A stretch of DNA of 64,000 bases from Alphaproteobacteria bacterium (lineage in GTDB: Bacteria > Pseudomonadota > Alphaproteobacteria > Bin95), in the NCBI GenBank assembly GCA_040263875.1, contig JBDQJI010000005.1:6496-70495 (forward strand), written 5' to 3'. Below, in pieces: positions 1 to 64,000 of the stretch. The translations under genes and the position numbers were made by a program. The notes below the pieces were generated by a model. It was not told where the DNA came from, did not search any database, and saw nothing but the letters and a program-made list of their open reading frames with translations. Position 1 is the first letter of the stretch, and each line of letters opens with the position of its first letter.

Positions 1-2
1 AC

Positions 3-2171
3 ATGGCGGATATCCTGGTCGGCAGTGAAGGCACGCTCGGCTTCTTCACAGAGATTGAGCTGGCGCTACAACCGGTTCCGGTGCGGAAAGCCGTTGGCAT
101 CTGCCAATTCCCCAGCTTCCAGGAAGCTATGGTCGCGACCAAACATCTGGTCACGCTGAAGCCCGATGCAGTGGAATTGGTGGATCGCACGATCATCGAA
201 CGGTCCCGCGCCATGCCTGCCTTCGCCGACATCGCCCAAATCATGGCGCCAGGCGAACCGCAAGCCCTGCTGATCGTTGAATTCTCCGGCGAGACGGACG
301 CCGCGCTTGCCCCTAGCCTCCAGGATTTGGAGGCTATGATGGCGGACCTGGGCTATCCATCCAGCGTCGTACCCGTGACGGACCCGGCGCAGCAAAAGCG
401 CGTATGGGGCGTGCGCGAGGCCGGCCTCAACATCGTCATGGCGATGAAAGGCAGCGCCAAGCCCGTATCCGTCATTGAAGATTGCGCCATTCCACTGGAG
501 CATCTGGCGGATTTCACGGCGCGGGTGACGGACCTGTTCGATAAGTATCAGGCGGGCGGAACTTGGTACGCCCATGCCAGCGTCGGCCTGCTGCATGTCC
601 GCCCGATCTTGGATATGAAGCAGGCGGAGGGTGCGGCCAAACTGCGCTCCATCGCGGAGGAAACCTTCGCCATCGTCAAAGAATATGGCGGTTCCCATTC
701 CGGCGAGCATGGGGACGGCAAAGTCCGCTCCGAGTTCATTGAGGTGATGCAAGGCCCCCGCCTCGCCCGCGCGTTTGAGGAAATCAAAGATAAGTTTGAT
801 CCGGACGGATTGTTCAATCCGGGCAATATCGTCCGCCCGCCTAAAATGGATGACCGCAGCCTGCTGCGCTTCAAGCCGGATTATGGCCCCGCCCCAATCG
901 AAACCGGCCTGGACTGGTCACCCTGGGGCGGATTTCTGGGTGCGGCGGAGATGTGCAACAACAACGGGACCTGCCGATCTCTGCAAGCGGGCGTCATGTG
1001 CCCAAGCTTCCGCGCGACCCGGGATGAGCGGGATGTGACGCGGGGCCGGGCCAATACGCTGCGGCTCGCACTTTCAGGTCAATTGGGGCCAAAAGACGCT
1101 GCATCTGATGCTGTCAGCGACGCGATGCAACTCTGTGTTGGGTGCAAGGGTTGCCGCCGCGAATGCCCAACTGGCGTCGACATGGCCCGCATGAAGATTG
1201 AGGTCTCCTACCAGGAGTTAAAGCGCCGAAAGCTGACCGCTGGTGAAAAAATGACCGCGTTCCTTCCTCGGCAAGCGCCGCGCCTTTCCAAGCTGCGCGC
1301 ATTGCTGAATCTCCGCGATAAGCTGCCGGGCGCTGCTGCGCTGAGTGAGCGGATAACGGGCTTTTCTGCCAAGCGCTCATTGCCTGAATGGAGCAGTCGT
1401 CCGTTCCGGGAATCCGTTGGCGGGACGATCAAGGGCGACGGATCGAACGTCGTGCTGTTCGCAGATACGTTCACCACGTGGTTCGAGCCTGAAAAACCCC
1501 GTGCTGCCGTAAAGGTCCTGCAAGCCGCTGGATATACAGTCCACGTCGTGCGCGGCCCGGATGGGCGCGGGCCGTGCTGCGGTCGCACATTCCTTGGTGC
1601 CGGGCTGATTGATGAGGCCAAAGTGGAGGCCGAACGCACGCTCGACCTCTTATCGCCTTTTGTGAACTCTGGTGCACCCGTACTTGGGCTGGAACCAGCG
1701 TGTCTCTTCACCTTCCAGGACGAGTTTGAGGCGCTGAACCTTGGCCCCCGTGCAGAGGCACTTGGTAAGGCCGTTCGGCTGATTGACGATTTCCTGGCGA
1801 CAGATGCAGCAGATGCTCTCCGCCAGAAACTCCGTCCGTTGGCACCCAAAGCATTGGTCCATGGCCATTGCCACCAGAAGGCTTTTGGCATGGCAGAGGC
1901 CACCTTGGCCGCCCTCAAGCTGATCCCGGATATGGAGGCGTCAATGATCGAGACCTCCTGCTGCGGGATGGCCGGAGCGTTTGGATATCAGGCGAAGACT
2001 TTCGATGTTTCATTGAAAATGGCGGAAGCCAAATTGCTACCGGCCGTGCGCGCTGCGAATAGTGAGACACTGATTGTAGCAGATGGCACAAGCTGCCGTC
2101 ACCAAATCGCAGATGGTGCTGGCCGTGAAGCCCGTCATCTGGTCGAGATTTTGGCGGACGCGCTTGGCTGA
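3..2171 (+). CDS. FAD-linked oxidase (C-terminal part) fused to Fe-S oxidoreductase, YdiJ/GlcD-GlcF-like; 5' end truncated by the window edge
   Basis: The ORF is open from the window start. It has the ferredoxin-type motif CVGCKGCRRECPTG and a C-terminal Cys-rich CCG-like region (TSCCGMAGAFGY, DGTSCRHQ). Confidence 0.8.
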   Translation: MADILVGSEGTLGFFTEIELALQPVPVRKAVGICQFPSFQEAMVATKHLVTLKPDAVELVDRTIIERSRAMPAFADIAQIMAPGEPQALLIVEFSGETDAALAPSLQDLEAMMADLGYPSSVVPVTDPAQQKRVWGVREAGLNIVMAMKGSAKPVSVIEDCAIPLEHLADFTARVTDLFDKYQAGGTWYAHASVGLLHVRPILDMKQAEGAAKLRSIAEETFAIVKEYGGSHSGEHGDGKVRSEFIEVMQGPRLARAFEEIKDKFDPDGLFNPGNIVRPPKMDDRSLLRFKPDYGPAPIETGLDWSPWGGFLGAAEMCNNNGTCRSLQAGVMCPSFRATRDERDVTRGRANTLRLALSGQLGPKDAASDAVSDAMQLCVGCKGCRRECPTGVDMARMKIEVSYQELKRRKLTAGEKMTAFLPRQAPRLSKLRALLNLRDKLPGAAALSERITGFSAKRSLPEWSSRPFRESVGGTIKGDGSNVVLFADTFTTWFEPEKPRAAVKVLQAAGYTVHVVRGPDGRGPCCGRTFLGAGLIDEAKVEAERTLDLLSPFVNSGAPVLGLEPACLFTFQDEFEALNLGPRAEALGKAVRLIDDFLATDAADALRQKLRPLAPKALVHGHCHQKAFGMAEATLAALKLIPDMEASMIETSCCGMAGAFGYQAKTFDVSLKMAEAKLLPAVRAANSETLIVADGTSCRHQIADGAGREARHLVEILADALG

Positions 2172-2188
2172 TTGCGCCTGTGCTTGTA

Positions 2189-2219
2189 CTCTCCCGCTAA
2201 CAGGATTCAGCGGGAGAGA
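2189..2219 (+). repeat. Perfect 10-bp inverted repeat (CTCTCCCGCT / AGCGGGAGAG, 10-nt loop) whose right arm contains the GGGAGAG Shine-Dalgarno of the AhpD-like gene
   Basis: Read directly from the sequence at 2189..2198 and 2209..2218. The ATG follows at 2222. Confidence 0.6.
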
Positions 2220-2221
2220 AT

Positions 2222-2779
2222 ATGATGGCGCGCGTAAAGACATTATCAGGGGCGGAGGTCCCAGATTCGGCCAAAGCGACCTTCGATGAAGTCACCGGTT
2301 ACGGCCCCTTCGCGAGCCTAGCTGGTGCCATGGCGCAGCGCCCTCCGATCTTGAACAATGTATTCGGATTACTTGGCGATCTCCGCGACGAAGGTGTCTT
2401 GGACAGGCGCTCCCTGGAACTGGCGCTCGTCGCAGTTTCTAAGCTAAACGCCTGCGATTATTGCGTCGCGCATCACAGCCCGATGCTGAATGTCATCGGA
2501 GCCTCAAAGCACGCCATCGAGAACATCCTGGATTATGACAATGTAGATGAGTTCGATGCGAAAGATCGCCTAGTCATCGAATACGCGCGACAGGTGACGA
2601 TGGATCCAAACCGGGTGCCCGACGGTATTTTTGACCGACTGCGCGAATATTTCGATGAACCGCAAATCGTCGAACTCACTTGGCGCATTGCGATGTGCGG
2701 TGCATTCAATCGCTTCAATGATGTGCTGCAGCTCGACATCGAAGATGATGCTGCAGCTGCGTTCGACGACGTTGCATGA
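2222..2779 (+). CDS. Carboxymuconolactone decarboxylase / AhpD-family protein
   Basis: Contains the CDYCVAHH motif (CxxC followed by His) typical of the AhpD/CMD core. A GGGAGAG Shine-Dalgarno sits 4 nt upstream of ATGATG. Confidence 0.75.
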   Translation: MMARVKTLSGAEVPDSAKATFDEVTGYGPFASLAGAMAQRPPILNNVFGLLGDLRDEGVLDRRSLELALVAVSKLNACDYCVAHHSPMLNVIGASKHAIENILDYDNVDEFDAKDRLVIEYARQVTMDPNRVPDGIFDRLREYFDEPQIVELTWRIAMCGAFNRFNDVLQLDIEDDAAAAFDDVA

Positions 2780-4083
2780 TTTCCCATCGGGCCATTACAG
2801 CGCTTGTTGGCGCTGGCTTGGCCCTTTGTGGCCTAGCCTCTAGCGCTGCTGCACAATCCGTCACGCGCCCAACAATAGAAGCGCCAACGATTGCACGGCC
2901 TGAAGCCCCCAAAGCACCCAATCTAACGCCACCGAATTTGCCAGACCCGCCGGGTGGCGGTGGCGTCCTAAGCCGCATCCGTGCCCTTACCGCTGAGACC
3001 AAAGCCGCTGAAGAAAAAGCCCGTGCTGCGGAAGCGCGGGCCGTACAGCTTTCTGCAGAAATCTCAGGCCTCAAAGCCGAACAGACCATCCTTCGTAGCC
3101 AGATCAATGACCTGACGATAAGGCAGAGTGCATTAGAGGCTGAGAACGGTGCTGCAAACGCAAGGATTGCGGACCTCACGACAGAATCCGCTGGCGCAAA
3201 GGCGGACGCTGATCAGCTATCGAGCGAGAAGCTAGCGCTTGCAAACAGGACATCTGAGCAAGCCGCAGAAATTCAGGCGCTAACACAACAACTCGCCGCC
3301 GCGCGTCAGGCGCTAACGGATGCAGGCACCCAGAACCGGGACCTTTCAGCGGAGGCAGGAAACCTCAAGAACCGTCTCGAGGACCTGAAATCTGAACGCC
3401 ATTCGCTGTCCGGTAAAGCGGGCGGCCTAGCCAGCAGGTTGGCTGCAGTTCGCACTGAAAACACGACACTCTCTGCAGATAAGAATGCGCTGGAAGACCA
3501 AGCCGCGCTGATGACAGCGGAAAATGCAGACTTCCGTGACAGGATTGGCGAGTTGGTCGGTCAGGTGAATGACCTACAGGGTCAAGTAGCAGATCTGGAT
3601 GCCAAACAGTCCGAAACCGCCCAGGCCCTTGCTGGCCAAACACAGGCTTCAGCAGCCTTGGAGGGTGACCTTCAACGTGCGCGCGCGGCCTTGGCCTCCG
3701 CCGTTGGGGCAGAACGTGCGGCAGCGGCAGAACTTGCTGAAACCTCCGCCAGCGCAGACCGGATTCAGCAGCTTGAAGAACAGTTGTCTGGAATGGAGGC
3801 TAATCTGGCGTCGGCCTATAATGAGCGCGCCGGACTGGAAGAAGATCTAGACATTGCTGAAGCCGCCACGAAACGCGTTACCGAAGAAGCCACCGCCGCC
3901 GTAAAAGCCGCAGAAGCTGACGCGATCGCTGCCCTGCAGGCCGAGCGCGCCCAAGCCGCATCCATCCAGACATTGCAGGCAAATGAAACGGCCAGCATTA
4001 TGACGCAAAGAAATATCGCCGCCGGGATCGCCATTATCGCGATCCTGTTCGCCGTGTTTAGTTTGTTACGCAGGAAGGCTTGA
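2776..4083 (+). CDS. Secreted Ala-rich coiled-coil protein with a C-terminal transmembrane anchor (hypothetical)
   Basis: N-terminal signal peptide (LVGAGLALCGLASSAAA-QS) and a Pro-rich linker (PNLTPPNLPDPPGGGG). About 330 aa of heptad-like Ala/Leu/Gln-rich sequence follows, then a C-terminal hydrophobic stretch IAAGIAIIAILFAVFSLLRRKA. The start overlaps the upstream stop (ATGA). Confidence 0.6.
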   Translation: MISHRAITALVGAGLALCGLASSAAAQSVTRPTIEAPTIARPEAPKAPNLTPPNLPDPPGGGGVLSRIRALTAETKAAEEKARAAEARAVQLSAEISGLKAEQTILRSQINDLTIRQSALEAENGAANARIADLTTESAGAKADADQLSSEKLALANRTSEQAAEIQALTQQLAAARQALTDAGTQNRDLSAEAGNLKNRLEDLKSERHSLSGKAGGLASRLAAVRTENTTLSADKNALEDQAALMTAENADFRDRIGELVGQVNDLQGQVADLDAKQSETAQALAGQTQASAALEGDLQRARAALASAVGAERAAAAELAETSASADRIQQLEEQLSGMEANLASAYNERAGLEEDLDIAEAATKRVTEEATAAVKAAEADAIAALQAERAQAASIQTLQANETASIMTQRNIAAGIAIIAILFAVFSLLRRKA

Positions 4084-4092
4084 GTTGCACAT

Positions 4093-6156
4093 ATGAGTTG
4101 GACGATTGGCGTCGATGTCGGCGGCACTTTCACAGATTTCCACGCCCGCGACGGTGCCTCAGGCCAGGAGGTCGTGTTCAAGCGGCCCTCCACCCCGGCA
4201 GACCCTGGAGAAGCGATCCTTTCTGGCTTGGCTGAAATGGCCGAAGCCCATAACGTGCCGCTGGCTGAAGCTGCACGCATCGCCCACGGTACCACCGTCG
4301 CAACCAATGCCTTGATCCAGCGGAAAGGTGCCAGCATCGCCGCCGTCGCTACTAAAGGCTTCCGGGATTTGCTGGAAATCGGCCGCCAGGTACGGCCGCA
4401 TATGTATGACCTGAACCTGGATAAGCCGGAGCCGTTAGCCGGTGAAGCGATGCGCTTCGAGGTCGCCGAACGTCTGGATTGGCGGGGCGAGGCCGTGCTG
4501 CCGCTGACCGACGCCGAGGCCACGCGCGCCGCCCGGGAAATTGTCGATAGCGGTGCGGACGCCGTTGCGATCTGCTTCCTGTTTGCCTACCGCAATCCAG
4601 CGCATGAGCAACAATTGGCCGGCGCGATCCGCAAGATCGCCCCCGCCATGCGTATCTCATTGAGTTCAGACGTGCAGCCCGAATTCCGGGAATACGAACG
4701 CTTCCAGACGACAGCAATTAACGCATATCTGCAGCCGCTTATGGCGGGCTATGTGGAGCGACTGGCGGCTGGGCTTGATAATGCCGTCAAAGGGGCTGCT
4801 CTTGGTGTCAACCAATCCTCCGGCGGGCTAATGTCTGCGCAACGAACCGCATCCTTCCCTGTCAGAACGGCTTTGTCCGGCCCTGCTGCAGGTGCGGTAG
4901 GTGCGGCGCATATCGCTCTCCGCGCTGGACGCCCAAACGTTGTGACCCTTGATATGGGCGGCACCAGCGCAGACGTAGCCTTGATCGAAGATGGCCGAAC
5001 GGAGATCGCGTTCCAGCGTGATGTTGCTGGGTTCCCCATTCGCCTCGCCATGGTCGATATCGATACCGTGGGTGCAGGTGGCGGGTCCATTGCATGGTTT
5101 GACCGCGACGGCCTGCTGAAGGTCGGCCCGATCAGTGCAGGCGCTGTACCAGGGCCAGCTTGCTATGGCCAGGGCGGAACGGAGCCGACGGTGACCGATG
5201 CGAACCTGGTGCTTGGCCGCCTCTCACCTACGGGCTTACTCGATGGCGCGATGCCTCTGGACCCAGTCGTCGCCGAGACGTCGCTGAAACCTGTTGCGGA
5301 CAAAGTCGGCGTGTCGCTGCAAGAAGCCGCTCTTGGTGTGCTGGCTATTGCTGTCGCCAACATGACGCGATCCGTCAGGCGCATGTCTGTCGAACGGGGC
5401 CGTGACCCGCGCGAGTTTGTGCTGATGGCGTTTGGCGGTGCCGGTGCGCTTCATGCGCGCGAAGTTGCGGCTGAGCTTGGTATGGGCGAAGTGCTGGTGC
5501 CGCCCTCCCCCGGTATTGTGTGTGCGGAAGGCTTGCTGGTGTCTGACCAGAAGGAAGATTTCGTCGCCAGTCTCCGCTTACCGCTCCACGCTGACCAGAT
5601 GAGCGTTGCGGCAGATACCGTGACGAGCCTTGCCGCCCGTGCCGCAGAATGGTTTGAAGCTGAAAACCTGCCTGATGCGACCCGCACCATGGAACTGGCG
5701 CTCGACCTACGTTATGTCGGCCAGAACTTTGAGCTGATCGTTCCCGTCGCTGCTGCGCCCAGCCTATCTGGTGCAGACATGCCGGATATCAAAGCGCTGG
5801 CGAACGCATTCTTCGCAGCCCATGACCGCGCTTACGGCTTCCATGATCCAGGTGCAGCGATTGAAATCGTCAACTTCCGCATGACAGCCCGTGGGCGTCT
5901 TTACGATGCCGAGGACATGCCGGAACCGGGCAAGGCCCAGCCTATGCCGGAACCGACCGGCCATCGCCCAGTATGGTTTGATGGCAAGGCTTCAATGGAA
6001 ACGCCGATTTATCGCCGGGAAACACTGGCACCGGGCATGACGTTCACCGGCCCCGCCATCATCGACCAATTAGACGCAACGACGCCAGTGCATCCGGGGG
6101 ACACAGTAGATGTCCGCCCAGACGGCTCAATGCTCATCGCTCTGAAGGGGGCTTGA
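4093..6156 (+). CDS. Hydantoinase/oxoprolinase family, A subunit (HyuA-like)
   Basis: N-terminus IGVDVGGTFTDF and a central DMGGTSADV motif, both typical of hydantoinase_A. Confidence 0.9.
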   Translation: MSWTIGVDVGGTFTDFHARDGASGQEVVFKRPSTPADPGEAILSGLAEMAEAHNVPLAEAARIAHGTTVATNALIQRKGASIAAVATKGFRDLLEIGRQVRPHMYDLNLDKPEPLAGEAMRFEVAERLDWRGEAVLPLTDAEATRAAREIVDSGADAVAICFLFAYRNPAHEQQLAGAIRKIAPAMRISLSSDVQPEFREYERFQTTAINAYLQPLMAGYVERLAAGLDNAVKGAALGVNQSSGGLMSAQRTASFPVRTALSGPAAGAVGAAHIALRAGRPNVVTLDMGGTSADVALIEDGRTEIAFQRDVAGFPIRLAMVDIDTVGAGGGSIAWFDRDGLLKVGPISAGAVPGPACYGQGGTEPTVTDANLVLGRLSPTGLLDGAMPLDPVVAETSLKPVADKVGVSLQEAALGVLAIAVANMTRSVRRMSVERGRDPREFVLMAFGGAGALHAREVAAELGMGEVLVPPSPGIVCAEGLLVSDQKEDFVASLRLPLHADQMSVAADTVTSLAARAAEWFEAENLPDATRTMELALDLRYVGQNFELIVPVAAAPSLSGADMPDIKALANAFFAAHDRAYGFHDPGAAIEIVNFRMTARGRLYDAEDMPEPGKAQPMPEPTGHRPVWFDGKASMETPIYRRETLAPGMTFTGPAIIDQLDATTPVHPGDTVDVRPDGSMLIALKGA

Positions 6157-6160
6157 ACCC

Positions 6161-7762
6161 ATGTCCAACTCGAATGCGGCTGAACTTGACGCTATCGGCC
6201 TCGAAATCCTCACCAACGCGCTCAAATCCATCAATGACGAAAGTTTCGTCGCGTTGATGAAGGCGAGCTATTCAACGAACATCAAAGAGCGCCACGATCA
6301 CTCGACCGCGATCATGAACGCCGACGGTGACCTTATCGCCCAAGCGGATATGAGCTTGCCGATCCATGTCGCCTCCATGAGCGGGTTGATGCGCTGTGTG
6401 ATCGAAAAATATGGCGATGATATTCACGCAGGCGACTTATTTGTCGCCAATGATCCGCATACCGCTGGCGGCACGCATTTGCCGGATGTGAACTTTGCAG
6501 CGCCGGTGTTCGTGGATGGCAGTCTCGTCGGCTTCGTATGCAATATCGCGCACCATGCTGATATTGGTGGCATGGCGGCGGGCAGCATGTCTGGCGGCAT
6601 GACGGAGATTTTCCAGGAAGGCCTGCGCATTCCGGTCACGCGCATCGGGACTAAGGATGAGATCAACCAGGAGATCCTGGACATCTTCCTGCTGAACGCC
6701 CGCGCGCCAACCGAACGCCGGGGTGACTACTACGCCCAGATCGCCGCTGCCAAGCTCGGCGTCCGCCGTATGCAGGAACTGGGCGCACGCTACGGTGCCA
6801 AAACCATGCGCGCCGGGTTCCGTCAATTGCTGGACCGCTCCGCCGCCCGCATCGCCGATGCGCTGAAGCAGGTGCCAGATGGGACGTACAATTTCCGCGA
6901 CATGATGGATGATGATGGCGTCGAGACGTTCGACATCGTCTTTGAGGTCACCATTGTGGCGAAGGGCGGCAAGCTCAGCTTCGACTTCGCTGGTTCAAGT
7001 CCGCAGGTGCCCGGCAACGTCAACATGACGCTGAACGCCACACAGGCCGCAGTCATCTACGCCATCAAAGCGCTGCTCGACCCTGAAGCGCCGAATACCC
7101 AGGCCGTTATTGATTGCGCGCCGATCACGGCCCCAGAAGCAACAGTGTGCAACGCCGTATTCCCTGCCCCGGTCGCAGGCCGGGCGCATACCTGCCAACG
7201 CGTGATTGATGTTGTAATGGGTGCACTGGCGCCAGCGCTGCCTGACCGCGTTCCGGCTGCACCCAACGGTGCCAACACCATGGCCGTATTCTCTGGCGTC
7301 GACCCTCGCAATGGCGAGGCCTATGTGTATCTGGAGACCATCGGCGGGGGTGCGGGTGGCAGGCCGACCAAACCCGGCAAGGATGGCGTTCAGACCGGCA
7401 TCACCAACACCTCCAACCTGCCCGTAGAAGCCATCGAAATGGAATATCCGTTGATGGTGCTGGAATACGGCCTCGTGCCGAATTCAGGTGGTGCAGGCAA
7501 ACACCCAGGCGGGCGCGGTATCCGCCGGGTCGTGAAGCCAGTGGATCACGCCTGCACCTTCAACGGCGTTGGCGAGCGCTTCCGCCATGCGCCCTGGGGC
7601 CTGCAAGGCGGAGAAGACGGCGGCAAAGGCCGTTTCGGCTTTATCGGTGCGAACGGCGCTGAAACACCACTCCCCGGTAAAACCGGCGACCGATTGGTTC
7701 CAGATGGGTCTATGGCGCTGGTTGAATCACCTGGTGCGGGCGGGTGGGGTAAGGCGGAGTAA
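6161..7762 (+). CDS. Hydantoinase B / oxoprolinase family, B subunit (HyuB-like)
   Basis: Starts 5 nt after the A subunit. The length and conserved blocks (GGGAGGRPTKPGKDG, GGAGKHPGGRG) match hydantoinase_B. Confidence 0.9.
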   Translation: MSNSNAAELDAIGLEILTNALKSINDESFVALMKASYSTNIKERHDHSTAIMNADGDLIAQADMSLPIHVASMSGLMRCVIEKYGDDIHAGDLFVANDPHTAGGTHLPDVNFAAPVFVDGSLVGFVCNIAHHADIGGMAAGSMSGGMTEIFQEGLRIPVTRIGTKDEINQEILDIFLLNARAPTERRGDYYAQIAAAKLGVRRMQELGARYGAKTMRAGFRQLLDRSAARIADALKQVPDGTYNFRDMMDDDGVETFDIVFEVTIVAKGGKLSFDFAGSSPQVPGNVNMTLNATQAAVIYAIKALLDPEAPNTQAVIDCAPITAPEATVCNAVFPAPVAGRAHTCQRVIDVVMGALAPALPDRVPAAPNGANTMAVFSGVDPRNGEAYVYLETIGGGAGGRPTKPGKDGVQTGITNTSNLPVEAIEMEYPLMVLEYGLVPNSGGAGKHPGGRGIRRVVKPVDHACTFNGVGERFRHAPWGLQGGEDGGKGRFGFIGANGAETPLPGKTGDRLVPDGSMALVESPGAGGWGKAE

Positions 7763-7770
7763 TCCGCCGC

Positions 7771-8607
7771 TCACCCGGCATTCAGCATCAGCAGCGACGC
7801 CTGTTTTGCGGCCATACCCTCCGTTACGCCGAGGGCGCGGGCTGATGCGTTGAGCGCGGAGATAGCGCCGTCGCGATACGTGCTGAGGCCGTCGCCAATT
7901 TCTGCGCTTGCTGCGGAGACTGCAGCGGCGGGGACGGATTTGGCCTCCATAACCGCTAGGCCTGCAATACCGGAATCATCCTTGCAGCGCCCAGCGTCAT
8001 TACAGATCAGGCCACGAATGGCATAAGGTGCCGCATAATCGGCAGAAGGTTCGCTGAAGGCAGACCCGGCGCAGATCACATCGCCTGCATATGGGTCAGA
8101 AATAAATGAGGTCGAGCCAAGCGCTATGATCCGCCCGCGAGCGCCTTCATAAACCACGTCGCGCGCTTCTGCAGGTTCGCCTTCTACTTTGGTGGCGCAC
8201 AACATTAAATCTGCGGCCTCTGAGGCCTCCATCCCTGGCTTTATATTAAGCCGCTCAGCATTGGCATTCACTAAGGCAATAACGCCGTTTGCGTACATAT
8301 CCGCACCGTCCGAAATCCGGCAGGAGGCCGTCGAGGTCGCAGCGCCAGGGATGCCGTGACCATCAAGCGCCCATAGGCCGCTAACGCCAGCCATGTTTTT
8401 GCCGCCACCCGCTTCCTGCGCGATAACGCCCTTAGGGCGGACAGGCAGAACCCAGTGGCAAACCGGCATTGAACCGAAATATGACGCGGCGATCAGGACA
8501 TCACCTGAGCCGTTACGCCCATCCACATAGGTCATCGAATCCATGACGACGATACGTCCGTCTGCCGATTCTACGGCCACAGCTTGGGGATACGCGATTT
8601 CAGACAT
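7771..8607 (-). CDS. Conserved hypothetical protein, possibly associated with the hydantoinase/2OG-oxygenase cluster
   Basis: Long ORF with a Gly-rich block (GGGKNMAGVSGLWALDGHGIPGAA). The start was trimmed to MSEIAYPQ so that the overlap with the upstream gene is only 8 nt. I do not recognise the family. Confidence 0.45.
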   Translation of the reverse strand: MSEIAYPQAVAVESADGRIVVMDSMTYVDGRNGSGDVLIAASYFGSMPVCHWVLPVRPKGVIAQEAGGGKNMAGVSGLWALDGHGIPGAATSTASCRISDGADMYANGVIALVNANAERLNIKPGMEASEAADLMLCATKVEGEPAEARDVVYEGARGRIIALGSTSFISDPYAGDVICAGSAFSEPSADYAAPYAIRGLICNDAGRCKDDSGIAGLAVMEAKSVPAAAVSAASAEIGDGLSTYRDGAISALNASARALGVTEGMAAKQASLLMLNAG

Positions 8608-9631
8608 TGGTCTGCGCAGCTGCGTGGTCTTTCGCCAGATCCGCCTGATCGTCCGTGTTGTAATTGCGGTCATACCACCAGGCGAGCCAGTCGCTATAGG
8701 CGATCGGCGGATATTGTGGCGGGTTGTCGGGGCTTTGGCAGGACGGCAGGCAATCGATCACCGTGTCCAGATGCGGAGCCAGGAAATAGGGAATGGCGTA
8801 ACGACGCTCGCCAATCGGGGGCAACGCACGGTGCGGTGTGGATTTATAGCGCCCGTTGGTCCAGCGCTGCAGTGTGTCGCCCGCATTCACTACGAAAGAG
8901 TTCGGCACGTAAGGCACGTCTAGCCACTTATCCTCCCCCACACGGATTTGCAGGCCAGGCACGCCAGATTGCGGTAGGAACGTCATAAAGCTGGCGTCTG
9001 TATGCGGTGCTATCCCGTATTGCCCAGCCTCCTGCGCTGGAACCGGTGGGTAGTGGGAAAGGCGGAAAGTGAACATGCATTCTGCAAAGGCCGCACTGAA
9101 ACCATCCTGCGGCAGATCAAGCGATACGGCGAGCGATGGCAGTAGACGCTGCGTCATCGCTTCTACCGCACCCGTATATTCCAGCACGGTTTCTTTGAAC
9201 CCAGGCAGATTATCCGGCCACTCATTCGGCCCGGCAAAGCGCCTGCCCGCCTTCACGAGCGGGTCATCCGGCGACCGTTCTCGCTTCAAGAAAAAAGCCT
9301 CGTTCCGATCCGGCTTGGCACTCGACTCACTGACGCGGGATGTGCGGACATTATAGCGGTTCATCGCCATATAGCCGTTGCTATGCTCATTCATCAGCAC
9401 AGCATGTTTGGCGTCCATTGGCTGATCATGGAAGCGCTCGGCTTCAGCGAATGTGCGCTCAATCAGGTTCTGGGGAACGCCATGATTGGTCAGGATCAGA
9501 AACCCTGCCGTCTCTAGCGCATGGCGGAGCGCACCAGCCACCTGCGCCTGCCCAGAAGCTCCATCGCCCAACGGCCCCATGTCAACGATTGCGATCTCGC
9601 TGATCTCTGCTTCCGCCGCTTTTTCGCTCAT
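8600..9631 (-). CDS. 2-oxoglutarate/Fe(II)-dependent oxygenase, isopenicillin N synthase-like family
   Basis: N-terminal block VAGALRHALETAGFLILTNHGVP. The HTDASFMTFL ... STPHRAL segment supplies a HxD...H facial triad. Confidence 0.8.
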   Translation of the reverse strand: MSEKAAEAEISEIAIVDMGPLGDGASGQAQVAGALRHALETAGFLILTNHGVPQNLIERTFAEAERFHDQPMDAKHAVLMNEHSNGYMAMNRYNVRTSRVSESSAKPDRNEAFFLKRERSPDDPLVKAGRRFAGPNEWPDNLPGFKETVLEYTGAVEAMTQRLLPSLAVSLDLPQDGFSAAFAECMFTFRLSHYPPVPAQEAGQYGIAPHTDASFMTFLPQSGVPGLQIRVGEDKWLDVPYVPNSFVVNAGDTLQRWTNGRYKSTPHRALPPIGERRYAIPYFLAPHLDTVIDCLPSCQSPDNPPQYPPIAYSDWLAWWYDRNYNTDDQADLAKDHAAAQTNV

Positions 9632-9697
9632 ATCGCACTTCGCCTTTCACGCATCATCAAGGAAAAGCGTATCGCGACGGTCGTGCGCTGTCGAACA

Positions 9698-11542
9698 TCA
9701 AGCAGGGATGGCGTCTGCTTCCTCGCGGTCTTCCTGCTGGCGGGCCCACATTTCGGCATACACACCATCTTCCGCCATTAAGGTACGATGCTTACCGCGT
9801 TCCACGATCTTGCCACCCTGGAAAACCAGGATTTCGTCCGCATTGACCACGGTGGAAAGCCTATGGGCGATGACGATGGCCGTGCGCCCTTCTGCGAGTT
9901 CTTCCAGATTTGTCTGAATTTCCCGCTCCGTCGCCGTGTCCAGTGCGGATGTCGCTTCATCCAGAATTAGAATCGGTGGGTTCTTCAGGATAGTGCGGGC
10001 GATGGCGACACGTTGCTTCTCGCCGCCCGATAGCTTCAGCCCGCGCTCGCCCACTTCAGCATCCCACCCATCTGGTAGGCCTTCAACAAAGTCCGCAATG
10101 CGCGCGAGACGAGCCGCCTCTTTGGCCTCCTCCGGCGATGCGTCCTGGCGACCGTAGAGCACGTTGTAAAGGATGGAGTCGTTGAACAGGACTGTATCCT
10201 GCGGCACCGTGCCAATCGCGGCGCGCACGCTGGTTTGGTCAACATCGCGCAAATCCTGACCATCAATCGTAATCCGGCCCTTTTGCACGTCGTAGAACCG
10301 ATATAGCAGCCGCCCAATGGTGGACTTGCCCGCACCGGACGGACCAACAACCGCAACCGTTTTACCAGCAGGGACCTCAAATGAGACGCCCTCCAAGATA
10401 GGCCGGCGTGGATCATAGGCGAAATGCACATCCTCAAACGCGATAGCCCCTTCGGCCACAGTCAACTGCGGCGCGTTCGGTTTGTCCGGCACTTCCGGCT
10501 TCACATCGAGCAAGCCGAACATTTTCTCCATATCGATCAGCGCTTGCATGATCTCACGGTACACAAACCCGAACATATTGAGTGGTTGATAAAGCTGGAT
10601 CAGATAGGCGTTCACCATCACGAATTCGCCCAGCGTCATCGTACCTTTCTGAATGCCAACCGCCGCCATCATCATCACCGCGACCAGACCGATGGAGATG
10701 ATCGCAGCCTGCCCCACATTCAATGCGGACAGTGAGAGCGAGCTCTTTACCGCCGCTTTCTCATATGCGCCGAGCGCCTGATCGAAGCGCCCTGCCTCAT
10801 GTTTCTCGGCATTGAAATATTTGACCGTTTCGAAGTTCAGCAGGCTATCGACAGCCTTGGAATGGGCGCGGCTATCTTCCTCGTTCATCGTCCGCCGGAT
10901 ACCAAGGCGCCACGTCGTGACATACTTTGTGAACGTCACGTAGATGACGATTGTGGCGGCGGTAACGGCGGCAAACCGCCAATCCAGCATGTTCCATAAG
11001 ATTGCCAGCACGACGAGGATTTCAAAGATCGTTGGCAGCACGCTGAATACGGCGAACCGCAGCAGCGTTTCAATCGCCTTCACACCGCGTTCAATCGCCC
11101 GGCTTAGCCCGCCCGTCCGGCGCTCCAAGTGAAAGCGCAGTGAGAGGTTATGGAGGTGGCGGAATACATCCAGCCCAACGCCACGAATGGCACCTTGGGC
11201 GACGGCGGCAAACAGCGCTTCACGGATTTCACCGAACAGCGTGGCACCAATCCGCACGAGGCCGTATGCGAAAATAATGCCCAAGGGTGCCGCAATAGCG
11301 AGTTCCGGTTTGTTCTCCAGCGCATCAATTGCGTCTTTGAAAAACAATGGTGCATAGACGTTCGAAACCTTTGCCAGCACCAAGCAAATGGTCGCCAGAA
11401 CAATCCGCAGCTTGAAGCTTGGCCGATCCTTTGGCCAAAGATAAGGCATCAACAAACGGACTACGCCGAAGCTCGCTTTGTCCTTCGTGCTGGCTTCAAC
11501 CTCGGTCTCTGCCGTTTTATCTGGGGCGCTCATTGTCTTCAT
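9698..11542 (-). CDS. ABC transporter, fused permease/ATP-binding protein, Atm1/heavy-metal exporter type
   Basis: Six-TM N-terminal domain followed by a nucleotide-binding domain with Walker A (GPSGAGKST), signature LSGGEKQRVAIAR and Walker B (ILILDEATSALD). Its length of about 610 aa is close to NaAtm1. Confidence 0.9.
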   Translation of the reverse strand: MKTMSAPDKTAETEVEASTKDKASFGVVRLLMPYLWPKDRPSFKLRIVLATICLVLAKVSNVYAPLFFKDAIDALENKPELAIAAPLGIIFAYGLVRIGATLFGEIREALFAAVAQGAIRGVGLDVFRHLHNLSLRFHLERRTGGLSRAIERGVKAIETLLRFAVFSVLPTIFEILVVLAILWNMLDWRFAAVTAATIVIYVTFTKYVTTWRLGIRRTMNEEDSRAHSKAVDSLLNFETVKYFNAEKHEAGRFDQALGAYEKAAVKSSLSLSALNVGQAAIISIGLVAVMMMAAVGIQKGTMTLGEFVMVNAYLIQLYQPLNMFGFVYREIMQALIDMEKMFGLLDVKPEVPDKPNAPQLTVAEGAIAFEDVHFAYDPRRPILEGVSFEVPAGKTVAVVGPSGAGKSTIGRLLYRFYDVQKGRITIDGQDLRDVDQTSVRAAIGTVPQDTVLFNDSILYNVLYGRQDASPEEAKEAARLARIADFVEGLPDGWDAEVGERGLKLSGGEKQRVAIARTILKNPPILILDEATSALDTATEREIQTNLEELAEGRTAIVIAHRLSTVVNADEILVFQGGKIVERGKHRTLMAEDGVYAEMWARQQEDREEADAIPA

Positions 11543-11627
11543 CTTGTCACAATCACAGTTTATGCCCCAATATGTAGCTTACGGGAGGCTTTGTTTCATC
11601 CCACCAAGCCGGAGGGCTCTGACTACC

Positions 11628-12185
11628 ATGCTCGATAATCGTGCTGCTTTGGTCCTGAATGCAGATTTCAGGCCACTGAGTTATTTCCCATTGTCGCTTT
11701 GGTCTTGGCGCGATGCCGTTAAGGCTGTCTTTCTGGAAAAGGTCAATGTGCTGGCTGAATATGACGACGCGCCAGTCCGCTCCCCTACTTTCGAAATGCA
11801 TGCGCCAAGCGTTATCTCCCTTAAAGAATATATCGCTCCAGCGAAACGGCCAGCCTTCACCCGCTTTAATGTGTTTTTGCGGGATCAATTCTGTTGCTCC
11901 TATTGCGGCGTGAAGGCCGTGACGTCTGAGCTAACGTTCGACCATGTCATCCCCCGCTCCCGTGGCGGCCGCACGGATTGGGCAAATGTCGCGACGGCTT
12001 GCGGTGCGTGTAATCTGGCAAAAGCCAACCTCACGCCGAAAGAGGCCCACATGCCGCTCCGTCATACACCCGCAGAGCCCACGGTGTATGAGCTGCAGGC
12101 GCGAGGCCAAGCCTTCCCGCCGAATTTCCTGCACGAAAGCTGGCGGGATTATCTGTATTGGGATTCCGTTCTCGAAAGCGATTAG
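11628..12185 (+). CDS. HNH endonuclease domain protein
   Basis: HNH motif CSYCG ... TFDHVIPRSRGG ... NVATACGACNLAKAN. The start was placed at MLDNRAAL to avoid overlap with the convergent ABC gene. Confidence 0.75.
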   Translation: MLDNRAALVLNADFRPLSYFPLSLWSWRDAVKAVFLEKVNVLAEYDDAPVRSPTFEMHAPSVISLKEYIAPAKRPAFTRFNVFLRDQFCCSYCGVKAVTSELTFDHVIPRSRGGRTDWANVATACGACNLAKANLTPKEAHMPLRHTPAEPTVYELQARGQAFPPNFLHESWRDYLYWDSVLESD

Positions 12186-12190
12186 TGCCT

Positions 12191-12232
12191 CAACCTGGAC
12201 GGATCAACCTGGAAGGATCAACCGGGGCGAAT
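12191..12232. repeat. Three tandem copies of a 14-nt unit CAACC(T/G)GG(A/G)NGGAT spanning the argB stop codon
   Basis: caacctggacggat / caacctggaaggat / caaccggggcgaat. The third copy encodes the argB C-terminal residues (...IRPG). Confidence 0.6.
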
Positions 12233-13114
12233 CAACGTTCCATCACCGCGCTCTGTAAAGATTTCGAGCAGGATGGCGTGGGGAACGCGACCGTCTAGGA
12301 TCACGGCCGCCTCAACACCTTCAGCTACGGCTTCCAGGCAGGTTTCGATTTTGGGGATCATGCCGCCTTTGATGACGCCTTCATTGATCATACGGCGGGC
12401 CGTATCAGCCGCAATATCTTCAATTCGCTTGCCGTTAGCGTCTAAGACACCGGCGACATCGGTCAACATCAGCAGCCGTTTTGCCTGCACGGCAGATGCG
12501 ACTGCACCTGCTACCGTATCGGCGTTGATATTGTAGGTATTTCCAGCGGCATCGAAGCCAACAGGTGCGATCACGGGCGTCACGCCAGTGCGGGCCAATT
12601 CCGCCAGCACCTGGCCGTTCACTTCTTCAGGCTTTCCAACGAAGCCTAGGTCAATGATCTTTTCGATATTGCTGTCACTATCGCGCGTCTTATGGCCGAG
12701 CTTACTGGCGCGAATCAAGTTCGCATCCTTGCCAGAAAGACCAATCGCGCGGCCTCCAGCACGATTGATTGCGGCGACAATGCCCTTATTGATGCCGCCA
12801 GACAGCACCATCTCCACAACTTCAACTGTATCGGCACCGGTAACGCGCAGCCCATCGACAAAGTCGCTTTTGATCTGCAGCCGCTTCAGCATATCGCCGA
12901 TCTGCGGGCCACCGCCGTGAACAACGATGGGGAACGCGCCGATCTGCTTCAGCAGCACAATATCCCGTGCGAAGTTATCAGCTAAGTCCTGATCACCCAT
13001 GGCATGGCCGCCATACTTGATGACGATGGTTTCACCGGCGTAACGGCGCATAAACGGCAACGCCTCCGACAACATGTCGACACGGGCCATTCTATCCGCA
13101 GAAATATCGCTCAT
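12218..13114 (-). CDS. argB: Acetylglutamate kinase
   Basis: N-terminus [25 protein letters not shown] ... [10 protein letters not shown] is typical of ArgB. Confidence 0.95.
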
Positions 13115-13149
13115 TACGCTTCTCGTATTCTGGTCAATTCAGGGGAAGA

Positions 13150-13809
13150 CTATACAGCCAGTGCTGCCATACGCGAACGCAATGCGGCGATGCCAATGTT
13201 TTTGCCAGCACTGGTCAGCAGAACTTCTGGGTGCGCGGCACGGCGCTTTCTGGCAACAGCTTCCGTCGCTGCCAATATCGTCAATTGCTGGTTCGGTTTC
13301 AGCTTATCAGCCTTGGTCAGAATGATCTGATAGGACAGCGCGGATTCATCCAGCATATCCATCATTTCATGGTCGCTGGGTTTGAAGCCATGTCGCGCAT
13401 CAACCAATAGATAAAGCCGTGCGAGCGTTGAACGGCCACGCAGAAAATCCCGTGTCAGCACCGTCCAATCCGCTACTTTGGAGCGGGAGACCTTGGCATA
13501 GCCATAGCCCGGCAGATCAACCAACCGCAGGCGCTCACCGAGTTCAAAGAACACCAGTGACTGCGTGCGCCCTGGCGTGTTCGAAGACCGCGCGAGCGCC
13601 TTCTGGCCAGTCAAGGCGTTTACCAAGCTCGACTTACCGACATTGGAACGGCCAGCGAAAGCCACTTCCGGCAACCCCAGCGGCGGCAAGTTATCTAGTG
13701 CTTTCGCTTCCCAAAGAAATTCGCATTCCTTAGAGAAAAGCAAACGCCCTTCTTCCAGCCGTTCCGGCGTATCAGGATCATCGAAACTAGGGCTGTCTAC
13801 CTCAGGCAT
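13150..13809 (-). CDS. engB: Ribosome biogenesis GTP-binding protein YihA/EngB
   Basis: G1 motif GRSNVGKSSLVNALTG and a DLPGYGYA block. The start is set at MPEVD, which gives about 219 aa and no overlap with yidC. Confidence 0.85.
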   Translation of the reverse strand: MPEVDSPSFDDPDTPERLEEGRLLFSKECEFLWEAKALDNLPPLGLPEVAFAGRSNVGKSSLVNALTGQKALARSSNTPGRTQSLVFFELGERLRLVDLPGYGYAKVSRSKVADWTVLTRDFLRGRSTLARLYLLVDARHGFKPSDHEMMDMLDESALSYQIILTKADKLKPNQQLTILAATEAVARKRRAAHPEVLLTSAGKNIGIAALRSRMAALAV

Positions 13810-13819
13810 CAGCCAAGCT

Positions 13820-15604
13820 CTACGCTTTGCCTGATGCGGGCTTCTTCGCCCCGCCGCCCAAAGGCACACCAGCCCGCGTCATAATGATCGCCTGCTGGCA
13901 GATTGAAAGCAGGTTGTTCCAGGTCCAGTAGATGACCAAGCCAGCCGCAAAGCCAGACAACAGCACGGTGAAGATGAGTGGCATGAGCATGAATATGCGC
14001 GCTTGCATCGGGTCCGTCGGCTGTGGATTCAGCTTTTGCTGCAAGAACATCGTGATGCCCATCATAACCGCCCAGGCGCCAATATGCATGAAGCTTGGCG
14101 GCGTAAACGGGAGCAACCCGAATACGTTGAAGATGTTGGTCGGGTCAGGCGCCGACAAATCCTGAATCCAGCCAAAGAACGGCGCATGGCGCATTTCAAT
14201 CGCCACGATCAGAACTTTATAGAGCGAGAAGAACACCGGAATCTGCACGATAATCGGCAAACAACCCGACGCAGGATTGACCTTCTCTTTCTTATAAAGC
14301 GCCATCATTTCCTGATTGAGCTTCTGACGGTCATCGCCATAACGCTCACGCAGTTTCAGCATTTCAGGCTGCAGGCTCTTCATTGCCGCCATGGATTTGT
14401 AGGACTTATTGGCGAGCGGGAAGAACACGATCTTCACGCAAACCGTCAACGCCATGATCGCAAGGCCGAAGTTGCCGAGCAGGTGATAGAACCATTCCAG
14501 CGCATAGAAGAACGGCTTGGTCAGGTAATAAAACCAACCAAAATCAATCGCTTTGTCGAACAGCGGAATGTTCAAGTTTTCTTCGTAGCGATCCAGCAGG
14601 CCAACTTCTTTAGCGCCACCGAAGAACCGGTGCGTAACTTCATGGGAGGCACCGGGCGCAATCGCCACCGCACCACCAAGATAATCCGTCTGATAGCGAC
14701 TAACGCCACCCGCGTTCGTGTGCAGGAAGCGCGCTTTAACGGGTTGATCGAATGGCGGTACAAGTGCTGCCAGCCAATACTTATCCGTGATGCCGATCCA
14801 CCCGCCCGTGGTGTTATGAGTGATGATTTCTGACTGCCCATCGTCGAACAAATCGTCATATGAGAGTTCTTCGAGGGTATCGTTGAGGACCCCAATCGGC
14901 CCTTCATGCAGCACATAAAGGCCAGATGTCTCAGGCTCTCCGGCGCGAGAAACCAAGCTGTATGGATAGAGCGTCGTCGCGTCCGTGCCATTGTTCTTCA
15001 CAACGTCAGTGACGGTGAACATATAGCCGTCATCCAGCGCGATCGTGCGCTCATAGAGCATGCCGTCTGGGCTTTCCCAGGTCATGACGACGGAGCCATT
15101 TTCCGTCAGCGTCTGGTCGTTGGAGCGCCATTCGGTCTTGCTGGTCGGCACGCTGGCTTCTTTGCCTGCAGGTGCAGACCAACCAAAACGGGCGAAATAG
15201 GCATCCGGCCCGCCAGATGGGGAGAGCAGTGTGATCGGCGGGCTATCTTCAGCCAGGGTCTGCTTGTAGGTGGAAAGCGTTAGATCATCGAGACTGGCAC
15301 CAGTCAGCGAGATCGAACCGGCGAGGCGCGGCGTTGAAATCGTCACGCGCGCACTTTGGTTTAGCGCTGCCGTCCTGGTCAGGCCGCGGGCTTGTCCGCC
15401 ATCGGCGGTGATGGCACTTGGCCCGGTTGCTTCCCTTGGTGGGCCGGGGATTGCTGCGTCGCTTGCCGGCGCTGCGGGCGTTCCATCAGCCGTGATGGCT
15501 GCTGTTGGCTTGGCAGGTGGCTTCGGCGGCGGAAACATCACATTCCAGCCGAGCAAAATCACAAGCGACGCCGCCATCGCTATAAAAAGATTGCGTTGCT
15601 CCAT
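13820..15604 (-). CDS. yidC: Membrane protein insertase YidC
   Basis: 594 aa. N-terminal TM, periplasmic domain, then a C-terminal 5-TM core (LLGNFGLAIMALTVCVKIVFFPL ... PIIVQIPVFFSLY). Confidence 0.95.
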   Translation of the reverse strand: MEQRNLFIAMAASLVILLGWNVMFPPPKPPAKPTAAITADGTPAAPASDAAIPGPPREATGPSAITADGGQARGLTRTAALNQSARVTISTPRLAGSISLTGASLDDLTLSTYKQTLAEDSPPITLLSPSGGPDAYFARFGWSAPAGKEASVPTSKTEWRSNDQTLTENGSVVMTWESPDGMLYERTIALDDGYMFTVTDVVKNNGTDATTLYPYSLVSRAGEPETSGLYVLHEGPIGVLNDTLEELSYDDLFDDGQSEIITHNTTGGWIGITDKYWLAALVPPFDQPVKARFLHTNAGGVSRYQTDYLGGAVAIAPGASHEVTHRFFGGAKEVGLLDRYEENLNIPLFDKAIDFGWFYYLTKPFFYALEWFYHLLGNFGLAIMALTVCVKIVFFPLANKSYKSMAAMKSLQPEMLKLRERYGDDRQKLNQEMMALYKKEKVNPASGCLPIIVQIPVFFSLYKVLIVAIEMRHAPFFGWIQDLSAPDPTNIFNVFGLLPFTPPSFMHIGAWAVMMGITMFLQQKLNPQPTDPMQARIFMLMPLIFTVLLSGFAAGLVIYWTWNNLLSICQQAIIMTRAGVPLGGGAKKPASGKA

Positions 15605-15724
15605 CGCGCGAAGTCCTAAACCGTCTATTTGGGAAGGGGCGAAATACGCCCAGCTTAAATCTGTTGAAGGGTTCTAGCCCGGAAATCATCCAGTCTCCAC
15701 CCCAATACTTGCGCATATGGTCGC

Positions 15725-16003
15725 TTATGGGCCGGAATGCCCGCATTTCTTTGTGAGCGGCGCGGTTGGATGATGCGTTGACGCCGGAACCGGGTCATCA
15801 CCACTGCCGCCCCAGGGGTGACAACGGACCAGCCTGCGGATGGCCAAACACCCACCTTTCAATGGCCCGTGCGCCTTCAATGCCTGCAGCGCATAGGCGG
15901 AACAGGTGGGATTGAACCGACAGGCCATCGGTGTGAAGGGCGATATGCAATAGCGGTACACATGCACGGGTGCAGACAGCAGCTGGATGAGCATCCGGCG
16001 CAT
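15725..16003 (-). CDS. yidD: Membrane protein insertion efficiency factor YidD
   Basis: LIQLLSAPVHVYRYCISPF ... CRFNPTCSAYALQAL is the YidD/hemolytic-domain signature. Start at the internal MRRM, which overlaps the rnpA stop by 1 nt. Confidence 0.8.
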   Translation of the reverse strand: MRRMLIQLLSAPVHVYRYCISPFTPMACRFNPTCSAYALQALKAHGPLKGGCLAIRRLVRCHPWGGSGDDPVPASTHHPTAPLTKKCGHSGP

Positions 16004-16395
16004 TAGCGCTTGTCCTGCAGTTTCGCCGTTACCTGTTGAAATGCCCGGCGCATATCCGCCTGAAGCGTGCCAAACGAGCAATCAATTGTCTGTGGGCGGC
16101 CAATCAGCACGTAGTCACAGCCCGTTGCAGCAAGCGCTGGAGCGATTTCCGCAGCAGCAGCTTTCAAACGACGCCGCGCGCGATTGCGGGCGACAGCATT
16201 GCCGACACGTTTTGAACAGGTGAAGCCGATACGGATTGAACTCGGGTCGGCTTTGTCGGATTCGTGGCCGCGCCGCCGACGTCCCTGTAGGGAGAGCGTG
16301 CCCGACCCGGCCTTCCGCCCTTTGGCGGCGGCCAGAAAATCCTTGCGTTCTTTTAGGCGCAGCAGCGCTGAGGTGGATGTATTCTCATCCATCAC
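16003..16395 (-). CDS. rnpA: Ribonuclease P protein component
   Basis: Basic protein of about 130 aa (RIGFTCSKRVGNAVARNRARRRLK) lying between rpmH and yidD in the canonical order. Confidence 0.85.
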   Translation of the reverse strand: MMDENTSTSALLRLKERKDFLAAAKGRKAGSGTLSLQGRRRRGHESDKADPSSIRIGFTCSKRVGNAVARNRARRRLKAAAAEIAPALAATGCDYVLIGRPQTIDCSFGTLQADMRRAFQQVTAKLQDKR

Positions 16396-16429
16396 AGCCG
16401 CCTGCGCTTCAACGCTGCTTTAGAAAGAC

Positions 16430-16564
16430 CTACGCGGAAACGCGCTTACGGCCCTTGGCGCGACGGTTGCTCAGCACGCGGCGACCACCAACAGTGGCCA
16501 TCCGTGAACGGAAACCATGGCGGCGCTTGCGAACGATCACGCTCGGCTGATAGGTGCGTTTCAT
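16430..16564 (-). CDS. rpmH: 50S ribosomal protein L34
   Basis: [44 protein letters not shown] is the hallmark L34 sequence. Confidence 0.92.
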
Positions 16565-16859
16565 AACATCGAACTCCAAACTATCATGACTGCATCTACA
16601 TACAGCCCAATGCGGCGGCAACCCAACAAGCGCGCATGCGTAAACGCGCCGGGTCCGCTACCGGAAATGCGGAAGGCGGTGTATAGTCGATTTAGGCCCG
16701 AAAGGTCAATGATAGCAGCGCAAAATGTGGCACCTTGCCTCTCGATAACATTTGCATTCACGGAATCCTGAATAGGCGGCGCTAGATTGCTGCTCCATAA
16801 CATAAGAACACAACCAACGGATTCCCCCGCTCCATGCCATATATCTGCGATTTACGCCT

Positions 16860-17606
16860 GTGAACGACACCACAGACACAAGCTCCAAAACCCCAGCTTG
16901 GAAGCGCTATTTACCACTCGCCGTATTGGCTGCCGCATTCATCGCATTCTTTGCGGCAGGCGGCGGAAAATATATCAGCCTGGACGCGCTGGCGGAGAAT
17001 CGCGTCGCTTTGGCGGACTGGACTGCCGCAAATCCATTGAAAGCAGGAGCGGCCTATATCCTGATTTATGTCATCTCGACCGCTGCATCCTTGCCGATTG
17101 GAACTTTGCTCACACTGGCAGGCGGTTTTGTTTTTGGCACATGGATCGGCGGCAGCATGACCGTCATTGGTGCAACGATCGGCGCGACGATCCTATTCCT
17201 CGCCGCCCGCAACGCCTTCGCTGATTTCTTTCGCGATAAGGTGGGCGCAGCGCTTGGCAAAATGCGCAAAGGCTTCGAGGAAAACGCATTCTCCTACATT
17301 CTCGCCCTTCGCTTGGCACCGGTGTTTCCATTTTTCGTCGTAAATGTCGCTCCGGCTTTGGCGGGCGCCTCGCTGAAATCTTTCATTGCCGCAACAGCGC
17401 TCGGGATTATTCCTGGTACGTTTGTGTATGCCAGCGTCGGCGCAGGACTTGGCGCTGTATTCGCCAAAGGCGGCACGCCCAATCTGGATGTGATTTTTGA
17501 ATGGAAGGTCATTCTGCCACTTGTGTTATTAGCGCTCCTATCGCTGGCGCCGATCCTGTACAAAAAGATCACGGGTAAGCGTATCGACACGACCGTGAAG
17601 CAATAA
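16860..17606 (+). CDS. TVP38/TMEM64 (DedA-related) family membrane protein
   Basis: Multi-TM protein with the characteristic PIGTLLTLAGGFVFG and LRLAPVFPFFVVNVAPAL motifs. Confidence 0.8.
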   Translation: MNDTTDTSSKTPAWKRYLPLAVLAAAFIAFFAAGGGKYISLDALAENRVALADWTAANPLKAGAAYILIYVISTAASLPIGTLLTLAGGFVFGTWIGGSMTVIGATIGATILFLAARNAFADFFRDKVGAALGKMRKGFEENAFSYILALRLAPVFPFFVVNVAPALAGASLKSFIAATALGIIPGTFVYASVGAGLGAVFAKGGTPNLDVIFEWKVILPLVLLALLSLAPILYKKITGKRIDTTVKQ

Positions 17607-17617
17607 CGGAACGCAAA

Positions 17618-19027
17618 ATGGCCGCCGTCTGGCGCATTCGGAAACTCTTTGCCAGCCTTTCGGCTAGGCTGCTCGTGCTGACGATTTTCTTCGTCATGCT
17701 GGCAGAAGTGCTGATCTTTGCGCCATCTGCTGGTCGTTACCGCGCCATGTATCTGCAAGAACGTTTGGCCGATGCCCACTTGGCCGGCTTGGCGCTGGAG
17801 GCCACCCCCTCTGGCCAGGTAAGTCCCGCCCTTGAAGCGCAATTGCTTCGCCATGTTGGGGCCTACGGGATCGACTTACACATAGGCCCATTTATGACCC
17901 GGATGCTTGGCAACGAAACACCGCCTGCCGTTGATCATGTGTTCAATCTGGACCGTGAAACGCCGATGATCATGATCTTGCAGGCGTTTGAGACGATTCG
18001 GCGCGACAACAACGCCATCATCCGCATTACCGGGCGCTCACCGTCTGATCCATCTGTTCTGGTCAGCATCATTATGGCGGAAGCGCCGATGCGTGCGTCT
18101 TTGATCGACTACTCGAGGCGGATTCTTGAGCTTTCCATCATCATCTCCCTGATCACGGCCTGCTTGGTTTACTTCAGCCTGCAATGGCTAATGGTCCGCC
18201 CACTCGGCCGGTTGACCGAAGCAATGACGGACTTCCGCGCGCTGCCTGAAGATACAGACCGTGGCGTTCAACCAACCCGGCGACGGGATGAAATCGGCGT
18301 TGCGGAGCGGGAATTCGCTGAAATGCAACGCGATCTCCGCCAAGCCCTGGCCCAGAAAACACGTCTTGCTGCACTCGGCGAGGCTGTCGCCAAGATCAAT
18401 CATGATCTCCGGAACATTCTTTCAACGGCACAGCTCGTGTCCGACCGGATTGAGGATAGCGATGATCCGGAAGTCCGCCGTGTCGCCCCGACAATGCTGC
18501 GCGCTATCGACCGCGCAGTCGCACTTTGCCGGGACGTGGTGCGGTATGCTCGGACAGGCGAGGCCAAGCTGCAGAAATCCGAATGTGACCTCCGCGACCT
18601 TATCGAGGACGCGGGCGAAGCTGCCCTCGCAGGCAGTGGTGCGGACGGCAAACGACAGTTCCAGAACCTGGCTCCAGAGCGGCTCAATGCGCGTGTAGAT
18701 CGCACGCAGTTGGCCCGCGCCATCGAAAATCTGGCGCGAAACGCTTATGAAGCCGGCGCGCAAACCGTCACAGCAGCAGCCACGACGACAGGTGGCGCTG
18801 GCGTTCGCATTTCCATTGCGGATAACGGACCTGGCATTCCAGGCGCTATGGAGCCCCGGCTATTCCTGCCATTCTCCGGTACCTCGAAAGCAGATGGCAG
18901 CGGGCTTGGGCTGGCCATCGCAAAAGAAATCGCGGCGGCTCATGGCGGCGATATCACGCTTGCCCGATCTGGCCCTGATGGCGCAGAATTTGTGATCATT
19001 TTGCCGAAGTCATTGGAGCGCATTTAG
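17618..19027 (+). CDS. Sensor histidine kinase with an N-terminal TM domain
   Basis: H-box (INHDLRNILSTAQL) and HATPase_c G-boxes (DNGPGIP, GSGLGLAIAKEI). No cognate response regulator lies adjacent. Confidence 0.85.
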   Translation: MAAVWRIRKLFASLSARLLVLTIFFVMLAEVLIFAPSAGRYRAMYLQERLADAHLAGLALEATPSGQVSPALEAQLLRHVGAYGIDLHIGPFMTRMLGNETPPAVDHVFNLDRETPMIMILQAFETIRRDNNAIIRITGRSPSDPSVLVSIIMAEAPMRASLIDYSRRILELSIIISLITACLVYFSLQWLMVRPLGRLTEAMTDFRALPEDTDRGVQPTRRRDEIGVAEREFAEMQRDLRQALAQKTRLAALGEAVAKINHDLRNILSTAQLVSDRIEDSDDPEVRRVAPTMLRAIDRAVALCRDVVRYARTGEAKLQKSECDLRDLIEDAGEAALAGSGADGKRQFQNLAPERLNARVDRTQLARAIENLARNAYEAGAQTVTAAATTTGGAGVRISIADNGPGIPGAMEPRLFLPFSGTSKADGSGLGLAIAKEIAAAHGGDITLARSGPDGAEFVIILPKSLERI

Positions 19028-19837
19028 ATGAACGATACCCGGCCCGAAGGTGTGTGGGATCCCGGCCAATATTTGCGCTATGGTGGCCATCGCCTCCGCC
19101 CGGCCATTGAACTCTTTCAACGGGTGGACCTGGATGCGCCCGCCCGCTGCTGGGATATTGGCTGTGGCAATGGCGAAATCGCACGGGCAATGACCGAACG
19201 CTGGCCGGCAGCACAGGTCGTTGGCCTCGATGCGTCTACCGAAATGCTGGAAAAGGCGAAGTCACAACCGGGTAGCGACAAGGTCGATTGGCGCCAAGCA
19301 GATATCACCAATTGGGCACCCAGCGAACCAGCAGATGTGATCTACACCAACGCCACGCTACAATGGCTGAACGACCACGAGACGCTGTTCCCGCGCCTCA
19401 TGCAGTGCGTCGCCCCGGGCGGTGTGTTCGCAGCGCAAATGCCGCTTTCTTGGGGGCAAGCGTCCCACCAATTGCTGCGAGAAATTCTGAATCAAGGCAA
19501 TGACGGCAAAGGCTATGGGACGGATACACTTCGCCAGACCATCGCCCGCAAATGGGTGGACGAAGCCGCAGTCTATTATGATCGCCTTCGTCCCTACGCG
19601 AGTGACGTCGACATTTGGGAAGTGACCTACCAGCAGGTCTTATCCGGTGATGATCCCGTGCTGGAATGGGTCAAAGGTTCCGCCTTGCGGCCTGTGCTGA
19701 CGGAGCTTGGGCCGGAGATGGCGAAGCAATACTTGGTCGAATATGGGGCGGCGCTCCGCGATGCCTATCCGCGCCGGGAAGACGGGACAACGCTCTACCC
19801 CTTCGCCCGCCTGTTCATGGTCGCCAAGCGCGCATAG
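19028..19837 (+). CDS. tam: Trans-aconitate 2-methyltransferase
   Basis: WDPGQYLRYGGHRLRPAIELF ... DIGCGNG is the Tam/SAM-methyltransferase signature. Its ATG directly abuts the HK stop. Confidence 0.85.
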   Translation: MNDTRPEGVWDPGQYLRYGGHRLRPAIELFQRVDLDAPARCWDIGCGNGEIARAMTERWPAAQVVGLDASTEMLEKAKSQPGSDKVDWRQADITNWAPSEPADVIYTNATLQWLNDHETLFPRLMQCVAPGGVFAAQMPLSWGQASHQLLREILNQGNDGKGYGTDTLRQTIARKWVDEAAVYYDRLRPYASDVDIWEVTYQQVLSGDDPVLEWVKGSALRPVLTELGPEMAKQYLVEYGAALRDAYPRREDGTTLYPFARLFMVAKRA

Positions 19838-19843
19838 GGCAAG

Positions 19844-20437
19844 TTAGCTACTAACGTCCGCGCCCACAGTTTCCTGAAAATCGAGGGCGCGGATGAAAGT
19901 CCAGCCGATATAAAGCCTATCCCGGTGGCGGATGGCGGTGATGAAGTAATCATCCTCGTTCGGCCCAGCCAGGACCTGATACTCCGTCAAGCCATCGACA
20001 TGTGCTTCAACACAGCGGCGACGGCGTTCGTCTGGTTCCCACTCGCCGCCAAGGGATCGATCTTCAGCCGTACCATATTTATAGAAATCATTGGCGCAGG
20101 TCACACCGTGGACGAAGCCTTGCGCCAACACCGTATGGACCGTCCGCTCTGTGATGATAAAGCCGGAATAATGCGTGTAGCCATGGGGTCGCGCGAGCTT
20201 CAACTGTGCTGGCCCCTGGTCAAATGACCCATCCGCCTGCTTCGCTGCAGCACATGCATCTTTCGCCAGAAGTTCGGAGCTGCTCCATTCCGGCGCCGGC
20301 TTTTTGTCCTCCAGCACGCGCGTGCAGGCGAGGTCATAGAGGCTGGTATCTGGGTCTACTCGGTCACTATAGGTCAGCCCCGCGACGAGAGCCGCCCCCA
20401 GGACGATACCAAAGCCAATCATTGCACGTTTGCTCAT
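19844..20437 (-). CDS. Secreted hypothetical protein
   Basis: N-terminal signal peptide or TM (MIGFGIVLGAALVAGL). Cys-containing and of unknown family. Convergent with tam, with a 6-nt gap. Confidence 0.45.
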   Translation of the reverse strand: MSKRAMIGFGIVLGAALVAGLTYSDRVDPDTSLYDLACTRVLEDKKPAPEWSSSELLAKDACAAAKQADGSFDQGPAQLKLARPHGYTHYSGFIITERTVHTVLAQGFVHGVTCANDFYKYGTAEDRSLGGEWEPDERRRRCVEAHVDGLTEYQVLAGPNEDDYFITAIRHRDRLYIGWTFIRALDFQETVGADVSS

Positions 20438-20593
20438 GGTGGGGCCTGAAGATCTCTATCGGAACGGCGGAACGCCGACTTACTTCCTATATTATGCCGT
20501 GATTTCAAAAAGAAACCCAGGGGCGCGCTTGCCGCATCGGCCAATCGTCCGCTACGATTCACGCCTCAGTCCCTTTATTGATCGGGCCATCCT

Positions 20594-21463
20594 TTGAAGC
20601 CGCCGGCATTTGATTACGCTGCCCCAACATCCATCGCAGAGGCTGTCCAATTATTGGCCAGCCATGCGGGTGAGGCGAAGCTGATCGCAGGCGGTCAAAG
20701 CCTGATGCCAATGCTGAACTTCCGCTTGCTTGATCCAGCGCTCTTGGTGGATATCAGCCGCCTGCCCGCCTTCGACCAAATCACAGCGGGTGAGCGCGGA
20801 ATAACCGTGGGCGGAGGTGCACGTCACTATGCGCTTATGCGGTCACCAGAATTGGCGGAGCGCTTACCAATCATCAGCCATACCATGCAGTATGTTGCGC
20901 ATATGGCGATCCGAAACCGAGGCACCATCGGCGGCAGCTTGGCCCATGGTGACCCGGCGGCAGAACTGCCATTGCTGGCAGTATTGCTCGACGCAGAAAT
21001 CCACATTACTGGCCCAGCAGGTGACCGAACCGCCCGCGCCGAGGATTTTTTCCTCGCCCCGCTGACCACTGATCTCAGCGAGGATGAAATCCTAACTGCC
21101 GTCACCTTCCCAAACCTGGCTGCAGGTTCAGGTTGGGGCTTTGAGGAGATCGCACGGCGGTCTGGCGATTTCGCCCTTGCGGGTGCAGGTGCGGTCCTGA
21201 CCCTGCACCATGGTGCCATTGCCGATGTTCGACTTGCCATGATGGGTGTCGATGAAACGCCGCGCCGCTTGCCAGCCATTGAGGCAATGTTGCTTGGCCG
21301 CGCTTGGGACGCGGGTGTGCGGGCTGCGGCAGTGCGACAAGTTCGAGAACAGGTCAACCCGATGAGCGACCTCCAAGCCTCCGCCGATTACCGCCGACAT
21401 TTGGCCGGTGTGGTCGCAGGCCGGGCGTTGGATGCCGCCTGGGCCAAGGGTCAAACGCTATGA
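20594..21463 (+). CDS. Molybdenum hydroxylase (xanthine dehydrogenase/CoxM family) FAD-binding medium subunit
   Basis: FDY ... EAVQLL ... KLIAGGQSLMPMLNFR and a CO-dehydrogenase-flavoprotein-like C-terminus. Uses a TTG start. Confidence 0.85.
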   Translation: MKPPAFDYAAPTSIAEAVQLLASHAGEAKLIAGGQSLMPMLNFRLLDPALLVDISRLPAFDQITAGERGITVGGGARHYALMRSPELAERLPIISHTMQYVAHMAIRNRGTIGGSLAHGDPAAELPLLAVLLDAEIHITGPAGDRTARAEDFFLAPLTTDLSEDEILTAVTFPNLAAGSGWGFEEIARRSGDFALAGAGAVLTLHHGAIADVRLAMMGVDETPRRLPAIEAMLLGRAWDAGVRAAAVRQVREQVNPMSDLQASADYRRHLAGVVAGRALDAAWAKGQTL

Positions 21464-21969
21464 TCCGCAAACGCCCCATCATACTAACCGTGAATGGCAG
21501 CACTTACGCCCGCGATATCGAACCAAGACGCCTGCTGACAGACTTTCTGCGCGAAGACCTTGGCCTGACCGGAATCCATGTAGGATGTGAGCACGGCGTT
21601 TGCGGTGCCTGTACTGTCTTGCTCGACGGCACCTCTGCCCGCGCCTGCCTATGCCTAGCAGTGCAGGCCGATGGCCGGGAGGTGACGACTGTTGAGGGCA
21701 TGGGAGAAATTGGCGCGCTCAGCCTGCTCCAGGAGAAATTCCGCAAGCATCACGCGCTGCAATGCGGCTTCTGCACACCCGGCATGTTGGCGACAGCCCA
21801 TGAAATTCTGTCGGACGCAGCACCGCTGACAGATGCTGAAATCCGGGAAGCGCTTTCCGGCAATCTCTGCCGTTGCACGGGGTACGAGCATATCGTCCGC
21901 GCTGTCAGCGAGGCGCTGAGTGAGCGCTTAGGCAGCACAGCTGCAGGAAGCGCTCCCAATGCAGGATGA
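21460..21969 (+). CDS. Molybdenum hydroxylase [2Fe-2S] small subunit (CoxS family)
   Basis: Two 2Fe-2S motifs: CEHGVCGACTVLLDG and QCGFCTPGM ... GNLCRCTGY. The start is MIRKRPIIL, giving a 4-nt overlap with the upstream stop. Confidence 0.9.
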   Translation: MIRKRPIILTVNGSTYARDIEPRRLLTDFLREDLGLTGIHVGCEHGVCGACTVLLDGTSARACLCLAVQADGREVTTVEGMGEIGALSLLQEKFRKHHALQCGFCTPGMLATAHEILSDAAPLTDAEIREALSGNLCRCTGYEHIVRAVSEALSERLGSTAAGSAPNAG

Positions 21970-24322
21970 TGCGCGCCCCAAATTCATTGGTTCCCGCGTG
22001 CAACGGCTGGAGGACCCTCGGCTGCTGACTGGCGCTGGCGGCTTTGTTGACGACATTCAATTGGCGCACACCCTGCACGTTGCCTTGGTCCGCAGCGACC
22101 ATGCCCATGCCCGTATCCTGAGCGTTGATGTAGATGCCGCCGGGGCGCTTCCAGGCGTCATCGGCATCTATACGGCGGACGATTTCTCAGCCAGCCCACT
22201 GCATGCCACATCACGCATGAAAGGCTATCAAAGCACTGGGATTACGGCGCTGGCGGAAGGTAAGGTACGCTTTGTCGGTGAAGCCATCGCCGCCGTTGTC
22301 GCTGAAAGCCGCTATATCGCGGAAGACGCTGCAGGCCTCATCACAGTCGGTTATGCCCCGCTGCCCGACCTCGTCGATTCTCGCATTGCGGCGGCCAGCG
22401 ACGTGCTGCTGCACGAACATCACGAAAGCAATATTCTGGTTTCCCGCAAATTTGCGCGCGGTGATGTAGCCGAAGCCTTCGCCAATGCAGCGATACGCGT
22501 AAAAGACAGCTTTCGCTTCCATCGCAAGACGCCCCTGGCGATCGAAAACCGCAGCTACTTGGCAGACTTCAACAAAGGCAAGCAGGCCCTCACACTCTAT
22601 TCGTCGACGCAGGTTCCGGGCGTCATCCGCGATGCGTTGGCCGAAGTGCTGGCGATGCCAGGGCATAGCGTGCGCGTCGTCGCCCCGGATGTTGGCGGTG
22701 GGTTTGGCGGCAAGGCCTCCCTTTATCCAGAAGAAATCCTGGTCTCGCTGCTATCCCGCAAGCTTGGCCAGCCGGTTAAATGGACCAGTGACCGGCTTGA
22801 GGACCTGCTGACGACCTCTCAGGCTTTCGATGAGGCTATCGACGCCGAGCTTGCCGTCGACAAAGACGGGCACCTGCTTGGACTGAAGGCTGAAATCCTA
22901 GGCGATGTCGGGGCGTATTCCATCTATCCATGGACCGCAGCGCTGGAGCCGATGCAGGTGGCGGGCTTCCTGCCAGGACCATATCAGCTAGCGAACTATC
23001 AGGCAGAAGTCGTGGCCGTCACTACCAACAAAACACCGGCTGGCCCCTATCGCGGCGTTGGCCGCCCCGCCGCCGCATTCGTGCTTGAACGGTTAATCGA
23101 CATGGCGGCCCAGCGCTTGGACCTGGACCCCGTGGAGATGCGCCGTCGGAACCTGGTGCAGCCAGGCCAATTTCCCTATCGCACCGGCTCCGGCATCGTC
23201 TGGGATCAATCCGGCTTCATAGAATGCCTGGAGCTGGCGTGCAAAGGGGTTAACTATCCCGCACTGCAAGCTGAACGTAGCGTAGCGCGCCAGGCTGGTC
23301 GTTGGTTCGGCGTTGGCGTCGCGTCTTATGCGGAGTTGACGGGCATCGGCTCCCGCATGTCAGCAGCACCGGGCATGCCAATCAACACCGGGACCGAAAC
23401 TGCGACAGTGGAGGTCGATGCCTCTGGTGCTGTTCGTGCCACGTTCGGCGTCGCATCCCATGGCCAAGGCTTGGAAACAACGCTGGCGCAGATTGTGGCG
23501 GACGAACTGAGTGTGCCGGTGGACAGCGTACAGGTGATCCATGGGGACAGCGCCGCCGTCACCCATTCCACCGGCACCTATGCCAGCCGCAGCGCCGTGC
23601 TGGCGGGCGGGGCAGCTCATTTGAGCGGCCAAGCCGTTCGCGACAAAGTGCTGGAAGCGGCCGCGTTCATGCTGGAAGCGGATACGGATGACCTGGACAT
23701 CGAAGACGGCATCATCAGCGAGCGTGGCACCAACAAGACCTTAAGCCTCGCGGAAGTTGGCCGGGCTGTATATTCCGAAATGGGCCGGTTCCCGCTTGAA
23801 ATGCGGGCGGAACTCGATCTTCGCGCCACCAAATTCTACGATCCAGAATTCGGCACCACGACATCCGCAACCCACATCGCTGCCGTTGAGATTGACCCGG
23901 AGACATTCATCGTCACCGTGAAGCGCTTCCTGGTGGCGGAGGATTGCGGGCGGCTGATCAACCCGATGATCGTGGATGGACAGGTCCATGGCGGCATCGT
24001 TCAGGGCATTGGCGCTGCACTCTATGAGGAGGTCGTGCACGATCAAAACGGCCAAGCGCTTTCCGCCAGTTTAGTCGATTACGTGGCCCCCTCCGCCGCA
24101 GAGACTCCAAAGCTGGAAGTGCTGCATTTGGATACGGCCGCACTCGGCACGCTGGGCGGATACCGGGGCATGGGCGAAGGCGGTACAATCGGCGCGCCCG
24201 CTGCTATCGCCAATGCCATCACGGACGCGCTATCCCATTTGAATATCAACATATCGGAACTGCCCGCAACGCCCGAGCGCATTTACCGCCTGGTGACCCA
24301 GGCGATTGAAGGAGATACCTGA
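21959..24322 (+). CDS. Molybdenum hydroxylase molybdopterin-binding large subunit (CoxL / xanthine dehydrogenase family)
   Basis: 787 aa with the aldehyde-oxidase/XDH a/b hammerhead and MoCo-binding blocks. The loop GPYRGVGRP is neither the form-I CODH motif VAYRCSFR nor an exact form-II AYRGAGR. Confidence 0.88.
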   Translation: MQDDARPKFIGSRVQRLEDPRLLTGAGGFVDDIQLAHTLHVALVRSDHAHARILSVDVDAAGALPGVIGIYTADDFSASPLHATSRMKGYQSTGITALAEGKVRFVGEAIAAVVAESRYIAEDAAGLITVGYAPLPDLVDSRIAAASDVLLHEHHESNILVSRKFARGDVAEAFANAAIRVKDSFRFHRKTPLAIENRSYLADFNKGKQALTLYSSTQVPGVIRDALAEVLAMPGHSVRVVAPDVGGGFGGKASLYPEEILVSLLSRKLGQPVKWTSDRLEDLLTTSQAFDEAIDAELAVDKDGHLLGLKAEILGDVGAYSIYPWTAALEPMQVAGFLPGPYQLANYQAEVVAVTTNKTPAGPYRGVGRPAAAFVLERLIDMAAQRLDLDPVEMRRRNLVQPGQFPYRTGSGIVWDQSGFIECLELACKGVNYPALQAERSVARQAGRWFGVGVASYAELTGIGSRMSAAPGMPINTGTETATVEVDASGAVRATFGVASHGQGLETTLAQIVADELSVPVDSVQVIHGDSAAVTHSTGTYASRSAVLAGGAAHLSGQAVRDKVLEAAAFMLEADTDDLDIEDGIISERGTNKTLSLAEVGRAVYSEMGRFPLEMRAELDLRATKFYDPEFGTTTSATHIAAVEIDPETFIVTVKRFLVAEDCGRLINPMIVDGQVHGGIVQGIGAALYEEVVHDQNGQALSASLVDYVAPSAAETPKLEVLHLDTAALGTLGGYRGMGEGGTIGAPAAIANAITDALSHLNINISELPATPERIYRLVTQAIEGDT

Positions 24323-24323
24323 C

Positions 24324-25079
24324 ATGGACTTGAATTTGACTGGCAAAGTGGCCCTGGTAACCGGCGGCGGGCGGGACGTTGGCCGCGAAATTGCGCTGCA
24401 GCTTGCAGCGGAAGGGGCGATTGTCGCCGTCAACTTCAACCGCTCCGCCGATGAAGCGGCGGCAGTTGTGCGGGACATCGAAGCGGCAGGCGGCGTCGCG
24501 AAAGCCTATGGCGCGGACATCGCGGACTATGCCGCCGTCACAGCCATGGTGGACAGCGTGGTCGCGGATTTTGGGCGGATCGAAGTTCTGGTCAACAATG
24601 CCGGATACGTGAAAGTCCAGAAATTCCTGGAGTCTGGGCCGGACGATTGGAAACCACAGATCGATACTTGCCTCTACGGTGCCATCCACTGCTGCCGCGC
24701 CGCCGCACCCCATATGGTGAAGCAAAATAGCGGCCGGATCATCAGCCTAATCGGCGACAGCTCCCGCATTGGTGAGGCCAATATCTCCATGGCCGCCGCC
24801 ACCCGCGCTGGAACAATGGCGCTTGGCAAATCCCTGGCGAAGGAGCTTGGGCGCAACAATATCACCGTCAACACGGTATCGCTTGGGCTTGTTCAGACAT
24901 CCCACTCAGACGCGGAATTCCTGGCCAAAAACATGGACAAAATCGTTCGCAACTACCCGCTTCGCCGCATCGGCAATCCGGATGACGTTGCACCAATGGT
25001 AGCGTTCCTGGCGTCAGACGCAGCCGCGTGGGTGACGGGGCAGACGATCAGCGTGAACGGCGGGTTTGCGATGGTGTAG
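24324..25079 (+). CDS. SDR family oxidoreductase (FabG-like)
   Basis: GKVALVTGGGRDVGREIA Rossmann motif, NNAG, and a catalytic S ... YxxxK context. Confidence 0.85.
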   Translation: MDLNLTGKVALVTGGGRDVGREIALQLAAEGAIVAVNFNRSADEAAAVVRDIEAAGGVAKAYGADIADYAAVTAMVDSVVADFGRIEVLVNNAGYVKVQKFLESGPDDWKPQIDTCLYGAIHCCRAAAPHMVKQNSGRIISLIGDSSRIGEANISMAAATRAGTMALGKSLAKELGRNNITVNTVSLGLVQTSHSDAEFLAKNMDKIVRNYPLRRIGNPDDVAPMVAFLASDAAAWVTGQTISVNGGFAMV

Positions 25080-25104
25080 GGCCTCAGCCCTCATCATTGG
25101 GGCA

Positions 25105-26511
25105 TTAGCCCTCTGCTAACCTAGCCAAGATCGCGGCGTTGCTGCGGATGCCTTGATGCAGGCATGCCCGTTCGAACTTTTCGTTCGGGCTGTGCATCCG
25201 GTCATCCTCCAAGCCGAAGCCGACGAGCATGCTGTCGAGGCCTAGAATGCGCTGCATGGAGCCGACAACCGGGATTGACCCGCCACAGCCCATTAGCGCT
25301 GGCTCTGCGCCGAATACGTCTCGCAAGCCTTGCTCTGCTGCTTTAAAATATCGCGTGTCCGTCGCGACTTTCAGGCCAGGGTTCACGCCGAAAAAGCGGA
25401 ATGTCAGCTTGGCGTCTTTCGGCGCACGGGCGCGGAAGAAGGCCTCTACGCCAGCCTTGATCTTCTGTGGGTCCTGGTTTGGCACCAAGCGGCAGGAGAG
25501 TTTGCAGGACGCGCGCGACGCAATCACTGTCTTCGAGCCTTCGCCCGTATATCCGCCCCAAATGCCGTTCACATCCGCCGTCGGGCGAGACCAAAGGCGC
25601 TCTAAGGGTGTGCGACCAGCTTCGCCGTGCGGAACCGTTAGGCCAACGCCCGCAAGGAAAGCATCTTCATCGAAACCAAGTGCCGCCCAATTGGCTTTAA
25701 CGGCTTCCGGCGGTTCTTCAACGTCATCATAGAAGCCTGGGATTTGCACCCGGCCCTGGTCGTCCTGCAGATCGCCGAGAATAGTCGTCAGCGCATTAAT
25801 CGGGTTCAGGACAGCGCCGCCATACAAGCCGGAATGCAGATCATGGCTGGGACCTTCCAGCGTGATTTCGGCATAGCACATACCGCGCAGCAGCCAGGTG
25901 ATCGCAGGCTTCTCCAAGCTCCACATCGGCGTATCGCAGACAATGGCAACGTCTGGGCGAGAGAGTTCTTCGGCATTTGCTTCAAGGAACGGCTCGAGAT
26001 TCGGGCTGCCGGTTTCTTCCTCGCCTTCAAGCAATACCGTGACTTCGCACGGCGGCGCGCCGTTGACTTTGTGCCAGGCGCGGAGGCTTTCAAGCCAGGT
26101 CATCACCTGGCCTTTGTCGTCCACCGCACCTCGGGCCACGATGCGCTTGCCGCGTTCTGCATCGATCAGTTGCGGCTCAAAGGGTGGCGCGTCCCAAAGC
26201 TCCAGCGGTTCTGGCGGCTGCACATCGTAATGGCCATAATACAGGACATGGGGTGCGGATTTAGCACCCCCTGCGTTCGGCCCCGGATGGTGCATCACGA
26301 TCATCGGATGGCCTGGCGTCTGCCGTTTGCCGCCGGTAAACCCAAGACCTGAAAGCTCTTTGACAGCCCAATCCGCTGCCCTCTCAACATCTGCTTTATA
26401 GGCAGGATCGGTGGAGATGGACGGGATGCGCAGCCAATCGAACAAACGCTCTAGTGAGCCGTCGATATCTGCGTCCACGGCGGTGAGAACGTCTGCTGTC
26501 GGCAAGGTCAT
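25105..26511 (-). CDS. M20-family metallopeptidase / dipeptidase
   Basis: YGHYDVQP, GAVDDKG and LEGEEETGS are typical M20 metal-binding blocks. Overlaps the upstream VWA gene by 4 nt, so the two are probably co-transcribed. Confidence 0.85.
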   Translation of the reverse strand: MTLPTADVLTAVDADIDGSLERLFDWLRIPSISTDPAYKADVERAADWAVKELSGLGFTGGKRQTPGHPMIVMHHPGPNAGGAKSAPHVLYYGHYDVQPPEPLELWDAPPFEPQLIDAERGKRIVARGAVDDKGQVMTWLESLRAWHKVNGAPPCEVTVLLEGEEETGSPNLEPFLEANAEELSRPDVAIVCDTPMWSLEKPAITWLLRGMCYAEITLEGPSHDLHSGLYGGAVLNPINALTTILGDLQDDQGRVQIPGFYDDVEEPPEAVKANWAALGFDEDAFLAGVGLTVPHGEAGRTPLERLWSRPTADVNGIWGGYTGEGSKTVIASRASCKLSCRLVPNQDPQKIKAGVEAFFRARAPKDAKLTFRFFGVNPGLKVATDTRYFKAAEQGLRDVFGAEPALMGCGGSIPVVGSMQRILGLDSMLVGFGLEDDRMHSPNEKFERACLHQGIRSNAAILARLAEG

Positions 26512-27689
26512 CGGGTCAGCGCTTTCAATCCGCGATCAAGGCCATCGACCGTCAAAGGATACATGCGGTTGGTCATGAGTTCCTTGATGATTTGCGTGGA
26601 GGGCGTGTGATCCCAGCGCTGTTCAGGGCGCGGATTGAGCCAGATCGAATCCGGCCAATGATCTAGCATGCGCGAGAGCCAAAGCGCGCCCGGCTCCTCG
26701 TTCCAATGCTCCACCGATCCGCCTTTGTATGTCACCTCGTAGGGGCTCATGAACGCATCGCCGACGAAGATGGCTTTGTAGTCCTGCGGGAACTTGTTGA
26801 TGACGTCATATGTGGGGGCCCGCTCATCAAAGCGGCGGCGATTGTCCTTCCACAGGCCTTCATAGATGCAGTTGTGGAAGTAGTAGAACTCCAGGTTTTT
26901 GAATTCGGTCCGGCTGGCGGAGAATAATTCCTCACAAACGCGGATATGGTCATCCATCGACCCGCCGACGTCAAAAAACATCAGCACTTTGACGCGGTTG
27001 GTGCGTTCTGGCCGCATGATGATATCGAGCATGCCAGCGTTCTTCGCCGTTTTGTCGATGGTTTCCTTCAGGTCCAATTCTTCTTCAGACCCCATACGCG
27101 CAAATTCCCGCAAACGGCGGAGTGCAATTTGGATGTTGCGGATGCCGAGCTGGATCGAATCATCGTAGTTCTTATATTCGCGCTTTTCCCAAACCTTCAG
27201 CGCCTTACCCTGGCGACGCTGCTTACCGCCGATGGACACACCTTCGGGGTTGAAACCGCCGGTGCCAAACGGCGATGTGCCACCGGTGCCGATCCATTTG
27301 TTGCCACCATGATGTTCGCCTTTTTGCTCCTCAAGGCGCTTTTTCAGCTCCTCCATCACTTTGTCCCAGCCGCCCATGGCTTCGATCTGCTCTTTATCCG
27401 CGTCGGACAAAAGCAGTTCTGCTTGCTTGGCGAGCCAGTCTTCAGGGATATCTGCACCGAACATGCCTTCGGTCAGGTCCTGAATGCCTTTGAAGAATTG
27501 GCCGAACACCCGGTCATACCGATCAAAGAACTTCTCGTCCTTCACCAGCGCTGCGCGGGATAGGTAGTAGAAATCATCGACACTGAACCCGGCGACGTGC
27601 TTATCCAGCGCCTCCAACAGCATCAAGAATTCCCGGATCGTCACCGGAATTTTGGCTTCTTTGACCTTAAAGAAGAACTCAATGAACAT
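26508..27689 (-). CDS. VWA domain protein, CoxE-like
   Basis: N-terminus FIEFFFKVKEAKIPVTIREFLMLLEAL follows the CoxE-type pattern. A VWA fold with a MIDAS-like region lies C-terminally. Confidence 0.8.
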   Translation of the reverse strand: MFIEFFFKVKEAKIPVTIREFLMLLEALDKHVAGFSVDDFYYLSRAALVKDEKFFDRYDRVFGQFFKGIQDLTEGMFGADIPEDWLAKQAELLLSDADKEQIEAMGGWDKVMEELKKRLEEQKGEHHGGNKWIGTGGTSPFGTGGFNPEGVSIGGKQRRQGKALKVWEKREYKNYDDSIQLGIRNIQIALRRLREFARMGSEEELDLKETIDKTAKNAGMLDIIMRPERTNRVKVLMFFDVGGSMDDHIRVCEELFSASRTEFKNLEFYYFHNCIYEGLWKDNRRRFDERAPTYDVINKFPQDYKAIFVGDAFMSPYEVTYKGGSVEHWNEEPGALWLSRMLDHWPDSIWLNPRPEQRWDHTPSTQIIKELMTNRMYPLTVDGLDRGLKALTR

Positions 27690-27736
27690 CGTCTATGGCC
27701 TCCGGGCCGTATCGCACATCCAGAACGCGGCAGGTG

Positions 27737-27844
27737 CCCCCTCACCCTGTTCCCTCGCCCTCCTTTAAAGGAGAGAGGACCCTCACTTAGGCATTCTCTT
27801 TTCGAACTCTCGCCCCATAGGAAGAGAGGGCTGGGAGAGAGGGG
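27737..27844. repeat. CT/GA-rich intergenic element between coxD-like and coxE-like genes, containing a 14-nt perfect palindrome CTCCTTTAAAGGAG (27760..27773) and a second related CTCGCCC ... GAGAGAGG unit
   Basis: Two units of similar composition, ccctcgccctcctttaaaggagagagg and ctctcgccccataggaagagagggctgggagagagggg, lie within a 175-nt spacer inside a probable operon. Confidence 0.5.
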
Positions 27845-27864
27845 AACCTTGCAGAAAGGCGCAA

Positions 27865-28788
27865 TTAGCCCCGTTCGCGCCGGCTCATAAACACCAGTCG
27901 TTCGACCATGTGTACGTCCTGCTCGTTCTTCAAGAGCGCACCATACAGCGGTGGGATAGCGTTGGAGTTTTCTTTGCCTTTGAGACTTTCCGGCGGAATA
28001 TCTTCTGCGACCAGCAACTTCAACCAGTCCAGCAGTTCGGACGTAGACGGCTTTTTCTTCACGCCTGGGATTTCCCGCAGACCAAAGAATGATTCCATCG
28101 CTGCGGTCAGCAGGTCCTTTTTGATTTCCGGGAAGTGGACATCGACAATTTCTTTCATCGTGTCTTTGTCCGGGAACTGGATGTAGTGGAAGAAGCAACG
28201 GCGGAGGAACGCGTCCGGCAGCTCTTTTTCATTGTTGGACGTGATGATCACGATGGGGCGGATATCGGCCTTAACCGTTTCGCCTGTCTCGTAAACAAAG
28301 AACTCCATCCGGTCGAGTTCCTGCAGCAGATCATTCGGGAATTCGATATCGGCTTTGTCGATTTCATCGATCAGCAGCACAACCCGCTCGCCAGCGGTGA
28401 ACGCTTCCCAGAGCTTGCCCTTCTGAATGTAGTTCTTGATATCGTGAACTTTATCATCACCAAGCTGGCTGTCGCGCAGGCGGGACACCGCATCATATTC
28501 ATACAGACCGTGCTGGGCCTTGGTGGTGGATTTAACGTGCCAGGTAATCATTTCCAGGCCAAGCGCCTTCGCAACCTCGAACGCCAGGACGGTCTTGCCA
28601 GTGCCGGGTTCGCCTTTGATCAGCAGCGGGCGTTCAAGAGTGATCGCCGCATTAACGGCGAGCATGAGATCATCTGTGGCGACATAATTGTCGGAGCCGG
28701 TAAAACGCATGGCGGACAGCAACCTTTTCGTGGGATTGAGGTGATATTCAGATGTATGAACGGTAATGGCCTGTGGCCAATGCTGCAA
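27865..28788 (-). CDS. MoxR-family AAA+ ATPase, CoxD-like
   Basis: Walker A GEPGTGKT and Walker B VLLIDEIDKA. Its size of about 307 aa is typical of MoxR. Confidence 0.88.
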   Translation of the reverse strand: MQHWPQAITVHTSEYHLNPTKRLLSAMRFTGSDNYVATDDLMLAVNAAITLERPLLIKGEPGTGKTVLAFEVAKALGLEMITWHVKSTTKAQHGLYEYDAVSRLRDSQLGDDKVHDIKNYIQKGKLWEAFTAGERVVLLIDEIDKADIEFPNDLLQELDRMEFFVYETGETVKADIRPIVIITSNNEKELPDAFLRRCFFHYIQFPDKDTMKEIVDVHFPEIKKDLLTAAMESFFGLREIPGVKKKPSTSELLDWLKLLVAEDIPPESLKGKENSNAIPPLYGALLKNEQDVHMVERLVFMSRRERG

Positions 28789-28858
28789 GCACGGCTTGGC
28801 GTCGATCGAATAGAGCGCTATGTCCCGAGTACATGATTTTCAGAAAGTTTAGACGCTG

Positions 28859-30208
28859 ATGACCCAGACCCCAGATTTGCTTGACCGTTTGGCGAGCCTT
28901 GTCGATCAAGCAACGCGCGCTGGCGCAGACGCCGCAGACGCTGTCGTCGCTCAAAGCCGAGGCCTAGAGGTGGCTTATCGCATGGGCGAACGGGAAAGCC
29001 TGGAACGCGCTGAAAGCTTGGATTTGGGCCTACGTGTATTCGTTGGCGACCGCACGGCCTCTGTCGCATCGGGCGATCTTTCTGAAAAAACATTGGCCTC
29101 CCTTGTAGAGCGCGCCGTGGCGATGGCAAAAGCCGCACCGCCTGATCCTTCCGTGCTTTTAGCGACAGCGGATCAGGTATCGGATGGCTCCATTCCGCCA
29201 GGCCTTGATCTGATCGGCCCCGGCGAGCCATCCCCCGAAGAACTATCTGAGATGGCGAAAGCTGCGGAGGCAGCAATGCTGGAAGTTTCCGGCGTCACGA
29301 ATTCTGAGGGGGCGGGCGCCAGTTGGGGGCGGACGGATATCGCCCTCGCCACCACCAATGGCTTCACCGGCGCTTACGGGCGCACCAGTGCCGGATTCTC
29401 CTCCACCGCCATAGCTGAGCGGGATGGGCTGATGGAGCGGGACTACGATTATTCTTCCGCCACCCATTTGAGCGACCTCGCAGCGGCGGAAGTTGTTGGC
29501 CGCACGGCTGGCGAGCGGGCCGTTCGGCGCTTGGGTGCAAAACGCGTAAAATCCCAAGCCGTGCCGGTTGTGTTCGAGCAACGCCTTGCTGGCGGCCTAT
29601 TGCGCAACCTGTCTAGCGCCATCAATGGTGCCGCCATCGCGCGCGGCGTGTCTTTCTTGAAGGACAAGATGGGCGAGCAATTGTTCCAGCCGGGCGTGAC
29701 GATCATTGATAATCCGCTTCGTCCGCGCGGCATGGCCTCCCGCCCCTTTGACGCTGAAGGCCTGCCCGTCTCCGCGTTTGAGTTTATTCAGGACGGCGTG
29801 CTGCAAGCTTGGGTGATGGATTTACGAAGCGCCGGTAAGCTTGGCCTTGAAAGCAATGGGCGCGCTAGCCGCGGCATTGGCTCACCGCCAAGCCCAGCTG
29901 TATCCAACCTTGATATGCAGCCAGGCACCATGACGCCAAAAGCAATGATCGCTGGAATTGAAGACGGGTTCTACGTGACCGAACTGATCGGCAACGGCGC
30001 TGATATCGCGACAGGCGACTACAGCCGGGGTGCTTCCGGGTTCTGGATTGAAAATGGGGAAATCACCCACCCGGTCAACGAACTGACGATTGCCAGCAAT
30101 CTGAAGGACATGTTCCTGGCGCTAACGCCCGCCAACGATCTTGTGCGGCGGGGCAGTGTCAATGCGCCGACAGTTCGCATTGACGGCATGACGATCGCTG
30201 GCCAATAG
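28859..30208 (+). CDS. pmbA: TldE/PmbA-family metalloprotease
   Basis: 449 aa. The N-terminal LVDQATRAGADAADAVV ... LRVFVG pattern and the C-terminal PmbA_TldD domain are present. No tldD partner is in the window. Confidence 0.82.
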   Translation: MTQTPDLLDRLASLVDQATRAGADAADAVVAQSRGLEVAYRMGERESLERAESLDLGLRVFVGDRTASVASGDLSEKTLASLVERAVAMAKAAPPDPSVLLATADQVSDGSIPPGLDLIGPGEPSPEELSEMAKAAEAAMLEVSGVTNSEGAGASWGRTDIALATTNGFTGAYGRTSAGFSSTAIAERDGLMERDYDYSSATHLSDLAAAEVVGRTAGERAVRRLGAKRVKSQAVPVVFEQRLAGGLLRNLSSAINGAAIARGVSFLKDKMGEQLFQPGVTIIDNPLRPRGMASRPFDAEGLPVSAFEFIQDGVLQAWVMDLRSAGKLGLESNGRASRGIGSPPSPAVSNLDMQPGTMTPKAMIAGIEDGFYVTELIGNGADIATGDYSRGASGFWIENGEITHPVNELTIASNLKDMFLALTPANDLVRRGSVNAPTVRIDGMTIAGQ

Positions 30209-30239
30209 TCACTCGCAATAGCAGCTAAGGACGCGGCTT

Positions 30240-31442
30240 TTATTCAGCAGCGTCCGGTGCTGCAAAGCGGGCAGCGACTGCCGTGAAGCGTTCCACGATA
30301 AAGTCGATCTGATCTGGCGTGTGCGCGGCGGACACAGAGCAACGCAGGAGCGATGTGCTGTTCGGTGTGCCCGGTGGGATCGCCAAGTTCACGTATACGC
30401 CTTCATCCAGTAGCGCATTCCAGAATGCTGCCGCTTTGCCCGGGTCGCCCATATCAACGCCAATCACTGGGCTGGGGCTGGCGCAAAGCTTGAAGCCCGC
30501 GTCCGCAAGCCCTGCATGCAGGCGCTTAGCATTGGACCATATCTGATCCCGGAGCTCTGGCTGCGCTTTGATTTCGCGCAATGCGGCGCGTGTCGCCTCA
30601 ATACTGGCAGCCGAGGATGAGGCCGTGAACATGTAAGCCCTGGCCGCCACCCGAAGCAGATCAAACTGCGGCAAGCTCGAGGCTGCAAAACCGCCAATGC
30701 CAGCAAGGCTCTTAGAGAATGTACCGACCAGGATATCGCAATCCGCGAGCACGCCCTCAGCTTCCGCAAGGCCAAGGCCGTTCGGACCAAACACGCCGAA
30801 AGAATGCGCCTCATCAACGACCAAATAGGCGTTATGGCGTTTCTTCACCTCAATGAATTCCGCCAAGGGCGCCACATCACCGAACATGCTGTAGAGGCCT
30901 TCGGTGATCACCATTTTGTTCGATGCGTCTCGGTCCAACCGCGATAAACGGCGATCAAGCGATGCAGGATCATTGTGCGCAAACCGCACGATTTGCGCAC
31001 CGGAGAGCTTACAGGCGTCATAGATACTGGCGTGGCAATCAGCATCGATCAGCACGACGTCCTGCGGCCCAGCAAGACCGGCTACAACCGCGAGGTTGGC
31101 CTGATAGCCGGTCGTGAAGACAATCGCTTGATCTAGGCCGAAATGGGCCGCTAATTCTTCTTCAAGAAGTTTGTGCGGGCCGTAGGTGCCATTGGCAATA
31201 CGGGAGCCCGTTGTGCCAGCACCAAATTCAGCCGCCCCCTTCTGTGCGGCTGCAATAACATTCGGATCGAATGTCAGCCCGAGGTAATTATTGGTGCCAG
31301 CCAGCACAACTTCCGAATTGCCGATCATGCCAACCGTCGGCGAGATGATACGGTCAAACGCGACCTTGAACGGGTCCGCACCGATTGCGCGCAGCCCAGC
31401 ATAGGCTTCAGCAATCGGCTTAAACTTGTCGAATAGATCCAT
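30240..31442 (-). CDS. spt: Serine palmitoyltransferase-like alpha-oxoamine synthase
   Basis: PLP-dependent AOS-family protein of about 400 aa. Sits immediately upstream of an ACP gene in the Caulobacter-type sphingolipid arrangement. Confidence 0.8.
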   Translation of the reverse strand: MDLFDKFKPIAEAYAGLRAIGADPFKVAFDRIISPTVGMIGNSEVVLAGTNNYLGLTFDPNVIAAAQKGAAEFGAGTTGSRIANGTYGPHKLLEEELAAHFGLDQAIVFTTGYQANLAVVAGLAGPQDVVLIDADCHASIYDACKLSGAQIVRFAHNDPASLDRRLSRLDRDASNKMVITEGLYSMFGDVAPLAEFIEVKKRHNAYLVVDEAHSFGVFGPNGLGLAEAEGVLADCDILVGTFSKSLAGIGGFAASSLPQFDLLRVAARAYMFTASSSAASIEATRAALREIKAQPELRDQIWSNAKRLHAGLADAGFKLCASPSPVIGVDMGDPGKAAAFWNALLDEGVYVNLAIPPGTPNSTSLLRCSVSAAHTPDQIDFIVERFTAVAARFAAPDAAE

Positions 31443-31456
31443 GCCCGGTCCTCGGC

Positions 31457-31726
31457 TCAGTTATCGGCGCGGGCGCGGGCGACCACATCAGCGAAGTCGC
31501 CGACTGTCGTCACTTCGCTCAACAGATTGATCGGTACTGAAATATCGTAGGTGTCTTCCACCTCAAGCACGAAATCCATCACGGCAACGGAATCAACGTT
31601 CAGGTCTGCGTTGAAATCTGTGGCGCGGGTGATCGTGATGCCGCCCTTATTCAGCTTGTCCAGCATCCCGGCCAATTCGCCCATCAACTCGTCATGCGCA
31701 GCAGTGCCGACCATGTTCACTCTCAC
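31457..31726 (-). CDS. Acyl carrier protein (sphingolipid-pathway ACP)
   Basis: ACP-like DSVAVMDF phosphopantetheine-attachment Ser. The exact start is uncertain between MRVN, MVGT and MGEL. Confidence 0.7.
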   Translation of the reverse strand: MRVNMVGTAAHDELMGELAGMLDKLNKGGITITRATDFNADLNVDSVAVMDFVLEVEDTYDISVPINLLSEVTTVGDFADVVARARADN

Positions 31727-31760
31727 TTAGAACAGCGGCGCGCCCGATGCGGCGCGCGGA

Positions 31761-32741
31761 TTATCCAGCCTCTCTATACCATGCCAGCGTTCGCCTGAAA
31801 CCCGCCTCTAACGAAACTTCCGCTCGCCATTGTGGAAGGCTTCGCGCAGGATCGGCGATCCAGTCACCCGCGCGCATTTCTGAGACCTTGCCAGGCGTTA
31901 GAAATGGCGGCTGAAAACCGAGGGTACTGCTCATCCGGGCACCAATACCGCCAAATCCACCGATTGCGCTGATCAATGGCATCGGCAATCGTATTGGGCG
32001 GAGGCGTCGGCCTGCCGCGGCCTCGCCAGCTGCACGGATTTCACGCCAAGTATATCCACCAGCGCCATCATCTATCTCGTACACAGGATGGGCAGGTGAA
32101 GCAGCACCGAGCGCAGCCAGCGTCGCGGACGCAGCGTCGTCCACATAGATCATGGCGAGGCGGGCATCGATTGGCCCTGGCATGGGCGCAAAGCCCTTCG
32201 CCATGGCTTGAAACATCGGCTTCGTCGCTGCATCTGCTGGGCCGTAGATTGCCGGCGGGCGGATAATGGCGGACGGATGGCTTGCCAGAATGCGACGCAC
32301 ACCAGCCTCCGCAACTGCCTTACTCGCCGCATAGGGCGATACGCTCGGCCTACTCGCTGCAAGGGATGAGACAAGCACGAAAGGCGGCGCACCCGCAGCC
32401 AACACAGCCCGTGCAACGGCGTTAGCGCCAAGGGCATTAGCCGCCATGAAAGCGGCAGGGGACTGCGCGCGGACCAATCCGGCGTTGTGAATCACAGCGT
32501 CTGCGCCATCAACAAGCCGCTCGAGCGCCCCGCCATCGGCTAAATCGCCGGGCACAACCTCCCAAATACCATCCAAAACAACATCCGAGCGGCGCTGCAA
32601 TATCCGCACACGCCAACCGGCAGCACCTGCAAGTGCCGCAACGCGGCCGCCTAGAAAGCCCGTGGCACCGGTCAGCGCAAGCACCCGGCCAGCGCCATCC
32701 GCAATAGGAGAGGATATGTGAGGTTCAGAACGCGCCGACAT
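31761..32741 (-). CDS. NAD-dependent epimerase/dehydratase family reductase (bacterial ceramide reductase CerR-like)
   Basis: N-terminal Rossmann LTGATGFLGGRV. Its position between acp and the acyl-ACP synthetase matches the Caulobacter ceramide locus. Confidence 0.7.
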   Translation of the reverse strand: MSARSEPHISSPIADGAGRVLALTGATGFLGGRVAALAGAAGWRVRILQRRSDVVLDGIWEVVPGDLADGGALERLVDGADAVIHNAGLVRAQSPAAFMAANALGANAVARAVLAAGAPPFVLVSSLAASRPSVSPYAASKAVAEAGVRRILASHPSAIIRPPAIYGPADAATKPMFQAMAKGFAPMPGPIDARLAMIYVDDAASATLAALGAASPAHPVYEIDDGAGGYTWREIRAAGEAAAGRRLRPIRLPMPLISAIGGFGGIGARMSSTLGFQPPFLTPGKVSEMRAGDWIADPARSLPQWRAEVSLEAGFRRTLAWYREAG

Positions 32742-32753
32742 GCGCGCCAGCGA

Positions 32754-34580
32754 TTAGTCGCCGCCGGCGGCGGTCAGGGTCGAGTAAGCTGCATGCCGCA
32801 AGCCCATATCGGCCTCGGTGTCACCATAGCGGCCAGCCAGATAGTTCTCACGAGCGGCAGTGCGGCTGAGCTTACCAGAAGAGGTCATTGGCAGGCTACG
32901 CGGCTGCGCCAGAACCACCGTACAATCCACACCAGCCACCAAACGGGCGGCGGCGCGCACTTCACGCATCAGCTGACTGCGTGCTTCAGTTTCAGTCGCG
33001 CGGCACTGCACGACAACAACGACCCCCTCAGCACCGTCCTCATTCTCAACGGAGAACGCTGCAGCATCGCGACGCCGAATACCGCCCAGGCCTTCAACAG
33101 CCCATTCGATATCTTGCGGCCAGATATTCCGGCCATTGCAGATGATCAAGTCTTTGCCACGACCAGTGATCACCAGCTTGCCAGCAACCGTGTACCCCAT
33201 GTCACCGGTATCAAGCCAACCGGTTTTCGACAGCACATTCTTCGTAGCAGCGGGGTCGCCAAAGTAGCCATTCATGACGCTTGGGCCCCAGATATAAACC
33301 CGGCCAATCAAGCGGTCTGCCAAATCATTCCCGTGATCATCACGGATAGCCAGCTTATGGCCAGGCATCGGGCCGCCGCAGAACGCAAACGGGCGCACAG
33401 CGTTCTCACCGTCATCATCATTGCCAGGCTTGGCTTGCCCTGTCAGCGAGTAGTCGCGCTTCACGATTGCGTCGACTTCAATGCCCGTATTCAGCGGAGC
33501 AAACGATACTGCGAGCGTCGATTCCGCCAGACCATAGCTGGCGACAAAGGCGCGGCGGTCAAACTTGCTGGGTGCAAACGTTTCGGAGAAGCGCTCAAGA
33601 ATATCGGCGCGCACCATCTCACCACCGATGCCCGCGACCCGCCATTTAGACAGATCATAGTCATCAGCGCGGGCGCGACCAGCGCGGCGCAGGCAGATGT
33701 CGTAGCCAAAGGTTGGGCTGAAAGAGATCGTGCCGCCATTTTCAGAAAGCACTTTCAACCACGTTAGTGGGCGGCGTGCGAAGTCTGGCGTCGCAACGTA
33801 ATCGACTGAAAGCTGACCGAACACAGGCGTGAGGCAGCAACCAACAAGGCCCATGTCATGATAAAGCGGCAGCCAGGACATGCAGCGATCGCCGGGTCCA
33901 GCTTTAACACCATGGTTCACGATGCCCTGCACATTCGCTGCAACTGAACGATGCGACGCCGCTACCCCGTGCGGGAACCGCGTGCTGCCTGATGAGTATT
34001 GAATGTAGCAAATATCGTCTTCGGTGATTTTGGGCAGCCCGTTTTTACCGGCTGGCAGACGATAGAACTCGTCTGGCGTGCCAACCATCGGGGTCTGCAG
34101 GCCTTCTGCAGCTTCGCGCAGGTAGCCAATCAGGTCTTCAGATGCGACGGCGGCAGCAGCGCGCGCGCTCTGCATCATCCGTTTGAGCTGGCCGATGTAC
34201 GCATCCTTACCGCCCAGATGCATAGGGAACGGCAATGGCACTGGAATCAGGCCAGCATATTGGCAGCCATAGAAGAATGTCAGGAAGTCTGGCGTGGTTT
34301 CCGCGATAACAGCGAGGCGGTCGCCTTTTTTAAGGCCAGCGCCGCAAAGGCGGCCTGCCAGGTCGACTGCGCGCTCGCGCAAATCCGCATAGCTCAGCGA
34401 TTCAGAGAAGTCGCCGCGCCCGTCAAAGAAATTGAAGCCAGTTTCGCCACCCGCCGCGTAATCCAGGGCTTTAACGACTGTGCGGAAGCCTTCTGAGCGG
34501 AATGGGAGGCCGGAGTTAACCGTCGGCAGTGTTTTTTGCATGGCCGTTAAGGTGCGTCCCGGTTCAGGTGCGATATTCAT
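32754..34580 (-). CDS. Acyl-CoA/acyl-ACP synthetase (AMP-binding, FAAL-like) of the sphingolipid cluster
   Basis: AMP-binding motifs YSSGSTRFPHG and GYGLAEST. The start was chosen at the first ATG (MNIAPEPG), because the longer ORF begins at TTG. Confidence 0.8.
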   Translation of the reverse strand: MNIAPEPGRTLTAMQKTLPTVNSGLPFRSEGFRTVVKALDYAAGGETGFNFFDGRGDFSESLSYADLRERAVDLAGRLCGAGLKKGDRLAVIAETTPDFLTFFYGCQYAGLIPVPLPFPMHLGGKDAYIGQLKRMMQSARAAAAVASEDLIGYLREAAEGLQTPMVGTPDEFYRLPAGKNGLPKITEDDICYIQYSSGSTRFPHGVAASHRSVAANVQGIVNHGVKAGPGDRCMSWLPLYHDMGLVGCCLTPVFGQLSVDYVATPDFARRPLTWLKVLSENGGTISFSPTFGYDICLRRAGRARADDYDLSKWRVAGIGGEMVRADILERFSETFAPSKFDRRAFVASYGLAESTLAVSFAPLNTGIEVDAIVKRDYSLTGQAKPGNDDDGENAVRPFAFCGGPMPGHKLAIRDDHGNDLADRLIGRVYIWGPSVMNGYFGDPAATKNVLSKTGWLDTGDMGYTVAGKLVITGRGKDLIICNGRNIWPQDIEWAVEGLGGIRRRDAAAFSVENEDGAEGVVVVVQCRATETEARSQLMREVRAAARLVAGVDCTVVLAQPRSLPMTSSGKLSRTAARENYLAGRYGDTEADMGLRHAAYSTLTAAGGD

Positions 34581-34677
34581 TGAATCGCCCAACAAGTTTG
34601 TGACAAAACAGATTCTGGCGCAAAAAGTCAACGCCTGAGCCCATCATCTCCAATGGATTAATATTCAACGACCATCG

Positions 34678-34699
34678 CTGTGCTGGCGTTCCAGCACAG
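34678..34699. promoter_or_regulatory. 9-bp perfect inverted repeat CTGTGCTGG-cgtt-CCAGCACAG in the divergent promoter region upstream of the sphingolipid operon
   Basis: Read directly from the sequence. Lies about 100 nt upstream of the acyl-ACP synthetase start. Confidence 0.35.
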
Positions 34700-34939
34700 G
34701 GCTCATACGCGAATTAAGTCCGCGCGAAGCGACTGAATTGCATAAACCCTGGGCGCTCGCCAATGCGGCTCGACGCCACATGGCCCTATTCGACCCCTTC
34801 CCACCTGTTGCCATTAAGTTAACGGATGAGGAGTCAGAGGTAAACGGGGGAGTTGCCCACAGGCAAAAACCGGGCGACAACTTGGCCCTCATGGCATGAT
34901 TTCTATGCCTCAACTCGTGCCGACTGGATCACACGCCCT

Positions 34940-35278
34940 ATGTCCCAAGACAATTTGCCCGCACGGACGCTCGCTATGGCAGCCATACGTGCGGCTGAAG
35001 CGCAGGGCGGCGGCGGCATGGTGCTAAAGCGAGGCGACGCCGGATCTGGCGTGATTATGATCAAGGTGATGGATCGAACGGGGCAGTCCGTTGTCTATAG
35101 TCAAACCCGCGATCCAGATGGTCGCCCCGTATGGTTCCGCCCAACCGGCCCAGACCCTGTGCCAGAAACTGAGGCTGATGAGAGGCTTGCCCGTGAGCGC
35201 AAGTTTGACCCAGACATCTGGATTATTGAGGTACAAAATGACGCATTAAGCCATCCGCTAGACCCGGAGATGCTTTAA
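34940..35278 (+). CDS. Conserved alphaproteobacterial hypothetical protein, DUF1491-like
   Basis: LKRGDAGSGVIMIKV ... VYSQTRDPDGRPVW ... FDPDIWIIEV resembles DUF1491 members as I remember them. Confidence 0.55.
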   Translation: MSQDNLPARTLAMAAIRAAEAQGGGGMVLKRGDAGSGVIMIKVMDRTGQSVVYSQTRDPDGRPVWFRPTGPDPVPETEADERLARERKFDPDIWIIEVQNDALSHPLDPEML

Positions 35279-35369
35279 AGTACTTGCGTCACTTGTATGT
35301 GCGGCGCATGGTGCGACAACCTTAAATCCGGACGCATTTGTCCGAAAATCTCTCCAAAACGGCGCCAGA

Positions 35370-36290
35370 ATGCACGTTTACCTGCCCATCGCGGAAATTT
35401 CGGTCAATGTATTCCTGCTGCTGGGAATGGGTGCGGGTGTCGGTGTCCTCTCCGGTTTATTTGGGGTCGGCGGCGGCTTTCTAATGACGCCACTGCTGAT
35501 ATTCATCGGCGTCCCTCCCGCTGTCGCCGTTGGATCTGAAGCAAACCAGCTCGTTGCTACCTCTATCACTGGCGTGCTGGCCCACTGGCGACGAAAAAGC
35601 GTCGATTTCAAAATGGGATCTGTGCTGCTGGTGGGCGGTGTGATCGGCTCTACCGGCGGCGTGTTCCTATTTAAGGCATTGCAAAAGCTTGGCCAGATCG
35701 ATCTGGTGATATCGCTTTGCTATGTCGTCTTCCTGGGCATTATCGGCTTGCTGATGTTCTCAGAATCCATGCGCTCCATGCTGAAGCAGAAGCGCGGTGT
35801 CGCCAGGCGCGGCAAGCTACATAAGCATACTTGGGTGCACGGCCTGCCATTCAAGATGCGATTCCATAAGTCCAGACTATACGTCTCAGCATTGCTGCCG
35901 CTGTTTGTCGGCATGCTGGTTGGCGTTCTGGCGGCAATCATGGGTGTCGGCGGCGGCTTTATTATGGTGCCGGCCATGATCTATTTGATCGGCATGCCAA
36001 CGTCCGTCGTTGCGGGCACATCGCTTTTCCAAATTTTGTTCGTCGTAGCCAACGTTACGTTCTTGCAGGCGTGGCAGAACCAAACTGTTGATATCTTGCT
36101 GGCATTGCTGCTGCTGGTTGGCTCTGTGCTTGGCGTGCAGGTCGGCATCCGGCTTGGTGCGAAACTCCCAAGCGAACAGTTCCGCGTGCTACTGGCCGTG
36201 CTCGTGTTGCTAACATGCGGCAAGCTGGCGTTTGATCTGATCGCGACCCCGGGCAATCCATTCTCCCTAGCCTTGGGGGGCGGACATTGA
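35370..36290 (+). CDS. Sulfite exporter TauE/SafE family membrane protein
   Basis: Duplicated LSGLFGVGGGFLMTPLL and GVGGGFIMVPAMIYL motifs in an 8-TM protein. Confidence 0.85.
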   Translation: MHVYLPIAEISVNVFLLLGMGAGVGVLSGLFGVGGGFLMTPLLIFIGVPPAVAVGSEANQLVATSITGVLAHWRRKSVDFKMGSVLLVGGVIGSTGGVFLFKALQKLGQIDLVISLCYVVFLGIIGLLMFSESMRSMLKQKRGVARRGKLHKHTWVHGLPFKMRFHKSRLYVSALLPLFVGMLVGVLAAIMGVGGGFIMVPAMIYLIGMPTSVVAGTSLFQILFVVANVTFLQAWQNQTVDILLALLLLVGSVLGVQVGIRLGAKLPSEQFRVLLAVLVLLTCGKLAFDLIATPGNPFSLALGGGH

Positions 36291-37030
36291 GAGCCTTCAG
36301 CTTCATTCTCGCCTTAGTCGCCGCCGCAACGCTCACGCGCGCCGCGATAGCACAGATCGCCGTTGACCTCTCCAAGCACCAGATTGAGATCACATCCGGG
36401 TTTGACGGGGCAGAACTTCTACTATTTGGCTATGACACCAGGGGCGGTGAAGTTGTGGTCATCGTTCGTGGCCCACCAGAGACCATATCTGTCCGCGAAA
36501 AAGAACGCACAGCTGGAATATGGATCAACCAGGATGAAGTGACGTTCAAGAACGCCCCGAGCTTCTATTTCGTGGCGACAACGGAAGGCCTGCGCGGTGA
36601 CGGCAAGCTTGAGACAATCTTGGAGAGTCTTGGCGTTGGCCCCCGCTATCTTGGCATGGCACCGGTTGATAGCAGTCTCAGCCCAGAGCGAGTTAATCAG
36701 TTCAGAGAGGCACTGATCACCCTCCGCGAACGCGACCAGCTCTATGCTAAGGAACCTGGCCACGTGCTCATGCGTGAGGACCGGCTATTCCGAACCCAGG
36801 TGCCCTTCCCCTCCTCAACACCCATCGGCGACTACACTGTTACAGTATATGAGGTGATTGATGGCTGGCCCGTTTTAGGTACTGAAACGCCCCTACGCGT
36901 TCGAAAAGCGGGCTTTGGCGCATTCGTTTACAACACGGCCCACGACCATCCAGCGCTCTATGGGATAGTTGCTATTCTGATCGCCCTCGTTGCAGGATGG
37001 TTTGGCGGATGGGCGTTCCGAAAATCATGA
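36287..37030 (+). CDS. TIGR02186-like (alph_Pro_TM) putative membrane protein, partner of TauE/SafE
   Basis: Signal peptide, periplasmic body, C-terminal TM (IVAILIALVAGWFGGWAF). TTG start overlaps the TauE stop (TTGA). Confidence 0.6.
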   Translation: MRAFSFILALVAAATLTRAAIAQIAVDLSKHQIEITSGFDGAELLLFGYDTRGGEVVVIVRGPPETISVREKERTAGIWINQDEVTFKNAPSFYFVATTEGLRGDGKLETILESLGVGPRYLGMAPVDSSLSPERVNQFREALITLRERDQLYAKEPGHVLMREDRLFRTQVPFPSSTPIGDYTVTVYEVIDGWPVLGTETPLRVRKAGFGAFVYNTAHDHPALYGIVAILIALVAGWFGGWAFRKS

Positions 37031-37081
37031 CGGACACGTTCATGATTTCCGTGGGGGCCGAATTTCCGTGAGGGTACGACC

Positions 37082-37579
37082 ATGACTAAGGAGCCGATGT
37101 CGGACCCAGTGCGCAAGAATCGCGTACTGCTTTGCGTGCTTGATGGCAGTGAGGAGCTGTCCATCGCATTGCACTATGCATCCATGCGCTCACTGCGCAC
37201 CGGCGCACGTGTTGGGCTGCTTTATGTGCTTGAGCAAGCGGACGAGTTTGGCCATTGGGCTGGCGTCGCTGCACTCATGCGGGAAGAAGCGCGTGCAGAG
37301 GCTGAACGACTACTTCTGCAAGCGGCAGAGGTCGTCAAACGGCTGAGCGGTCAGACGCCGATCCTTTATATTAGCGAGGGCGAGCCGTCTCAGGCTGTCA
37401 TTGACCTTATCAATGAAGACCGGGACATCGCCTTCTTGATTTTGGCCGCCAACACCGAAGGCCAAGGCCCTGGTCCATTGGTCACCCAGATTACCAGCCG
37501 CCATATCGGCAGCCTGCATATTCCCGTCGTTGTTGTTCCAGGGAATATGTCAGATGATGAAATTCGGTCATTTGCTTGA
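37082..37579 (+). CDS. Universal stress protein (UspA family)
   Basis: USP fold pattern VLLCVLDGSE ... LYVLE ... IPVVVVPG. Confidence 0.75.
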   Translation: MTKEPMSDPVRKNRVLLCVLDGSEELSIALHYASMRSLRTGARVGLLYVLEQADEFGHWAGVAALMREEARAEAERLLLQAAEVVKRLSGQTPILYISEGEPSQAVIDLINEDRDIAFLILAANTEGQGPGPLVTQITSRHIGSLHIPVVVVPGNMSDDEIRSFA

Positions 37580-37626
37580 AGCCATGGCCCACCACTTATG
37601 CCCGGCCCGCTCTACCGTGAGGACTT

Positions 37627-40506
37627 ATGAACGCACCGCTTGAGCCTATCGACTACAACCGCCCGACCGGGGACGAAATCAAAACCACCACCTGTTACAT
37701 GTGCGCCTGTCGCTGTGGGATTCGCGTGCATCTGAAAGATGGCCGGGTCCGATATATTGACGGCAATCCTGATCACCCAGTGAATGGCGGCGTGCTTTGC
37801 GGCAAGGGTGCGGCTGGGATCATGCAGCACTATTCCCCAGCCCGATTGACCAAACCGCTCCGCCGCAAGGGTGCCCGTGGCGCTGGCGAGTTTGAAGAGA
37901 TTGAGTGGAATGAAGCGCTGACAATGGCGACCTCCTGGCTCTCTGAAGTCCGCAACACAGACCCGCGCCGCTTGGCGTTCTTCACCGGACGCGACCAATC
38001 ACAATCCTTAACTGGCTTTTGGGCGACGCAATTCGGCACGCCCAACCATGCCGCACATGGTGGCTTCTGTTCGGTCAATATGGCCGCCGGGGGTATATAT
38101 TCCATCGGCGGATCGTTCTGGGAATTTGGCGAGCCTGACTGGGAGCATGCACGCATGCTGCTGATGTTCGGCGTTGCGGAAGATCACGATTCCAACCCGA
38201 TCAAAATTGGCCTTGGCAAGCTGAAATCTCGTGGTGCCAAAGTTGTTTCTGTGAACCCGGTTCGCACGGGCTATTCGGCCATTGCAGACGAATGGGTCGG
38301 GATTCGCCCCGGCACGGACGGCGCATTTGTATCAGCGCTTATCCATGAGCTTCTCCGCCAAGACCGAATTGATCTGGAATTCCTGGCGCGCACAACGGAC
38401 GCTTCCTGGCTGATTAACCAGAACCCGGGCGCTGCCGATCATGGGCTCGTTATTAAAGATGCTGATGGCGCGCCACTTGGCTGGGACGGGACTGCTGATG
38501 CGCCGACACCTGCGCGCACACCCGGTGCCAACCTTTCCCTCATCGGTGAGCGCACACTGCCCGATGGTCGAAAAGCCAAGACCGTATTCCAGCTTCTGGC
38601 GGAGCGCTTTCTTGACGGCGCGAACAACCCGGATGCGGTGGCTGCTATTACTGATGTGCCTGCGGAAACCATCCGCAATCTTGCCAATGATCTAGCAGCG
38701 GCTGCCCTTGATGACCCGATGGAAATCCAGCAACCCTGGACCGACTGGACCGGCAAGCGCCATGAAACCATGGTCGCCCGCCCAGTCGCCATCCATGCCA
38801 TGCGCGGAATCTCAGCACACTCCAACGGCTTCGACACATGCCGCTTGATCCATGTGCTGCAGATGCTGCTGGGCGCAATCGATGCGCCCGGTTCTTTCCG
38901 CTACAAACCACCATTCCCGAAACCTGTGCCACCTGGTCCAAAGCCTGCCGGCAAAGCTGACCAGATAGGTCCCGGCCGCCCCATGGCTGGCCCACCGCTA
39001 GGATTTGTCGCTGGCCCAGAGGACCTGCTGGTAGACCCGGACGGAACGCCCCGGCGCATCGACCACGCCTATAGCTGGGAAGCGCCTGTCGCCGCCCACG
39101 GGTTGATGCATATGGTGATCGAAAACGCCGCAAAGCAGGACCCGAACCCAATCGACGTGCTGTTCATGTATATGGCCAATATGGGCTGGAATTCGTCCAT
39201 GAGCGTTGAGAACGCGCTTAAAGGCTTGACGGCGAAGGACGAAGAAACCGGCGAATATAAGATCAAGCACGTTATTTATTCGGACGCGTTCTGGTCTGAA
39301 ACTGTGGCCTATGCAGACCTAATTTTCCCAGACACCACCTATCTAGAACGGTGGGACGCGATCTCATTGCTCGACCGACCAATTTCGGACGCAGATGGCC
39401 CAGCGGACGCTATCCGCCAGCCGATCTTTGAACCGGACCGTGACGTTCGCCCGTTCCAAGAAGTCGTTATTGACCTTGGCCATCGCTTGGGCCTGCCCGC
39501 ATTCACCAATGAAGACGGCACCGCCAAATTCCCTGGTGGCTACAAAGACTACCTCGTCAACCACGAGCGCACGCCCGGCGTGGGCCCGCTTGCAGGCTGG
39601 CGCGGTGAGGACGGTGACAAGGGCGGTATTGGCGCAAAGAACCCCGATCAGCTCGACAAATATATTGAAAATGGCTGCTTCTGGAAGCACGAACTTGAGC
39701 CGGAACAGCGCTATTTCAAACATTCCAATAAGTCTTATCTGGAATGGTCGGCGAGCATGGGCTTCATCCCGAACGCTGACCCCATCGTGATGCATTTGTA
39801 CTCGGAACCGTTGCAGAAGTTCCGCCTCGCAGCTGAAGGCCACGGTGACGTTCAACCGCCGACAGATGCTGCCCGGCAGCGCGTGCTGAAGAACTTTGAT
39901 CCCATCGCCAGCTGGCGTCCGCCGCTAAACGGCTTGGAGGATGCGGATAACGCATATCCCCTGCATGCGATCACGCAGCGCCCGATGGCGATGTATCATT
40001 CCTGGGGTTCTCAGAACGCTTGGCTCCGCCAAATCCATACGGCCAACCGCCTGTTCATGGCGCGGGAGCTGGTGGAGGAAATGGGGCTGAAGGACGATTC
40101 CTGGGTTTATGTCACCAGCCCGAACGGCAAGATCAAAGCTCAGATCAAGGCAATGGAAGGTGTGAACCCTCGCACCGTCTGGACCTGGAACGCCATTGGC
40201 AAGCGCAAAGGTGCCTGGGGCTTGGACAAAGACGCGCCGGAAGCAACCAAAGGCTTCCTGCTGAATCACCTGATTTCCGAACTGCTGCCCGACGGCCAAG
40301 GCGGCCATTGGCCAAACGCTGATCCAGTGACTGGCCAAGCGGCATGGTACGACCTCCGCGTCAAAATTGAGCCCGCCCCCGCGGATACCGCACAAGTGAG
40401 CGAGCCCGTGATACCTGCGCTGCCCAATAACCCTGGCGGCAAGCCTAACCCAAGCCGCCTAGGCTTCGGCGCGGCCTTCCGTGGCCGCAAGGAGGCCCGC
40501 TCATGA
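37627..40506 (+). CDS. Molybdopterin (bis-MGD) oxidoreductase catalytic subunit, DmsA-like, without a twin-arginine signal
   Basis: 959 aa. N-terminal FS0-cluster Cys motif TTCYMCACRCG ... LCGKG. No RRxFLK motif in the first 40 aa. A GAGGA Shine-Dalgarno 6 nt upstream fixes the start. Confidence 0.88.
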   Translation: MNAPLEPIDYNRPTGDEIKTTTCYMCACRCGIRVHLKDGRVRYIDGNPDHPVNGGVLCGKGAAGIMQHYSPARLTKPLRRKGARGAGEFEEIEWNEALTMATSWLSEVRNTDPRRLAFFTGRDQSQSLTGFWATQFGTPNHAAHGGFCSVNMAAGGIYSIGGSFWEFGEPDWEHARMLLMFGVAEDHDSNPIKIGLGKLKSRGAKVVSVNPVRTGYSAIADEWVGIRPGTDGAFVSALIHELLRQDRIDLEFLARTTDASWLINQNPGAADHGLVIKDADGAPLGWDGTADAPTPARTPGANLSLIGERTLPDGRKAKTVFQLLAERFLDGANNPDAVAAITDVPAETIRNLANDLAAAALDDPMEIQQPWTDWTGKRHETMVARPVAIHAMRGISAHSNGFDTCRLIHVLQMLLGAIDAPGSFRYKPPFPKPVPPGPKPAGKADQIGPGRPMAGPPLGFVAGPEDLLVDPDGTPRRIDHAYSWEAPVAAHGLMHMVIENAAKQDPNPIDVLFMYMANMGWNSSMSVENALKGLTAKDEETGEYKIKHVIYSDAFWSETVAYADLIFPDTTYLERWDAISLLDRPISDADGPADAIRQPIFEPDRDVRPFQEVVIDLGHRLGLPAFTNEDGTAKFPGGYKDYLVNHERTPGVGPLAGWRGEDGDKGGIGAKNPDQLDKYIENGCFWKHELEPEQRYFKHSNKSYLEWSASMGFIPNADPIVMHLYSEPLQKFRLAAEGHGDVQPPTDAARQRVLKNFDPIASWRPPLNGLEDADNAYPLHAITQRPMAMYHSWGSQNAWLRQIHTANRLFMARELVEEMGLKDDSWVYVTSPNGKIKAQIKAMEGVNPRTVWTWNAIGKRKGAWGLDKDAPEATKGFLLNHLISELLPDGQGGHWPNADPVTGQAAWYDLRVKIEPAPADTAQVSEPVIPALPNNPGGKPNPSRLGFGAAFRGRKEARS

Positions 40507-41228
40507 CCAGTTTACCAGCGACCGCGCCCGTAAAAAAATTGGGACTGGTCATCGACCTGGACACCTGCGTCGGTTGCCATGCCTGCGCCGTTAATTGCAA
40601 GGAATGGAACACGGGCGGCGAAATGGCCCCATTGACGGATATGGACCCTTATGGCGCAGAGCCAGAGGGCGTGTGGTTCAACCGCGTACACGGCTATGAG
40701 GCTGGCGATGGTGCCAATGGGCGCACCGTCCATTTCCCGCGCTCCTGCCTTCATTGCGAGACGCCTGCATGCGTCACGGTTTGTCCAACGGGGGCTTCCT
40801 ATAAGCGCGAAGAAGACGGCATTGTGCTGGTAGACGAAGACAAGTGCATTGGCTGCAAGCTCTGCTCCTGGGCCTGCCCTTACGGTGCGCGTGAGTTTGA
40901 TGAAACCGTCGGCGTCATGAAAAAGTGCACGCTTTGCGTGGACCGCATCTACAACGAAACCATTCCGGAAGCAGAACGTGTTCCGGCATGTGTTTCAACG
41001 TGCCCGGCCTCTGCCAGGCATTTCGGAGATTTGGGCGACCCGAATTCAGATGTGTCCAAGCTGGTTGCTGAACGCGGCGGATATGATCTGGCCCCGGAGT
41101 TTGACTACAAGCCGACCAACAAATACCTGCCGCCCCGCGAACGGATGCCCAGTGCGCCAGCTGCAGCCGAAGCAGCAGGCGAGCCGCAGGGCCTGCTGAA
41201 GTGGGTCGACCGGATGCTGTCAATCTGA
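40503..41228 (+). CDS. 4Fe-4S ferredoxin-type electron-transfer subunit (DmsB-like)
   Basis: Four Cys clusters: CVGCHACAVNC, CLHCETPACVTVCP, CIGCKLCSWACP and CTLC ... CVSTCP. Confidence 0.88.
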   Translation: MTSLPATAPVKKLGLVIDLDTCVGCHACAVNCKEWNTGGEMAPLTDMDPYGAEPEGVWFNRVHGYEAGDGANGRTVHFPRSCLHCETPACVTVCPTGASYKREEDGIVLVDEDKCIGCKLCSWACPYGAREFDETVGVMKKCTLCVDRIYNETIPEAERVPACVSTCPASARHFGDLGDPNSDVSKLVAERGGYDLAPEFDYKPTNKYLPPRERMPSAPAAAEAAGEPQGLLKWVDRMLSI

Positions 41229-41283
41229 TCATGACGATGCTTGTTCTGATCTCTAATCTCTCTGGCCGCTGGAGCCGCCGACC

Positions 41284-42219
41284 GTGAACCCTGCACCTTC
41301 AGTTATCTTTTTCACGACCCTGTCGGGGCTCGGCTACGGGCTGGCATTCTGGCTTGCCATTGCGCGGGCGTTTGGCGCTGTTCCAGCGGATACGCCCTGG
41401 TTTGGCGCGATCAGCCTTGGTGCCGCATTGGCACTGTTATCAGCCGGCCTGTTGTCGTCAACCGCCCACCTTGGCCATCCAGAACGGGCATGGCGCGCAT
41501 TCAGCCAATGGCGGACCTCCTGGCTATCTCGCGAAGGCGTGGCCGCTGTTGTGACATTCGTTCCGCTTGGGCTGCTGTGGCTTGCATGGATGCTTGGTGC
41601 GACTGGTGGCATTTGGGCTCTTGTTGCGCTTGTCGGTGCAGCCCTGGCGCTCATCACCGTGTACTGCACCGGTATGATCTATCAGTCCTTAAAGCCGATC
41701 CAGGCTTGGGCGACAGGATGGACGACGCCGATCTATCTTCTATTTGCCTTAATGACAGGTGCCCATGCTGTGGCGGCACTGGCTGCATGGTTCGGCTATG
41801 GTGCCTCCTGGCAAGCAGGTGCGGCGCTGATCCTGACCGTCGTTCTAGCGATCTCCAAGTTCATGTATTGGCGGTCCGTCGATACCGCGACGCCCTTCTC
41901 GACGCCGGAAAGTGCGACGGGCCTTGGTCGCTTTGGCAGGGTCCGCCAACTCGAAGCACCCCACGTGACAGAGAATTACATCACGCGGGAAATGGGCTTC
42001 AAAGTTGCCCGTAAGCATGCGGCAAAACTGCGGATGATTGTCTATGCCATTGGCTTTGGCATCCCCGCTCTCGTTGCAATGCTGATGCTGATCTCCGGGC
42101 CTTCTGCGTTGTTGGCGACGATTGGTATCCTCGCGGCTATGGTCGGTGCCATCGCAGAACGCTGGCTCTTCTTCGCTGAAGCCAAGCATGCTGTCATGAA
42201 TTTCTACGGTGAGCGTTGA
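41284..42219 (+). CDS. DmsC-family membrane anchor subunit
   Basis: 8-TM protein containing the DmsC-like segment HLGHPERAWRAFSQWRTSWLSRE. Confidence 0.78.
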   Translation: MNPAPSVIFFTTLSGLGYGLAFWLAIARAFGAVPADTPWFGAISLGAALALLSAGLLSSTAHLGHPERAWRAFSQWRTSWLSREGVAAVVTFVPLGLLWLAWMLGATGGIWALVALVGAALALITVYCTGMIYQSLKPIQAWATGWTTPIYLLFALMTGAHAVAALAAWFGYGASWQAGAALILTVVLAISKFMYWRSVDTATPFSTPESATGLGRFGRVRQLEAPHVTENYITREMGFKVARKHAAKLRMIVYAIGFGIPALVAMLMLISGPSALLATIGILAAMVGAIAERWLFFAEAKHAVMNFYGER

Positions 42220-42422
42220 GCTTAGCTGCTGGCTGCAAATGCAACGCCCCTAAAGCGGCGGCAGATAAGCGCAACTGACTCTGAAACCTTGAAATTTCTG
42301 CGCGCAACAGCCATTGTTAACCCACGAAAGCCATAAAGGTTTCAGGGGAGGCCGTCGCAGAAGTGCGCTCGGTCAACAATAAGAAACTCTGTTTTTCACA
42401 GTTTTAGAGCGAGGGCGCTCGG

Positions 42423-42980
42423 ATGTTTATCCAAACCGAAGCGACGCCGAATCCGGCGACGTTGAAATTCCTGCCGGGTCTGACCGTGCTGGAAACTGGC
42501 ACCGCTGACTTCCGCAACCCGGAAGACGCAGCAGAGCGCTCGCCATTGGCGGACAGCCTGTTTGCCGTGGAAGGCGTCACCGCCGTATTCCTTGGCAGTG
42601 ACTTCATTTCAGTCTCCAAGGCTGACCTCGCCGATTGGGCCGTGATGAAACCCGCCGTGCTTGGCGCGATCATGGAACATTTCACCCGCGATCTGCCAGT
42701 CATGGCCGCTGGCGCGCAGATGGCGGAAGCTGTTTCTGCTGATGGCGATCCGGTGATTGAGCAAATCCAGGAATTGCTGGACACCCGTGTCCGCCCTGCC
42801 GTCGCTGGCGATGGTGGCGACATTGTATTCCGGGGCTTTGAGGACGGGATCGTATACCTGTCCATGCAAGGTGCCTGTGCCGGGTGCCCAAGCTCTACCG
42901 CGACGTTGAAGATGGGCATTGAGAACATGCTCCGTCATTACATCCCGGAAGTGCAGGAAGTGCGCCCTGCGCCCTTCTAA
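42423..42980 (+). CDS. Nfu/NifU-like Fe-S cluster scaffold/carrier (Nfu_N plus NifU C-terminal domain)
   Basis: N-terminal MFIQTEATPNPATLKF (Nfu_N) and a C-terminal CAGCPSS CxxC motif. Confidence 0.85.
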   Translation: MFIQTEATPNPATLKFLPGLTVLETGTADFRNPEDAAERSPLADSLFAVEGVTAVFLGSDFISVSKADLADWAVMKPAVLGAIMEHFTRDLPVMAAGAQMAEAVSADGDPVIEQIQELLDTRVRPAVAGDGGDIVFRGFEDGIVYLSMQGACAGCPSSTATLKMGIENMLRHYIPEVQEVRPAPF

Positions 42981-43112
42981 TTCGTTCAGCTAAATCACGA
43001 CGCGCACGAGACCGCTAAGTTTGGGGCCAGGCGATTTTCGCCTGGATGCGGCTGCGCAGACTTAAACGATGCTGGTTAGTCCCTGTATTTAGAGACGCGA
43101 GCCTGATCCCAG

Positions 43113-44372
43113 ATGCCGTTCATGTTGACCATCAAATTTGCTTGTTGCCGTACCACCTACGGCGTAGCTGCACTGACCGGCATTTTGCTGTCTACGGGCG
43201 CCAATGCTACGTCGATGGGTGATCTTGCGAGCGCGGGCATCGATATCATTCCAAGGCCCGCGACCGCCGATGTACTAAGCGATGAGGCACCGGAAGGCGG
43301 GAATGGCATGCGCCCTACCCCCATCAATGCCAGCATTCTGCCAGAGAGCACACAAGGCGACCTGCACCGCTTGCCATTGGCCTTATTGCATGACGCCCTA
43401 GCCGCCCTGCCAGCCGGAAGCGTAACCCCGCCTATCGTTGGCGTGCCGGTATTGTCCCGGTTCGACGTCCTAATGGCGTCCGCCGCCCACGATCTACAGG
43501 AAGAAATCCATAAGCATAGGTTCGATAACCTTACCAATGCGCCGGATTTTGAGACACTTGATGCCTATTATGACGCCCACGGCTTCACGCTCAGTCGCGC
43601 AGGCAAAACAATGGCCACTCCGCCGCTGTTTCTAAAGACCTTGCCACGTTCCCTTGCCAACGGACGTGACATTCCACGGCGTAAACGCCTGTTCATCAGC
43701 GTGATGCTGCCGCACATCCTTGCCGCCAATGCTGAAATTGAAGCAGACCGGCAGAGACTACAATTTATTGTCGCCAGCTTTGATGATCCAATTGGCCCCA
43801 GTGACCAAGACATCACTTGGCTATTCAGCAAGCTCACGGATTATCGCGTCAAAGACCTGAGTATGGACCGATTGCTTGCGCGGATGGACATCATTCCGCC
43901 TGCACTCGCGATAGCCCAGGCTGCGAAGGAAAGTGGATGGGGCGGGTCCCGCTTCGCCCAAGCTGGTAACGCGCTTTATGGCCAATGGACATGGAATTCA
44001 GCCCATAAAGGCATCATCCCGAAGGAGCGCCCCAAGGGCAAAACCTACCGGGTGCGTGCGTTTGATAACATCCTGGATGCAACCCGCGCCTATATGCTGA
44101 ACCTAAATGCCAATCGCGCCTATGGCGGCCTGCGGGAACGACGCCAGCAGCGCCGCAAAGCTGGGAAAGCGCTTACAGGTGTTGCCCTAACGGAAGAGCT
44201 ATTGGGCTACTCCGCGATCGGCAATCGTTACGTCAAAGCGCTGAAGAGCTTGATCCGGGCCAATAAGCTAACGACTTTGAACACAGCCAAGCTTGGTGCG
44301 AGCTTCATGCCCGATACGCCAGAAACCGCAGGCCCCCCGAAGCGAGCAAGCGCACTGATCGCCAGTAACTAA
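43113..44372 (+). CDS. Glucosaminidase-domain protein (Bax/FlgJ C-terminal-like peptidoglycan hydrolase)
   Basis: N-terminal signal peptide. The glucosaminidase block is PPALAIAQAAKESGWGGSRFAQAGNALYGQWTW. Confidence 0.78.
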   Translation: MPFMLTIKFACCRTTYGVAALTGILLSTGANATSMGDLASAGIDIIPRPATADVLSDEAPEGGNGMRPTPINASILPESTQGDLHRLPLALLHDALAALPAGSVTPPIVGVPVLSRFDVLMASAAHDLQEEIHKHRFDNLTNAPDFETLDAYYDAHGFTLSRAGKTMATPPLFLKTLPRSLANGRDIPRRKRLFISVMLPHILAANAEIEADRQRLQFIVASFDDPIGPSDQDITWLFSKLTDYRVKDLSMDRLLARMDIIPPALAIAQAAKESGWGGSRFAQAGNALYGQWTWNSAHKGIIPKERPKGKTYRVRAFDNILDATRAYMLNLNANRAYGGLRERRQQRRKAGKALTGVALTEELLGYSAIGNRYVKALKSLIRANKLTTLNTAKLGASFMPDTPETAGPPKRASALIASN

Positions 44373-44387
44373 GGCGACTAAGCGGGA

Positions 44388-45590
44388 TCAGGCTGCTGCG
44401 TTCCTGCGGTCACCTGTGCCACGACGGTCCGAAGCGCGCACAGATGGCGGCAAGATCATCGAAGCGACAAATCCACCAGTAGACGCGTTCGCGATCGCCA
44501 ATCGGCCATTGTGCCGTTCCGCCGCCAAACGCGCGATTGGCAGGCCAAGGCCTAGGCCGTTATGCGCCCGGTCCAGGCCAGTTTCAGTCTGGCTGAAGGG
44601 TCGCATCAGCTTCTCCAAGTCTCCGACATCGGCACCTTTGCCTTGATCGCAAACCGTGATCACGACTTGGTCGCCCATTTCCTCAGCCGAAACCTCAACG
44701 GTGCCGCCGAACGGGGAGAATTTCACTGCGTTATCGACAAGCGCCGAGATTCCGGCGTTCAAGACTTCGATATCGCACCAGAGCCGAAGTGGTGCAGCTA
44801 GTGGACGAACATTAATCGCGACCGCCTGTGGCTCCGCAGCTTTCCGGAAACGCTTCGCGGCTTGTTCAAGCAACACGTCAGCATTGGCTGCGCTTGCCTT
44901 AAGCGGTGCCAGACCTGCTTCGAGGCGGGAGAGCAGAAGCATTCGATTCACTTGGGACAACAAGTCATCGCCACATTGGCGAATGTCCTTTGCGTAATCC
45001 AAATATCCTGGGTTCCCGATTGGGCCAAGGCCTTGTCCCAACATCACGTCTGCGAAGCCAATAACGCCGTTGAGCGGCGTCCGCAGCTCATGACAGAGCG
45101 TTGCGAAAAGGCGGCTTTTCAAAACGCTTGCTTCTTCGACTTGCGCTTTGGCATGACGCAGTTCGCTCTCCATCGCCGCAGACCGCAGCAAGTATCGAGC
45201 CTGATGGCCCAATAAGGCCCATTGCACCGGCTTCGCAATGAACGTTGTCGCACCGACCTCGAACGCCGTTTGCACGGAGTCTTCATCTTCAAGCCCCGTG
45301 ACGAGCGCCACGGGTATCATTGCCATATCCGGGTCACTATTGCGCCGGATCAGCGTGCAGACCTCAAATCCAGTTTGGCCTGGCATCATGACGTCCAAAA
45401 TCGCCATGTCCGGCCTTTCAGCTAAGAACAGACGCACGGCAGCGTCGCCATCTTCCGCTTCAATAACCTTGTATCCCTCAGCAGCCAGCGTCTCGCTGGT
45501 CAGCATAAGCTGCACAGGGTCATCATCTGCGATCAGGACCGTCGCCGGCATATTGGCGTCGTTTTGAGTATTCGGATCGGTCATCCTCAA
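44388..45590 (-). CDS. Response-regulator receiver fused to histidine kinase (REC-HisKA-HATPase)
   Basis: N-terminal REC (VLIADDDPVQ ... DVMMPGQTGFEV ... AKP), H-box CHELRTPLNGVIGF, and the HATPase G-box GLGLGLPIARL. Confidence 0.85.
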   Translation of the reverse strand: MRMTDPNTQNDANMPATVLIADDDPVQLMLTSETLAAEGYKVIEAEDGDAAVRLFLAERPDMAILDVMMPGQTGFEVCTLIRRNSDPDMAMIPVALVTGLEDEDSVQTAFEVGATTFIAKPVQWALLGHQARYLLRSAAMESELRHAKAQVEEASVLKSRLFATLCHELRTPLNGVIGFADVMLGQGLGPIGNPGYLDYAKDIRQCGDDLLSQVNRMLLLSRLEAGLAPLKASAANADVLLEQAAKRFRKAAEPQAVAINVRPLAAPLRLWCDIEVLNAGISALVDNAVKFSPFGGTVEVSAEEMGDQVVITVCDQGKGADVGDLEKLMRPFSQTETGLDRAHNGLGLGLPIARLAAERHNGRLAIANASTGGFVASMILPPSVRASDRRGTGDRRNAAA

Positions 45591-48211
45591 CCTCGCGCTT
45601 TCAGCGTCTTCAAGGCCATTGTCAGGTCTTCGAAAGCCGTATTCACCTCATCAGCAAGCCGCTGCACACCGTCACCATCGCCAGTCTTGGCCATTGCCTC
45701 GATGTCCGCCAGGATGGTCGGCAATGTACGGGAGCCAATGTTGCCACTGGCGGATTTCAACGCGTGGGCATTGCGTCCAGCTGCTGTCAGATCGCCTACT
45801 TTCGCAGCCGCAGAAATATTTTCTGCTAGCGTCGGGGAGCTTTTCAGGAACGTATCGATCACCCGTTGCACCATCTTGTCACCATCACGTCCAACCTTGC
45901 GGAGGGATTGGATCACGTCATAGTCCAGCGCTTCCGGGAAGCCATCATCCGCGATGGCTGCAACGTGCGGCATTGCAGCTTGCTTTGCTTTGATCTCTGC
46001 GAGTGCTGGCGGTTCAACCACATCCTTCTTCACCCCAGCCCCGCCAAGTGTCGCCCGGACAGCGGCAGTCCGGTCAAGCTCTGGGCTAGGCGTAATTTTG
46101 TTTAGACGAATTGCATGCGGCTTCAGCATTTGGATCAGAGCTGCATTGGTGACCGGCTTCGCCAGGAAATCCGTCATTCCGGCTTCAAAACAGGCGTCGC
46201 GGTCCTCAGCAAATGCATTCGCAGTAACGGCGATGATGGGTGTGCGGCGCGCGCCGTCTTCCATTGCCCGGATCTGCCTAGTAGCTTCATAGCCATCCAT
46301 GATCGGCATTTGGCAATCCATCAGGATCAGATCAAAGGCTTGCTCAGCCGCCGCATCTGCAGCGGCCAGGCCATTTTCTGCAACCGTTACCGTACAACCA
46401 AGATCTTCCAGCAAGCCTTCCATCACGAGTACGTTTACCGGGTTATCTTCCGCCATCAGAATATTCAGATTGAGCGGCTCTAGCACGACTTCTGCTGCTT
46501 CAGAGCCACTGGCCAAGGCCTGCAACATGCCGCCAAGGTCCACATCCCCCAAGGGGCGCATCATCGCCCAATCGACGACATCGTTAAATTCATCAGCGAC
46601 CGGATCACTGCCAAAGTCTGTTAGAATGCAAAGCTCGGGCCGGGCGTCGCCAGATATTTTCAGCAACCGCGTGCGTAGTCGTTTCAAGCTCTGCTCATCA
46701 TCACCTGACGTAATGATGACGTCAGGAATCCGCTCACCAAGGCCAAGCGCGCCTTCAAGCATCGCTGCGGCCTGGGCCGCACCTTGCGCTTCTGCAGACT
46801 CAACCCCGCGCCGGGCAAGGCGCCCAAGCAGGGATTGCTGTTCATCTGGCGTTGCTTCGGCGGCCAGAACGAACAAACCGCTCTGAAGCACGGGTGGCTC
46901 CGCGACGACAATTGTTGCCGGGACAGACAACCGGAATGTCGATCCGCCCCGCTCAGACCGCACAAGCGTTACATCGCCGCCCATGCGCCGGGCCAAGTCA
47001 CGAGCAATCGCCAATCCAAGACCAGCACCGCCGAACTTCCGGCTCATAGAGCCATCACCCTGTTCGAAGCGTTCAAAGATGCGGTCTCGCGCGGCATCCG
47101 GCACACCAGGACCCGAATCATTAATATCGATATCGAGCCGCCCGTCGCTTTCCCCGCTACCCTCAATCCACTCAGCGGAAATCGCCACACTGCCGGTCGT
47201 CGTAAATTTGACGGCATTGCCAACCAAATTGACCACGACCTGGCGCACCCGGGCGGAATCACCGACAAGGCAATGCGGCAGATCAGGGTCCGGCATGGAG
47301 ACGATATGCAACCCCTTGCCGCTGGCGGATGGAGCAAAAGCGATTGCGATATCGTCCAGCATCACGGTCGGGTCATATTCGGTCTTTGCGACCGCGACTT
47401 CGCCTGATTCAATCTTTGCCAGATCGAGAATGCCGTTTAGAAGGTCCAGCAATGTCGTGCCAGATGCGCGGATTGTTGTGGCGTAATTCTGCTGGCGCGG
47501 CGTCAGGCCTGTATTCAGCATCAGGTCCATAGCACCAAGGATGCCATTCAGCGGCGTTCTGATCTCATGGCTCATCTTGGCCAGGAAGTCGGATTTCGCG
47601 TGATTGGCGCGCTCAGCTTCACGGCGGACGCGCTCAGCTTCTGCCAGCGAAACCTTCATGTTGGCGTAGGCGTCTTTGATCTCTGCCATCTGGTGCTCGA
47701 CATCATGGTCGAGCTTGCGGCGGCGCGCTTCCAACTCAATGTCCCGGTCCCTAAGGTCCGCAGACAAACGGTTAATCGCCGAGGCGACGGCGTTAGCGGC
47801 GACTGTTTGATAACGGCCAAGCTGGGGGTAATCCGACTGGCTGGCAGCCTCAAGGTCGGTCCGGAGCTTCAAAAATAGCTTGAGAGATTTGATCGCAGAT
47901 CGCCGGCCCCGGATCATCGCAATCGGTAACAGAAGCAACGCGGTAATCGCCGCAGATAATCCGGCAAGCCGCAATGTGTCAGCGACGGGCGGCATATGCT
48001 CACCCATCAAATAGGGCGCAGCCTGCAAGGTCACAAAGACCGCCAGGGCCAAAGACCCCAAGAGGGCAACGACCGTGAAGAGAGCACCAAAAAGTGCCCC
48101 ACCGCGATGAGGCGTGTTGCTTAGCGGTGCAGAGGGGCGTGCACGTTGCGGCGACAAGCGGACACTCGGGCCACCTGTCGGGTCTTCAATAGCGGATACA
48201 GTGTCAGGCAT
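45587..48211 (-). CDS. Hybrid sensor histidine kinase with two receiver domains and a C-terminal Hpt domain
   Basis: N-terminal TMs, H-box SHEIRTPLNGILG, HATPase (DSGPGVP, GAGLGLAIARDL), REC regions (LMAEDNPVNV ... LMDCQMPIMDGYEA) and Hpt (AHALKSASGNIG). Overlaps the downstream REC-HK by 4 nt. Confidence 0.85.
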   Translation of the reverse strand: MPDTVSAIEDPTGGPSVRLSPQRARPSAPLSNTPHRGGALFGALFTVVALLGSLALAVFVTLQAAPYLMGEHMPPVADTLRLAGLSAAITALLLLPIAMIRGRRSAIKSLKLFLKLRTDLEAASQSDYPQLGRYQTVAANAVASAINRLSADLRDRDIELEARRRKLDHDVEHQMAEIKDAYANMKVSLAEAERVRREAERANHAKSDFLAKMSHEIRTPLNGILGAMDLMLNTGLTPRQQNYATTIRASGTTLLDLLNGILDLAKIESGEVAVAKTEYDPTVMLDDIAIAFAPSASGKGLHIVSMPDPDLPHCLVGDSARVRQVVVNLVGNAVKFTTTGSVAISAEWIEGSGESDGRLDIDINDSGPGVPDAARDRIFERFEQGDGSMSRKFGGAGLGLAIARDLARRMGGDVTLVRSERGGSTFRLSVPATIVVAEPPVLQSGLFVLAAEATPDEQQSLLGRLARRGVESAEAQGAAQAAAMLEGALGLGERIPDVIITSGDDEQSLKRLRTRLLKISGDARPELCILTDFGSDPVADEFNDVVDWAMMRPLGDVDLGGMLQALASGSEAAEVVLEPLNLNILMAEDNPVNVLVMEGLLEDLGCTVTVAENGLAAADAAAEQAFDLILMDCQMPIMDGYEATRQIRAMEDGARRTPIIAVTANAFAEDRDACFEAGMTDFLAKPVTNAALIQMLKPHAIRLNKITPSPELDRTAAVRATLGGAGVKKDVVEPPALAEIKAKQAAMPHVAAIADDGFPEALDYDVIQSLRKVGRDGDKMVQRVIDTFLKSSPTLAENISAAAKVGDLTAAGRNAHALKSASGNIGSRTLPTILADIEAMAKTGDGDGVQRLADEVNTAFEDLTMALKTLKARG

Positions 48212-48338
48212 GCGAACCCTATTGAGATATCACCAAGCAAACGCCCAAACGCGATACAGTGCAGGCGAACTGGCTTATTAGAGCCCAATTCGGTTTAATG
48301 CCGCCCTAACCAAAGACGCTAAAAAGGATTGCAAGCCA

Positions 48339-49124
48339 ATGCCTCGCTTCGCCGCCAATCTTTCGATGATGTTCCAGGAGCATGAATTCCTGGACCGGTT
48401 TGCTGCAGCATCCGCCGCTGGGTTCAAAGGCGTTGAGTTCCTGTTTCCCTATGATTTCTCTATTGCGGATGTCCAAGACGCAGCGAAAAGCGCCGGTGTA
48501 GAGATCGCGCTCTTCAACCTACCACCAGGAGATTGGGAAAAGGCGGAACGTGGCTTGGCAGCAATGCCTGGACGTGAGGCCGATTTTGCCGACGCCTTGG
48601 ACAAAGCCATCAGTTACGCCGTTCCCCTTGGCTGTAAGCGTCTTCATATGATGGCTGGCATTCCAGGCGCCGATGCAGATCCGGCTCAATGCCGCGCGAC
48701 ATATGTCAGCAATTTGAAATACGCGGCACCGAAGCTTGCAGACGCTGGCCTGATGGGCCTGATTGAGCCAATCAACACCCGCGACATCCCCGGCTACTTC
48801 ATCAATTACCAGCAAGATGGCCATGATGTGCTGGCGAATGTGGGTGCCGACAACTTAATGGTCCAGATGGACTTTTATCACGTCCAGATTATGGAAGGCG
48901 ATATCGCGATGCGCTTCCAGAAACATCAGGCGGGCGTCGGCCATATTCAGATCGCCGGGTCGCCGGGTCGCCATGAGCCGGATGTTGGTGAAATCAATCA
49001 TCCTTATCTTTTCAAGATGCTGGATGATCTCGGTTATGATGGCTGGATCGGTTGTGAATACCGGCCTGCAGCAGGCACACTGGAAGGGTTGGCCCGGTGG
49101 GGTAGCGATTATGGCCTCGGTTGA
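48339..49124 (+). CDS. hyi: Hydroxypyruvate isomerase family (Hyi/OtnI-like TIM-barrel)
   Basis: [33 protein letters not shown] is the canonical Hyi N-terminus. Confidence 0.88.
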
Positions 49125-49383
49125 TTTCCAGAAAGACCGGCCCGCACTTGATCGCCAGACTTGGTATTGCGTGCATATTCTGGATGAGTTGAACGGTGCC
49201 CGCTCCCGCGGATTCCCGCCCGAATCCCGCCGCATCAACGACATGCTCACTTGGTCCGATAAGCGATCAAAAGGCCGCTGGACCGCAGAGCGAGATCACG
49301 ACGACACGCCGATTTTCTGGTTCGAGGACCAAACCGACGCCATCCAATTCTCTCTGAAATGGTTCCCCTTTAAATGCTTATGA
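49111..49383 (+). CDS. Small conserved hypothetical protein, possibly an NDUFS4-like 'ETC complex I subunit conserved region' protein
   Basis: Non-repetitive 90-aa ORF whose start overlaps the hyi 3' end by 14 nt. The [14 protein letters not shown] and [10 protein letters not shown] blocks loosely resemble the PLMGWT(S/G)S motif of bacterial NDUFS4-like proteins. This is recollection only. Confidence 0.35.
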
Positions 49384-49393
49384 GGCCAAACTG

Positions 49394-50614
49394 ATGGTCA
49401 GACTTTCCGATATGACGGCGGATGATGCAGCGCATCTCCTGTCTAAGAATTGCCCCCGTTTTCCGGGTGAGCCATTCGTGGCCGGACCACCGTTGAAAAA
49501 CCGCCGCGTCGCGATCGTCACCACTGCCGGGTTACATCGAACGAGCGATACGGCGTTTGACCTGACCGATATTGGTTACCGGGTTATTCCTGGAAATGTC
49601 CAAGCGGCAGATCTGGCGATGAGCCACGCGTCAGTCAATTTCGACCGATCTGGCTTTCAGGATGACGTGAACGTGGTCTTCCCCATTGACCGGTTGCGCG
49701 AAATGAAGGCCGCGCGCGAAATTGGCTCCATGGCAGATTTCCACTACTCCGTCATGGGTGCGGGGTGGGAGCCCCATGAAATTGAGCCGACAGCACTGGC
49801 AATGGCAGCCCTCCTGCACCGGGACAATGTCGACGCCGCCCTACTCGTCCCCGTTTGACCAAACTGCACGCGCGCCGTGAGCGCGCTTGGGCATTTCCTC
49901 GAATCCGCCGGCATCGCGACAGCAGGTGTCAGCCTAGTGCGCGAAAATACGGAGCTAATGCAGCCGCCACGCGCGCTCTGGGTGCCGTTCGAGCTGGGCC
50001 GCCCCTTCGGCGCGCCCCATGCGCCGGACTTTCAGATGCGCGTGCTAAAGTCCGCATTGGCCCTGTTGGAGCGCACCGACGGGCCGGTCATTCTGGAGGA
50101 CTTTCCGGATGACGCACCTGACAGCGATAGTGCCGGATCACTCGTCTGCCCCGTCAATTTCCCGAAACCGCCCAATCCAAGCGAAAGCGACCTGCTGCGC
50201 GCAGTGCTAGCAGAAACGGCCAGCTTGGCACCCTGGCACGCGCTATTCATGGAAACCCATGGGCGGCGGAGCATTGCGACAGTCAGTGGCCTCGATATCG
50301 ACGCTGCTGCCCGCTATGCCGCAGCATTTTTGGAACCGGGAACAAATCCCGAGCCGCCTGACGGTAAGGACCAAGCCTCAACCCTCCGCTTTGCGATTGA
50401 GGACTTGCGCAATTGGCGGCTGGAGGCAATTACGGCGCAGCCAGGCCCCAAACCATCGTCAAAAGCCCTGGCCGATTGGTTCTGGGGGGAAACGGCGACG
50501 GGCACATTGGCGTTGGCGCTCCATCCCGTGCTGTTAGAAAGCGCCAACCCGCGCCTTCGCCAAGTCGGTGCAGGCCAGCTTGTCCCGCGGGCGCAACAAC
50601 ACAGGCTCGGCTGA
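49394..50614 (+). CDS. Candidate selenoprotein: one reading frame interrupted by a single in-frame TGA (49856..49858). Tentatively a GrdB/PrdB-like reductase B-component family member.
   Basis: The ORF track splits this into 49394..49858 and 49877..50614. Both halves are in the same frame (both starts are congruent to 2 mod 3) and are separated only by TGA plus 6 sense codons. The read-through sequence gives VPV-U-PNC (a U-x-x-C motif). A GAGG Shine-Dalgarno lies 8 nt upstream of 49394. The proposed GTG start of the second half lies inside the downstream hairpin loop and has no Shine-Dalgarno. Confidence 0.5.
49868..49888 (+). other. GC-rich hairpin (6-bp GCGCGC stem, loop CGUGA, extendable with one mismatch), a candidate bacterial SECIS-like element
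   Basis: The core stem g49870-c49875 / g49881-c49886 begins 11 nt after the A of UGA(49856..49858). The loop contains G-U. Confidence 0.4.
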
Positions 50615-50619
50615 ACGGT

Positions 50620-52047
50620 TTATGGCGTCATAGACGGTGCGCCAATGGTGAACCCGCGCGCCTGCTCATAAGCCCATGCGGCCCTAAGCGCCACATCTTC
50701 CGCACCGTAGCGGGCAACAAACTGGACGGAGAGCGGCAAGCCACCCTTGGTGAACCCGACAGGCACGGCGCAGGCGCACATCTCCGCCATGTTTACAGCG
50801 CGGGTAAAGAGCGCCGGCGTGGTTTTCTGGTCAATGGTATCAACGACAGGTGCCGGCGTAGCAGTTGTTGGCGTCAATAGAATATCCACATCCGCCATTG
50901 CCTGATGGAACGCCTGAATGCAGCGCTGCTGATCCCGCTTGGCGAGCAGGTAATCCTTCGATGTGATGCTTCGTCCGCTGGCGAGGCGTGGCCGCACGTC
51001 TTCATCAAGTGGCGCGTTTGGGTCATCTATCAGGTGGCTATAGTGGGCATAACCTTCTGCATAGATAATCTGACCAAGCGGGTCCGCCATATCCGCCAGC
51101 TTCTCTGGAAGCTCAATGGACACGACAGAGGCACCAGCCTTTTTCAGGACTTTCAGCGCTTCGTCATAGGCCGCCAGCACTTCAGCGTCGACGCCTGCCC
51201 GATCATGATCCGGCATCCGCGCAATACGCATGCCAGTAACACCGTGCTTTAGGGCAGGCATGGGATCGACATAGGTTGGCCGGTAGGTCAGCGGGTCATT
51301 CAAATCAGGGCCTGAGGTTGCGACATACAGCAGGGCTGCATCTTCAACAGACCGCGTCATTGGGCCTGGCGAATCTAAGCTTTCTGCAAGCGGCAGAACG
51401 CCATGAACGCTGATCCGACCGAGCGACGTTTTTAGCCCCACATGGCCGCACCACGCCGCGGGCAACCGCACGCTGCCGCCTGTATCTGTGCCGATGGCGG
51501 TAGTCGTAAATCCTGCTGCCGTCGCGACGCCGGAGCCTGAGCTCGATCCGCCGGGTGCGCGCTTTTCCGACTCATCCCATGGGTTCCAAGGTGTGCCGAG
51601 GCCTTTATTCGTGCCCCATCCACCCATCGCAAACTCGACCGTATGCGTCTTCCCGATGACGATCATCCCGGCCTTAAGCGCGCGTTCAGCCAAGGTTGCC
51701 GTGTATTTTGAAATACGGCCTTTGTTGGCCGCAGTCCCGCCCTTCGTTTCCCGGCCTTTGATCTCAATCAGATCTTTGAGGGCGATGGGGATGCCATGCA
51801 GCGGGCCAACCCGCCACCCGCCCTGGATCGCATCGGTCGCTGCGGCAGCCGCCTTGCGGGCGTCATCGGCGAATACTTCCGTGAACGCAGTCAATTGCGG
51901 CTCATATTGCTCGATCCGTTGAAGCTGGGCCTCAACAACGTCACTCGGGCTCAGATTGCCAGCGTCATAGGCGTCTCTCAGCGCATAAGCAGGCATGAAT
52001 GCGGGATTGGACTGATCATTTGACATAGTGGCGCTACCTCTTTGCAT
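50620..52047 (-). CDS. Amidase (amidase-signature family, GatA-like)
   Basis: Amidase-signature block GGSSSGSGVATAAGF ... GTDTGGSVRLPAA with the catalytic Ser-cisSer-Lys context. Confidence 0.9.
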   Translation of the reverse strand: MQRGSATMSNDQSNPAFMPAYALRDAYDAGNLSPSDVVEAQLQRIEQYEPQLTAFTEVFADDARKAAAAATDAIQGGWRVGPLHGIPIALKDLIEIKGRETKGGTAANKGRISKYTATLAERALKAGMIVIGKTHTVEFAMGGWGTNKGLGTPWNPWDESEKRAPGGSSSGSGVATAAGFTTTAIGTDTGGSVRLPAAWCGHVGLKTSLGRISVHGVLPLAESLDSPGPMTRSVEDAALLYVATSGPDLNDPLTYRPTYVDPMPALKHGVTGMRIARMPDHDRAGVDAEVLAAYDEALKVLKKAGASVVSIELPEKLADMADPLGQIIYAEGYAHYSHLIDDPNAPLDEDVRPRLASGRSITSKDYLLAKRDQQRCIQAFHQAMADVDILLTPTTATPAPVVDTIDQKTTPALFTRAVNMAEMCACAVPVGFTKGGLPLSVQFVARYGAEDVALRAAWAYEQARGFTIGAPSMTP

Positions 52048-52096
52048 TGGTTGGCAAAGAGGGTCGTGCGCCAGCCAGCGCCAGTCAAGCTAGCTG

Positions 52097-54283
52097 TTAT
52101 GCGGCACGCACTGTCGCCAGGAATTTTTCGACCTCGGTCTGCAAGGTGGCGGCCTGACCACCCAGTTCCTGTGCGGCATCAACAACCTGCTCAGCCGCAT
52201 TGCCGGTATCCAGGGCAGAACCACGCACTGAGGCAATGCTACGATCCACCTGACCCGAGGAGGAGGACGCGCCACCAGCGCTGGCCGCGATCCCTTGGGT
52301 GGCGATGCGTTGTTGGCCGACGGCAGCAGCGACGCTTTGAGAGGTCTCCCTCATCCGATCAATCGTTTCGCGGATATCGGCAATAGATGTTACGGCCACT
52401 TCAGTCGCCTGTTGGATGGAGCCAATCTGCGCCGCAATTTCGCCTGTAGCGTTCGTCGTCTGGGTCGCGAGCGATTTTACTTCAGCTGCGACAACGGCAA
52501 AGCCTTTACCGGCCTCACCAGCACGCGCGGCCTCAATGGTGGCATTCAGCGCCAATAGGTTGGTTTGCGCGGCGATATCTGAAATCAGGCTTACCACTTC
52601 ACCAATTTTTTTGGCCGCTGCACTCAGCGCTTCAACGGTTTCGCTGGTGTGGGCGGCTTTATCTGTCGCTACGTCAGCAATCCTGGATGATGCATCAACC
52701 TGTTGGGCGATCTCTGTAATCGATGCATTCAACTGGTCCGCCGATGTCGCCATGGAGCCGACCGACGCAGCAGCAGCTTCAGATGCCTCCGCAGCCCGAC
52801 TGGCTTCAGCGCCGGATGCCCGTGCCATGCCTGCCATGGATTGGGCAGAAACATGCAGTTCCTCGGATGCCGCATTGACGGCCTGAATGACCCCACCAAC
52901 CGTATTCTCAAACGCTTCTGATAGGCGGAGCTGCGTGGCACGCCGGCGCTCCATCTGCGCAGTTTCACGCTCCGCAACGGCCTCTTTCACTCGTTCGGCG
53001 TCAATCATGCTGGCACAGAAGGCCGCCGTCATCCTTGCCATGTCGCCAATCTCATCGCCGCGGTTCTGGCCAGGCGCATTCACCGTAAGGTCGCCTTCTG
53101 CCATTGCAGCCATCGCCGCCGTCAACTCGCGCTGCGGCCGGGTGAGCGAGCGGGAAATGAACACGGCGAGGATCAACAGCAATACGATCGCAACAGCAAG
53201 CGTTTGCAGAGATGCGATTGCAACAGCATTCGCGGCAGACATCGCCTCGGACAGCCTTTCGGTAGCGACGAAAGTCCAACTGGTATCCGCGAATTTGGCT
53301 TTCGCAGTGGCGATAAGCGCAGGTGCGCCAGAACGGTCAAAAGCACCGCCCATATGCGCTGGCGCTTCGCCAGCACGCAGCCATGCGCCGTTGGGTGCAG
53401 CTGTCAGGACATCTAGGACTTCCGGGTCGGCAAGATCGTTGCGCAGCAACTTGTCTTCGCCAAACACGAAAATATCACCTGTTGTCCCAAGCCCAGTGTC
53501 TTGCGCCGCGATCTCGCCAATAACACTGATAGGCAGCTGAAATGCTATAGCCCCGATCGCGGCCCCATTATTGTCCTCAACAAGGCGGGCCATGAAGGCA
53601 GACGGCGAGCTGGCAGATGGCTCATAGGGCGTGAAATCCTGGAACGCTGTATATTCGCCATCCTGCTTGGCCAGAACCTCCATGATGACCGTGCCTAAGG
53701 CTGTGCCCTTAAACGGGCCATCTTTGAGGCTTGTCGCAAAATCGGATTCTTTCCGGACCGAATAGATCATGTTCCCTGCTAGATCGAACAGGAAAACGTC
53801 ATAGTACCCGCTGGCTTCCTGCAGCTTGCGAAATTCCGGGTGATGCACGATATGCATCTCGTCATAGAACGGCAGGTTCCCGGACGCCCGCATTTTCTGC
53901 TTTTCACCAGCAGGTTAAGGATTTTGGGTAATAAAAGCCGACTGCAGCTCAGCGAACCTTGATACGCCCATAATGTTCCACGCCGCCGTGAAATCAGAGA
54001 TCGCCTGTAGCGTTGCAGGGCTTGTCGCCGTAATCGACAATGTGCGTTCGACGCCGCCAAGCCAGCGCGTCATAGAGACTGCCCGATCGCTTACGATTTC
54101 TACGACACGACGTTCGGCTTGATGCTTGATCGTCGATGAGGACGACAGATAGCCAGCTAACGTCGTCGCCCCAGCCGCCATGACGCCCACAGCACCAATA
54201 AGCATAGGTAGCTTGATAGAGAGTTTTAATTGCGCCAGCACAGCCCGATCCTCCGCATTCCGCAAAAACGGATCGCCCCTCAT
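52097..54283 (-). pseudogene. Methyl-accepting chemotaxis protein with a dCache-type sensor, interrupted by an in-frame TAA (53915..53917)
   Basis: Fragments 54283..53915 (TM1 plus the start of the sensor) and 53893..52097 (rest of Cache, TM2, HAMP, MCP signalling domain) share one frame. The junction reads FITQNP[12 protein letters not shown], whereas intact homologues read ...NPNPAGEK. Confidence 0.7.
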
Positions 54284-54364
54284 CCAATAAACGAGATGCA
54301 GTGTCGGTTGGAGCCGTTAAGGTGTGCTGAAGATCAATAGAAGAGCGCGCGTGGGATAGCCTGT

Positions 54365-54922
54365 TTACGCGTCCCCAGCCTTGTTTTGCCGCAGGATGAA
54401 CGGTGTTTGCGCAAGAAAGAACAACATCGTCAGGCCCATCAAGCCAAAGACTTTGAATGTCACCCAAAAATCCGTTGATTGAGTGCGCCAAACCACTTCA
54501 TTCAGCGCAGCTGTACCAATAAAGAACAGGCCGAAACGGAATGTCAGTGTGCGCCACGCAGCGTCGCTCAGGGTCCAGGCAGATTGCAGCATCGGCTTCA
54601 AGAAGGATTTCCCGAACGCTAAACCGCCGAGCAATACGCCTGCAAAAATAAGCTGGATAATTGTCGGCTTCATCTTGATGAAGGTCTCATCATTCAGCCA
54701 CAACGTCAGGCCGCCAAATACGCCAACGATGATTGCGGTCGTCAGCGGCATCCAGGGAACACGGCGCTCCATCACCAAGCCTAGAATGACGGCAATGGCC
54801 GTCGCCACCATCAACCAGACTGTGGCGGTCATCAGGTCACCGGTGAAGTACCCGGCCATAAAAGCGGCGATCGGACCATAATCGGTGAACGGCTTCAGCC
54901 AGGGCGGTGCGGGTTTGGACAT
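54365..54922 (-). CDS. yciB: Intracellular septation protein A (YciB/IspZ)
   Basis: LKPFTDYGPIAAFMAGYF ... 5-TM protein of 185 aa, the typical YciB signature. Confidence 0.88.
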   Translation of the reverse strand: MSKPAPPWLKPFTDYGPIAAFMAGYFTGDLMTATVWLMVATAIAVILGLVMERRVPWMPLTTAIIVGVFGGLTLWLNDETFIKMKPTIIQLIFAGVLLGGLAFGKSFLKPMLQSAWTLSDAAWRTLTFRFGLFFIGTAALNEVVWRTQSTDFWVTFKVFGLMGLTMLFFLAQTPFILRQNKAGDA

Positions 54923-54944
54923 GTTCTAAAAAACCTTTCGCCCT

Positions 54945-54982
54945 CAAAAATTAAAGCCGGAGAGCATAATGCTTCCGGCTTG
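54945..54982 (-). terminator. Rho-independent terminator downstream of the PilZ gene
   Basis: On the minus strand: AAGCCGGAAGCAUUAUGCUCUCCGGCUU hairpin (12-bp arms with one bulge) followed by UAAUUUUUG. Confidence 0.6.
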
Positions 54983-55031
54983 AAATGACCTTTCTTGGTC
55001 AGATGGTCAAGTCTTGCTTTGAAGTCTGTAG

Positions 55032-55400
55032 CTAAGCAGTAGCCAAACAATCGGGTGGGAGAAGATCGCTGTAGCGCTGTGCAACCGTTTCCGGCTCATC
55101 ACCGAACCGAATGCCAATGCTGTCTTTGCCTTCCCAGCATACTTCTGCTTCGAAGGCGCCAAGGCGGCCCAGAAGGAAGCGGCATGTGCCTTGCTGTTCT
55201 TTCAATTTCCCAACCGGACGCACCCGAACACCGCTAGCGGAAAGGTCTACGACCTGGCAGTCGATGCAGCCATCAGCCGTGTAGATCAGCCCCGATTCCA
55301 GAATTGGATAGCGGCGATATTGGCGCCGGTCAGCGCCATCACCCGCATCAAGCGGCAGAACATTTGATTGCGTTTCGGACGGCTCAAAAGACTCTTGCAT
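55032..55400 (-). CDS. PilZ-domain protein
   Basis: RRQYRRYPI ... DLSASGVRV matches the PilZ RxxxR ... D/NxSxxG c-di-GMP binding motifs. Start at MQESFEP. Confidence 0.65.
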   Translation of the reverse strand: MQESFEPSETQSNVLPLDAGDGADRRQYRRYPILESGLIYTADGCIDCQVVDLSASGVRVRPVGKLKEQQGTCRFLLGRLGAFEAEVCWEGKDSIGIRFGDEPETVAQRYSDLLPPDCLATA

Positions 55401-55472
55401 TAGCGTACCCTTACAGCGGCTGGAAGCGGCTTTTAGCAAGAAGACTATGGGCAGGAAATTATTGCTTTCAGG

Positions 55473-55949
55473 TTAAGCCTTCTGTGCTGTCCGCAACCCA
55501 ATGAGTGTTTTACGAAGCGCGGGCGGAACCGGCGGTTTCAAGGCATCCAGAAATAAGGCCAGGTTGGATGCTGCCAATCCATCCGCGTGATCTGGTGATA
55601 GCGCCCCTGCTTCGAATGGATCGGGCGCGGACGCAGCTACAGCCCGTTCTGCCGCCAACTCATCGGCTTTCGCAGCTTTATAGGCCGGTTCCGGGCCAGA
55701 TTTCAGCCGTCGGCGGACCAATCTACATTCAATGGCGGATTGAACGGCAGCTTTAGTGGCACTGGTATAAGCGGCAATGTCCGATTGAGAGAGGCGGCGG
55801 CCTTCAGTCGAGGCAGCGAGCGCCCAAAGCACCGCCATAACGTCACCGCCATGGGAATCTTGTATTGTGAGCAGCGCATCTTGCGCACCCGGAACCGCAT
55901 ATAGGTTCAATGCGAAAGCCCAAAACGCCTGGTTATTTCCACAATTCAT
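55473..55949 (-). CDS. Conserved hypothetical protein (TIGR02444/DUF2390-like)
   Basis: FWAFALNLYAVPGAQDALLTIQDSHGGDVMAVLWAL resembles that proteobacterial family as I remember it. No catalytic motifs. Confidence 0.45.
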   Translation of the reverse strand: MNCGNNQAFWAFALNLYAVPGAQDALLTIQDSHGGDVMAVLWALAASTEGRRLSQSDIAAYTSATKAAVQSAIECRLVRRRLKSGPEPAYKAAKADELAAERAVAASAPDPFEAGALSPDHADGLAASNLALFLDALKPPVPPALRKTLIGLRTAQKA

Positions 55950-56095
55950 AATGCCTTGCCGTTACAGTATTTTAACGCTTTCTTCACAAGATAATTTCGT
56001 TTTGTCGCCCCACCTGCCCCCAGGCATGCCATACTATTCCTGCTTTGTGCGGCCCAAGGCGCTTGCCAAAGGCTAACCACTGAGGAGATTGCCCG

Positions 56096-56305
56096 TTGAA
56101 AGATGCAGACCTTGATCCGGCAACCCACGCACGGCTCGAAAGCTTGAAGGCAGAACATCGTGACCTTGATTCCGCGATTGCCACAATGGCTGAGCAGCCA
56201 ATGATCGACCAGGTGCAGGTCCAGCGCATGAAAAAACGCAAACTGCGCCTGAAAGACATGATCGACCAGATTGAAGGCGGCAACACACCAGATATCAGCG
56301 CTTAA
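56096..56305 (+). CDS. DUF465 (YdcH-like) small protein
   Basis: LESLKAEHRDLDSAIATMAEQP ... VQVQRMKKRKLRLKDMIDQIE is the DUF465 pattern. TTG start with a GAGGAG Shine-Dalgarno 10 nt upstream. Confidence 0.65.
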   Translation: MKDADLDPATHARLESLKAEHRDLDSAIATMAEQPMIDQVQVQRMKKRKLRLKDMIDQIEGGNTPDISA

Positions 56306-56308
56306 GCG

Positions 56309-57727
56309 TTAAAGCGTCGATGCAATAGTTTCGATCCGATCCCAGGATTCGGTGACATGCTTTTGCTCGGTACTGGTATGGCCAATCTGGAAGCGAATAA
56401 CGTAACGGCCGTGCACCCGGTTCTGGGTGAGGTATGTGAAGCCATCGTCATTCACGGCATTTAGTAGGCGCTCATTCAGGGCGTCCAATGCCTCAGGCTC
56501 CTCTATACCCGTGGGCGCATATCTAAAGTTAATGAGCGAAAGCACGCGCGGGGCCATCAGCGCATAGTCTGGGCTTGCAGCGATCCGCGCCTCCAATTCC
56601 GCCGCCATCTGAATATGACTTCGCAGAATCCGCTGCAGGCCCTCAACGCCATAACTGCGGATGACGAACCAAAGCTTCAGCGCCCGAAAGCGACGGCCAA
56701 GCGGTACCGACCAATCCCGATAATCAATTACGGCACCATGCTCCCGGCTTTTCAGGAAGACCGGCAGGATCGCCAACGTTCGCACTAGGTCATCTGGGTC
56801 ACGGACAAAGTGTGCTGAACAATCAAAATTCGTCAGCAGCCATTTGTGCGGATTGAATACGAAGCTGTCGAAATACTCGATGCCGGCCAGCAAATGCTGA
56901 TATTCCTCCAAAATAAGCGCTGACCCGGCCCAGGCAGCATCCACATGGGCGAAGATATTATGCCGCTTGGCGATAGCGCCTAGTGCCGCCAAATCATCCA
57001 TTGCACCCACACCCGTGGCACCCAGGTTCGCGACCAGGCAGGCTGGGATTCGGCCTGCCGCCTTATCCGCCAGCACTGCGGCTTCAAAGGCTGCGGGATC
57101 CATCGCGAATGTTGCAGGGTCCGTTTGGATCAGCCGAACATTCTGGCGGCCAAGCCCAGCGATTTTGGCACCTTTTTCCGTGGCAGAATGGGTCTGGTCC
57201 GACGTGTAGACAACAATCTCCGGCCCTGCCGCCAATCCAGCCTCATTCGCCTGCCACCCTGTCGCCCGCTCTCGCGCCGTGAGGATGGCGCAGAGGATCG
57301 CGCTGGAAGCTGAGTCCTGGATAACGCCGTGAAACCCTTCCGGCAGACCGAGCATCTGACGCAGCCAGTCAGTGACGCGGGTTTCCATTTCGGTCGCGGC
57401 TGGGGATGTCTGCCACAACATACCCTGCGCGCCCAAAGTCGCCGTCAACATTTCCGCCAATACAGAGGGCGGGCTTGAGTTTGCGGGGAAATAGGCGAAG
57501 AAGCGCGGATGCTGCCAATGGGTCATACCAGGCAGTATGTCTTGCTTGAAGTCCGCCATAATTGCGTCCAATGGCTCCGACGTAACGGGTGGACCCAGCG
57601 GCAGTTTGGCAGCAATTTCGCCAGGCTTCACTTGAGCGCGGACAGGCAGTGCCTCAACACCCGTCATATAATCCGCCATCCAGTCCACAAGCTCATGGGC
57701 GTGGGCGCGGAATTCTTCGATTTCCAT
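56309..57727 (-). CDS. Pyridoxal-dependent (group II) aromatic-L-amino-acid decarboxylase family
   Basis: MEIEEFRAHAHELVDWMADYM N-terminus and a PLP Lys region (FNPHKWLLTNFDCS). The internal ATG at 57727 gives 472 aa. Confidence 0.88.
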   Translation of the reverse strand: MEIEEFRAHAHELVDWMADYMTGVEALPVRAQVKPGEIAAKLPLGPPVTSEPLDAIMADFKQDILPGMTHWQHPRFFAYFPANSSPPSVLAEMLTATLGAQGMLWQTSPAATEMETRVTDWLRQMLGLPEGFHGVIQDSASSAILCAILTARERATGWQANEAGLAAGPEIVVYTSDQTHSATEKGAKIAGLGRQNVRLIQTDPATFAMDPAAFEAAVLADKAAGRIPACLVANLGATGVGAMDDLAALGAIAKRHNIFAHVDAAWAGSALILEEYQHLLAGIEYFDSFVFNPHKWLLTNFDCSAHFVRDPDDLVRTLAILPVFLKSREHGAVIDYRDWSVPLGRRFRALKLWFVIRSYGVEGLQRILRSHIQMAAELEARIAASPDYALMAPRVLSLINFRYAPTGIEEPEALDALNERLLNAVNDDGFTYLTQNRVHGRYVIRFQIGHTSTEQKHVTESWDRIETIASTL

Positions 57728-57790
57728 GAACGGCGTCTCCTGTCTACAATCTGACGCAGCATAACAGGTTATCGAATCAAGGGCTTCACC

Positions 57791-58807
57791 ATGCAGATAG
57801 ACACACAAATCCGCGACATGGACCTGGGCGAGGTCGGTGCCGAAGCGAAGCGCCTGGAAACAATGGGCTTCGAGTGCGTTTGGACGTTTGAAGCCAAGCA
57901 CGACCCATTCCTGCCGCTGGCCTTCGCCGCTGCTGCAACCGAGACCATGGAAGTCGGCACTAATATCGCCGTTGCGTTCGCGCGCAGCCCCTATTCTATG
58001 GCCCAGGCCGCATGGGATGTGCAGCGCGCAAGTAAAGGCCGATTGCGCCTTGGTGTCGGGACCCAAGTGCGCGCCCATGTGGAACGCCGCCTATCCATGC
58101 CGTTTGATCGCCCGGCGGCGCGCGTTACCGACTATATCCATTGCATGCGCGCCATCTGGCACACGTTCCAAACGGACGAGCGCCCGAACTATCAGGGCGA
58201 GTTCTACCAGTTCCGACTGATGAACCCGTTCTTCAACCCAGGCCCCAATGACAAGCCGGATATTCCGATTTATCTAGCCGGCCTCAATCCCCGCATGGCA
58301 AGAGCAGCAGGCGAAGCGGCAGACGGATTTCATGTCCACCCCATGCATTCCAGAAGCTACTTGAATGAGGTCGTCCGCCCGGCGATCAATGAGGGCGCAC
58401 AGAAGCGCGGAAAGACTGTTGAAGATATTGACCTTTACGCCCCCGTCTTCGCCGTATGGGGTGATACAGAGGATGAGCGTGCCAAATCTGAAGCTGAAAT
58501 CCGCCAGCAAATCGCGTTCTATGGCTCTACCCCCAATTATCGCCGCCTATTCGAACACCATGGTGCCGGGGACGAAGCCCGCCAGCTTTCCCACCACATG
58601 CGCAATGGCGAGTTTGACCAGATGCCCCGCCTCGTCCCGGACCATCTGATGGATGAGCTGGCGATCCACGGCGATTTCAACACCCTCCCCACTAAACTCC
58701 GCGCCCGCGCAGATGGCGTCCTAGACCGCGTCAGCCTCTACTTCCCGGTCGATCCGAATGATCCCGATGAGCGCTGGGCAGAGTTTGCGGCTGGGTGCAA
58801 GGCGTAG
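57791..58807 (+). CDS. LLM-class (luciferase-like) flavin/F420-dependent oxidoreductase
   Basis: TIM-barrel LLM pattern (RLETMGFECVWTFEAKHDP ... RLRLGVGTQV). Confidence 0.82.
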   Translation: MQIDTQIRDMDLGEVGAEAKRLETMGFECVWTFEAKHDPFLPLAFAAAATETMEVGTNIAVAFARSPYSMAQAAWDVQRASKGRLRLGVGTQVRAHVERRLSMPFDRPAARVTDYIHCMRAIWHTFQTDERPNYQGEFYQFRLMNPFFNPGPNDKPDIPIYLAGLNPRMARAAGEAADGFHVHPMHSRSYLNEVVRPAINEGAQKRGKTVEDIDLYAPVFAVWGDTEDERAKSEAEIRQQIAFYGSTPNYRRLFEHHGAGDEARQLSHHMRNGEFDQMPRLVPDHLMDELAIHGDFNTLPTKLRARADGVLDRVSLYFPVDPNDPDERWAEFAAGCKA

Positions 58808-58877
58808 GGCCGCATTGAAGGCTGAACGCATTCCCCGCTAAACTACCGCTATCACCGAGTTACAGGAGCGCATCCCA

Positions 58878-59768
58878 ATGCCAAACGTCGCCGCTAATGG
58901 AATTAAAATCGAGTACGCGACCTGGGGGGAGGCTTCGGCCAAACCATTGCTGATGATTAATGGGCTGGGAACACAGCTGATTTCCTGGCCGGAAGCACTG
59001 TTGAATGAGCTGGCTGAGGCCGGGTTCTATGTGATTGTGTATGACAATCGGGATTCCGGACTATCGACGGATTTTGATGATTTCGGGCCTGCCGATATCC
59101 CCGCCGCGTTCAAAGCCGCTAGGGCGAAGGAACCGGTGAACGCGCCGTATAACCTCGAAACCATGGCGGATGATGCGGCGGGCCTGCTTGACGCAATGGG
59201 CATAGCAAAAGCGCACATCGTTGGCAGTTCTAACGGCGGGGCCATAGCGCAAATCTTCGCCTATCGGCACGCGGACAAGACATTATCTCTCGCCTCCATC
59301 ATGGCAACATCAGGCCGTCGTGGTCTGCCACGTCCATCAGAAGCAGCAACGGCTTGGCTGAACAAAACCCGCAAGCAAGATGCCACCCGGGATGAGTTCA
59401 TCGCGGAAGCGTTGGAAACTGCTAGCATCAACGGCAGCCCTGGTTTTCCAAAGGATAACGCGGCTGTATCCGCCCGCGCTGGGGCTATGTATGACCGCGC
59501 CTACAAGCCCTTTGGCCATGGCCGGCAATTGCTAGCCTCCATCGCTTCTGCCGATGGCCGGGTGCCGCATCTGGGCGATATCAAAGCGCCAACAACCATC
59601 ATCCACGGGTCGGATGATCCGCTGGTGCCAGTCGGCTGCGGCGAAGATGCCAAGAACAGCATTCCCGGTGCCACCATGACCGTCATTCAGGGCATGGCGC
59701 ATGATTATCCGGCGGGCGGGATCGAAAAAATCGTCGGCGCTATCGCTGACAACACAGACCGGGCCTAG
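58878..59768 (+). CDS. Alpha/beta hydrolase
   Basis: Nucleophile elbow GSSNGG and C-terminal His (GMAHDYP). Confidence 0.85.
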   Translation: MPNVAANGIKIEYATWGEASAKPLLMINGLGTQLISWPEALLNELAEAGFYVIVYDNRDSGLSTDFDDFGPADIPAAFKAARAKEPVNAPYNLETMADDAAGLLDAMGIAKAHIVGSSNGGAIAQIFAYRHADKTLSLASIMATSGRRGLPRPSEAATAWLNKTRKQDATRDEFIAEALETASINGSPGFPKDNAAVSARAGAMYDRAYKPFGHGRQLLASIASADGRVPHLGDIKAPTTIIHGSDDPLVPVGCGEDAKNSIPGATMTVIQGMAHDYPAGGIEKIVGAIADNTDRA

Positions 59769-59772
59769 AATC

Positions 59773-61500
59773 ATGAGTGCAGATGACGTCAAAACCGGCA
59801 TGAAGCAGGGCCTCGTCAACTATGGCGACGCTGAATTCTCGCTCTTCATGCGCAAAGCCTTCATCAAGGCCATGGGCTATTCCGATGATGCGCTGGAACG
59901 GCCGATCATTGGCGTCGTCAACACCTATTCCGGCTACAATGCCTGTCACCGCAACGTGCCCGAATTGGTGGACGCGATCCGCAGGGGTGTGATGATGGCA
60001 GGTGGAATCGCGGTCGATTTCCCTGTGATCTCTATCCACGAAAGCTTCTCCGCGCCGACATCCATGTTCCTGCGCAATTTGATGGCGATGGACGTGGAGG
60101 AAATGATCCGCGCCCAGCCAATGGACGCCGTCGTGCTAATCGGCGGCTGTGATAAAACCGTCCCAGCATTGCTGATGGGTGCGGCTAGCGCCGGCGTGCC
60201 TGCCATCCTGGAAGTCACTGGCCCTATGATCACTGGCTTCTTCCGTGGCGAACGTTTGGGCGCCTGCACCGATTGCCGCCGCATGTGGGGCATGCACCGG
60301 GCAGGTGAGCTGGATGCCGAAGAAATCGCAGACGCCGGTGATCGGCTGATGCCGACCGCAGGCACTTGCATGGTTATGGGCACAGCCTCCACCATGGCGC
60401 TGATGTCTGAAGCTTTGGGCATGATGTTGCCAGGTGGTGCGGCCATCCCCGCCGTCCATGCAGATCGCCTCCGCCATGCCGAAGCCACTGGAACCCGCGC
60501 TGTCGCCATGGCGGCGGAACGGTTGACGCCGGACCAGATCATGACGCCCGACGCATTCGCCAATGCTTTCAAGATGCTGCTGGCGACGGGCGGGTCCACC
60601 AACGGCCTTGTCCATATGACGGCAGTTGCCGGGCGGCTTGGCATTGAGGTTGATCTGGAAGCGCTCGATAAGCTTTCCGATGAAATTCCAGTGCTGGTCG
60701 ATCTAAAACCATCCGGCCAGCACTATATGGAAGACCTGAACAACGCAGGCGGTGCTGCACCTATTATGCGCGAGATCCGTCAGAAGCTGGCGACAGATTG
60801 CCTGACTGTTACCGGCAAGACGCTTGGTGAGAATATTGACGCTGCCCCAGCTGATTGGGGGCAGGAGGTCGTGAAGACGGCCGCTGATCCAATCTTCCCC
60901 AAAGGCGGTATTGCGGTGCTGCGTGGCTCGCTGGCACCCAATGGCGCAATCATTAAGCAGTCTGCAGCTGCCCCCCATCTGATGAAGCATGAGGGCCGCG
61001 CCGTTGTATTCGATGACTTGGCCGATATGGCTGAGCGTCTGGATAGCCCGGACTTGGATGTAACTGCGGACGACATTCTTGTGCTCAAAAATGCTGGGCC
61101 GAAGGGTGCGCCGGGGATGCCGGAATCGGGCTATATCCCGATCCCACGCAAGCTGGCACAGGCGGGCGTCAAAGATATGCTGCGCATGTCTGACGCACGG
61201 ATGAGCGGCACGGCGTTCGGTGCCATTGTCCTGCATATCTCGCCAGAAGCGGCGGAAGGCGGGCCGCTGGGATTGGTCGAAAACGGCGACAGGATCGTGC
61301 TGGACGTCGAGGCACGGCGTCTCGACCTGCTGGTGGACGAGGCCGTTCTGGCTGAGCGTCGCAAGGGGTGGAAGCCAGTTACCCACAAGGGCCAAGAACG
61401 CGGTTATCTTAAACTTTACCTGGATGAAGTTACTCAGGCTGAAGATGGTGCCGATTTCCGCTTCCTCATGCCGGCACGCACTGGCCAATCCACGCCTTAA
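59773..61500 (+). CDS. IlvD/EDD-family dehydratase (sugar-acid dehydratase-like)
   Basis: RPIIGVVNTYSGYNACHRNVPEL, the CDKTVP Fe-S ligand block, and a GTCMVMGTASTMA region. Start at MSADDVK. Confidence 0.88.
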   Translation: MSADDVKTGMKQGLVNYGDAEFSLFMRKAFIKAMGYSDDALERPIIGVVNTYSGYNACHRNVPELVDAIRRGVMMAGGIAVDFPVISIHESFSAPTSMFLRNLMAMDVEEMIRAQPMDAVVLIGGCDKTVPALLMGAASAGVPAILEVTGPMITGFFRGERLGACTDCRRMWGMHRAGELDAEEIADAGDRLMPTAGTCMVMGTASTMALMSEALGMMLPGGAAIPAVHADRLRHAEATGTRAVAMAAERLTPDQIMTPDAFANAFKMLLATGGSTNGLVHMTAVAGRLGIEVDLEALDKLSDEIPVLVDLKPSGQHYMEDLNNAGGAAPIMREIRQKLATDCLTVTGKTLGENIDAAPADWGQEVVKTAADPIFPKGGIAVLRGSLAPNGAIIKQSAAAPHLMKHEGRAVVFDDLADMAERLDSPDLDVTADDILVLKNAGPKGAPGMPESGYIPIPRKLAQAGVKDMLRMSDARMSGTAFGAIVLHISPEAAEGGPLGLVENGDRIVLDVEARRLDLLVDEAVLAERRKGWKPVTHKGQERGYLKLYLDEVTQAEDGADFRFLMPARTGQSTP

Positions 61501-61643
61501 CCGGCTGCGGAAAACGCATGAATTTATTTGATTCCTGTTAAGCACGGATTCAGTCTTCCCGACGATACTCCTTTCTGGAAACCACTTTTGTGGAACCGCG
61601 AAGCGTCCAAATTCCTGGGCCCGCTTTTGAAAGGATTAAAGTC

Positions 61644-62009
61644 ATGTCGGACATGCTCGAGGAGAGCGTCCGCGTCTCCCCAACGCGCGGCAGCATTACG
61701 TTCCATCCGTCCCAGCAGCGCAATACTGCTGAAGCCGCAGCACCGAAAGCCGTTGAGTCTCCAAGTGTTGAGATTGTGCTTTCGGCGGAAGCCAAAGCCG
61801 CATTGCAAACGCTTACGACCGCCCGTGCGAAAGGTGAAGAACGCGCAGAGCGCGCTGTGCAGAGTGCGAGAGAAGTCGCATCTGCAACTGGCATGAGCGA
61901 AGCTGATGCTGTTGCTGCGGCCCAGCCGCTCCGATCACCACCACCGGCAAAAGCCGTGGTTATGTTCCAGGCGAGCCTTGGCGCAACATCAACCGAATCC
62001 GGCAAGTAG
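61644..62009 (+). CDS. Small Ala-rich hypothetical protein
   Basis: ATG with an AAGGA Shine-Dalgarno 9 nt upstream. Followed at 62043..62088 by a GC stem plus T-rich tract. No recognisable domain. Confidence 0.45.
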   Translation: MSDMLEESVRVSPTRGSITFHPSQQRNTAEAAAPKAVESPSVEIVLSAEAKAALQTLTTARAKGEERAERAVQSAREVASATGMSEADAVAAAQPLRSPPPAKAVVMFQASLGATSTESGK

Positions 62010-62042
62010 CGCCTGACACTTTCCCTATAATTGACTGCTTTA

Positions 62043-62088
62043 CGGGCGCGTGGCGAAAGCTGCGCGCCCGCATTTGCGTTTGGTTTTC
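62043..62088 (+). terminator. Rho-independent terminator after the small Ala-rich ORF (possibly bidirectional, convergent genes)
   Basis: CGGGCGCG ... CGCGCCCG 8-bp GC stem with a 12-nt loop, followed by CATTTGCGTTTGGTTTTCG. Confidence 0.55.
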
Positions 62089-62118
62089 GTGCGGCGAGGC
62101 ACATGTCGCCCGTAGGCG

Positions 62119-64000
62119 TCAGCGGGTGGTCAGCTTGAACTCAATACGCCGGTTCCGCCGGTTAGCTTCCGCGGACCCAGCCTGATCGAGCGGATGATGC
62201 TGCCCGAACCCGACCGCTGCCAGACGGTCCGCCGGAATACCAGCATCCGCCAACGCGCGCACTACTGCTACAGCACGAGCGACAGACAGCTCCCAGTTCG
62301 ATGCGAACTGCTCATTGGCGATAGGGCGCTGGTCTGTATGGCCATCCACTCGCAGCACCCAATCCACATCAGCCGGAATGGTTTTGACAATCTCAGCGAG
62401 CGACTGTGCGACTGCACGGATGCTTGCTTGCCCTTGCGGCCCAAGTTCTGCTTTAGCCGTTGCGAACAGCACTTCTGACTGAAGCACAAACCGGTCACCA
62501 ACCACACGGATATCTTTCCGGTCACCCAGCACTTCGCTCAGGCGCGCCAGGAAATCAGACCGATAGCGCTTCAACTCACCGACTTTGGCAGCCAGCGCTG
62601 CATTCAGTTTCCCGCGCAATTGCAAAATGGTGACACCTCGCGCCTTGGCATATGTCAATGCAGCGTCCAAGGCGTTGTTGAGGCTGTCGACCTTTTCTTG
62701 CAGTTCATCATTCAGGCGCGCGATGCGCTTTTGTTCATCAACGGCACGCGTCTTGTCCGCCTCGATTCCGGACGCCGCACGGCGCGCTTGCAATAACCCG
62801 GTCTCCGCCGCATCGGCAGCCTCTTGGAGCGCCCGTGCTCGGGCGTTCAGCGCTGAAATCTGAGCCTCAAGCGCCTCAATCCTCAAGCGGTATTCGGAGA
62901 TGGCAGCAGTATGCGCAGCACCCCGTTCCGCTAATCGCGCCGAAAGCGCTTCCCGTGCCGCATCCGCACCAGCACTGGCCCGCTGAGCATCCTTCAAGTC
63001 CTGACGCAGCGCCTGCACCTGCTCTAACAATGCGGCTTGCCGCCCTTCCCCAGCTCCAATCAACCGGAGGCTCTGGGCCAATTCCTGTTCCAGTATCTGA
63101 ACGCGCTTGGTGAGCACAGCATTGTCTGATTCAGCCGAGGCCTTGGCCGCAATCTCGCTTTCTTTCAGTTCTGCCAGCGTCGCAGCTTGCCGTGCCACCT
63201 GCAAAGATAGAGCATCCCGCTCGCCTTCTGCCTTTGCGAGCGCATCTTCGAGTGTCGCGCGTGCGGCATTGGCGGCTTTTAGGGCGACAGATAGTGTTTG
63301 AATCTCCTCCGCGCGCAGCCCTGCCAGCGCCGCCGCCGTCTCCCCCGTTGCTTCAGACTGCTGCAGATCTCCAGACAACGCCTTAATGCGCAGCTCGAGC
63401 GCGGTAAGTTCAACACCAAGCGTATCATTGGTGACTTCAGCCGCGTCCAACGCCGCCTGTCGTGCCGCGCTCTCGCTAGATTTATCCTGAAGCGCTGACT
63501 GCAGTGCGGCGACATTGCTTTGCAGTGCTGCAATTTGATCATCCCGGCGCGCGGCAGCCGTTGCCGCGTCCGCTAAGGATAGCGCCCGCTCCCGGCTTTC
63601 TCGGGATTTAGCGCCGAGTGCAGCTTCCAGGCTTGCGGCAGATGCTTGTAAGGCTTGGAGCGTCGCCTCCAAGCTAGCTACTGATGCGGCGGAGGCTGTG
63701 AGGGCGTCGGATCGTTCTGCACTTTCCGCCGATTTATCAGCCAGCGCCGCACTCAAGCTAGCGGCCTGCGCCTGCGACGCCGCGAGTTCAGCCGCTAGAT
63801 CGGATGCCTTCAATTCCGCCGAATCCGCCCGGCCCGCCTGGGCTTGCGCATCTGCCAAAGCCACTTGCCCGGCTTCTCTAGCGCTCGCGAGACGGGCTTC
63901 GGTCCGCTCCAGCTTAGCCAAGGTCTCAGATGCCTTTTGAACGGCCGCCGCCAGTGCATCCTCTAGTGAGGAAATTTGGTCTTCATTCTCGATGGCTTTG
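62119..64000 (-). CDS. Ala-rich coiled-coil protein with a C-terminal OmpA/MotB-like peptidoglycan-binding domain; N-terminus lies beyond the window end
   Basis: The C-terminal block NEQFASNWELSVARAVAVVRAL ... AVGFG is OmpA_C-like. About 480 aa of repeated coiled-coil segments lie upstream. The ORF stays open to position 64000. Confidence 0.7.
   Translation of the reverse strand, partial: KAIENEDQISSLEDALAAAVQKASETLAKLERTEARLASAREAGQVALADAQAQAGRADSAELKASDLAAELAASQAQAASLSAALADKSAESAERSDALTASAASVASLEATLQALQASAASLEAALGAKSRESRERALSLADAATAAARRDDQIAALQSNVAALQSALQDKSSESAARQAALDAAEVTNDTLGVELTALELRIKALSGDLQQSEATGETAAALAGLRAEEIQTLSVALKAANAARATLEDALAKAEGERDALSLQVARQAATLAELKESEIAAKASAESDNAVLTKRVQILEQELAQSLRLIGAGEGRQAALLEQVQALRQDLKDAQRASAGADAAREALSARLAERGAAHTAAISEYRLRIEALEAQISALNARARALQEAADAAETGLLQARRAASGIEADKTRAVDEQKRIARLNDELQEKVDSLNNALDAALTYAKARGVTILQLRGKLNAALAAKVGELKRYRSDFLARLSEVLGDRKDIRVVGDRFVLQSEVLFATAKAELGPQGQASIRAVAQSLAEIVKTIPADVDWVLRVDGHTDQRPIANEQFASNWELSVARAVAVVRALADAGIPADRLAAVGFGQHHPLDQAGSAEANRRNRRIEFKLTTR

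Follow-up and report, generated by a model that had tools for sequence, protein, structure and literature searches.

SoeABC is a sulfite-oxidising complex that faces the cytoplasm (Dahl et al. 2013 and Boughanemi et al. 2020, as cited in PMC8076601, PMC6397845, and PMC6335251). It is described in Allochromatium vinosum (Alvin_2491-2489) and Aquifex aeolicus (SoeC aq_1231), and annotated in Ruegeria pomeroyi (SPO3559-3557). Its catalytic subunit is a Mo-bisPGD protein bearing an Fe-S motif near the N-terminus; the other two are a ferredoxin with four clusters and an eight-helix, haem-less membrane anchor of the NrfD/DmsC type, and the genes stand in the order A-B-C. The subunits carry no signal peptides, and the anchor is predicted to be inverted (PMC8076601). 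The quinone-site residues listed for aq_1231 are Ser6, His65, Ser82, Ser85, Glu87, and Thr132. The soe genes are described next to dsr/hdr genes or, in R. pomeroyi, as soeCBA adjoining pta and tauR (PMC4334477). In Ruegeria thiosulfate induces soeABC, whose transcripts increase as thiosulfate is oxidised. What the literature found offers on alphaproteobacterial SoeABC is a conference poster together with transcript data and gene context, not a purified enzyme.

Two related groups of complexes face the opposite side of the membrane. PsrA and PhsA, the catalytic subunits of PsrABC and PhsABC, are exported by the Tat system to the periplasmic side, and the reaction is reductive and consumes quinol. 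DmsABC of Escherichia coli is a three-subunit complex iron-sulfur molybdoenzyme, in which DmsA carries the Tat signal SRRGLV and has Ser as its Mo ligand, while the DmsB-type subunit has no signal of its own and is exported by riding on DmsA.

The locus compared here with these systems lies in a 64,000-nucleotide stretch of DNA (the window) of an uncultured alphaproteobacterium. An earlier note had taken it for an unusual DmsABC-type enzyme with a catalytic subunit lacking a Tat signal and an unknown substrate. Judged by their sequence, its three genes very probably form a soeABC operon, whose product would be a sulfite:quinone oxidoreductase facing the cytoplasm; the locus represents an already known system, not an unusual DmsABC.

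Organization of the Locus

The three genes, designated here soeA, soeB, and soeC, are all read in the same direction according to the list of open reading frames (Table 1). The start of soeB overlaps the end of soeA in an ATGA sequence, through which soeB is translationally coupled to soeA. The GAGGA motif ends 3 nt before the ATG of soeA, and the in-frame TGA, two codons upstream of this ATG, makes a longer N-terminus of SoeA impossible; the start is fixed by this combined TGA/Shine-Dalgarno site. No promoter-like sites were found in a scan around the soeABC operon, and terminator-like sites were near chance level.

Table 1. Features of the putative soeABC locus and its flanks in the window
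Feature	Position	Strand	Description
TauE/SafE-family anion exporter gene	35370-36290	+	Pfam TauE, E 2.5e-50
Alph_Pro_TM/TIGR02186 gene	36287-37030	+	Pfam Alph_Pro_TM, E 5e-68; alphaproteobacterial partner of the TauE/SafE gene
USP gene	37082..37579	+	Pfam Usp; 47 nt upstream of soeA
In-frame TGA	37618-37620	+	Overlaps the Shine-Dalgarno sequence; from sequence and upstream in-frame translation
GAGGA Shine-Dalgarno sequence	37619-37623	+	Overlaps the in-frame TGA
soeA	37627..40506	+	959 aa, 105 kDa; ATG start; Mo-bisPGD catalytic subunit
soeB	40503..41228	+	241 aa, 26 kDa; electron-transfer subunit, four [4Fe-4S] clusters, no signal peptide
soeC	41284..42219	+	311 aa; GTG start; DmsC/NrfD-family quinone-interacting membrane anchor
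Nfu gene	42423-42980		Downstream flank of soeABC

The Catalytic Subunit

SoeA contains the Pfam domains Molybdop_Fe4S4 (PF04879), Molybdopterin (PF00384), and Molydop_binding (PF01568), which place it in the Mo/W-bisPGD superfamily, and it has a [4Fe-4S] Cys motif near the N-terminus. This N-terminus reads MNAPLEPIDYNRPTGDEIKTTTCYMCACRCG, and the cluster cysteines are C23, C26, C30, and C58 (C23-x2-C26-x3-C30...C58), accompanied by an extra C28. SoeA Cys148 aligns with Cys173, the Mo ligand of Thermus thermophilus PsrA, and 336 of the 340 members of the SoeA clade have the motif AHGGFCSVN; Cys148 is the probable Mo ligand of SoeA.

No RR pair occurs in the first 60 residues of SoeA, SoeB, or SoeC, as searched with a regular expression that finds SRRGLV in E. 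coli DmsA. A Tat-like motif is likewise absent from the 120 close SoeA homologues and from all 340 clade members, in a test that detected all its controls (E. coli DmsA and the outgroup homologues P0233 and P0309). Neither SoeA nor SoeB has a hydrophobic h-region, nor has any of the 340 clade members. SoeA and SoeB have neither a Tat nor a Sec signal, in line with a cytoplasmic location. The earlier note had named an upstream in-frame extension with a twin-arginine motif as grounds for abandoning its reading, and in the window such an extension is excluded by the TGA. The other descriptive points of that note also agree with the present data, namely the 959-residue A subunit without a Tat leader, the start set by GAGGA, a DmsB-like four-cluster ferredoxin, an eight-helix anchor of the DmsC family, the USP and Nfu flanks, and the lack of a DmsD/TorD chaperone; the beginning of the Cys motif has to be moved from residue 22 to residue 23.

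The Ferredoxin and Anchor Subunits

SoeB has 16 Cys residues in four ferredoxin-type groups and matches Pfam Fer4_11; among the NCBIfam models it hits DsrO, DmsB, and TtrB, each with a score under the model's cut-off. A stop-to-stop Tat scan gave RR matches upstream of soeB in high-GC relatives, which were rejected as spurious products of the overlapping soeA frame, and the soeB start was judged instead by its conserved beginning, MTSLP...KLGLVIDLD.

SoeC matches Pfam DmsC (PF04976) over residues 6-297 (E 3.3e-18) and has eight hydrophobic segments, set by hand and checked against an alignment of 69 sequences. The Lys and Arg residues are distributed very unevenly, 17 on the side of the termini and one on the other side, and the homologues show the same bias (mean 16.6 versus 1.2) in the same direction in 69 of 69 sequences. 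Positive-inside ratios of 20:1 and 19:1 were found for SoeC of beta-type loci, while that of E. coli DmsC is the opposite, 2:7. From this charge bias SoeC is predicted to form eight transmembrane helices with both termini inside, inverted relative to DmsC.

Residues S6, S59, H62, S79, S82, E84, and T129 vary hardly or not at all. Ser6 of aq_1231 has its counterpart at the same position in SoeC, and the other five listed quinone-site residues correspond to H62, S79, S82, E84, and T129 at a constant offset of 3. The quinone-site residues S62, H65, and E87 of DmsC align with S59, H62, and E84; DmsC differs in lacking a basic insertion of about 27 residues that SoeC has between TM6 and TM7.

Homologues and Known Systems

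Over its full length SoeA is 50-67% identical to proteins named by JGI 'sulfite dehydrogenase (quinone) subunit SoeA' (906-1293 bits), and in a neighbour-joining tree it nests inside them. Tat-bearing relatives lie outside the SoeA clade, with identities no higher than 39%; the 50%-identity representatives, mostly fragments, were used only for finding these outgroups. The clusters of distant representatives carry Desulfitobacteriaceae and Saccharolobus names. Alpha-type and beta-type SoeA-annotated proteins share 49-56% identity. Searches seeded with L078, the SoeA of a 'gammaproteobacterial' MAG, and with P0223, a 55%-identical representative, had only alpha-type and Burkholderiales-type proteins among the matches listed.

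Among the NCBIfam models the best match of SoeA is PhsA (NF012032; 200.6 bits versus a cut-off of 694), and the scores for the DmsA model TIGR02166 (127.8 bits versus 777.7) and for NF011566 (75 bits versus 1600) are lower; no model of another molybdoenzyme reaches its cut-off. NCBIfam has no SoeA model, so the window SoeA passes no curated cut-off. NCBI-style labels on the homologues read 'molybdopterin oxidoreductase family protein' or 'formate dehydrogenase'. Such generic pipeline labels, together with the missing SoeA model, are the reason why a 'Tat-less DmsABC' will be rediscovered again and again by readers who have only the sequence.

Compared by descriptions, annotated names, and listed residues, the window complex shows no structural difference from SoeABC, with which it shares the gene order, the make-up of the three subunits, the absence of signal peptides, the cytoplasmic orientation, the predicted inversion of the anchor, and the quinone-site residues. 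Orthology to the studied complexes is indirect, traced through JGI KEGG-style names, one review table, and shared context. The PDB sequence search gave no SoeABC structure among the entries searched, and the closest solved structure is PsrABC of T. thermophilus (PDB 2VPW-2VPZ). The likeness to PsrABC/PhsABC extends to the aligned Mo-ligand Cys, the four-cluster ferredoxin, and the eight-helix anchor, but PsrA is only partially similar to SoeA (124 bits), the resemblance of PsrA/PhsA lies mainly in the first 260 residues, SoeA is about 200 residues longer, and the PsrABC/PhsABC anchor is oriented opposite to the predicted orientation of SoeC. What is shared with DmsABC is the three-subunit plan and an anchor of the same Pfam family, DmsC, while SoeA lacks the Tat signal that DmsA has.

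Genetic Context

The neighbourhood was compared in the best 80 of at least 598 genome loci, a set to which A. vinosum, A. aeolicus, and R. pomeroyi contribute none. Of these best 80 loci at least 70 preserve the order soeA-soeB-soeC, and in 77 soeB follows soeA directly; neighbouring genes were counted only where Pfam, NCBIfam, or tblastn confirmed their cluster.

The window differs from the literature in its neighbours, with TauE-family, Alph_Pro_TM, USP, and Nfu genes in place of dsr/hdr or pta-tauR. Upstream of soeA the TauE/SafE and Alph_Pro_TM pair is found in 10 of the 80 loci and additionally in L082/L083, the 83%-identical relative, in which the USP stop overlaps the soeA start. A USP gene also precedes soeA in L012, L070, and L071; it is conserved only in the nearest lineage, where it is possibly co-transcribed with soeABC. 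The Nfu gene adjoins none of the 80 loci and is present only in the closest relative.

Pfam scanning of 45 window open reading frames revealed no TorD/DmsD-type chaperone domain, as expected for a SoeA that is not exported, and no sulfite-producing genes (xsc, cuyA, dsr, hdr, or sox) were found among the 45 frames scanned in the window. The only transport candidate near soeABC in the window is the TauE/SafE-family exporter. In relatives, Xsc, a sulfoacetaldehyde acetyltransferase, is encoded in four loci, and the L042 protein scores above the NCBIfam equivalog cut-off; a MocR/TauR-type regulator accompanies 12 loci, an alanine dehydrogenase seven, and an omega-aminotransferase four, and a SulP-family (Sulfate_transp) gene lies directly 3' of soeC in L078, L085, and L086. 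This xsc/taurine context mirrors that of soeCBA in R. pomeroyi, and the SoeA clade is genomically linked to sulfite-producing and sulfate-transport genes.

Discussion

The earlier note was right that the complex faces the cytoplasm on an anchor of the DmsC family, but not that this is unusual: the architecture is the one that defines SoeABC, and since SoeABC faces the cytoplasm, a missing Tat signal is the normal state of the family. Nor does the substrate need to be left blank, as it had been. The window A subunit nests among SoeA-annotated proteins and therefore falls in a cytoplasmic clade of known function, that of a sulfite:quinone oxidoreductase; this is a placement that the earlier note had itself named as refuting its reading. 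Sulfite is assigned as the substrate from homology and context; the direction in which electrons flow, the Mo ligand, and the origin of this organism's sulfite are inferred as well.

The Mo-bisPGD centre of SoeA would oxidise intracellular sulfite to sulfate, and two electrons would pass from the SoeA [4Fe-4S] cluster to the four [4Fe-4S] clusters of SoeB. SoeABC would thereby detoxify sulfite and feed electrons to the respiratory quinone pool, and the sulfate produced would then have to exit the cell.

The same cytoplasm-facing architecture might serve another substrate or the reverse direction in the alphaproteobacterial subclade, for instance as a reductase that draws on quinol and acts on a sulfur or oxo-anion compound in the cytoplasm, with Psr/Phs-related chemistry. 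That the closest solved structure and the top curated HMM are both those of polysulfide/thiosulfate reductases speaks for such an enzyme, as do the window frames devoid of sulfite-producing genes, the modest identity between alpha- and beta-types, and the literature found, which gives no biochemical characterisation of the alpha-type. Nevertheless it is unlikely: the resemblance to PsrA and PhsA lies mostly in the N-terminal part and stays far under the cut-offs, while SoeA-annotated proteins match along the whole length; alpha- and beta-type SoeA do not differ in the motifs that surround the Mo ligand and the FS0 cluster; alpha-type loci adjoin xsc/taurine genes, which release cytoplasmic sulfite; and the transcript response in Ruegeria accompanies thiosulfate oxidation.

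It is also rather improbable that the TauE/SafE exporter, the Alph_Pro_TM protein, the USP, and SoeABC form one stress-regulated sulfite-handling module in this lineage or, alternatively, that the alpha-type has a substrate other than sulfite; a functional link of the TauE/SafE and Alph_Pro_TM pair to soeABC is conjectural. Were the module real, the TauE-family protein would export the sulfate made by the cytoplasm-facing SoeABC, or sulfite in excess of what SoeABC can process, and the uncharacterised Alph_Pro_TM/TIGR02186 family and the USP would gain a role.

A periplasmic Dms/Psr-like enzyme, whose A subunit would leave the cytoplasm through a signal that escapes recognition, as a passenger on another Tat substrate, or with a leader missed because the start was wrongly called, would fit the usual location of AB subunits on DmsC-family anchors and the signal-less export of DmsB-type subunits, but it is hardly credible given the in-frame stop, the absence of a twin-arginine motif or h-region throughout the clade, an operon with no third gene for a Tat-signal-bearing partner, and an anchor charge bias the reverse of that of DmsC.

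The main value of identifying the locus as SoeABC lies in its correct annotation, with little beyond it. If the identification from sequence is right, this uncultured alphaproteobacterium could oxidise intracellular sulfite, which would probably stem from sulfur oxidation or the breakdown of organosulfonates, and transfer the electrons to quinone.

The probable soeABC genes and their products

An earlier note had described a three-subunit molybdoenzyme of the DmsABC type encoded by three co-directional ORFs; their coordinates and domains were reproduced (Table), and the genes are named here soeA, soeB and soeC. SoeA contains the Mo/W-bisPGD enzyme set of Pfam domains (Molybdop_Fe4S4, Molybdopterin, and Molydop_binding), the 16 cysteines of SoeB form four ferredoxin groups, and SoeC matches DmsC (E 3.3e-18, residues 6-297). 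The N-terminus of SoeA is MNAPLEPIDYNRPTGDEIKTTTCYMCACRCG, with the cluster ligands C23, C26, C30, and C58; the motif lacks a Tat leader, as noted earlier, but its first cysteine is residue 23 rather than 22. A twin-arginine pair is absent from the first 60 residues of SoeA, SoeB, and SoeC, while the same test detected SRRGLV in the control, E. coli DmsA. The soeA start, held to be fixed by a GAGGA sequence, is indeed preceded by it at a distance of 3 nt, and a longer N-terminus is impossible because of an in-frame TGA (37618-37620) two codons upstream.

Table. Features of the window and of loci of SoeA relatives (L-numbers)
Feature	Sequence	Position	Strand	Remarks
soeA	window	37627-40506	+	Mo/W-bisPGD subunit, 959 aa
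soeB	window	40503-41228	+	multi-cluster ferredoxin, 241 aa; ATGA overlap with soeA
soeC	window	41284-42219	+	DmsC-family anchor, 311 aa; GTG start
Serine palmitoyltransferase	window	within 30240-34631	-	NF047599, 599 bits vs cut-off 500
Small acyl carrier protein ORF	window	31442-31761 gap		sphingolipid-type set
NAD-dependent epimerase-like reductase	window	within 30240-34631	-	sphingolipid-type set
Fatty acyl-AMP ligase	window	within 30240-34631	-	NF006624, 788 vs cut-off 600
Second molybdoenzyme cluster	window	20594-28788		CoxM/CoxL-like
Two hybrid sensor kinases	window	44388-48211	-	adjacent
Candidate selenoprotein frame	window	49394-50614	+	406 codons
SulP-family (Sulfate_transp) gene	L078	11620-13149		directly 3' of soeC
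SulP-family (Sulfate_transp) gene	L085	14624-15889		directly 3' of soeC
SulP-family (Sulfate_transp) gene	L086	18727-19998		directly 3' of soeC
Three unrelated genes	L086	13250-16722		between soeA and soeB-soeC

Family placement of SoeA

NCBIfam holds no curated SoeA model, and none of its curated named-molybdoenzyme models was reached by the window protein, the best score being that of thiosulfate reductase PhsA (200 bits vs cut-off 694), with 128 vs 778 for the DmsA/YnfE model. Thousands of full-length homologues were retrieved from the database, with identities of 64-98% among the best 120; several of these are named 'sulfite dehydrogenase (quinone) subunit SoeA' by JGI, and 'molybdopterin oxidoreductase family protein' or 'formate dehydrogenase' by NCBI. 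Searches seeded from more distant members yielded many further SoeA-named proteins. Direct measurement over the full length gave the window protein 62-67% identity with six SoeA-named proteins of the alpha-type subclade and 49-56% with twelve of the beta-type (bit scores of 906-1293), and relatives beyond these types show at most 39% identity. In a neighbour-joining tree rooted on E. coli DmsA it lies inside the SoeA-named alpha clade, the beta-type SoeA clade is its sister, and the Tat-bearing proteins fall outside both.

Classical Tat signals are found in the distant homologue P0233 (MSIRRRHFLQGAG) and in a 1452-aa Saccharolobus relative (LTRRDFLKITG). P0233 (1183 aa) and the Saccharolobus proteins P0309/P0381 (1452 aa), all with Tat signals and much longer than SoeA, are 33-36% identical to it and represent the closest sister groups with export signals next to the Tat-less clade. 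Since no Tat-like motif precedes the cysteine cluster in any of 340 full-length clade members, the missing signal is a property of the clade and not a peculiarity of this gene.

The PDB chain closest to SoeA is Thermus thermophilus PsrA (2VPW, E 5e-35); the PDB copy searched contained no SoeABC structure. Cys148 of SoeA aligned with Cys173 of PsrA, the Mo ligand of that enzyme, and the surrounding AHGGFCSVN is kept in 336/340 clade members. Family membership and context point to Cys148 as the Mo ligand of SoeA.

The window locus very probably encodes SoeABC, oxidising sulfite to sulfate and passing electrons to quinone, the substrate and the direction of the reaction being those that we infer from family membership and context. 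The main rival, an enzyme of the same architecture acting on another substrate within the alpha-type subclade, is improbable; it draws on the fact that the literature consulted describes no biochemistry of an alpha-type enzyme and on the placement with SoeABC going through annotated rather than characterised proteins.

Predicted orientation of the anchor and the quinone site

With eight hand-set helices and Lys+Arg counted per membrane side, SoeC has 17 such residues on the side that carries its termini, against 1 on the opposite side. The bias has the same direction in 69/69 homologues (mean 16.6 vs 1.2), and the ratios are 20:1 and 19:1 in two beta-type SoeC proteins encoded in SoeA-annotated loci; in E. 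coli DmsC the bias is reversed (2:7). By the positive-inside rule, the termini and loops 2-3, 4-5, and 6-7 of SoeC are predicted to be cytoplasmic, the reverse of DmsC. The earlier suggestion that the A and B subunits face the cytoplasm on a DmsC-type anchor is thus borne out by the missing Tat signal, the lack of a longer N-terminus, and the reversed charge bias, and periplasmic export of the complex is essentially excluded. Such an inversion of SoeC is an expectation of a review of NrfD-like subunits, in which SoeAB are thought to lie on the N-side (PMC8076601).

SoeC S59, H62, and E84 align with S62, H65, and E87 of DmsC, which lacks a basic insertion of ~27 residues present between helices 6 and 7 of SoeC. 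Ser6, His65, Ser82, Ser85, Glu87, and Thr132, listed for Aquifex aeolicus SoeC (PMC8076601), correspond, matched by spacing only, to S6, H62, S79, S82, E84, and T129. Apart from S6, these lie 3 positions earlier than their A. aeolicus counterparts throughout, and 69 SoeC sequences show little or no variation at any of the six.

Gene neighbourhood

Gene order was compared in the best 80 of at least 598 genome loci, fetched with the SoeA alignment. soeB follows soeA in 77/80 and soeC is in order in 70/80, many of the exceptions being cut by a contig end. Two Hyphomicrobiaceae MAGs (L003 and L007) have soeA homologues (64-65% identical) without soeB and soeC downstream, with a 1060-aa opposite-strand ORF there in L003; possible explanations are a split operon or an orphan soeA. 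The genes inserted in L086 code for one VTT-domain protein and two without a Pfam match.

The commonest neighbour in the best 80 loci is a MocR/TauR-type regulator (12 loci), followed by alanine dehydrogenase (7), omega-aminotransferase (4), and sulfoacetaldehyde acetyltransferase Xsc (4). One locus (L042) has the order xsc, ald, mocR-type regulator, aminotransferase, soeA, soeB, soeC, both Xsc and Ald scoring above NCBIfam equivalog cut-offs. The sulfite formed by Xsc is released in the cytoplasm, the compartment in which a SoeA without a Tat signal would encounter it. A SulP-family gene follows soeC in a 'gammaproteobacterial' MAG (L078) and in two loci of a clade with Burkholderiales as named members (L085 and L086); this fits sulfate made inside the cell and suggests a dedicated exit route for it from a cytoplasmic enzyme.

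Neither xsc/taurine-type nor SulP genes were found among the 45 window ORFs scanned. The order here is DUF1491, a TauE/SafE-family exporter, Alph_Pro_TM (TIGR02186), USP, soeABC, Nfu, and glucosaminidase, and this block is found complete in the 83%-identical relative, where the stop codon of the USP gene overlaps the start of soeA. Upstream of soeA, TauE and Alph_Pro_TM occur as a pair in 10 of the best 80 loci and USP in 3; Nfu adjoins in none. In this lineage USP may be co-transcribed with soeABC; Nfu seems to be a neighbour and nothing more, and export of sulfate or sulfite by the TauE-family protein is conjecture.

Other features of the window

Just downstream of the soe block are two hybrid sensor kinases, one with a receiver followed by HisKA and HATPase, the other with HisKA, HATPase, receiver, and Hpt; no link with soeABC was seen in other loci. 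The serine palmitoyltransferase, acyl carrier protein, reductase, and ligase genes (Table) together resemble a sphingolipid-type set of bacteria, and the same set lies beside the soe block of the 83%-identical relative (L082). The second molybdoenzyme cluster, unrelated to soeABC, comprises CoxM-like FAD and CoxL-like Mo-hydroxylase subunits that do not reach the cut-offs for CODH and glyceraldehyde dehydrogenase, and, on the opposite strand, a CoxE-type VWA protein and a CoxD-like AAA ATPase. Finally, a single frame interrupted solely by an in-frame TGA (49856-49858; …LLVPV-TGA-PNCTRAV…), which would form a UxxC motif if read as selenocysteine, gives on read-through weak matches to PrdB (TIGR04483, 102 bits vs cut-off 300), spanning the TGA, and to selenoprotein B family models; a GCGCGC/GCGCGC hairpin begins 11 nt 3' of the TGA. 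We regard it as a candidate alphaproteobacterial selenoprotein of the GrdB/PrdB superfamily.

SoeABC and the proposed function

SoeABC is described as a heterotrimeric, membrane-bound, sulfite-oxidising enzyme. The first proposal concerned Ruegeria pomeroyi, and in Allochromatium vinosum the enzyme was shown to account for a major part of sulfite oxidation in the cytoplasm (PMC6335251, PMC6397845); that of A. aeolicus is cited as a quinone-reducing sulfite dehydrogenase (Boughanemi et al. 2020, cited in PMC8076601). The review of NrfD-like subunits found soeC in 236 species, including 100 Alphaproteobacteria (PMC8076601). The R. pomeroyi soeC, soeB, and soeA genes (SPO3557-3559), annotated as cytosolic subunits, adjoin pta and tauR (PMC4334477). 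In Ruegeria isolates, soeABC transcripts rise together with rDsr genes during thiosulfate oxidation, and in metagenome surveys soeABC is routinely linked to the degradation of organosulfonates.

In the window organism, sulfite would be oxidised to sulfate in the cytoplasm at the Mo centre of SoeA, and electrons would pass through FS0 and the four SoeB clusters to quinone near H62 and E84 of SoeC on the N-side, the quinol then feeding the respiratory chain. The arrangement called unusual in the earlier note is instead the defining feature of known SoeABC: the Tat-less DmsABC-like layout is the hallmark of SoeABC, already known and widespread.

Follow-up and report, generated by a model that had tools for sequence, protein, structure and literature searches.

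A predicted UxxC selenoprotein gene, divided in two by gene callers, of the marine 'proline reductase PrdB' family and its probably misapplied name

Introduction

Selenoproteins designated 'Proline reductase PrdB' were described from the Sargasso Sea, where 42 sequences with a UxxC motif constitute the third most abundant selenoprotein family (Zhang, Fomenko & Gladyshev 2005, PMC1088965). The later GOS survey assigns 235 selenoproteins and 110 Cys homologues, again with UxxC, to pfam07355 (Zhang & Gladyshev 2008, PMC2398784). The name is borrowed from the D-proline reductase PrdB of Clostridium sticklandii and C. difficile, for which the Sargasso Sea paper refers to Kabisch et al. (1999), and for which a UxxC motif is also listed elsewhere, with Sec at a position equivalent to that discussed here (PMC13188914). 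Neither the extra domain nor the TauD/GST gene neighbourhood documented below is described in the text of the two marine surveys drawn on here. A search of the literature on the marine PrdB-like selenoprotein family found no biochemistry.

Insertion of selenocysteine (Sec) at an internal UGA has its reference element in the SECIS of Escherichia coli fdhF, whose minimal form comprises 17 nt, nt 15-31, as reportedly delimited by Huttenhofer and Bock in 1996 and by Liu and colleagues in 1998.

Here we analyse a locus in a 64-kb stretch of alphaproteobacterial DNA (64,000 nucleotides in all, hereafter the window) at which two adjacent gene predictions very probably represent a single gene, 49394..50614, encoding a 406-residue selenoprotein that gene callers have split at its UGA codon. 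This reading, first advanced in an initial annotation of the window, draws its support from a Sec/Cys pair at the UGA column, from the conservation of the TGA itself and from a covarying hairpin downstream.

Gene organization and the in-frame TGA

Two ORFs at the locus share a common frame, one at 49394..49858 (154 aa, ATG start) and the other at 49877..50614 (245 aa, GTG start), and two ENA assemblies list them as separate genes, with products of 154 and 245 aa. The initial annotation held that only a TGA and six codons divide these ORFs, that reading through the TGA creates a U-x-x-C motif, and that the first ORF is preceded by a GAGG Shine-Dalgarno sequence. Coordinates and translation agree with the first two statements, the motif being U-P-N-C, and the GAGG was found 8 nt before the ATG, where it overlaps the TGA stop (49381-49383) of an upstream 90-aa ORF. 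The product, originally given as 407 aa, needs a small correction: translation of 49394..50614 yields 407 codons including the terminator, hence 406 residues. The sole internal stop is the TGA at 49856-49858, in the context ...DAALLVPV-*-PNCTRAVSALGHFLE..., and the peptide directly following it (preceded by ...LLVPV) is PNCTRAVSALGHF. Gene callers split the gene in this manner because every UGA is treated as a stop. The features referred to below are these:

49382..49385, + strand: Shine-Dalgarno GAGG, 8 nt 5' of the ATG, by direct reading of the sequence
49394..50614, + strand: predicted single selenoprotein gene, one frame with one internal TGA, 406 residues plus terminator
49490..50077, + strand: PrdB/GrdB-like alpha/beta domain, residues 33-228, predicted to bear the Sec (TIGR04483, PF07355, AF2)
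49856..49858, + strand: UGA codon 155, predicted to be read as selenocysteine, aligned with Cys in full-length homologues
49856..49867, + strand: putative U-P-N-C redox motif, Sec155 to Cys158, from the translation
49867..49889, + strand: candidate bacterial SECIS hairpin, from its fold and its conservation in 80 sequences
50183..50608, + strand: C-terminal all-helical domain, residues 264-405, from AF2 helices, with no Pfam family
50612-50614, + strand: TGA terminator of the selenoprotein gene, an ordinary UGA stop

Domain architecture and predicted structure

The NCBIfam PrdB model TIGR04483 aligns with residues 33-228 continuously through the TGA (E 2e-29). The Pfam family GRDB (PF07355) matches residues 71-152 with 32 bits against a gathering score of 22, the match corresponding to profile positions 266-345 of 347 and stopping two residues before the Sec column (155). 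The GRDB likeness that was suggested at the outset, along with a UxxC(xxC) motif, is borne out as far as the family match and the UxxC are concerned; the third Cys of UxxCxxC is absent, the window motif U-P-N-C-T-R-A being UxxC only.

In an AF2 model (pLDDT 84.4, pTM 0.83), the strands and helices of a single alpha/beta domain run unbroken through residue 155, and most 10-residue blocks of this PrdB/GrdB-like domain average a pLDDT above 85. A disordered linker at 240-262 separates it from the helical domain, in which helices are predicted at 264-288, 302-313, 327-347 and 356-405. This extra domain, about 170 aa in size, returned no match when searched alone against Pfam, is kept in both Sec and Cys forms of the family, and shows a dN/dS of 0.078 in comparison with L001, an orthologue 93% identical to the window protein. 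Among solved structures, none resembles the protein beyond a generic Rossmann-like sandwich.

Homologues and the Sec column

A search of 5.8 billion proteins retrieved 2238 relatives of two classes: full-length proteins of 413-433 aa that carry PF07355, and many proteins of about 244 aa that correspond only to the C-terminal 60% of the query and start just past the TGA column. Among the best 120 of the 2238 matches, most are these C-terminal halves of about 244 aa, devoid of a Pfam domain. The full-length homologues carry Cys at the TGA column in 17 of 17 aligned cases, and none ends there, in keeping with the initial proposal of a selenoprotein. Their motif is mostly PV-C-PNCTR, with the variants PVCLLCTR in the Cys form P0007 and PTCPHCTR in P0013, while U-P-x-C-[TS] is common to all Sec forms.

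A scan at the DNA level, with one genome per species, identified 80 loci that each cover residues 1-406. They are spread over at least eight taxa, including Alphaproteobacteria (SAR116/Puniceispirillum and Rhodospirillaceae among them), Gammaproteobacteria, Myxococcota, Acidimicrobiia, Acidobacteriota, Chloroflexota, Desulfobacterota and Hydrogenedentota, and the family members derive mostly from marine and other environmental metagenome-assembled genomes. A single in-frame stop occupies the Sec column in 79 of the 80 loci. Adding to these 79 the window and the tandem paralogues of L004, L008, L058, L063 and L075 brings the total to 85, every one of them TGA, with no instance of TAA, TAG or a Cys codon. 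Only L026 deviates, carrying CGA (Arg) at this column, a single transition away from TGA.

Relatives of the window protein are also present in the published marine set. The Sargasso sequence AACY01078217, listed as 'Proline reductase PrdB', is 37% identical to the window protein across 258 aligned residues (E 3e-48), and the alignment spans both the Sec site and the C-terminal domain; in the supplement to the survey (PMC1088965) this entry reads VDAVLLTPVuPNCTRSVGALSYYLE... and continues into the C-terminal domain. The motif uP[NFAL]CT occurs 14 times in the Sargasso supplementary file, and the passages of that file consulted here are headed 'Proline reductase PrdB'. Given this homology and these entries, the family has been catalogued as selenoproteins for two decades, and the window gene is an unannotated new member of it.

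A candidate SECIS element

As first described, a hairpin at 49870..49886, extendable to 49867..49889, follows the UGA after 11 nt, and folding agrees. The 17-nt core at 49870-49886 is separated from the TGA by the spacer CCAAACTGCAC and consists of a perfect 6-bp stem, GCGCGC/GCGCGC, formed by 49870-49875 with 49881-49886, around the loop CGUGA (49876-49880) with GU at loop positions 2-3; the extension to 49867/49889 adds two further pairs past a 1x1 mismatch. The Sargasso Sea paper (PMC1088965) recognises bacterial SECIS candidates as stem-loops that follow the UGA immediately and have G in a small apical loop, and the window hairpin, with its 6-bp stem, 5-nt loop and 11-nt spacer, has a small G-containing loop of this kind. 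In GC-rich DNA such a structure is a weak signal when taken alone. The z-score of the 61-nt fold against shuffled sequences is only -0.27, and a perfect 6-bp hairpin, at a distance of 9-14 nt, follows six of the 1021 TGA triplets present on the + strand. It is thus the comparison with orthologues that carries the argument.

Pair counting over 78 aligned sequences shows that the hairpin is both conserved and covarying in orthologues. The pairs proposed here form in 79% of cells; displacing the 3' partner by 1-3 columns lowers this to 22-50%. The closing pair of the 6-bp stem (columns 18/34) is GC in 33 sequences, CG in 23, AU in 3, GU in 2, and UA and UG in one each, amounting to 28 double changes, and the covariation score was reached by none of 500 shuffles. 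The change of the 5' G to C at this pair is synonymous, falling at the third position of a Thr codon, and the first position of the partner codon matches it. Abundant compensatory change is seen at only this one pair of the hairpin. In the loop, G25, part of the Val codon GTN, never varies, and at least 90% of sequences keep T26.

Conservation of the hairpin is in part a coding constraint, since the stem encodes T-R-A-V-[GS]-A. The Cys forms are informative on this point. In distant ones, the peptide has changed to R-A-T-C-A or R-T-A-S-A and the hairpin is lost, and mean local folding energy is -11.5 kcal/mol for the 80 Sec forms versus -7.2 for six Cys forms; the closest Cys form, P0007 (47% identity), retains the hairpin. 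This contrast between Sec and Cys forms is what one would predict if the need for an RNA structure limited peptide change in Sec-using members only. Rfam searches of the whole window at gathering thresholds, and of 49800-49960 at E up to 10, gave no SECIS-type match, a result that says little because no Rfam family at all matched the element.

Alternative readings of the internal stop

Foremost among the alternatives is the view that the gene is a relic: the lineage would have lost its Sec machinery, translation would end at codon 155, and the downstream half would be decaying or unused. The window offers this view some support, as it contains no tRNA-Sec, indeed no tRNA genes at all, and, in agreement with the initial annotation, no tblastn match to SelA, SelB or SelD. 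The CGA codon of L026 likewise indicates that the Sec position can be lost. A crude scan of the window for other genes with TGA read-through returned antisense-looking junk only, so that a second selenoprotein corroborating Sec use in this genome is lacking. Genes for Sec synthesis and insertion are usually unlinked to selenoprotein genes, and for this reason their absence from 64 kb says little; Sec decoding in the genome to which the window belongs is, for the same absence, inferred. Orthologous loci provide the linkage that the window does not. Seven of the 80 carry sel genes or tRNA-Sec within 10 kb of the selenoprotein gene: L051 has the order selA (TIGR00474, 584 bits), selB (TIGR00475, 434 bits), tRNA-Sec and then the selenoprotein gene; L048 has tRNA-Sec, selD and then the selenoprotein gene; L032 has the selenoprotein gene followed by tRNA-Sec, selA and selB; and L024, L028, L042 and L073 have sel genes within this distance. 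Of the 11 tRNA genes found across the 80 loci, five are tRNA-Sec.

Against a relic speaks the state of the sequence past the TGA. In a codon alignment with L001, dN/dS is 0.07 upstream and 0.088 downstream (dS about 0.47, that is, about 0.4-0.5), so that purifying selection is equally strong on both sides, and the downstream part is therefore translated in the lineage of the window and L001. The reading frame is free of frameshifts and extra stops, the hairpin is perfectly intact, and the 245-aa C-terminal product is identical in two independent metagenome assemblies. We regard decay of the gene as unlikely, with a small chance of being correct.

The second alternative, that the TGA genuinely terminates a 154-aa GRDB-like fragment and that GTG 49877 opens a separate 245-aa protein, fares still worse and is in our estimation very improbable. 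It is the exact call made by the gene callers in both ENA assemblies, and the databases hold dozens of 'hypothetical proteins' of about 244 aa with that start. The GTG (49877-49879), as had been pointed out, lies within the hairpin loop and has no Shine-Dalgarno sequence, for it is preceded by CACGCGCGCC, which is not purine-rich. Across 80 sequences this column holds GTG in 41, GTC in 24, GTT in 11, GTA in 3 and GGG in 1, and hence is not a start codon in 39; it is simply a Val codon. In 33 of the 80, the first 15 codons past the TGA contain no in-frame start codon. The window, L001 and L002 do have the GTG, so that a missing start codon counts against a second gene in other lineages only. 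Further evidence bears on the junction itself. The six intervening codons, which include that for the partner Cys of UxxC, are conserved as protein, the window and L001 differing at two positions, both synonymous (CCA/CCG and ACG/ACC); in the Cys homologues both parts belong to one polypeptide; the junction is crossed by a single HMM and a single predicted domain; and the stop has stayed TGA throughout, where a genuine terminator should have varied between TAA, TAG and TGA.

A general reassignment of UGA (e.g. code 4 or code 25), or an assembly error for TGC or TGT, has nothing specific in its favour beyond being conceivable for any in-frame TGA, and its probability is negligible: TGA is the ordinary stop of 8 of 15 well-supported neighbouring genes, the selenoprotein gene itself included, which excludes a reassigned code, and the internal TGA recurs in 79 independent assemblies as well as in the two metagenome contigs with the identical C-terminal product.

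Gene neighbourhood

The single selenoprotein gene, as we read it, lies downstream of a conserved 90-aa ORF (49111-49383), which is itself preceded by a xylose-isomerase-like TIM-barrel gene (48339-49124). The overlapping or abutting ends of the three suggest that they form one operon. On its other side, the selenoprotein gene converges on an amidase gene.

Across the family, TauD-family dioxygenases and GSTs are recurrent partners. In 26 of the 80 Sec loci a TauD-family gene is found no more than 1.5 kb away, on the same strand in 25 of those 26 and with a gap of less than 150 nt in most of them. These neighbours are either weakly related to gamma-butyrobetaine dioxygenase and TmpA or a homologue of taurine dioxygenase. 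The association extends to the Cys forms: TauD is directly downstream in P0016 and P0019, follows an MFS gene in P0037, and is fused to the family protein in P0011 and P0012 to give 708-aa proteins. GSTs, and also sulfatases, are often found near family genes. The window has no TauD-family gene, and the proposed partnership with TauD is accordingly not visible there.

Among the clusters of neighbouring genes, cluster 1 was set aside, as it represents antisense shadow ORFs of the selenoprotein gene that arise from the high GC content; cluster 9, which has no Pfam match, is probably an artefact of this kind as well.

Proposed mechanism and function

By analogy with the E. coli mechanism, UGA codon 155 would be decoded as selenocysteine instead of stop. 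The mRNA is predicted to fold into the 17-nt stem-loop beginning 11 nt downstream of the UGA, and this structure would recruit SelB-GTP-Sec-tRNA(Sec) to the ribosome. As for the chemistry, the motif and the superfamily suggest that Sec155 may attack a substrate or partner protein and that Cys158 would then resolve the Sec155 adduct to form a selenenylsulfide, which might be re-reduced, plausibly via glutathione or a thioredoxin-type system. SelB-mediated recoding in the organism from which the window derives, and selenol/thiol redox chemistry at the U-P-N-C centre, are both what we infer from these considerations. In many genomes the enzyme may work alongside a TauD/TfdA-family Fe(II)/2-oxoglutarate dioxygenase.

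One may, with some hesitation, go a step further and suggest that the marine 'PrdB' might be no proline reductase at all; it could be a two-domain selenoenzyme that acts without PrdA and is coupled to TauD/TfdA dioxygenases and GSTs. The basis for the coupling is adjacency in about a third of loci and fusion in some Cys forms. If this tentative proposal is right, the family would mediate a selenium-dependent step, hitherto unrecognised, in the degradation of organosulfonates, quaternary amines or compounds like them. The consistent TauD/GST neighbourhood offers a concrete, testable lead to the substrate, and the identity of the substrate would help to understand why marine bacteria invest selenium in this enzyme.

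For annotation, the consequences of the one-gene reading are more immediate. Two 'hypothetical proteins' of 154 and 245 aa would become one 44-kDa selenoenzyme, and many database entries appear to carry an equivalent mis-split. The family counts, according to the marine surveys, among the most abundant selenoproteins of the surface ocean, and every specific test of membership applied in the present work came out against its borrowed name.

Comparison with known systems

The candidate SECIS element resembles that of E. coli fdhF in being a stem-loop within the coding sequence, in having a 17-nt core that starts 11 nt past the UGA, and in presenting G-U in its apical loop. The initial annotation had already likened the spacing to that of fdhF, and the comparison holds, the core occupying nt 15-31 counted from the U of UGA. 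The two elements differ in that the bulged U is absent from the window element, the GU is at 22-23 in place of 23-24 by the same count, and the loop has 5 nt versus 4 nt in fdhF.

The GrdB/GrdF/GrdH reductases (PF07355, TIGR01918) have their superfamily in common with the window protein. A genuine reductase of this group was nevertheless rejected as an identification: the window protein scores 38.7 bits against the TIGR01918 cutoff of 65.45, it does not have the N-terminal part of about 250 aa or the third Cys of UxxCxxC, and grdA, grdE and grdC are absent from the neighbouring genes.

The D-proline reductase PrdB of C. sticklandii and C. difficile is homologous over about 195 residues, with the E value of 2e-29 given above. 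Here, too, several differences led us to reject the identification. The window protein obtains 102.5 bits, whereas the equivalog cutoff of TIGR04483 is 300; it has 406 aa and a helical domain, whereas the PrdB profile has about 238 positions and no helical counterpart; and its family is found in SAR116, Rhodospirillaceae and other such groups, not in amino-acid-fermenting Clostridia. The PrdA partner is missing as well: the Pfam table shows no prdA (pyruvoyl proprotein) within 10 kb on either side in the window locus, neither a PrdA/GrdE-type proprotein nor GrdA was found in that locus or among the recurrent neighbours of the 80 loci, and no prdC is present near the window gene or its orthologues. 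The published family name, proline reductase, is thus probably wrong.

From the marine 'PrdB' family, finally, nothing essential sets the window protein apart. The published name implies a D-proline reductase activity that the present analysis does not support, and the family itself has the U-P-x-C-T motif, the pfam07355 assignment and the C-terminal domain, all as in the window protein.

Sec machinery beside the orthologues

The machinery for Sec directly adjoins the orthologue of the selenoprotein gene in some of the 80 genome loci examined, as follows:

L051, 6306-11203: selA-selB-tRNA-Sec-gene
L048, 1505-3969: tRNA-Sec-selD-gene
L032, 10001-14958: orthologue beside Sec machinery
L024, L028, L042 and L073: further loci with an orthologue beside Sec machinery

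Across the same 80 loci, tRNA-Sec accounts for 5 of the 11 tRNAs detected, and the PrdB-like protein may be a principal selenoprotein of the genomes whose orthologue is linked to the machinery.

Variation at the Sec column and in copy number

Only one of the 80 orthologues lacks the TGA. This gene (L026, 802-2028) carries CGA (Arg) at the Sec column and an intact hairpin sequence 3' of it, and the substitution could be an inactivating mutation or else stem from an error in the assembly or in the consensus. The closest Cys-form homologue, P0007 (47% identity; L088, 6001-7110), has TGC within a C-L-L-C motif. Its gene retains a SECIS-like hairpin (-11 kcal/mol), which would fit a recent Sec-to-Cys conversion.

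Five loci (L004, L008, L058, L063 and L075) carry two copies of the family, and both copies have an in-frame TGA and a U-P-x-C-T motif; the TGAs lie ~5.5 kb apart in L058 and ~1.23 kb apart in the other four. At a further locus, L009, the match region (10001-11689) is longer, spanning 565 codons with additional in-frame stops upstream of an intact copy, and it looks as if the N-terminal half was partly duplicated ahead of the gene and has degenerated.

Gene context and fusions

Immediately upstream of the selenoprotein gene in the window lies a small gene:

49111-49383, + strand: 90-aa ORF with no Pfam family

This ORF is kept in L001 (97%) and L002 (88%). Its first 14 nt are shared with the end of the upstream TIM-barrel gene and its TGA stop runs into the Shine-Dalgarno of the selenoprotein gene, so that the three genes appear to form a translationally coupled operon. 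Two natural 708-aa proteins, P0011 and P0012 (L084/L085, 6001-8127), fuse a GRDB-like Cys form to a TauD/TfdA dioxygenase and strongly hint that the two are functional partners; sulfatase and GST genes adjoin the fusion genes.

Elsewhere in the window is an operon of the Psr/Phs/Ttr type:

37627-42219, + strand: molybdopterin oxidoreductase operon

It encodes a 959-aa molybdopterin oxidoreductase with an N-terminal Cys cluster, a 241-aa 4Fe-4S protein and a 311-aa DmsC-like membrane subunit. The operon has no in-frame TGA, and a Sec-containing formate dehydrogenase is therefore ruled out here.

Comparison with the Pfam family

The match to PF07355 (GRDB), at window 49604-49849, stops two residues short of the Sec column, having reached position 345 of the 347 in the profile, and the C-terminal halves of the family in databases carry no Pfam domain at all. 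The PF07355 model may have been built from UGA-truncated sequences, in which case it would perpetuate the mis-split of these genes.
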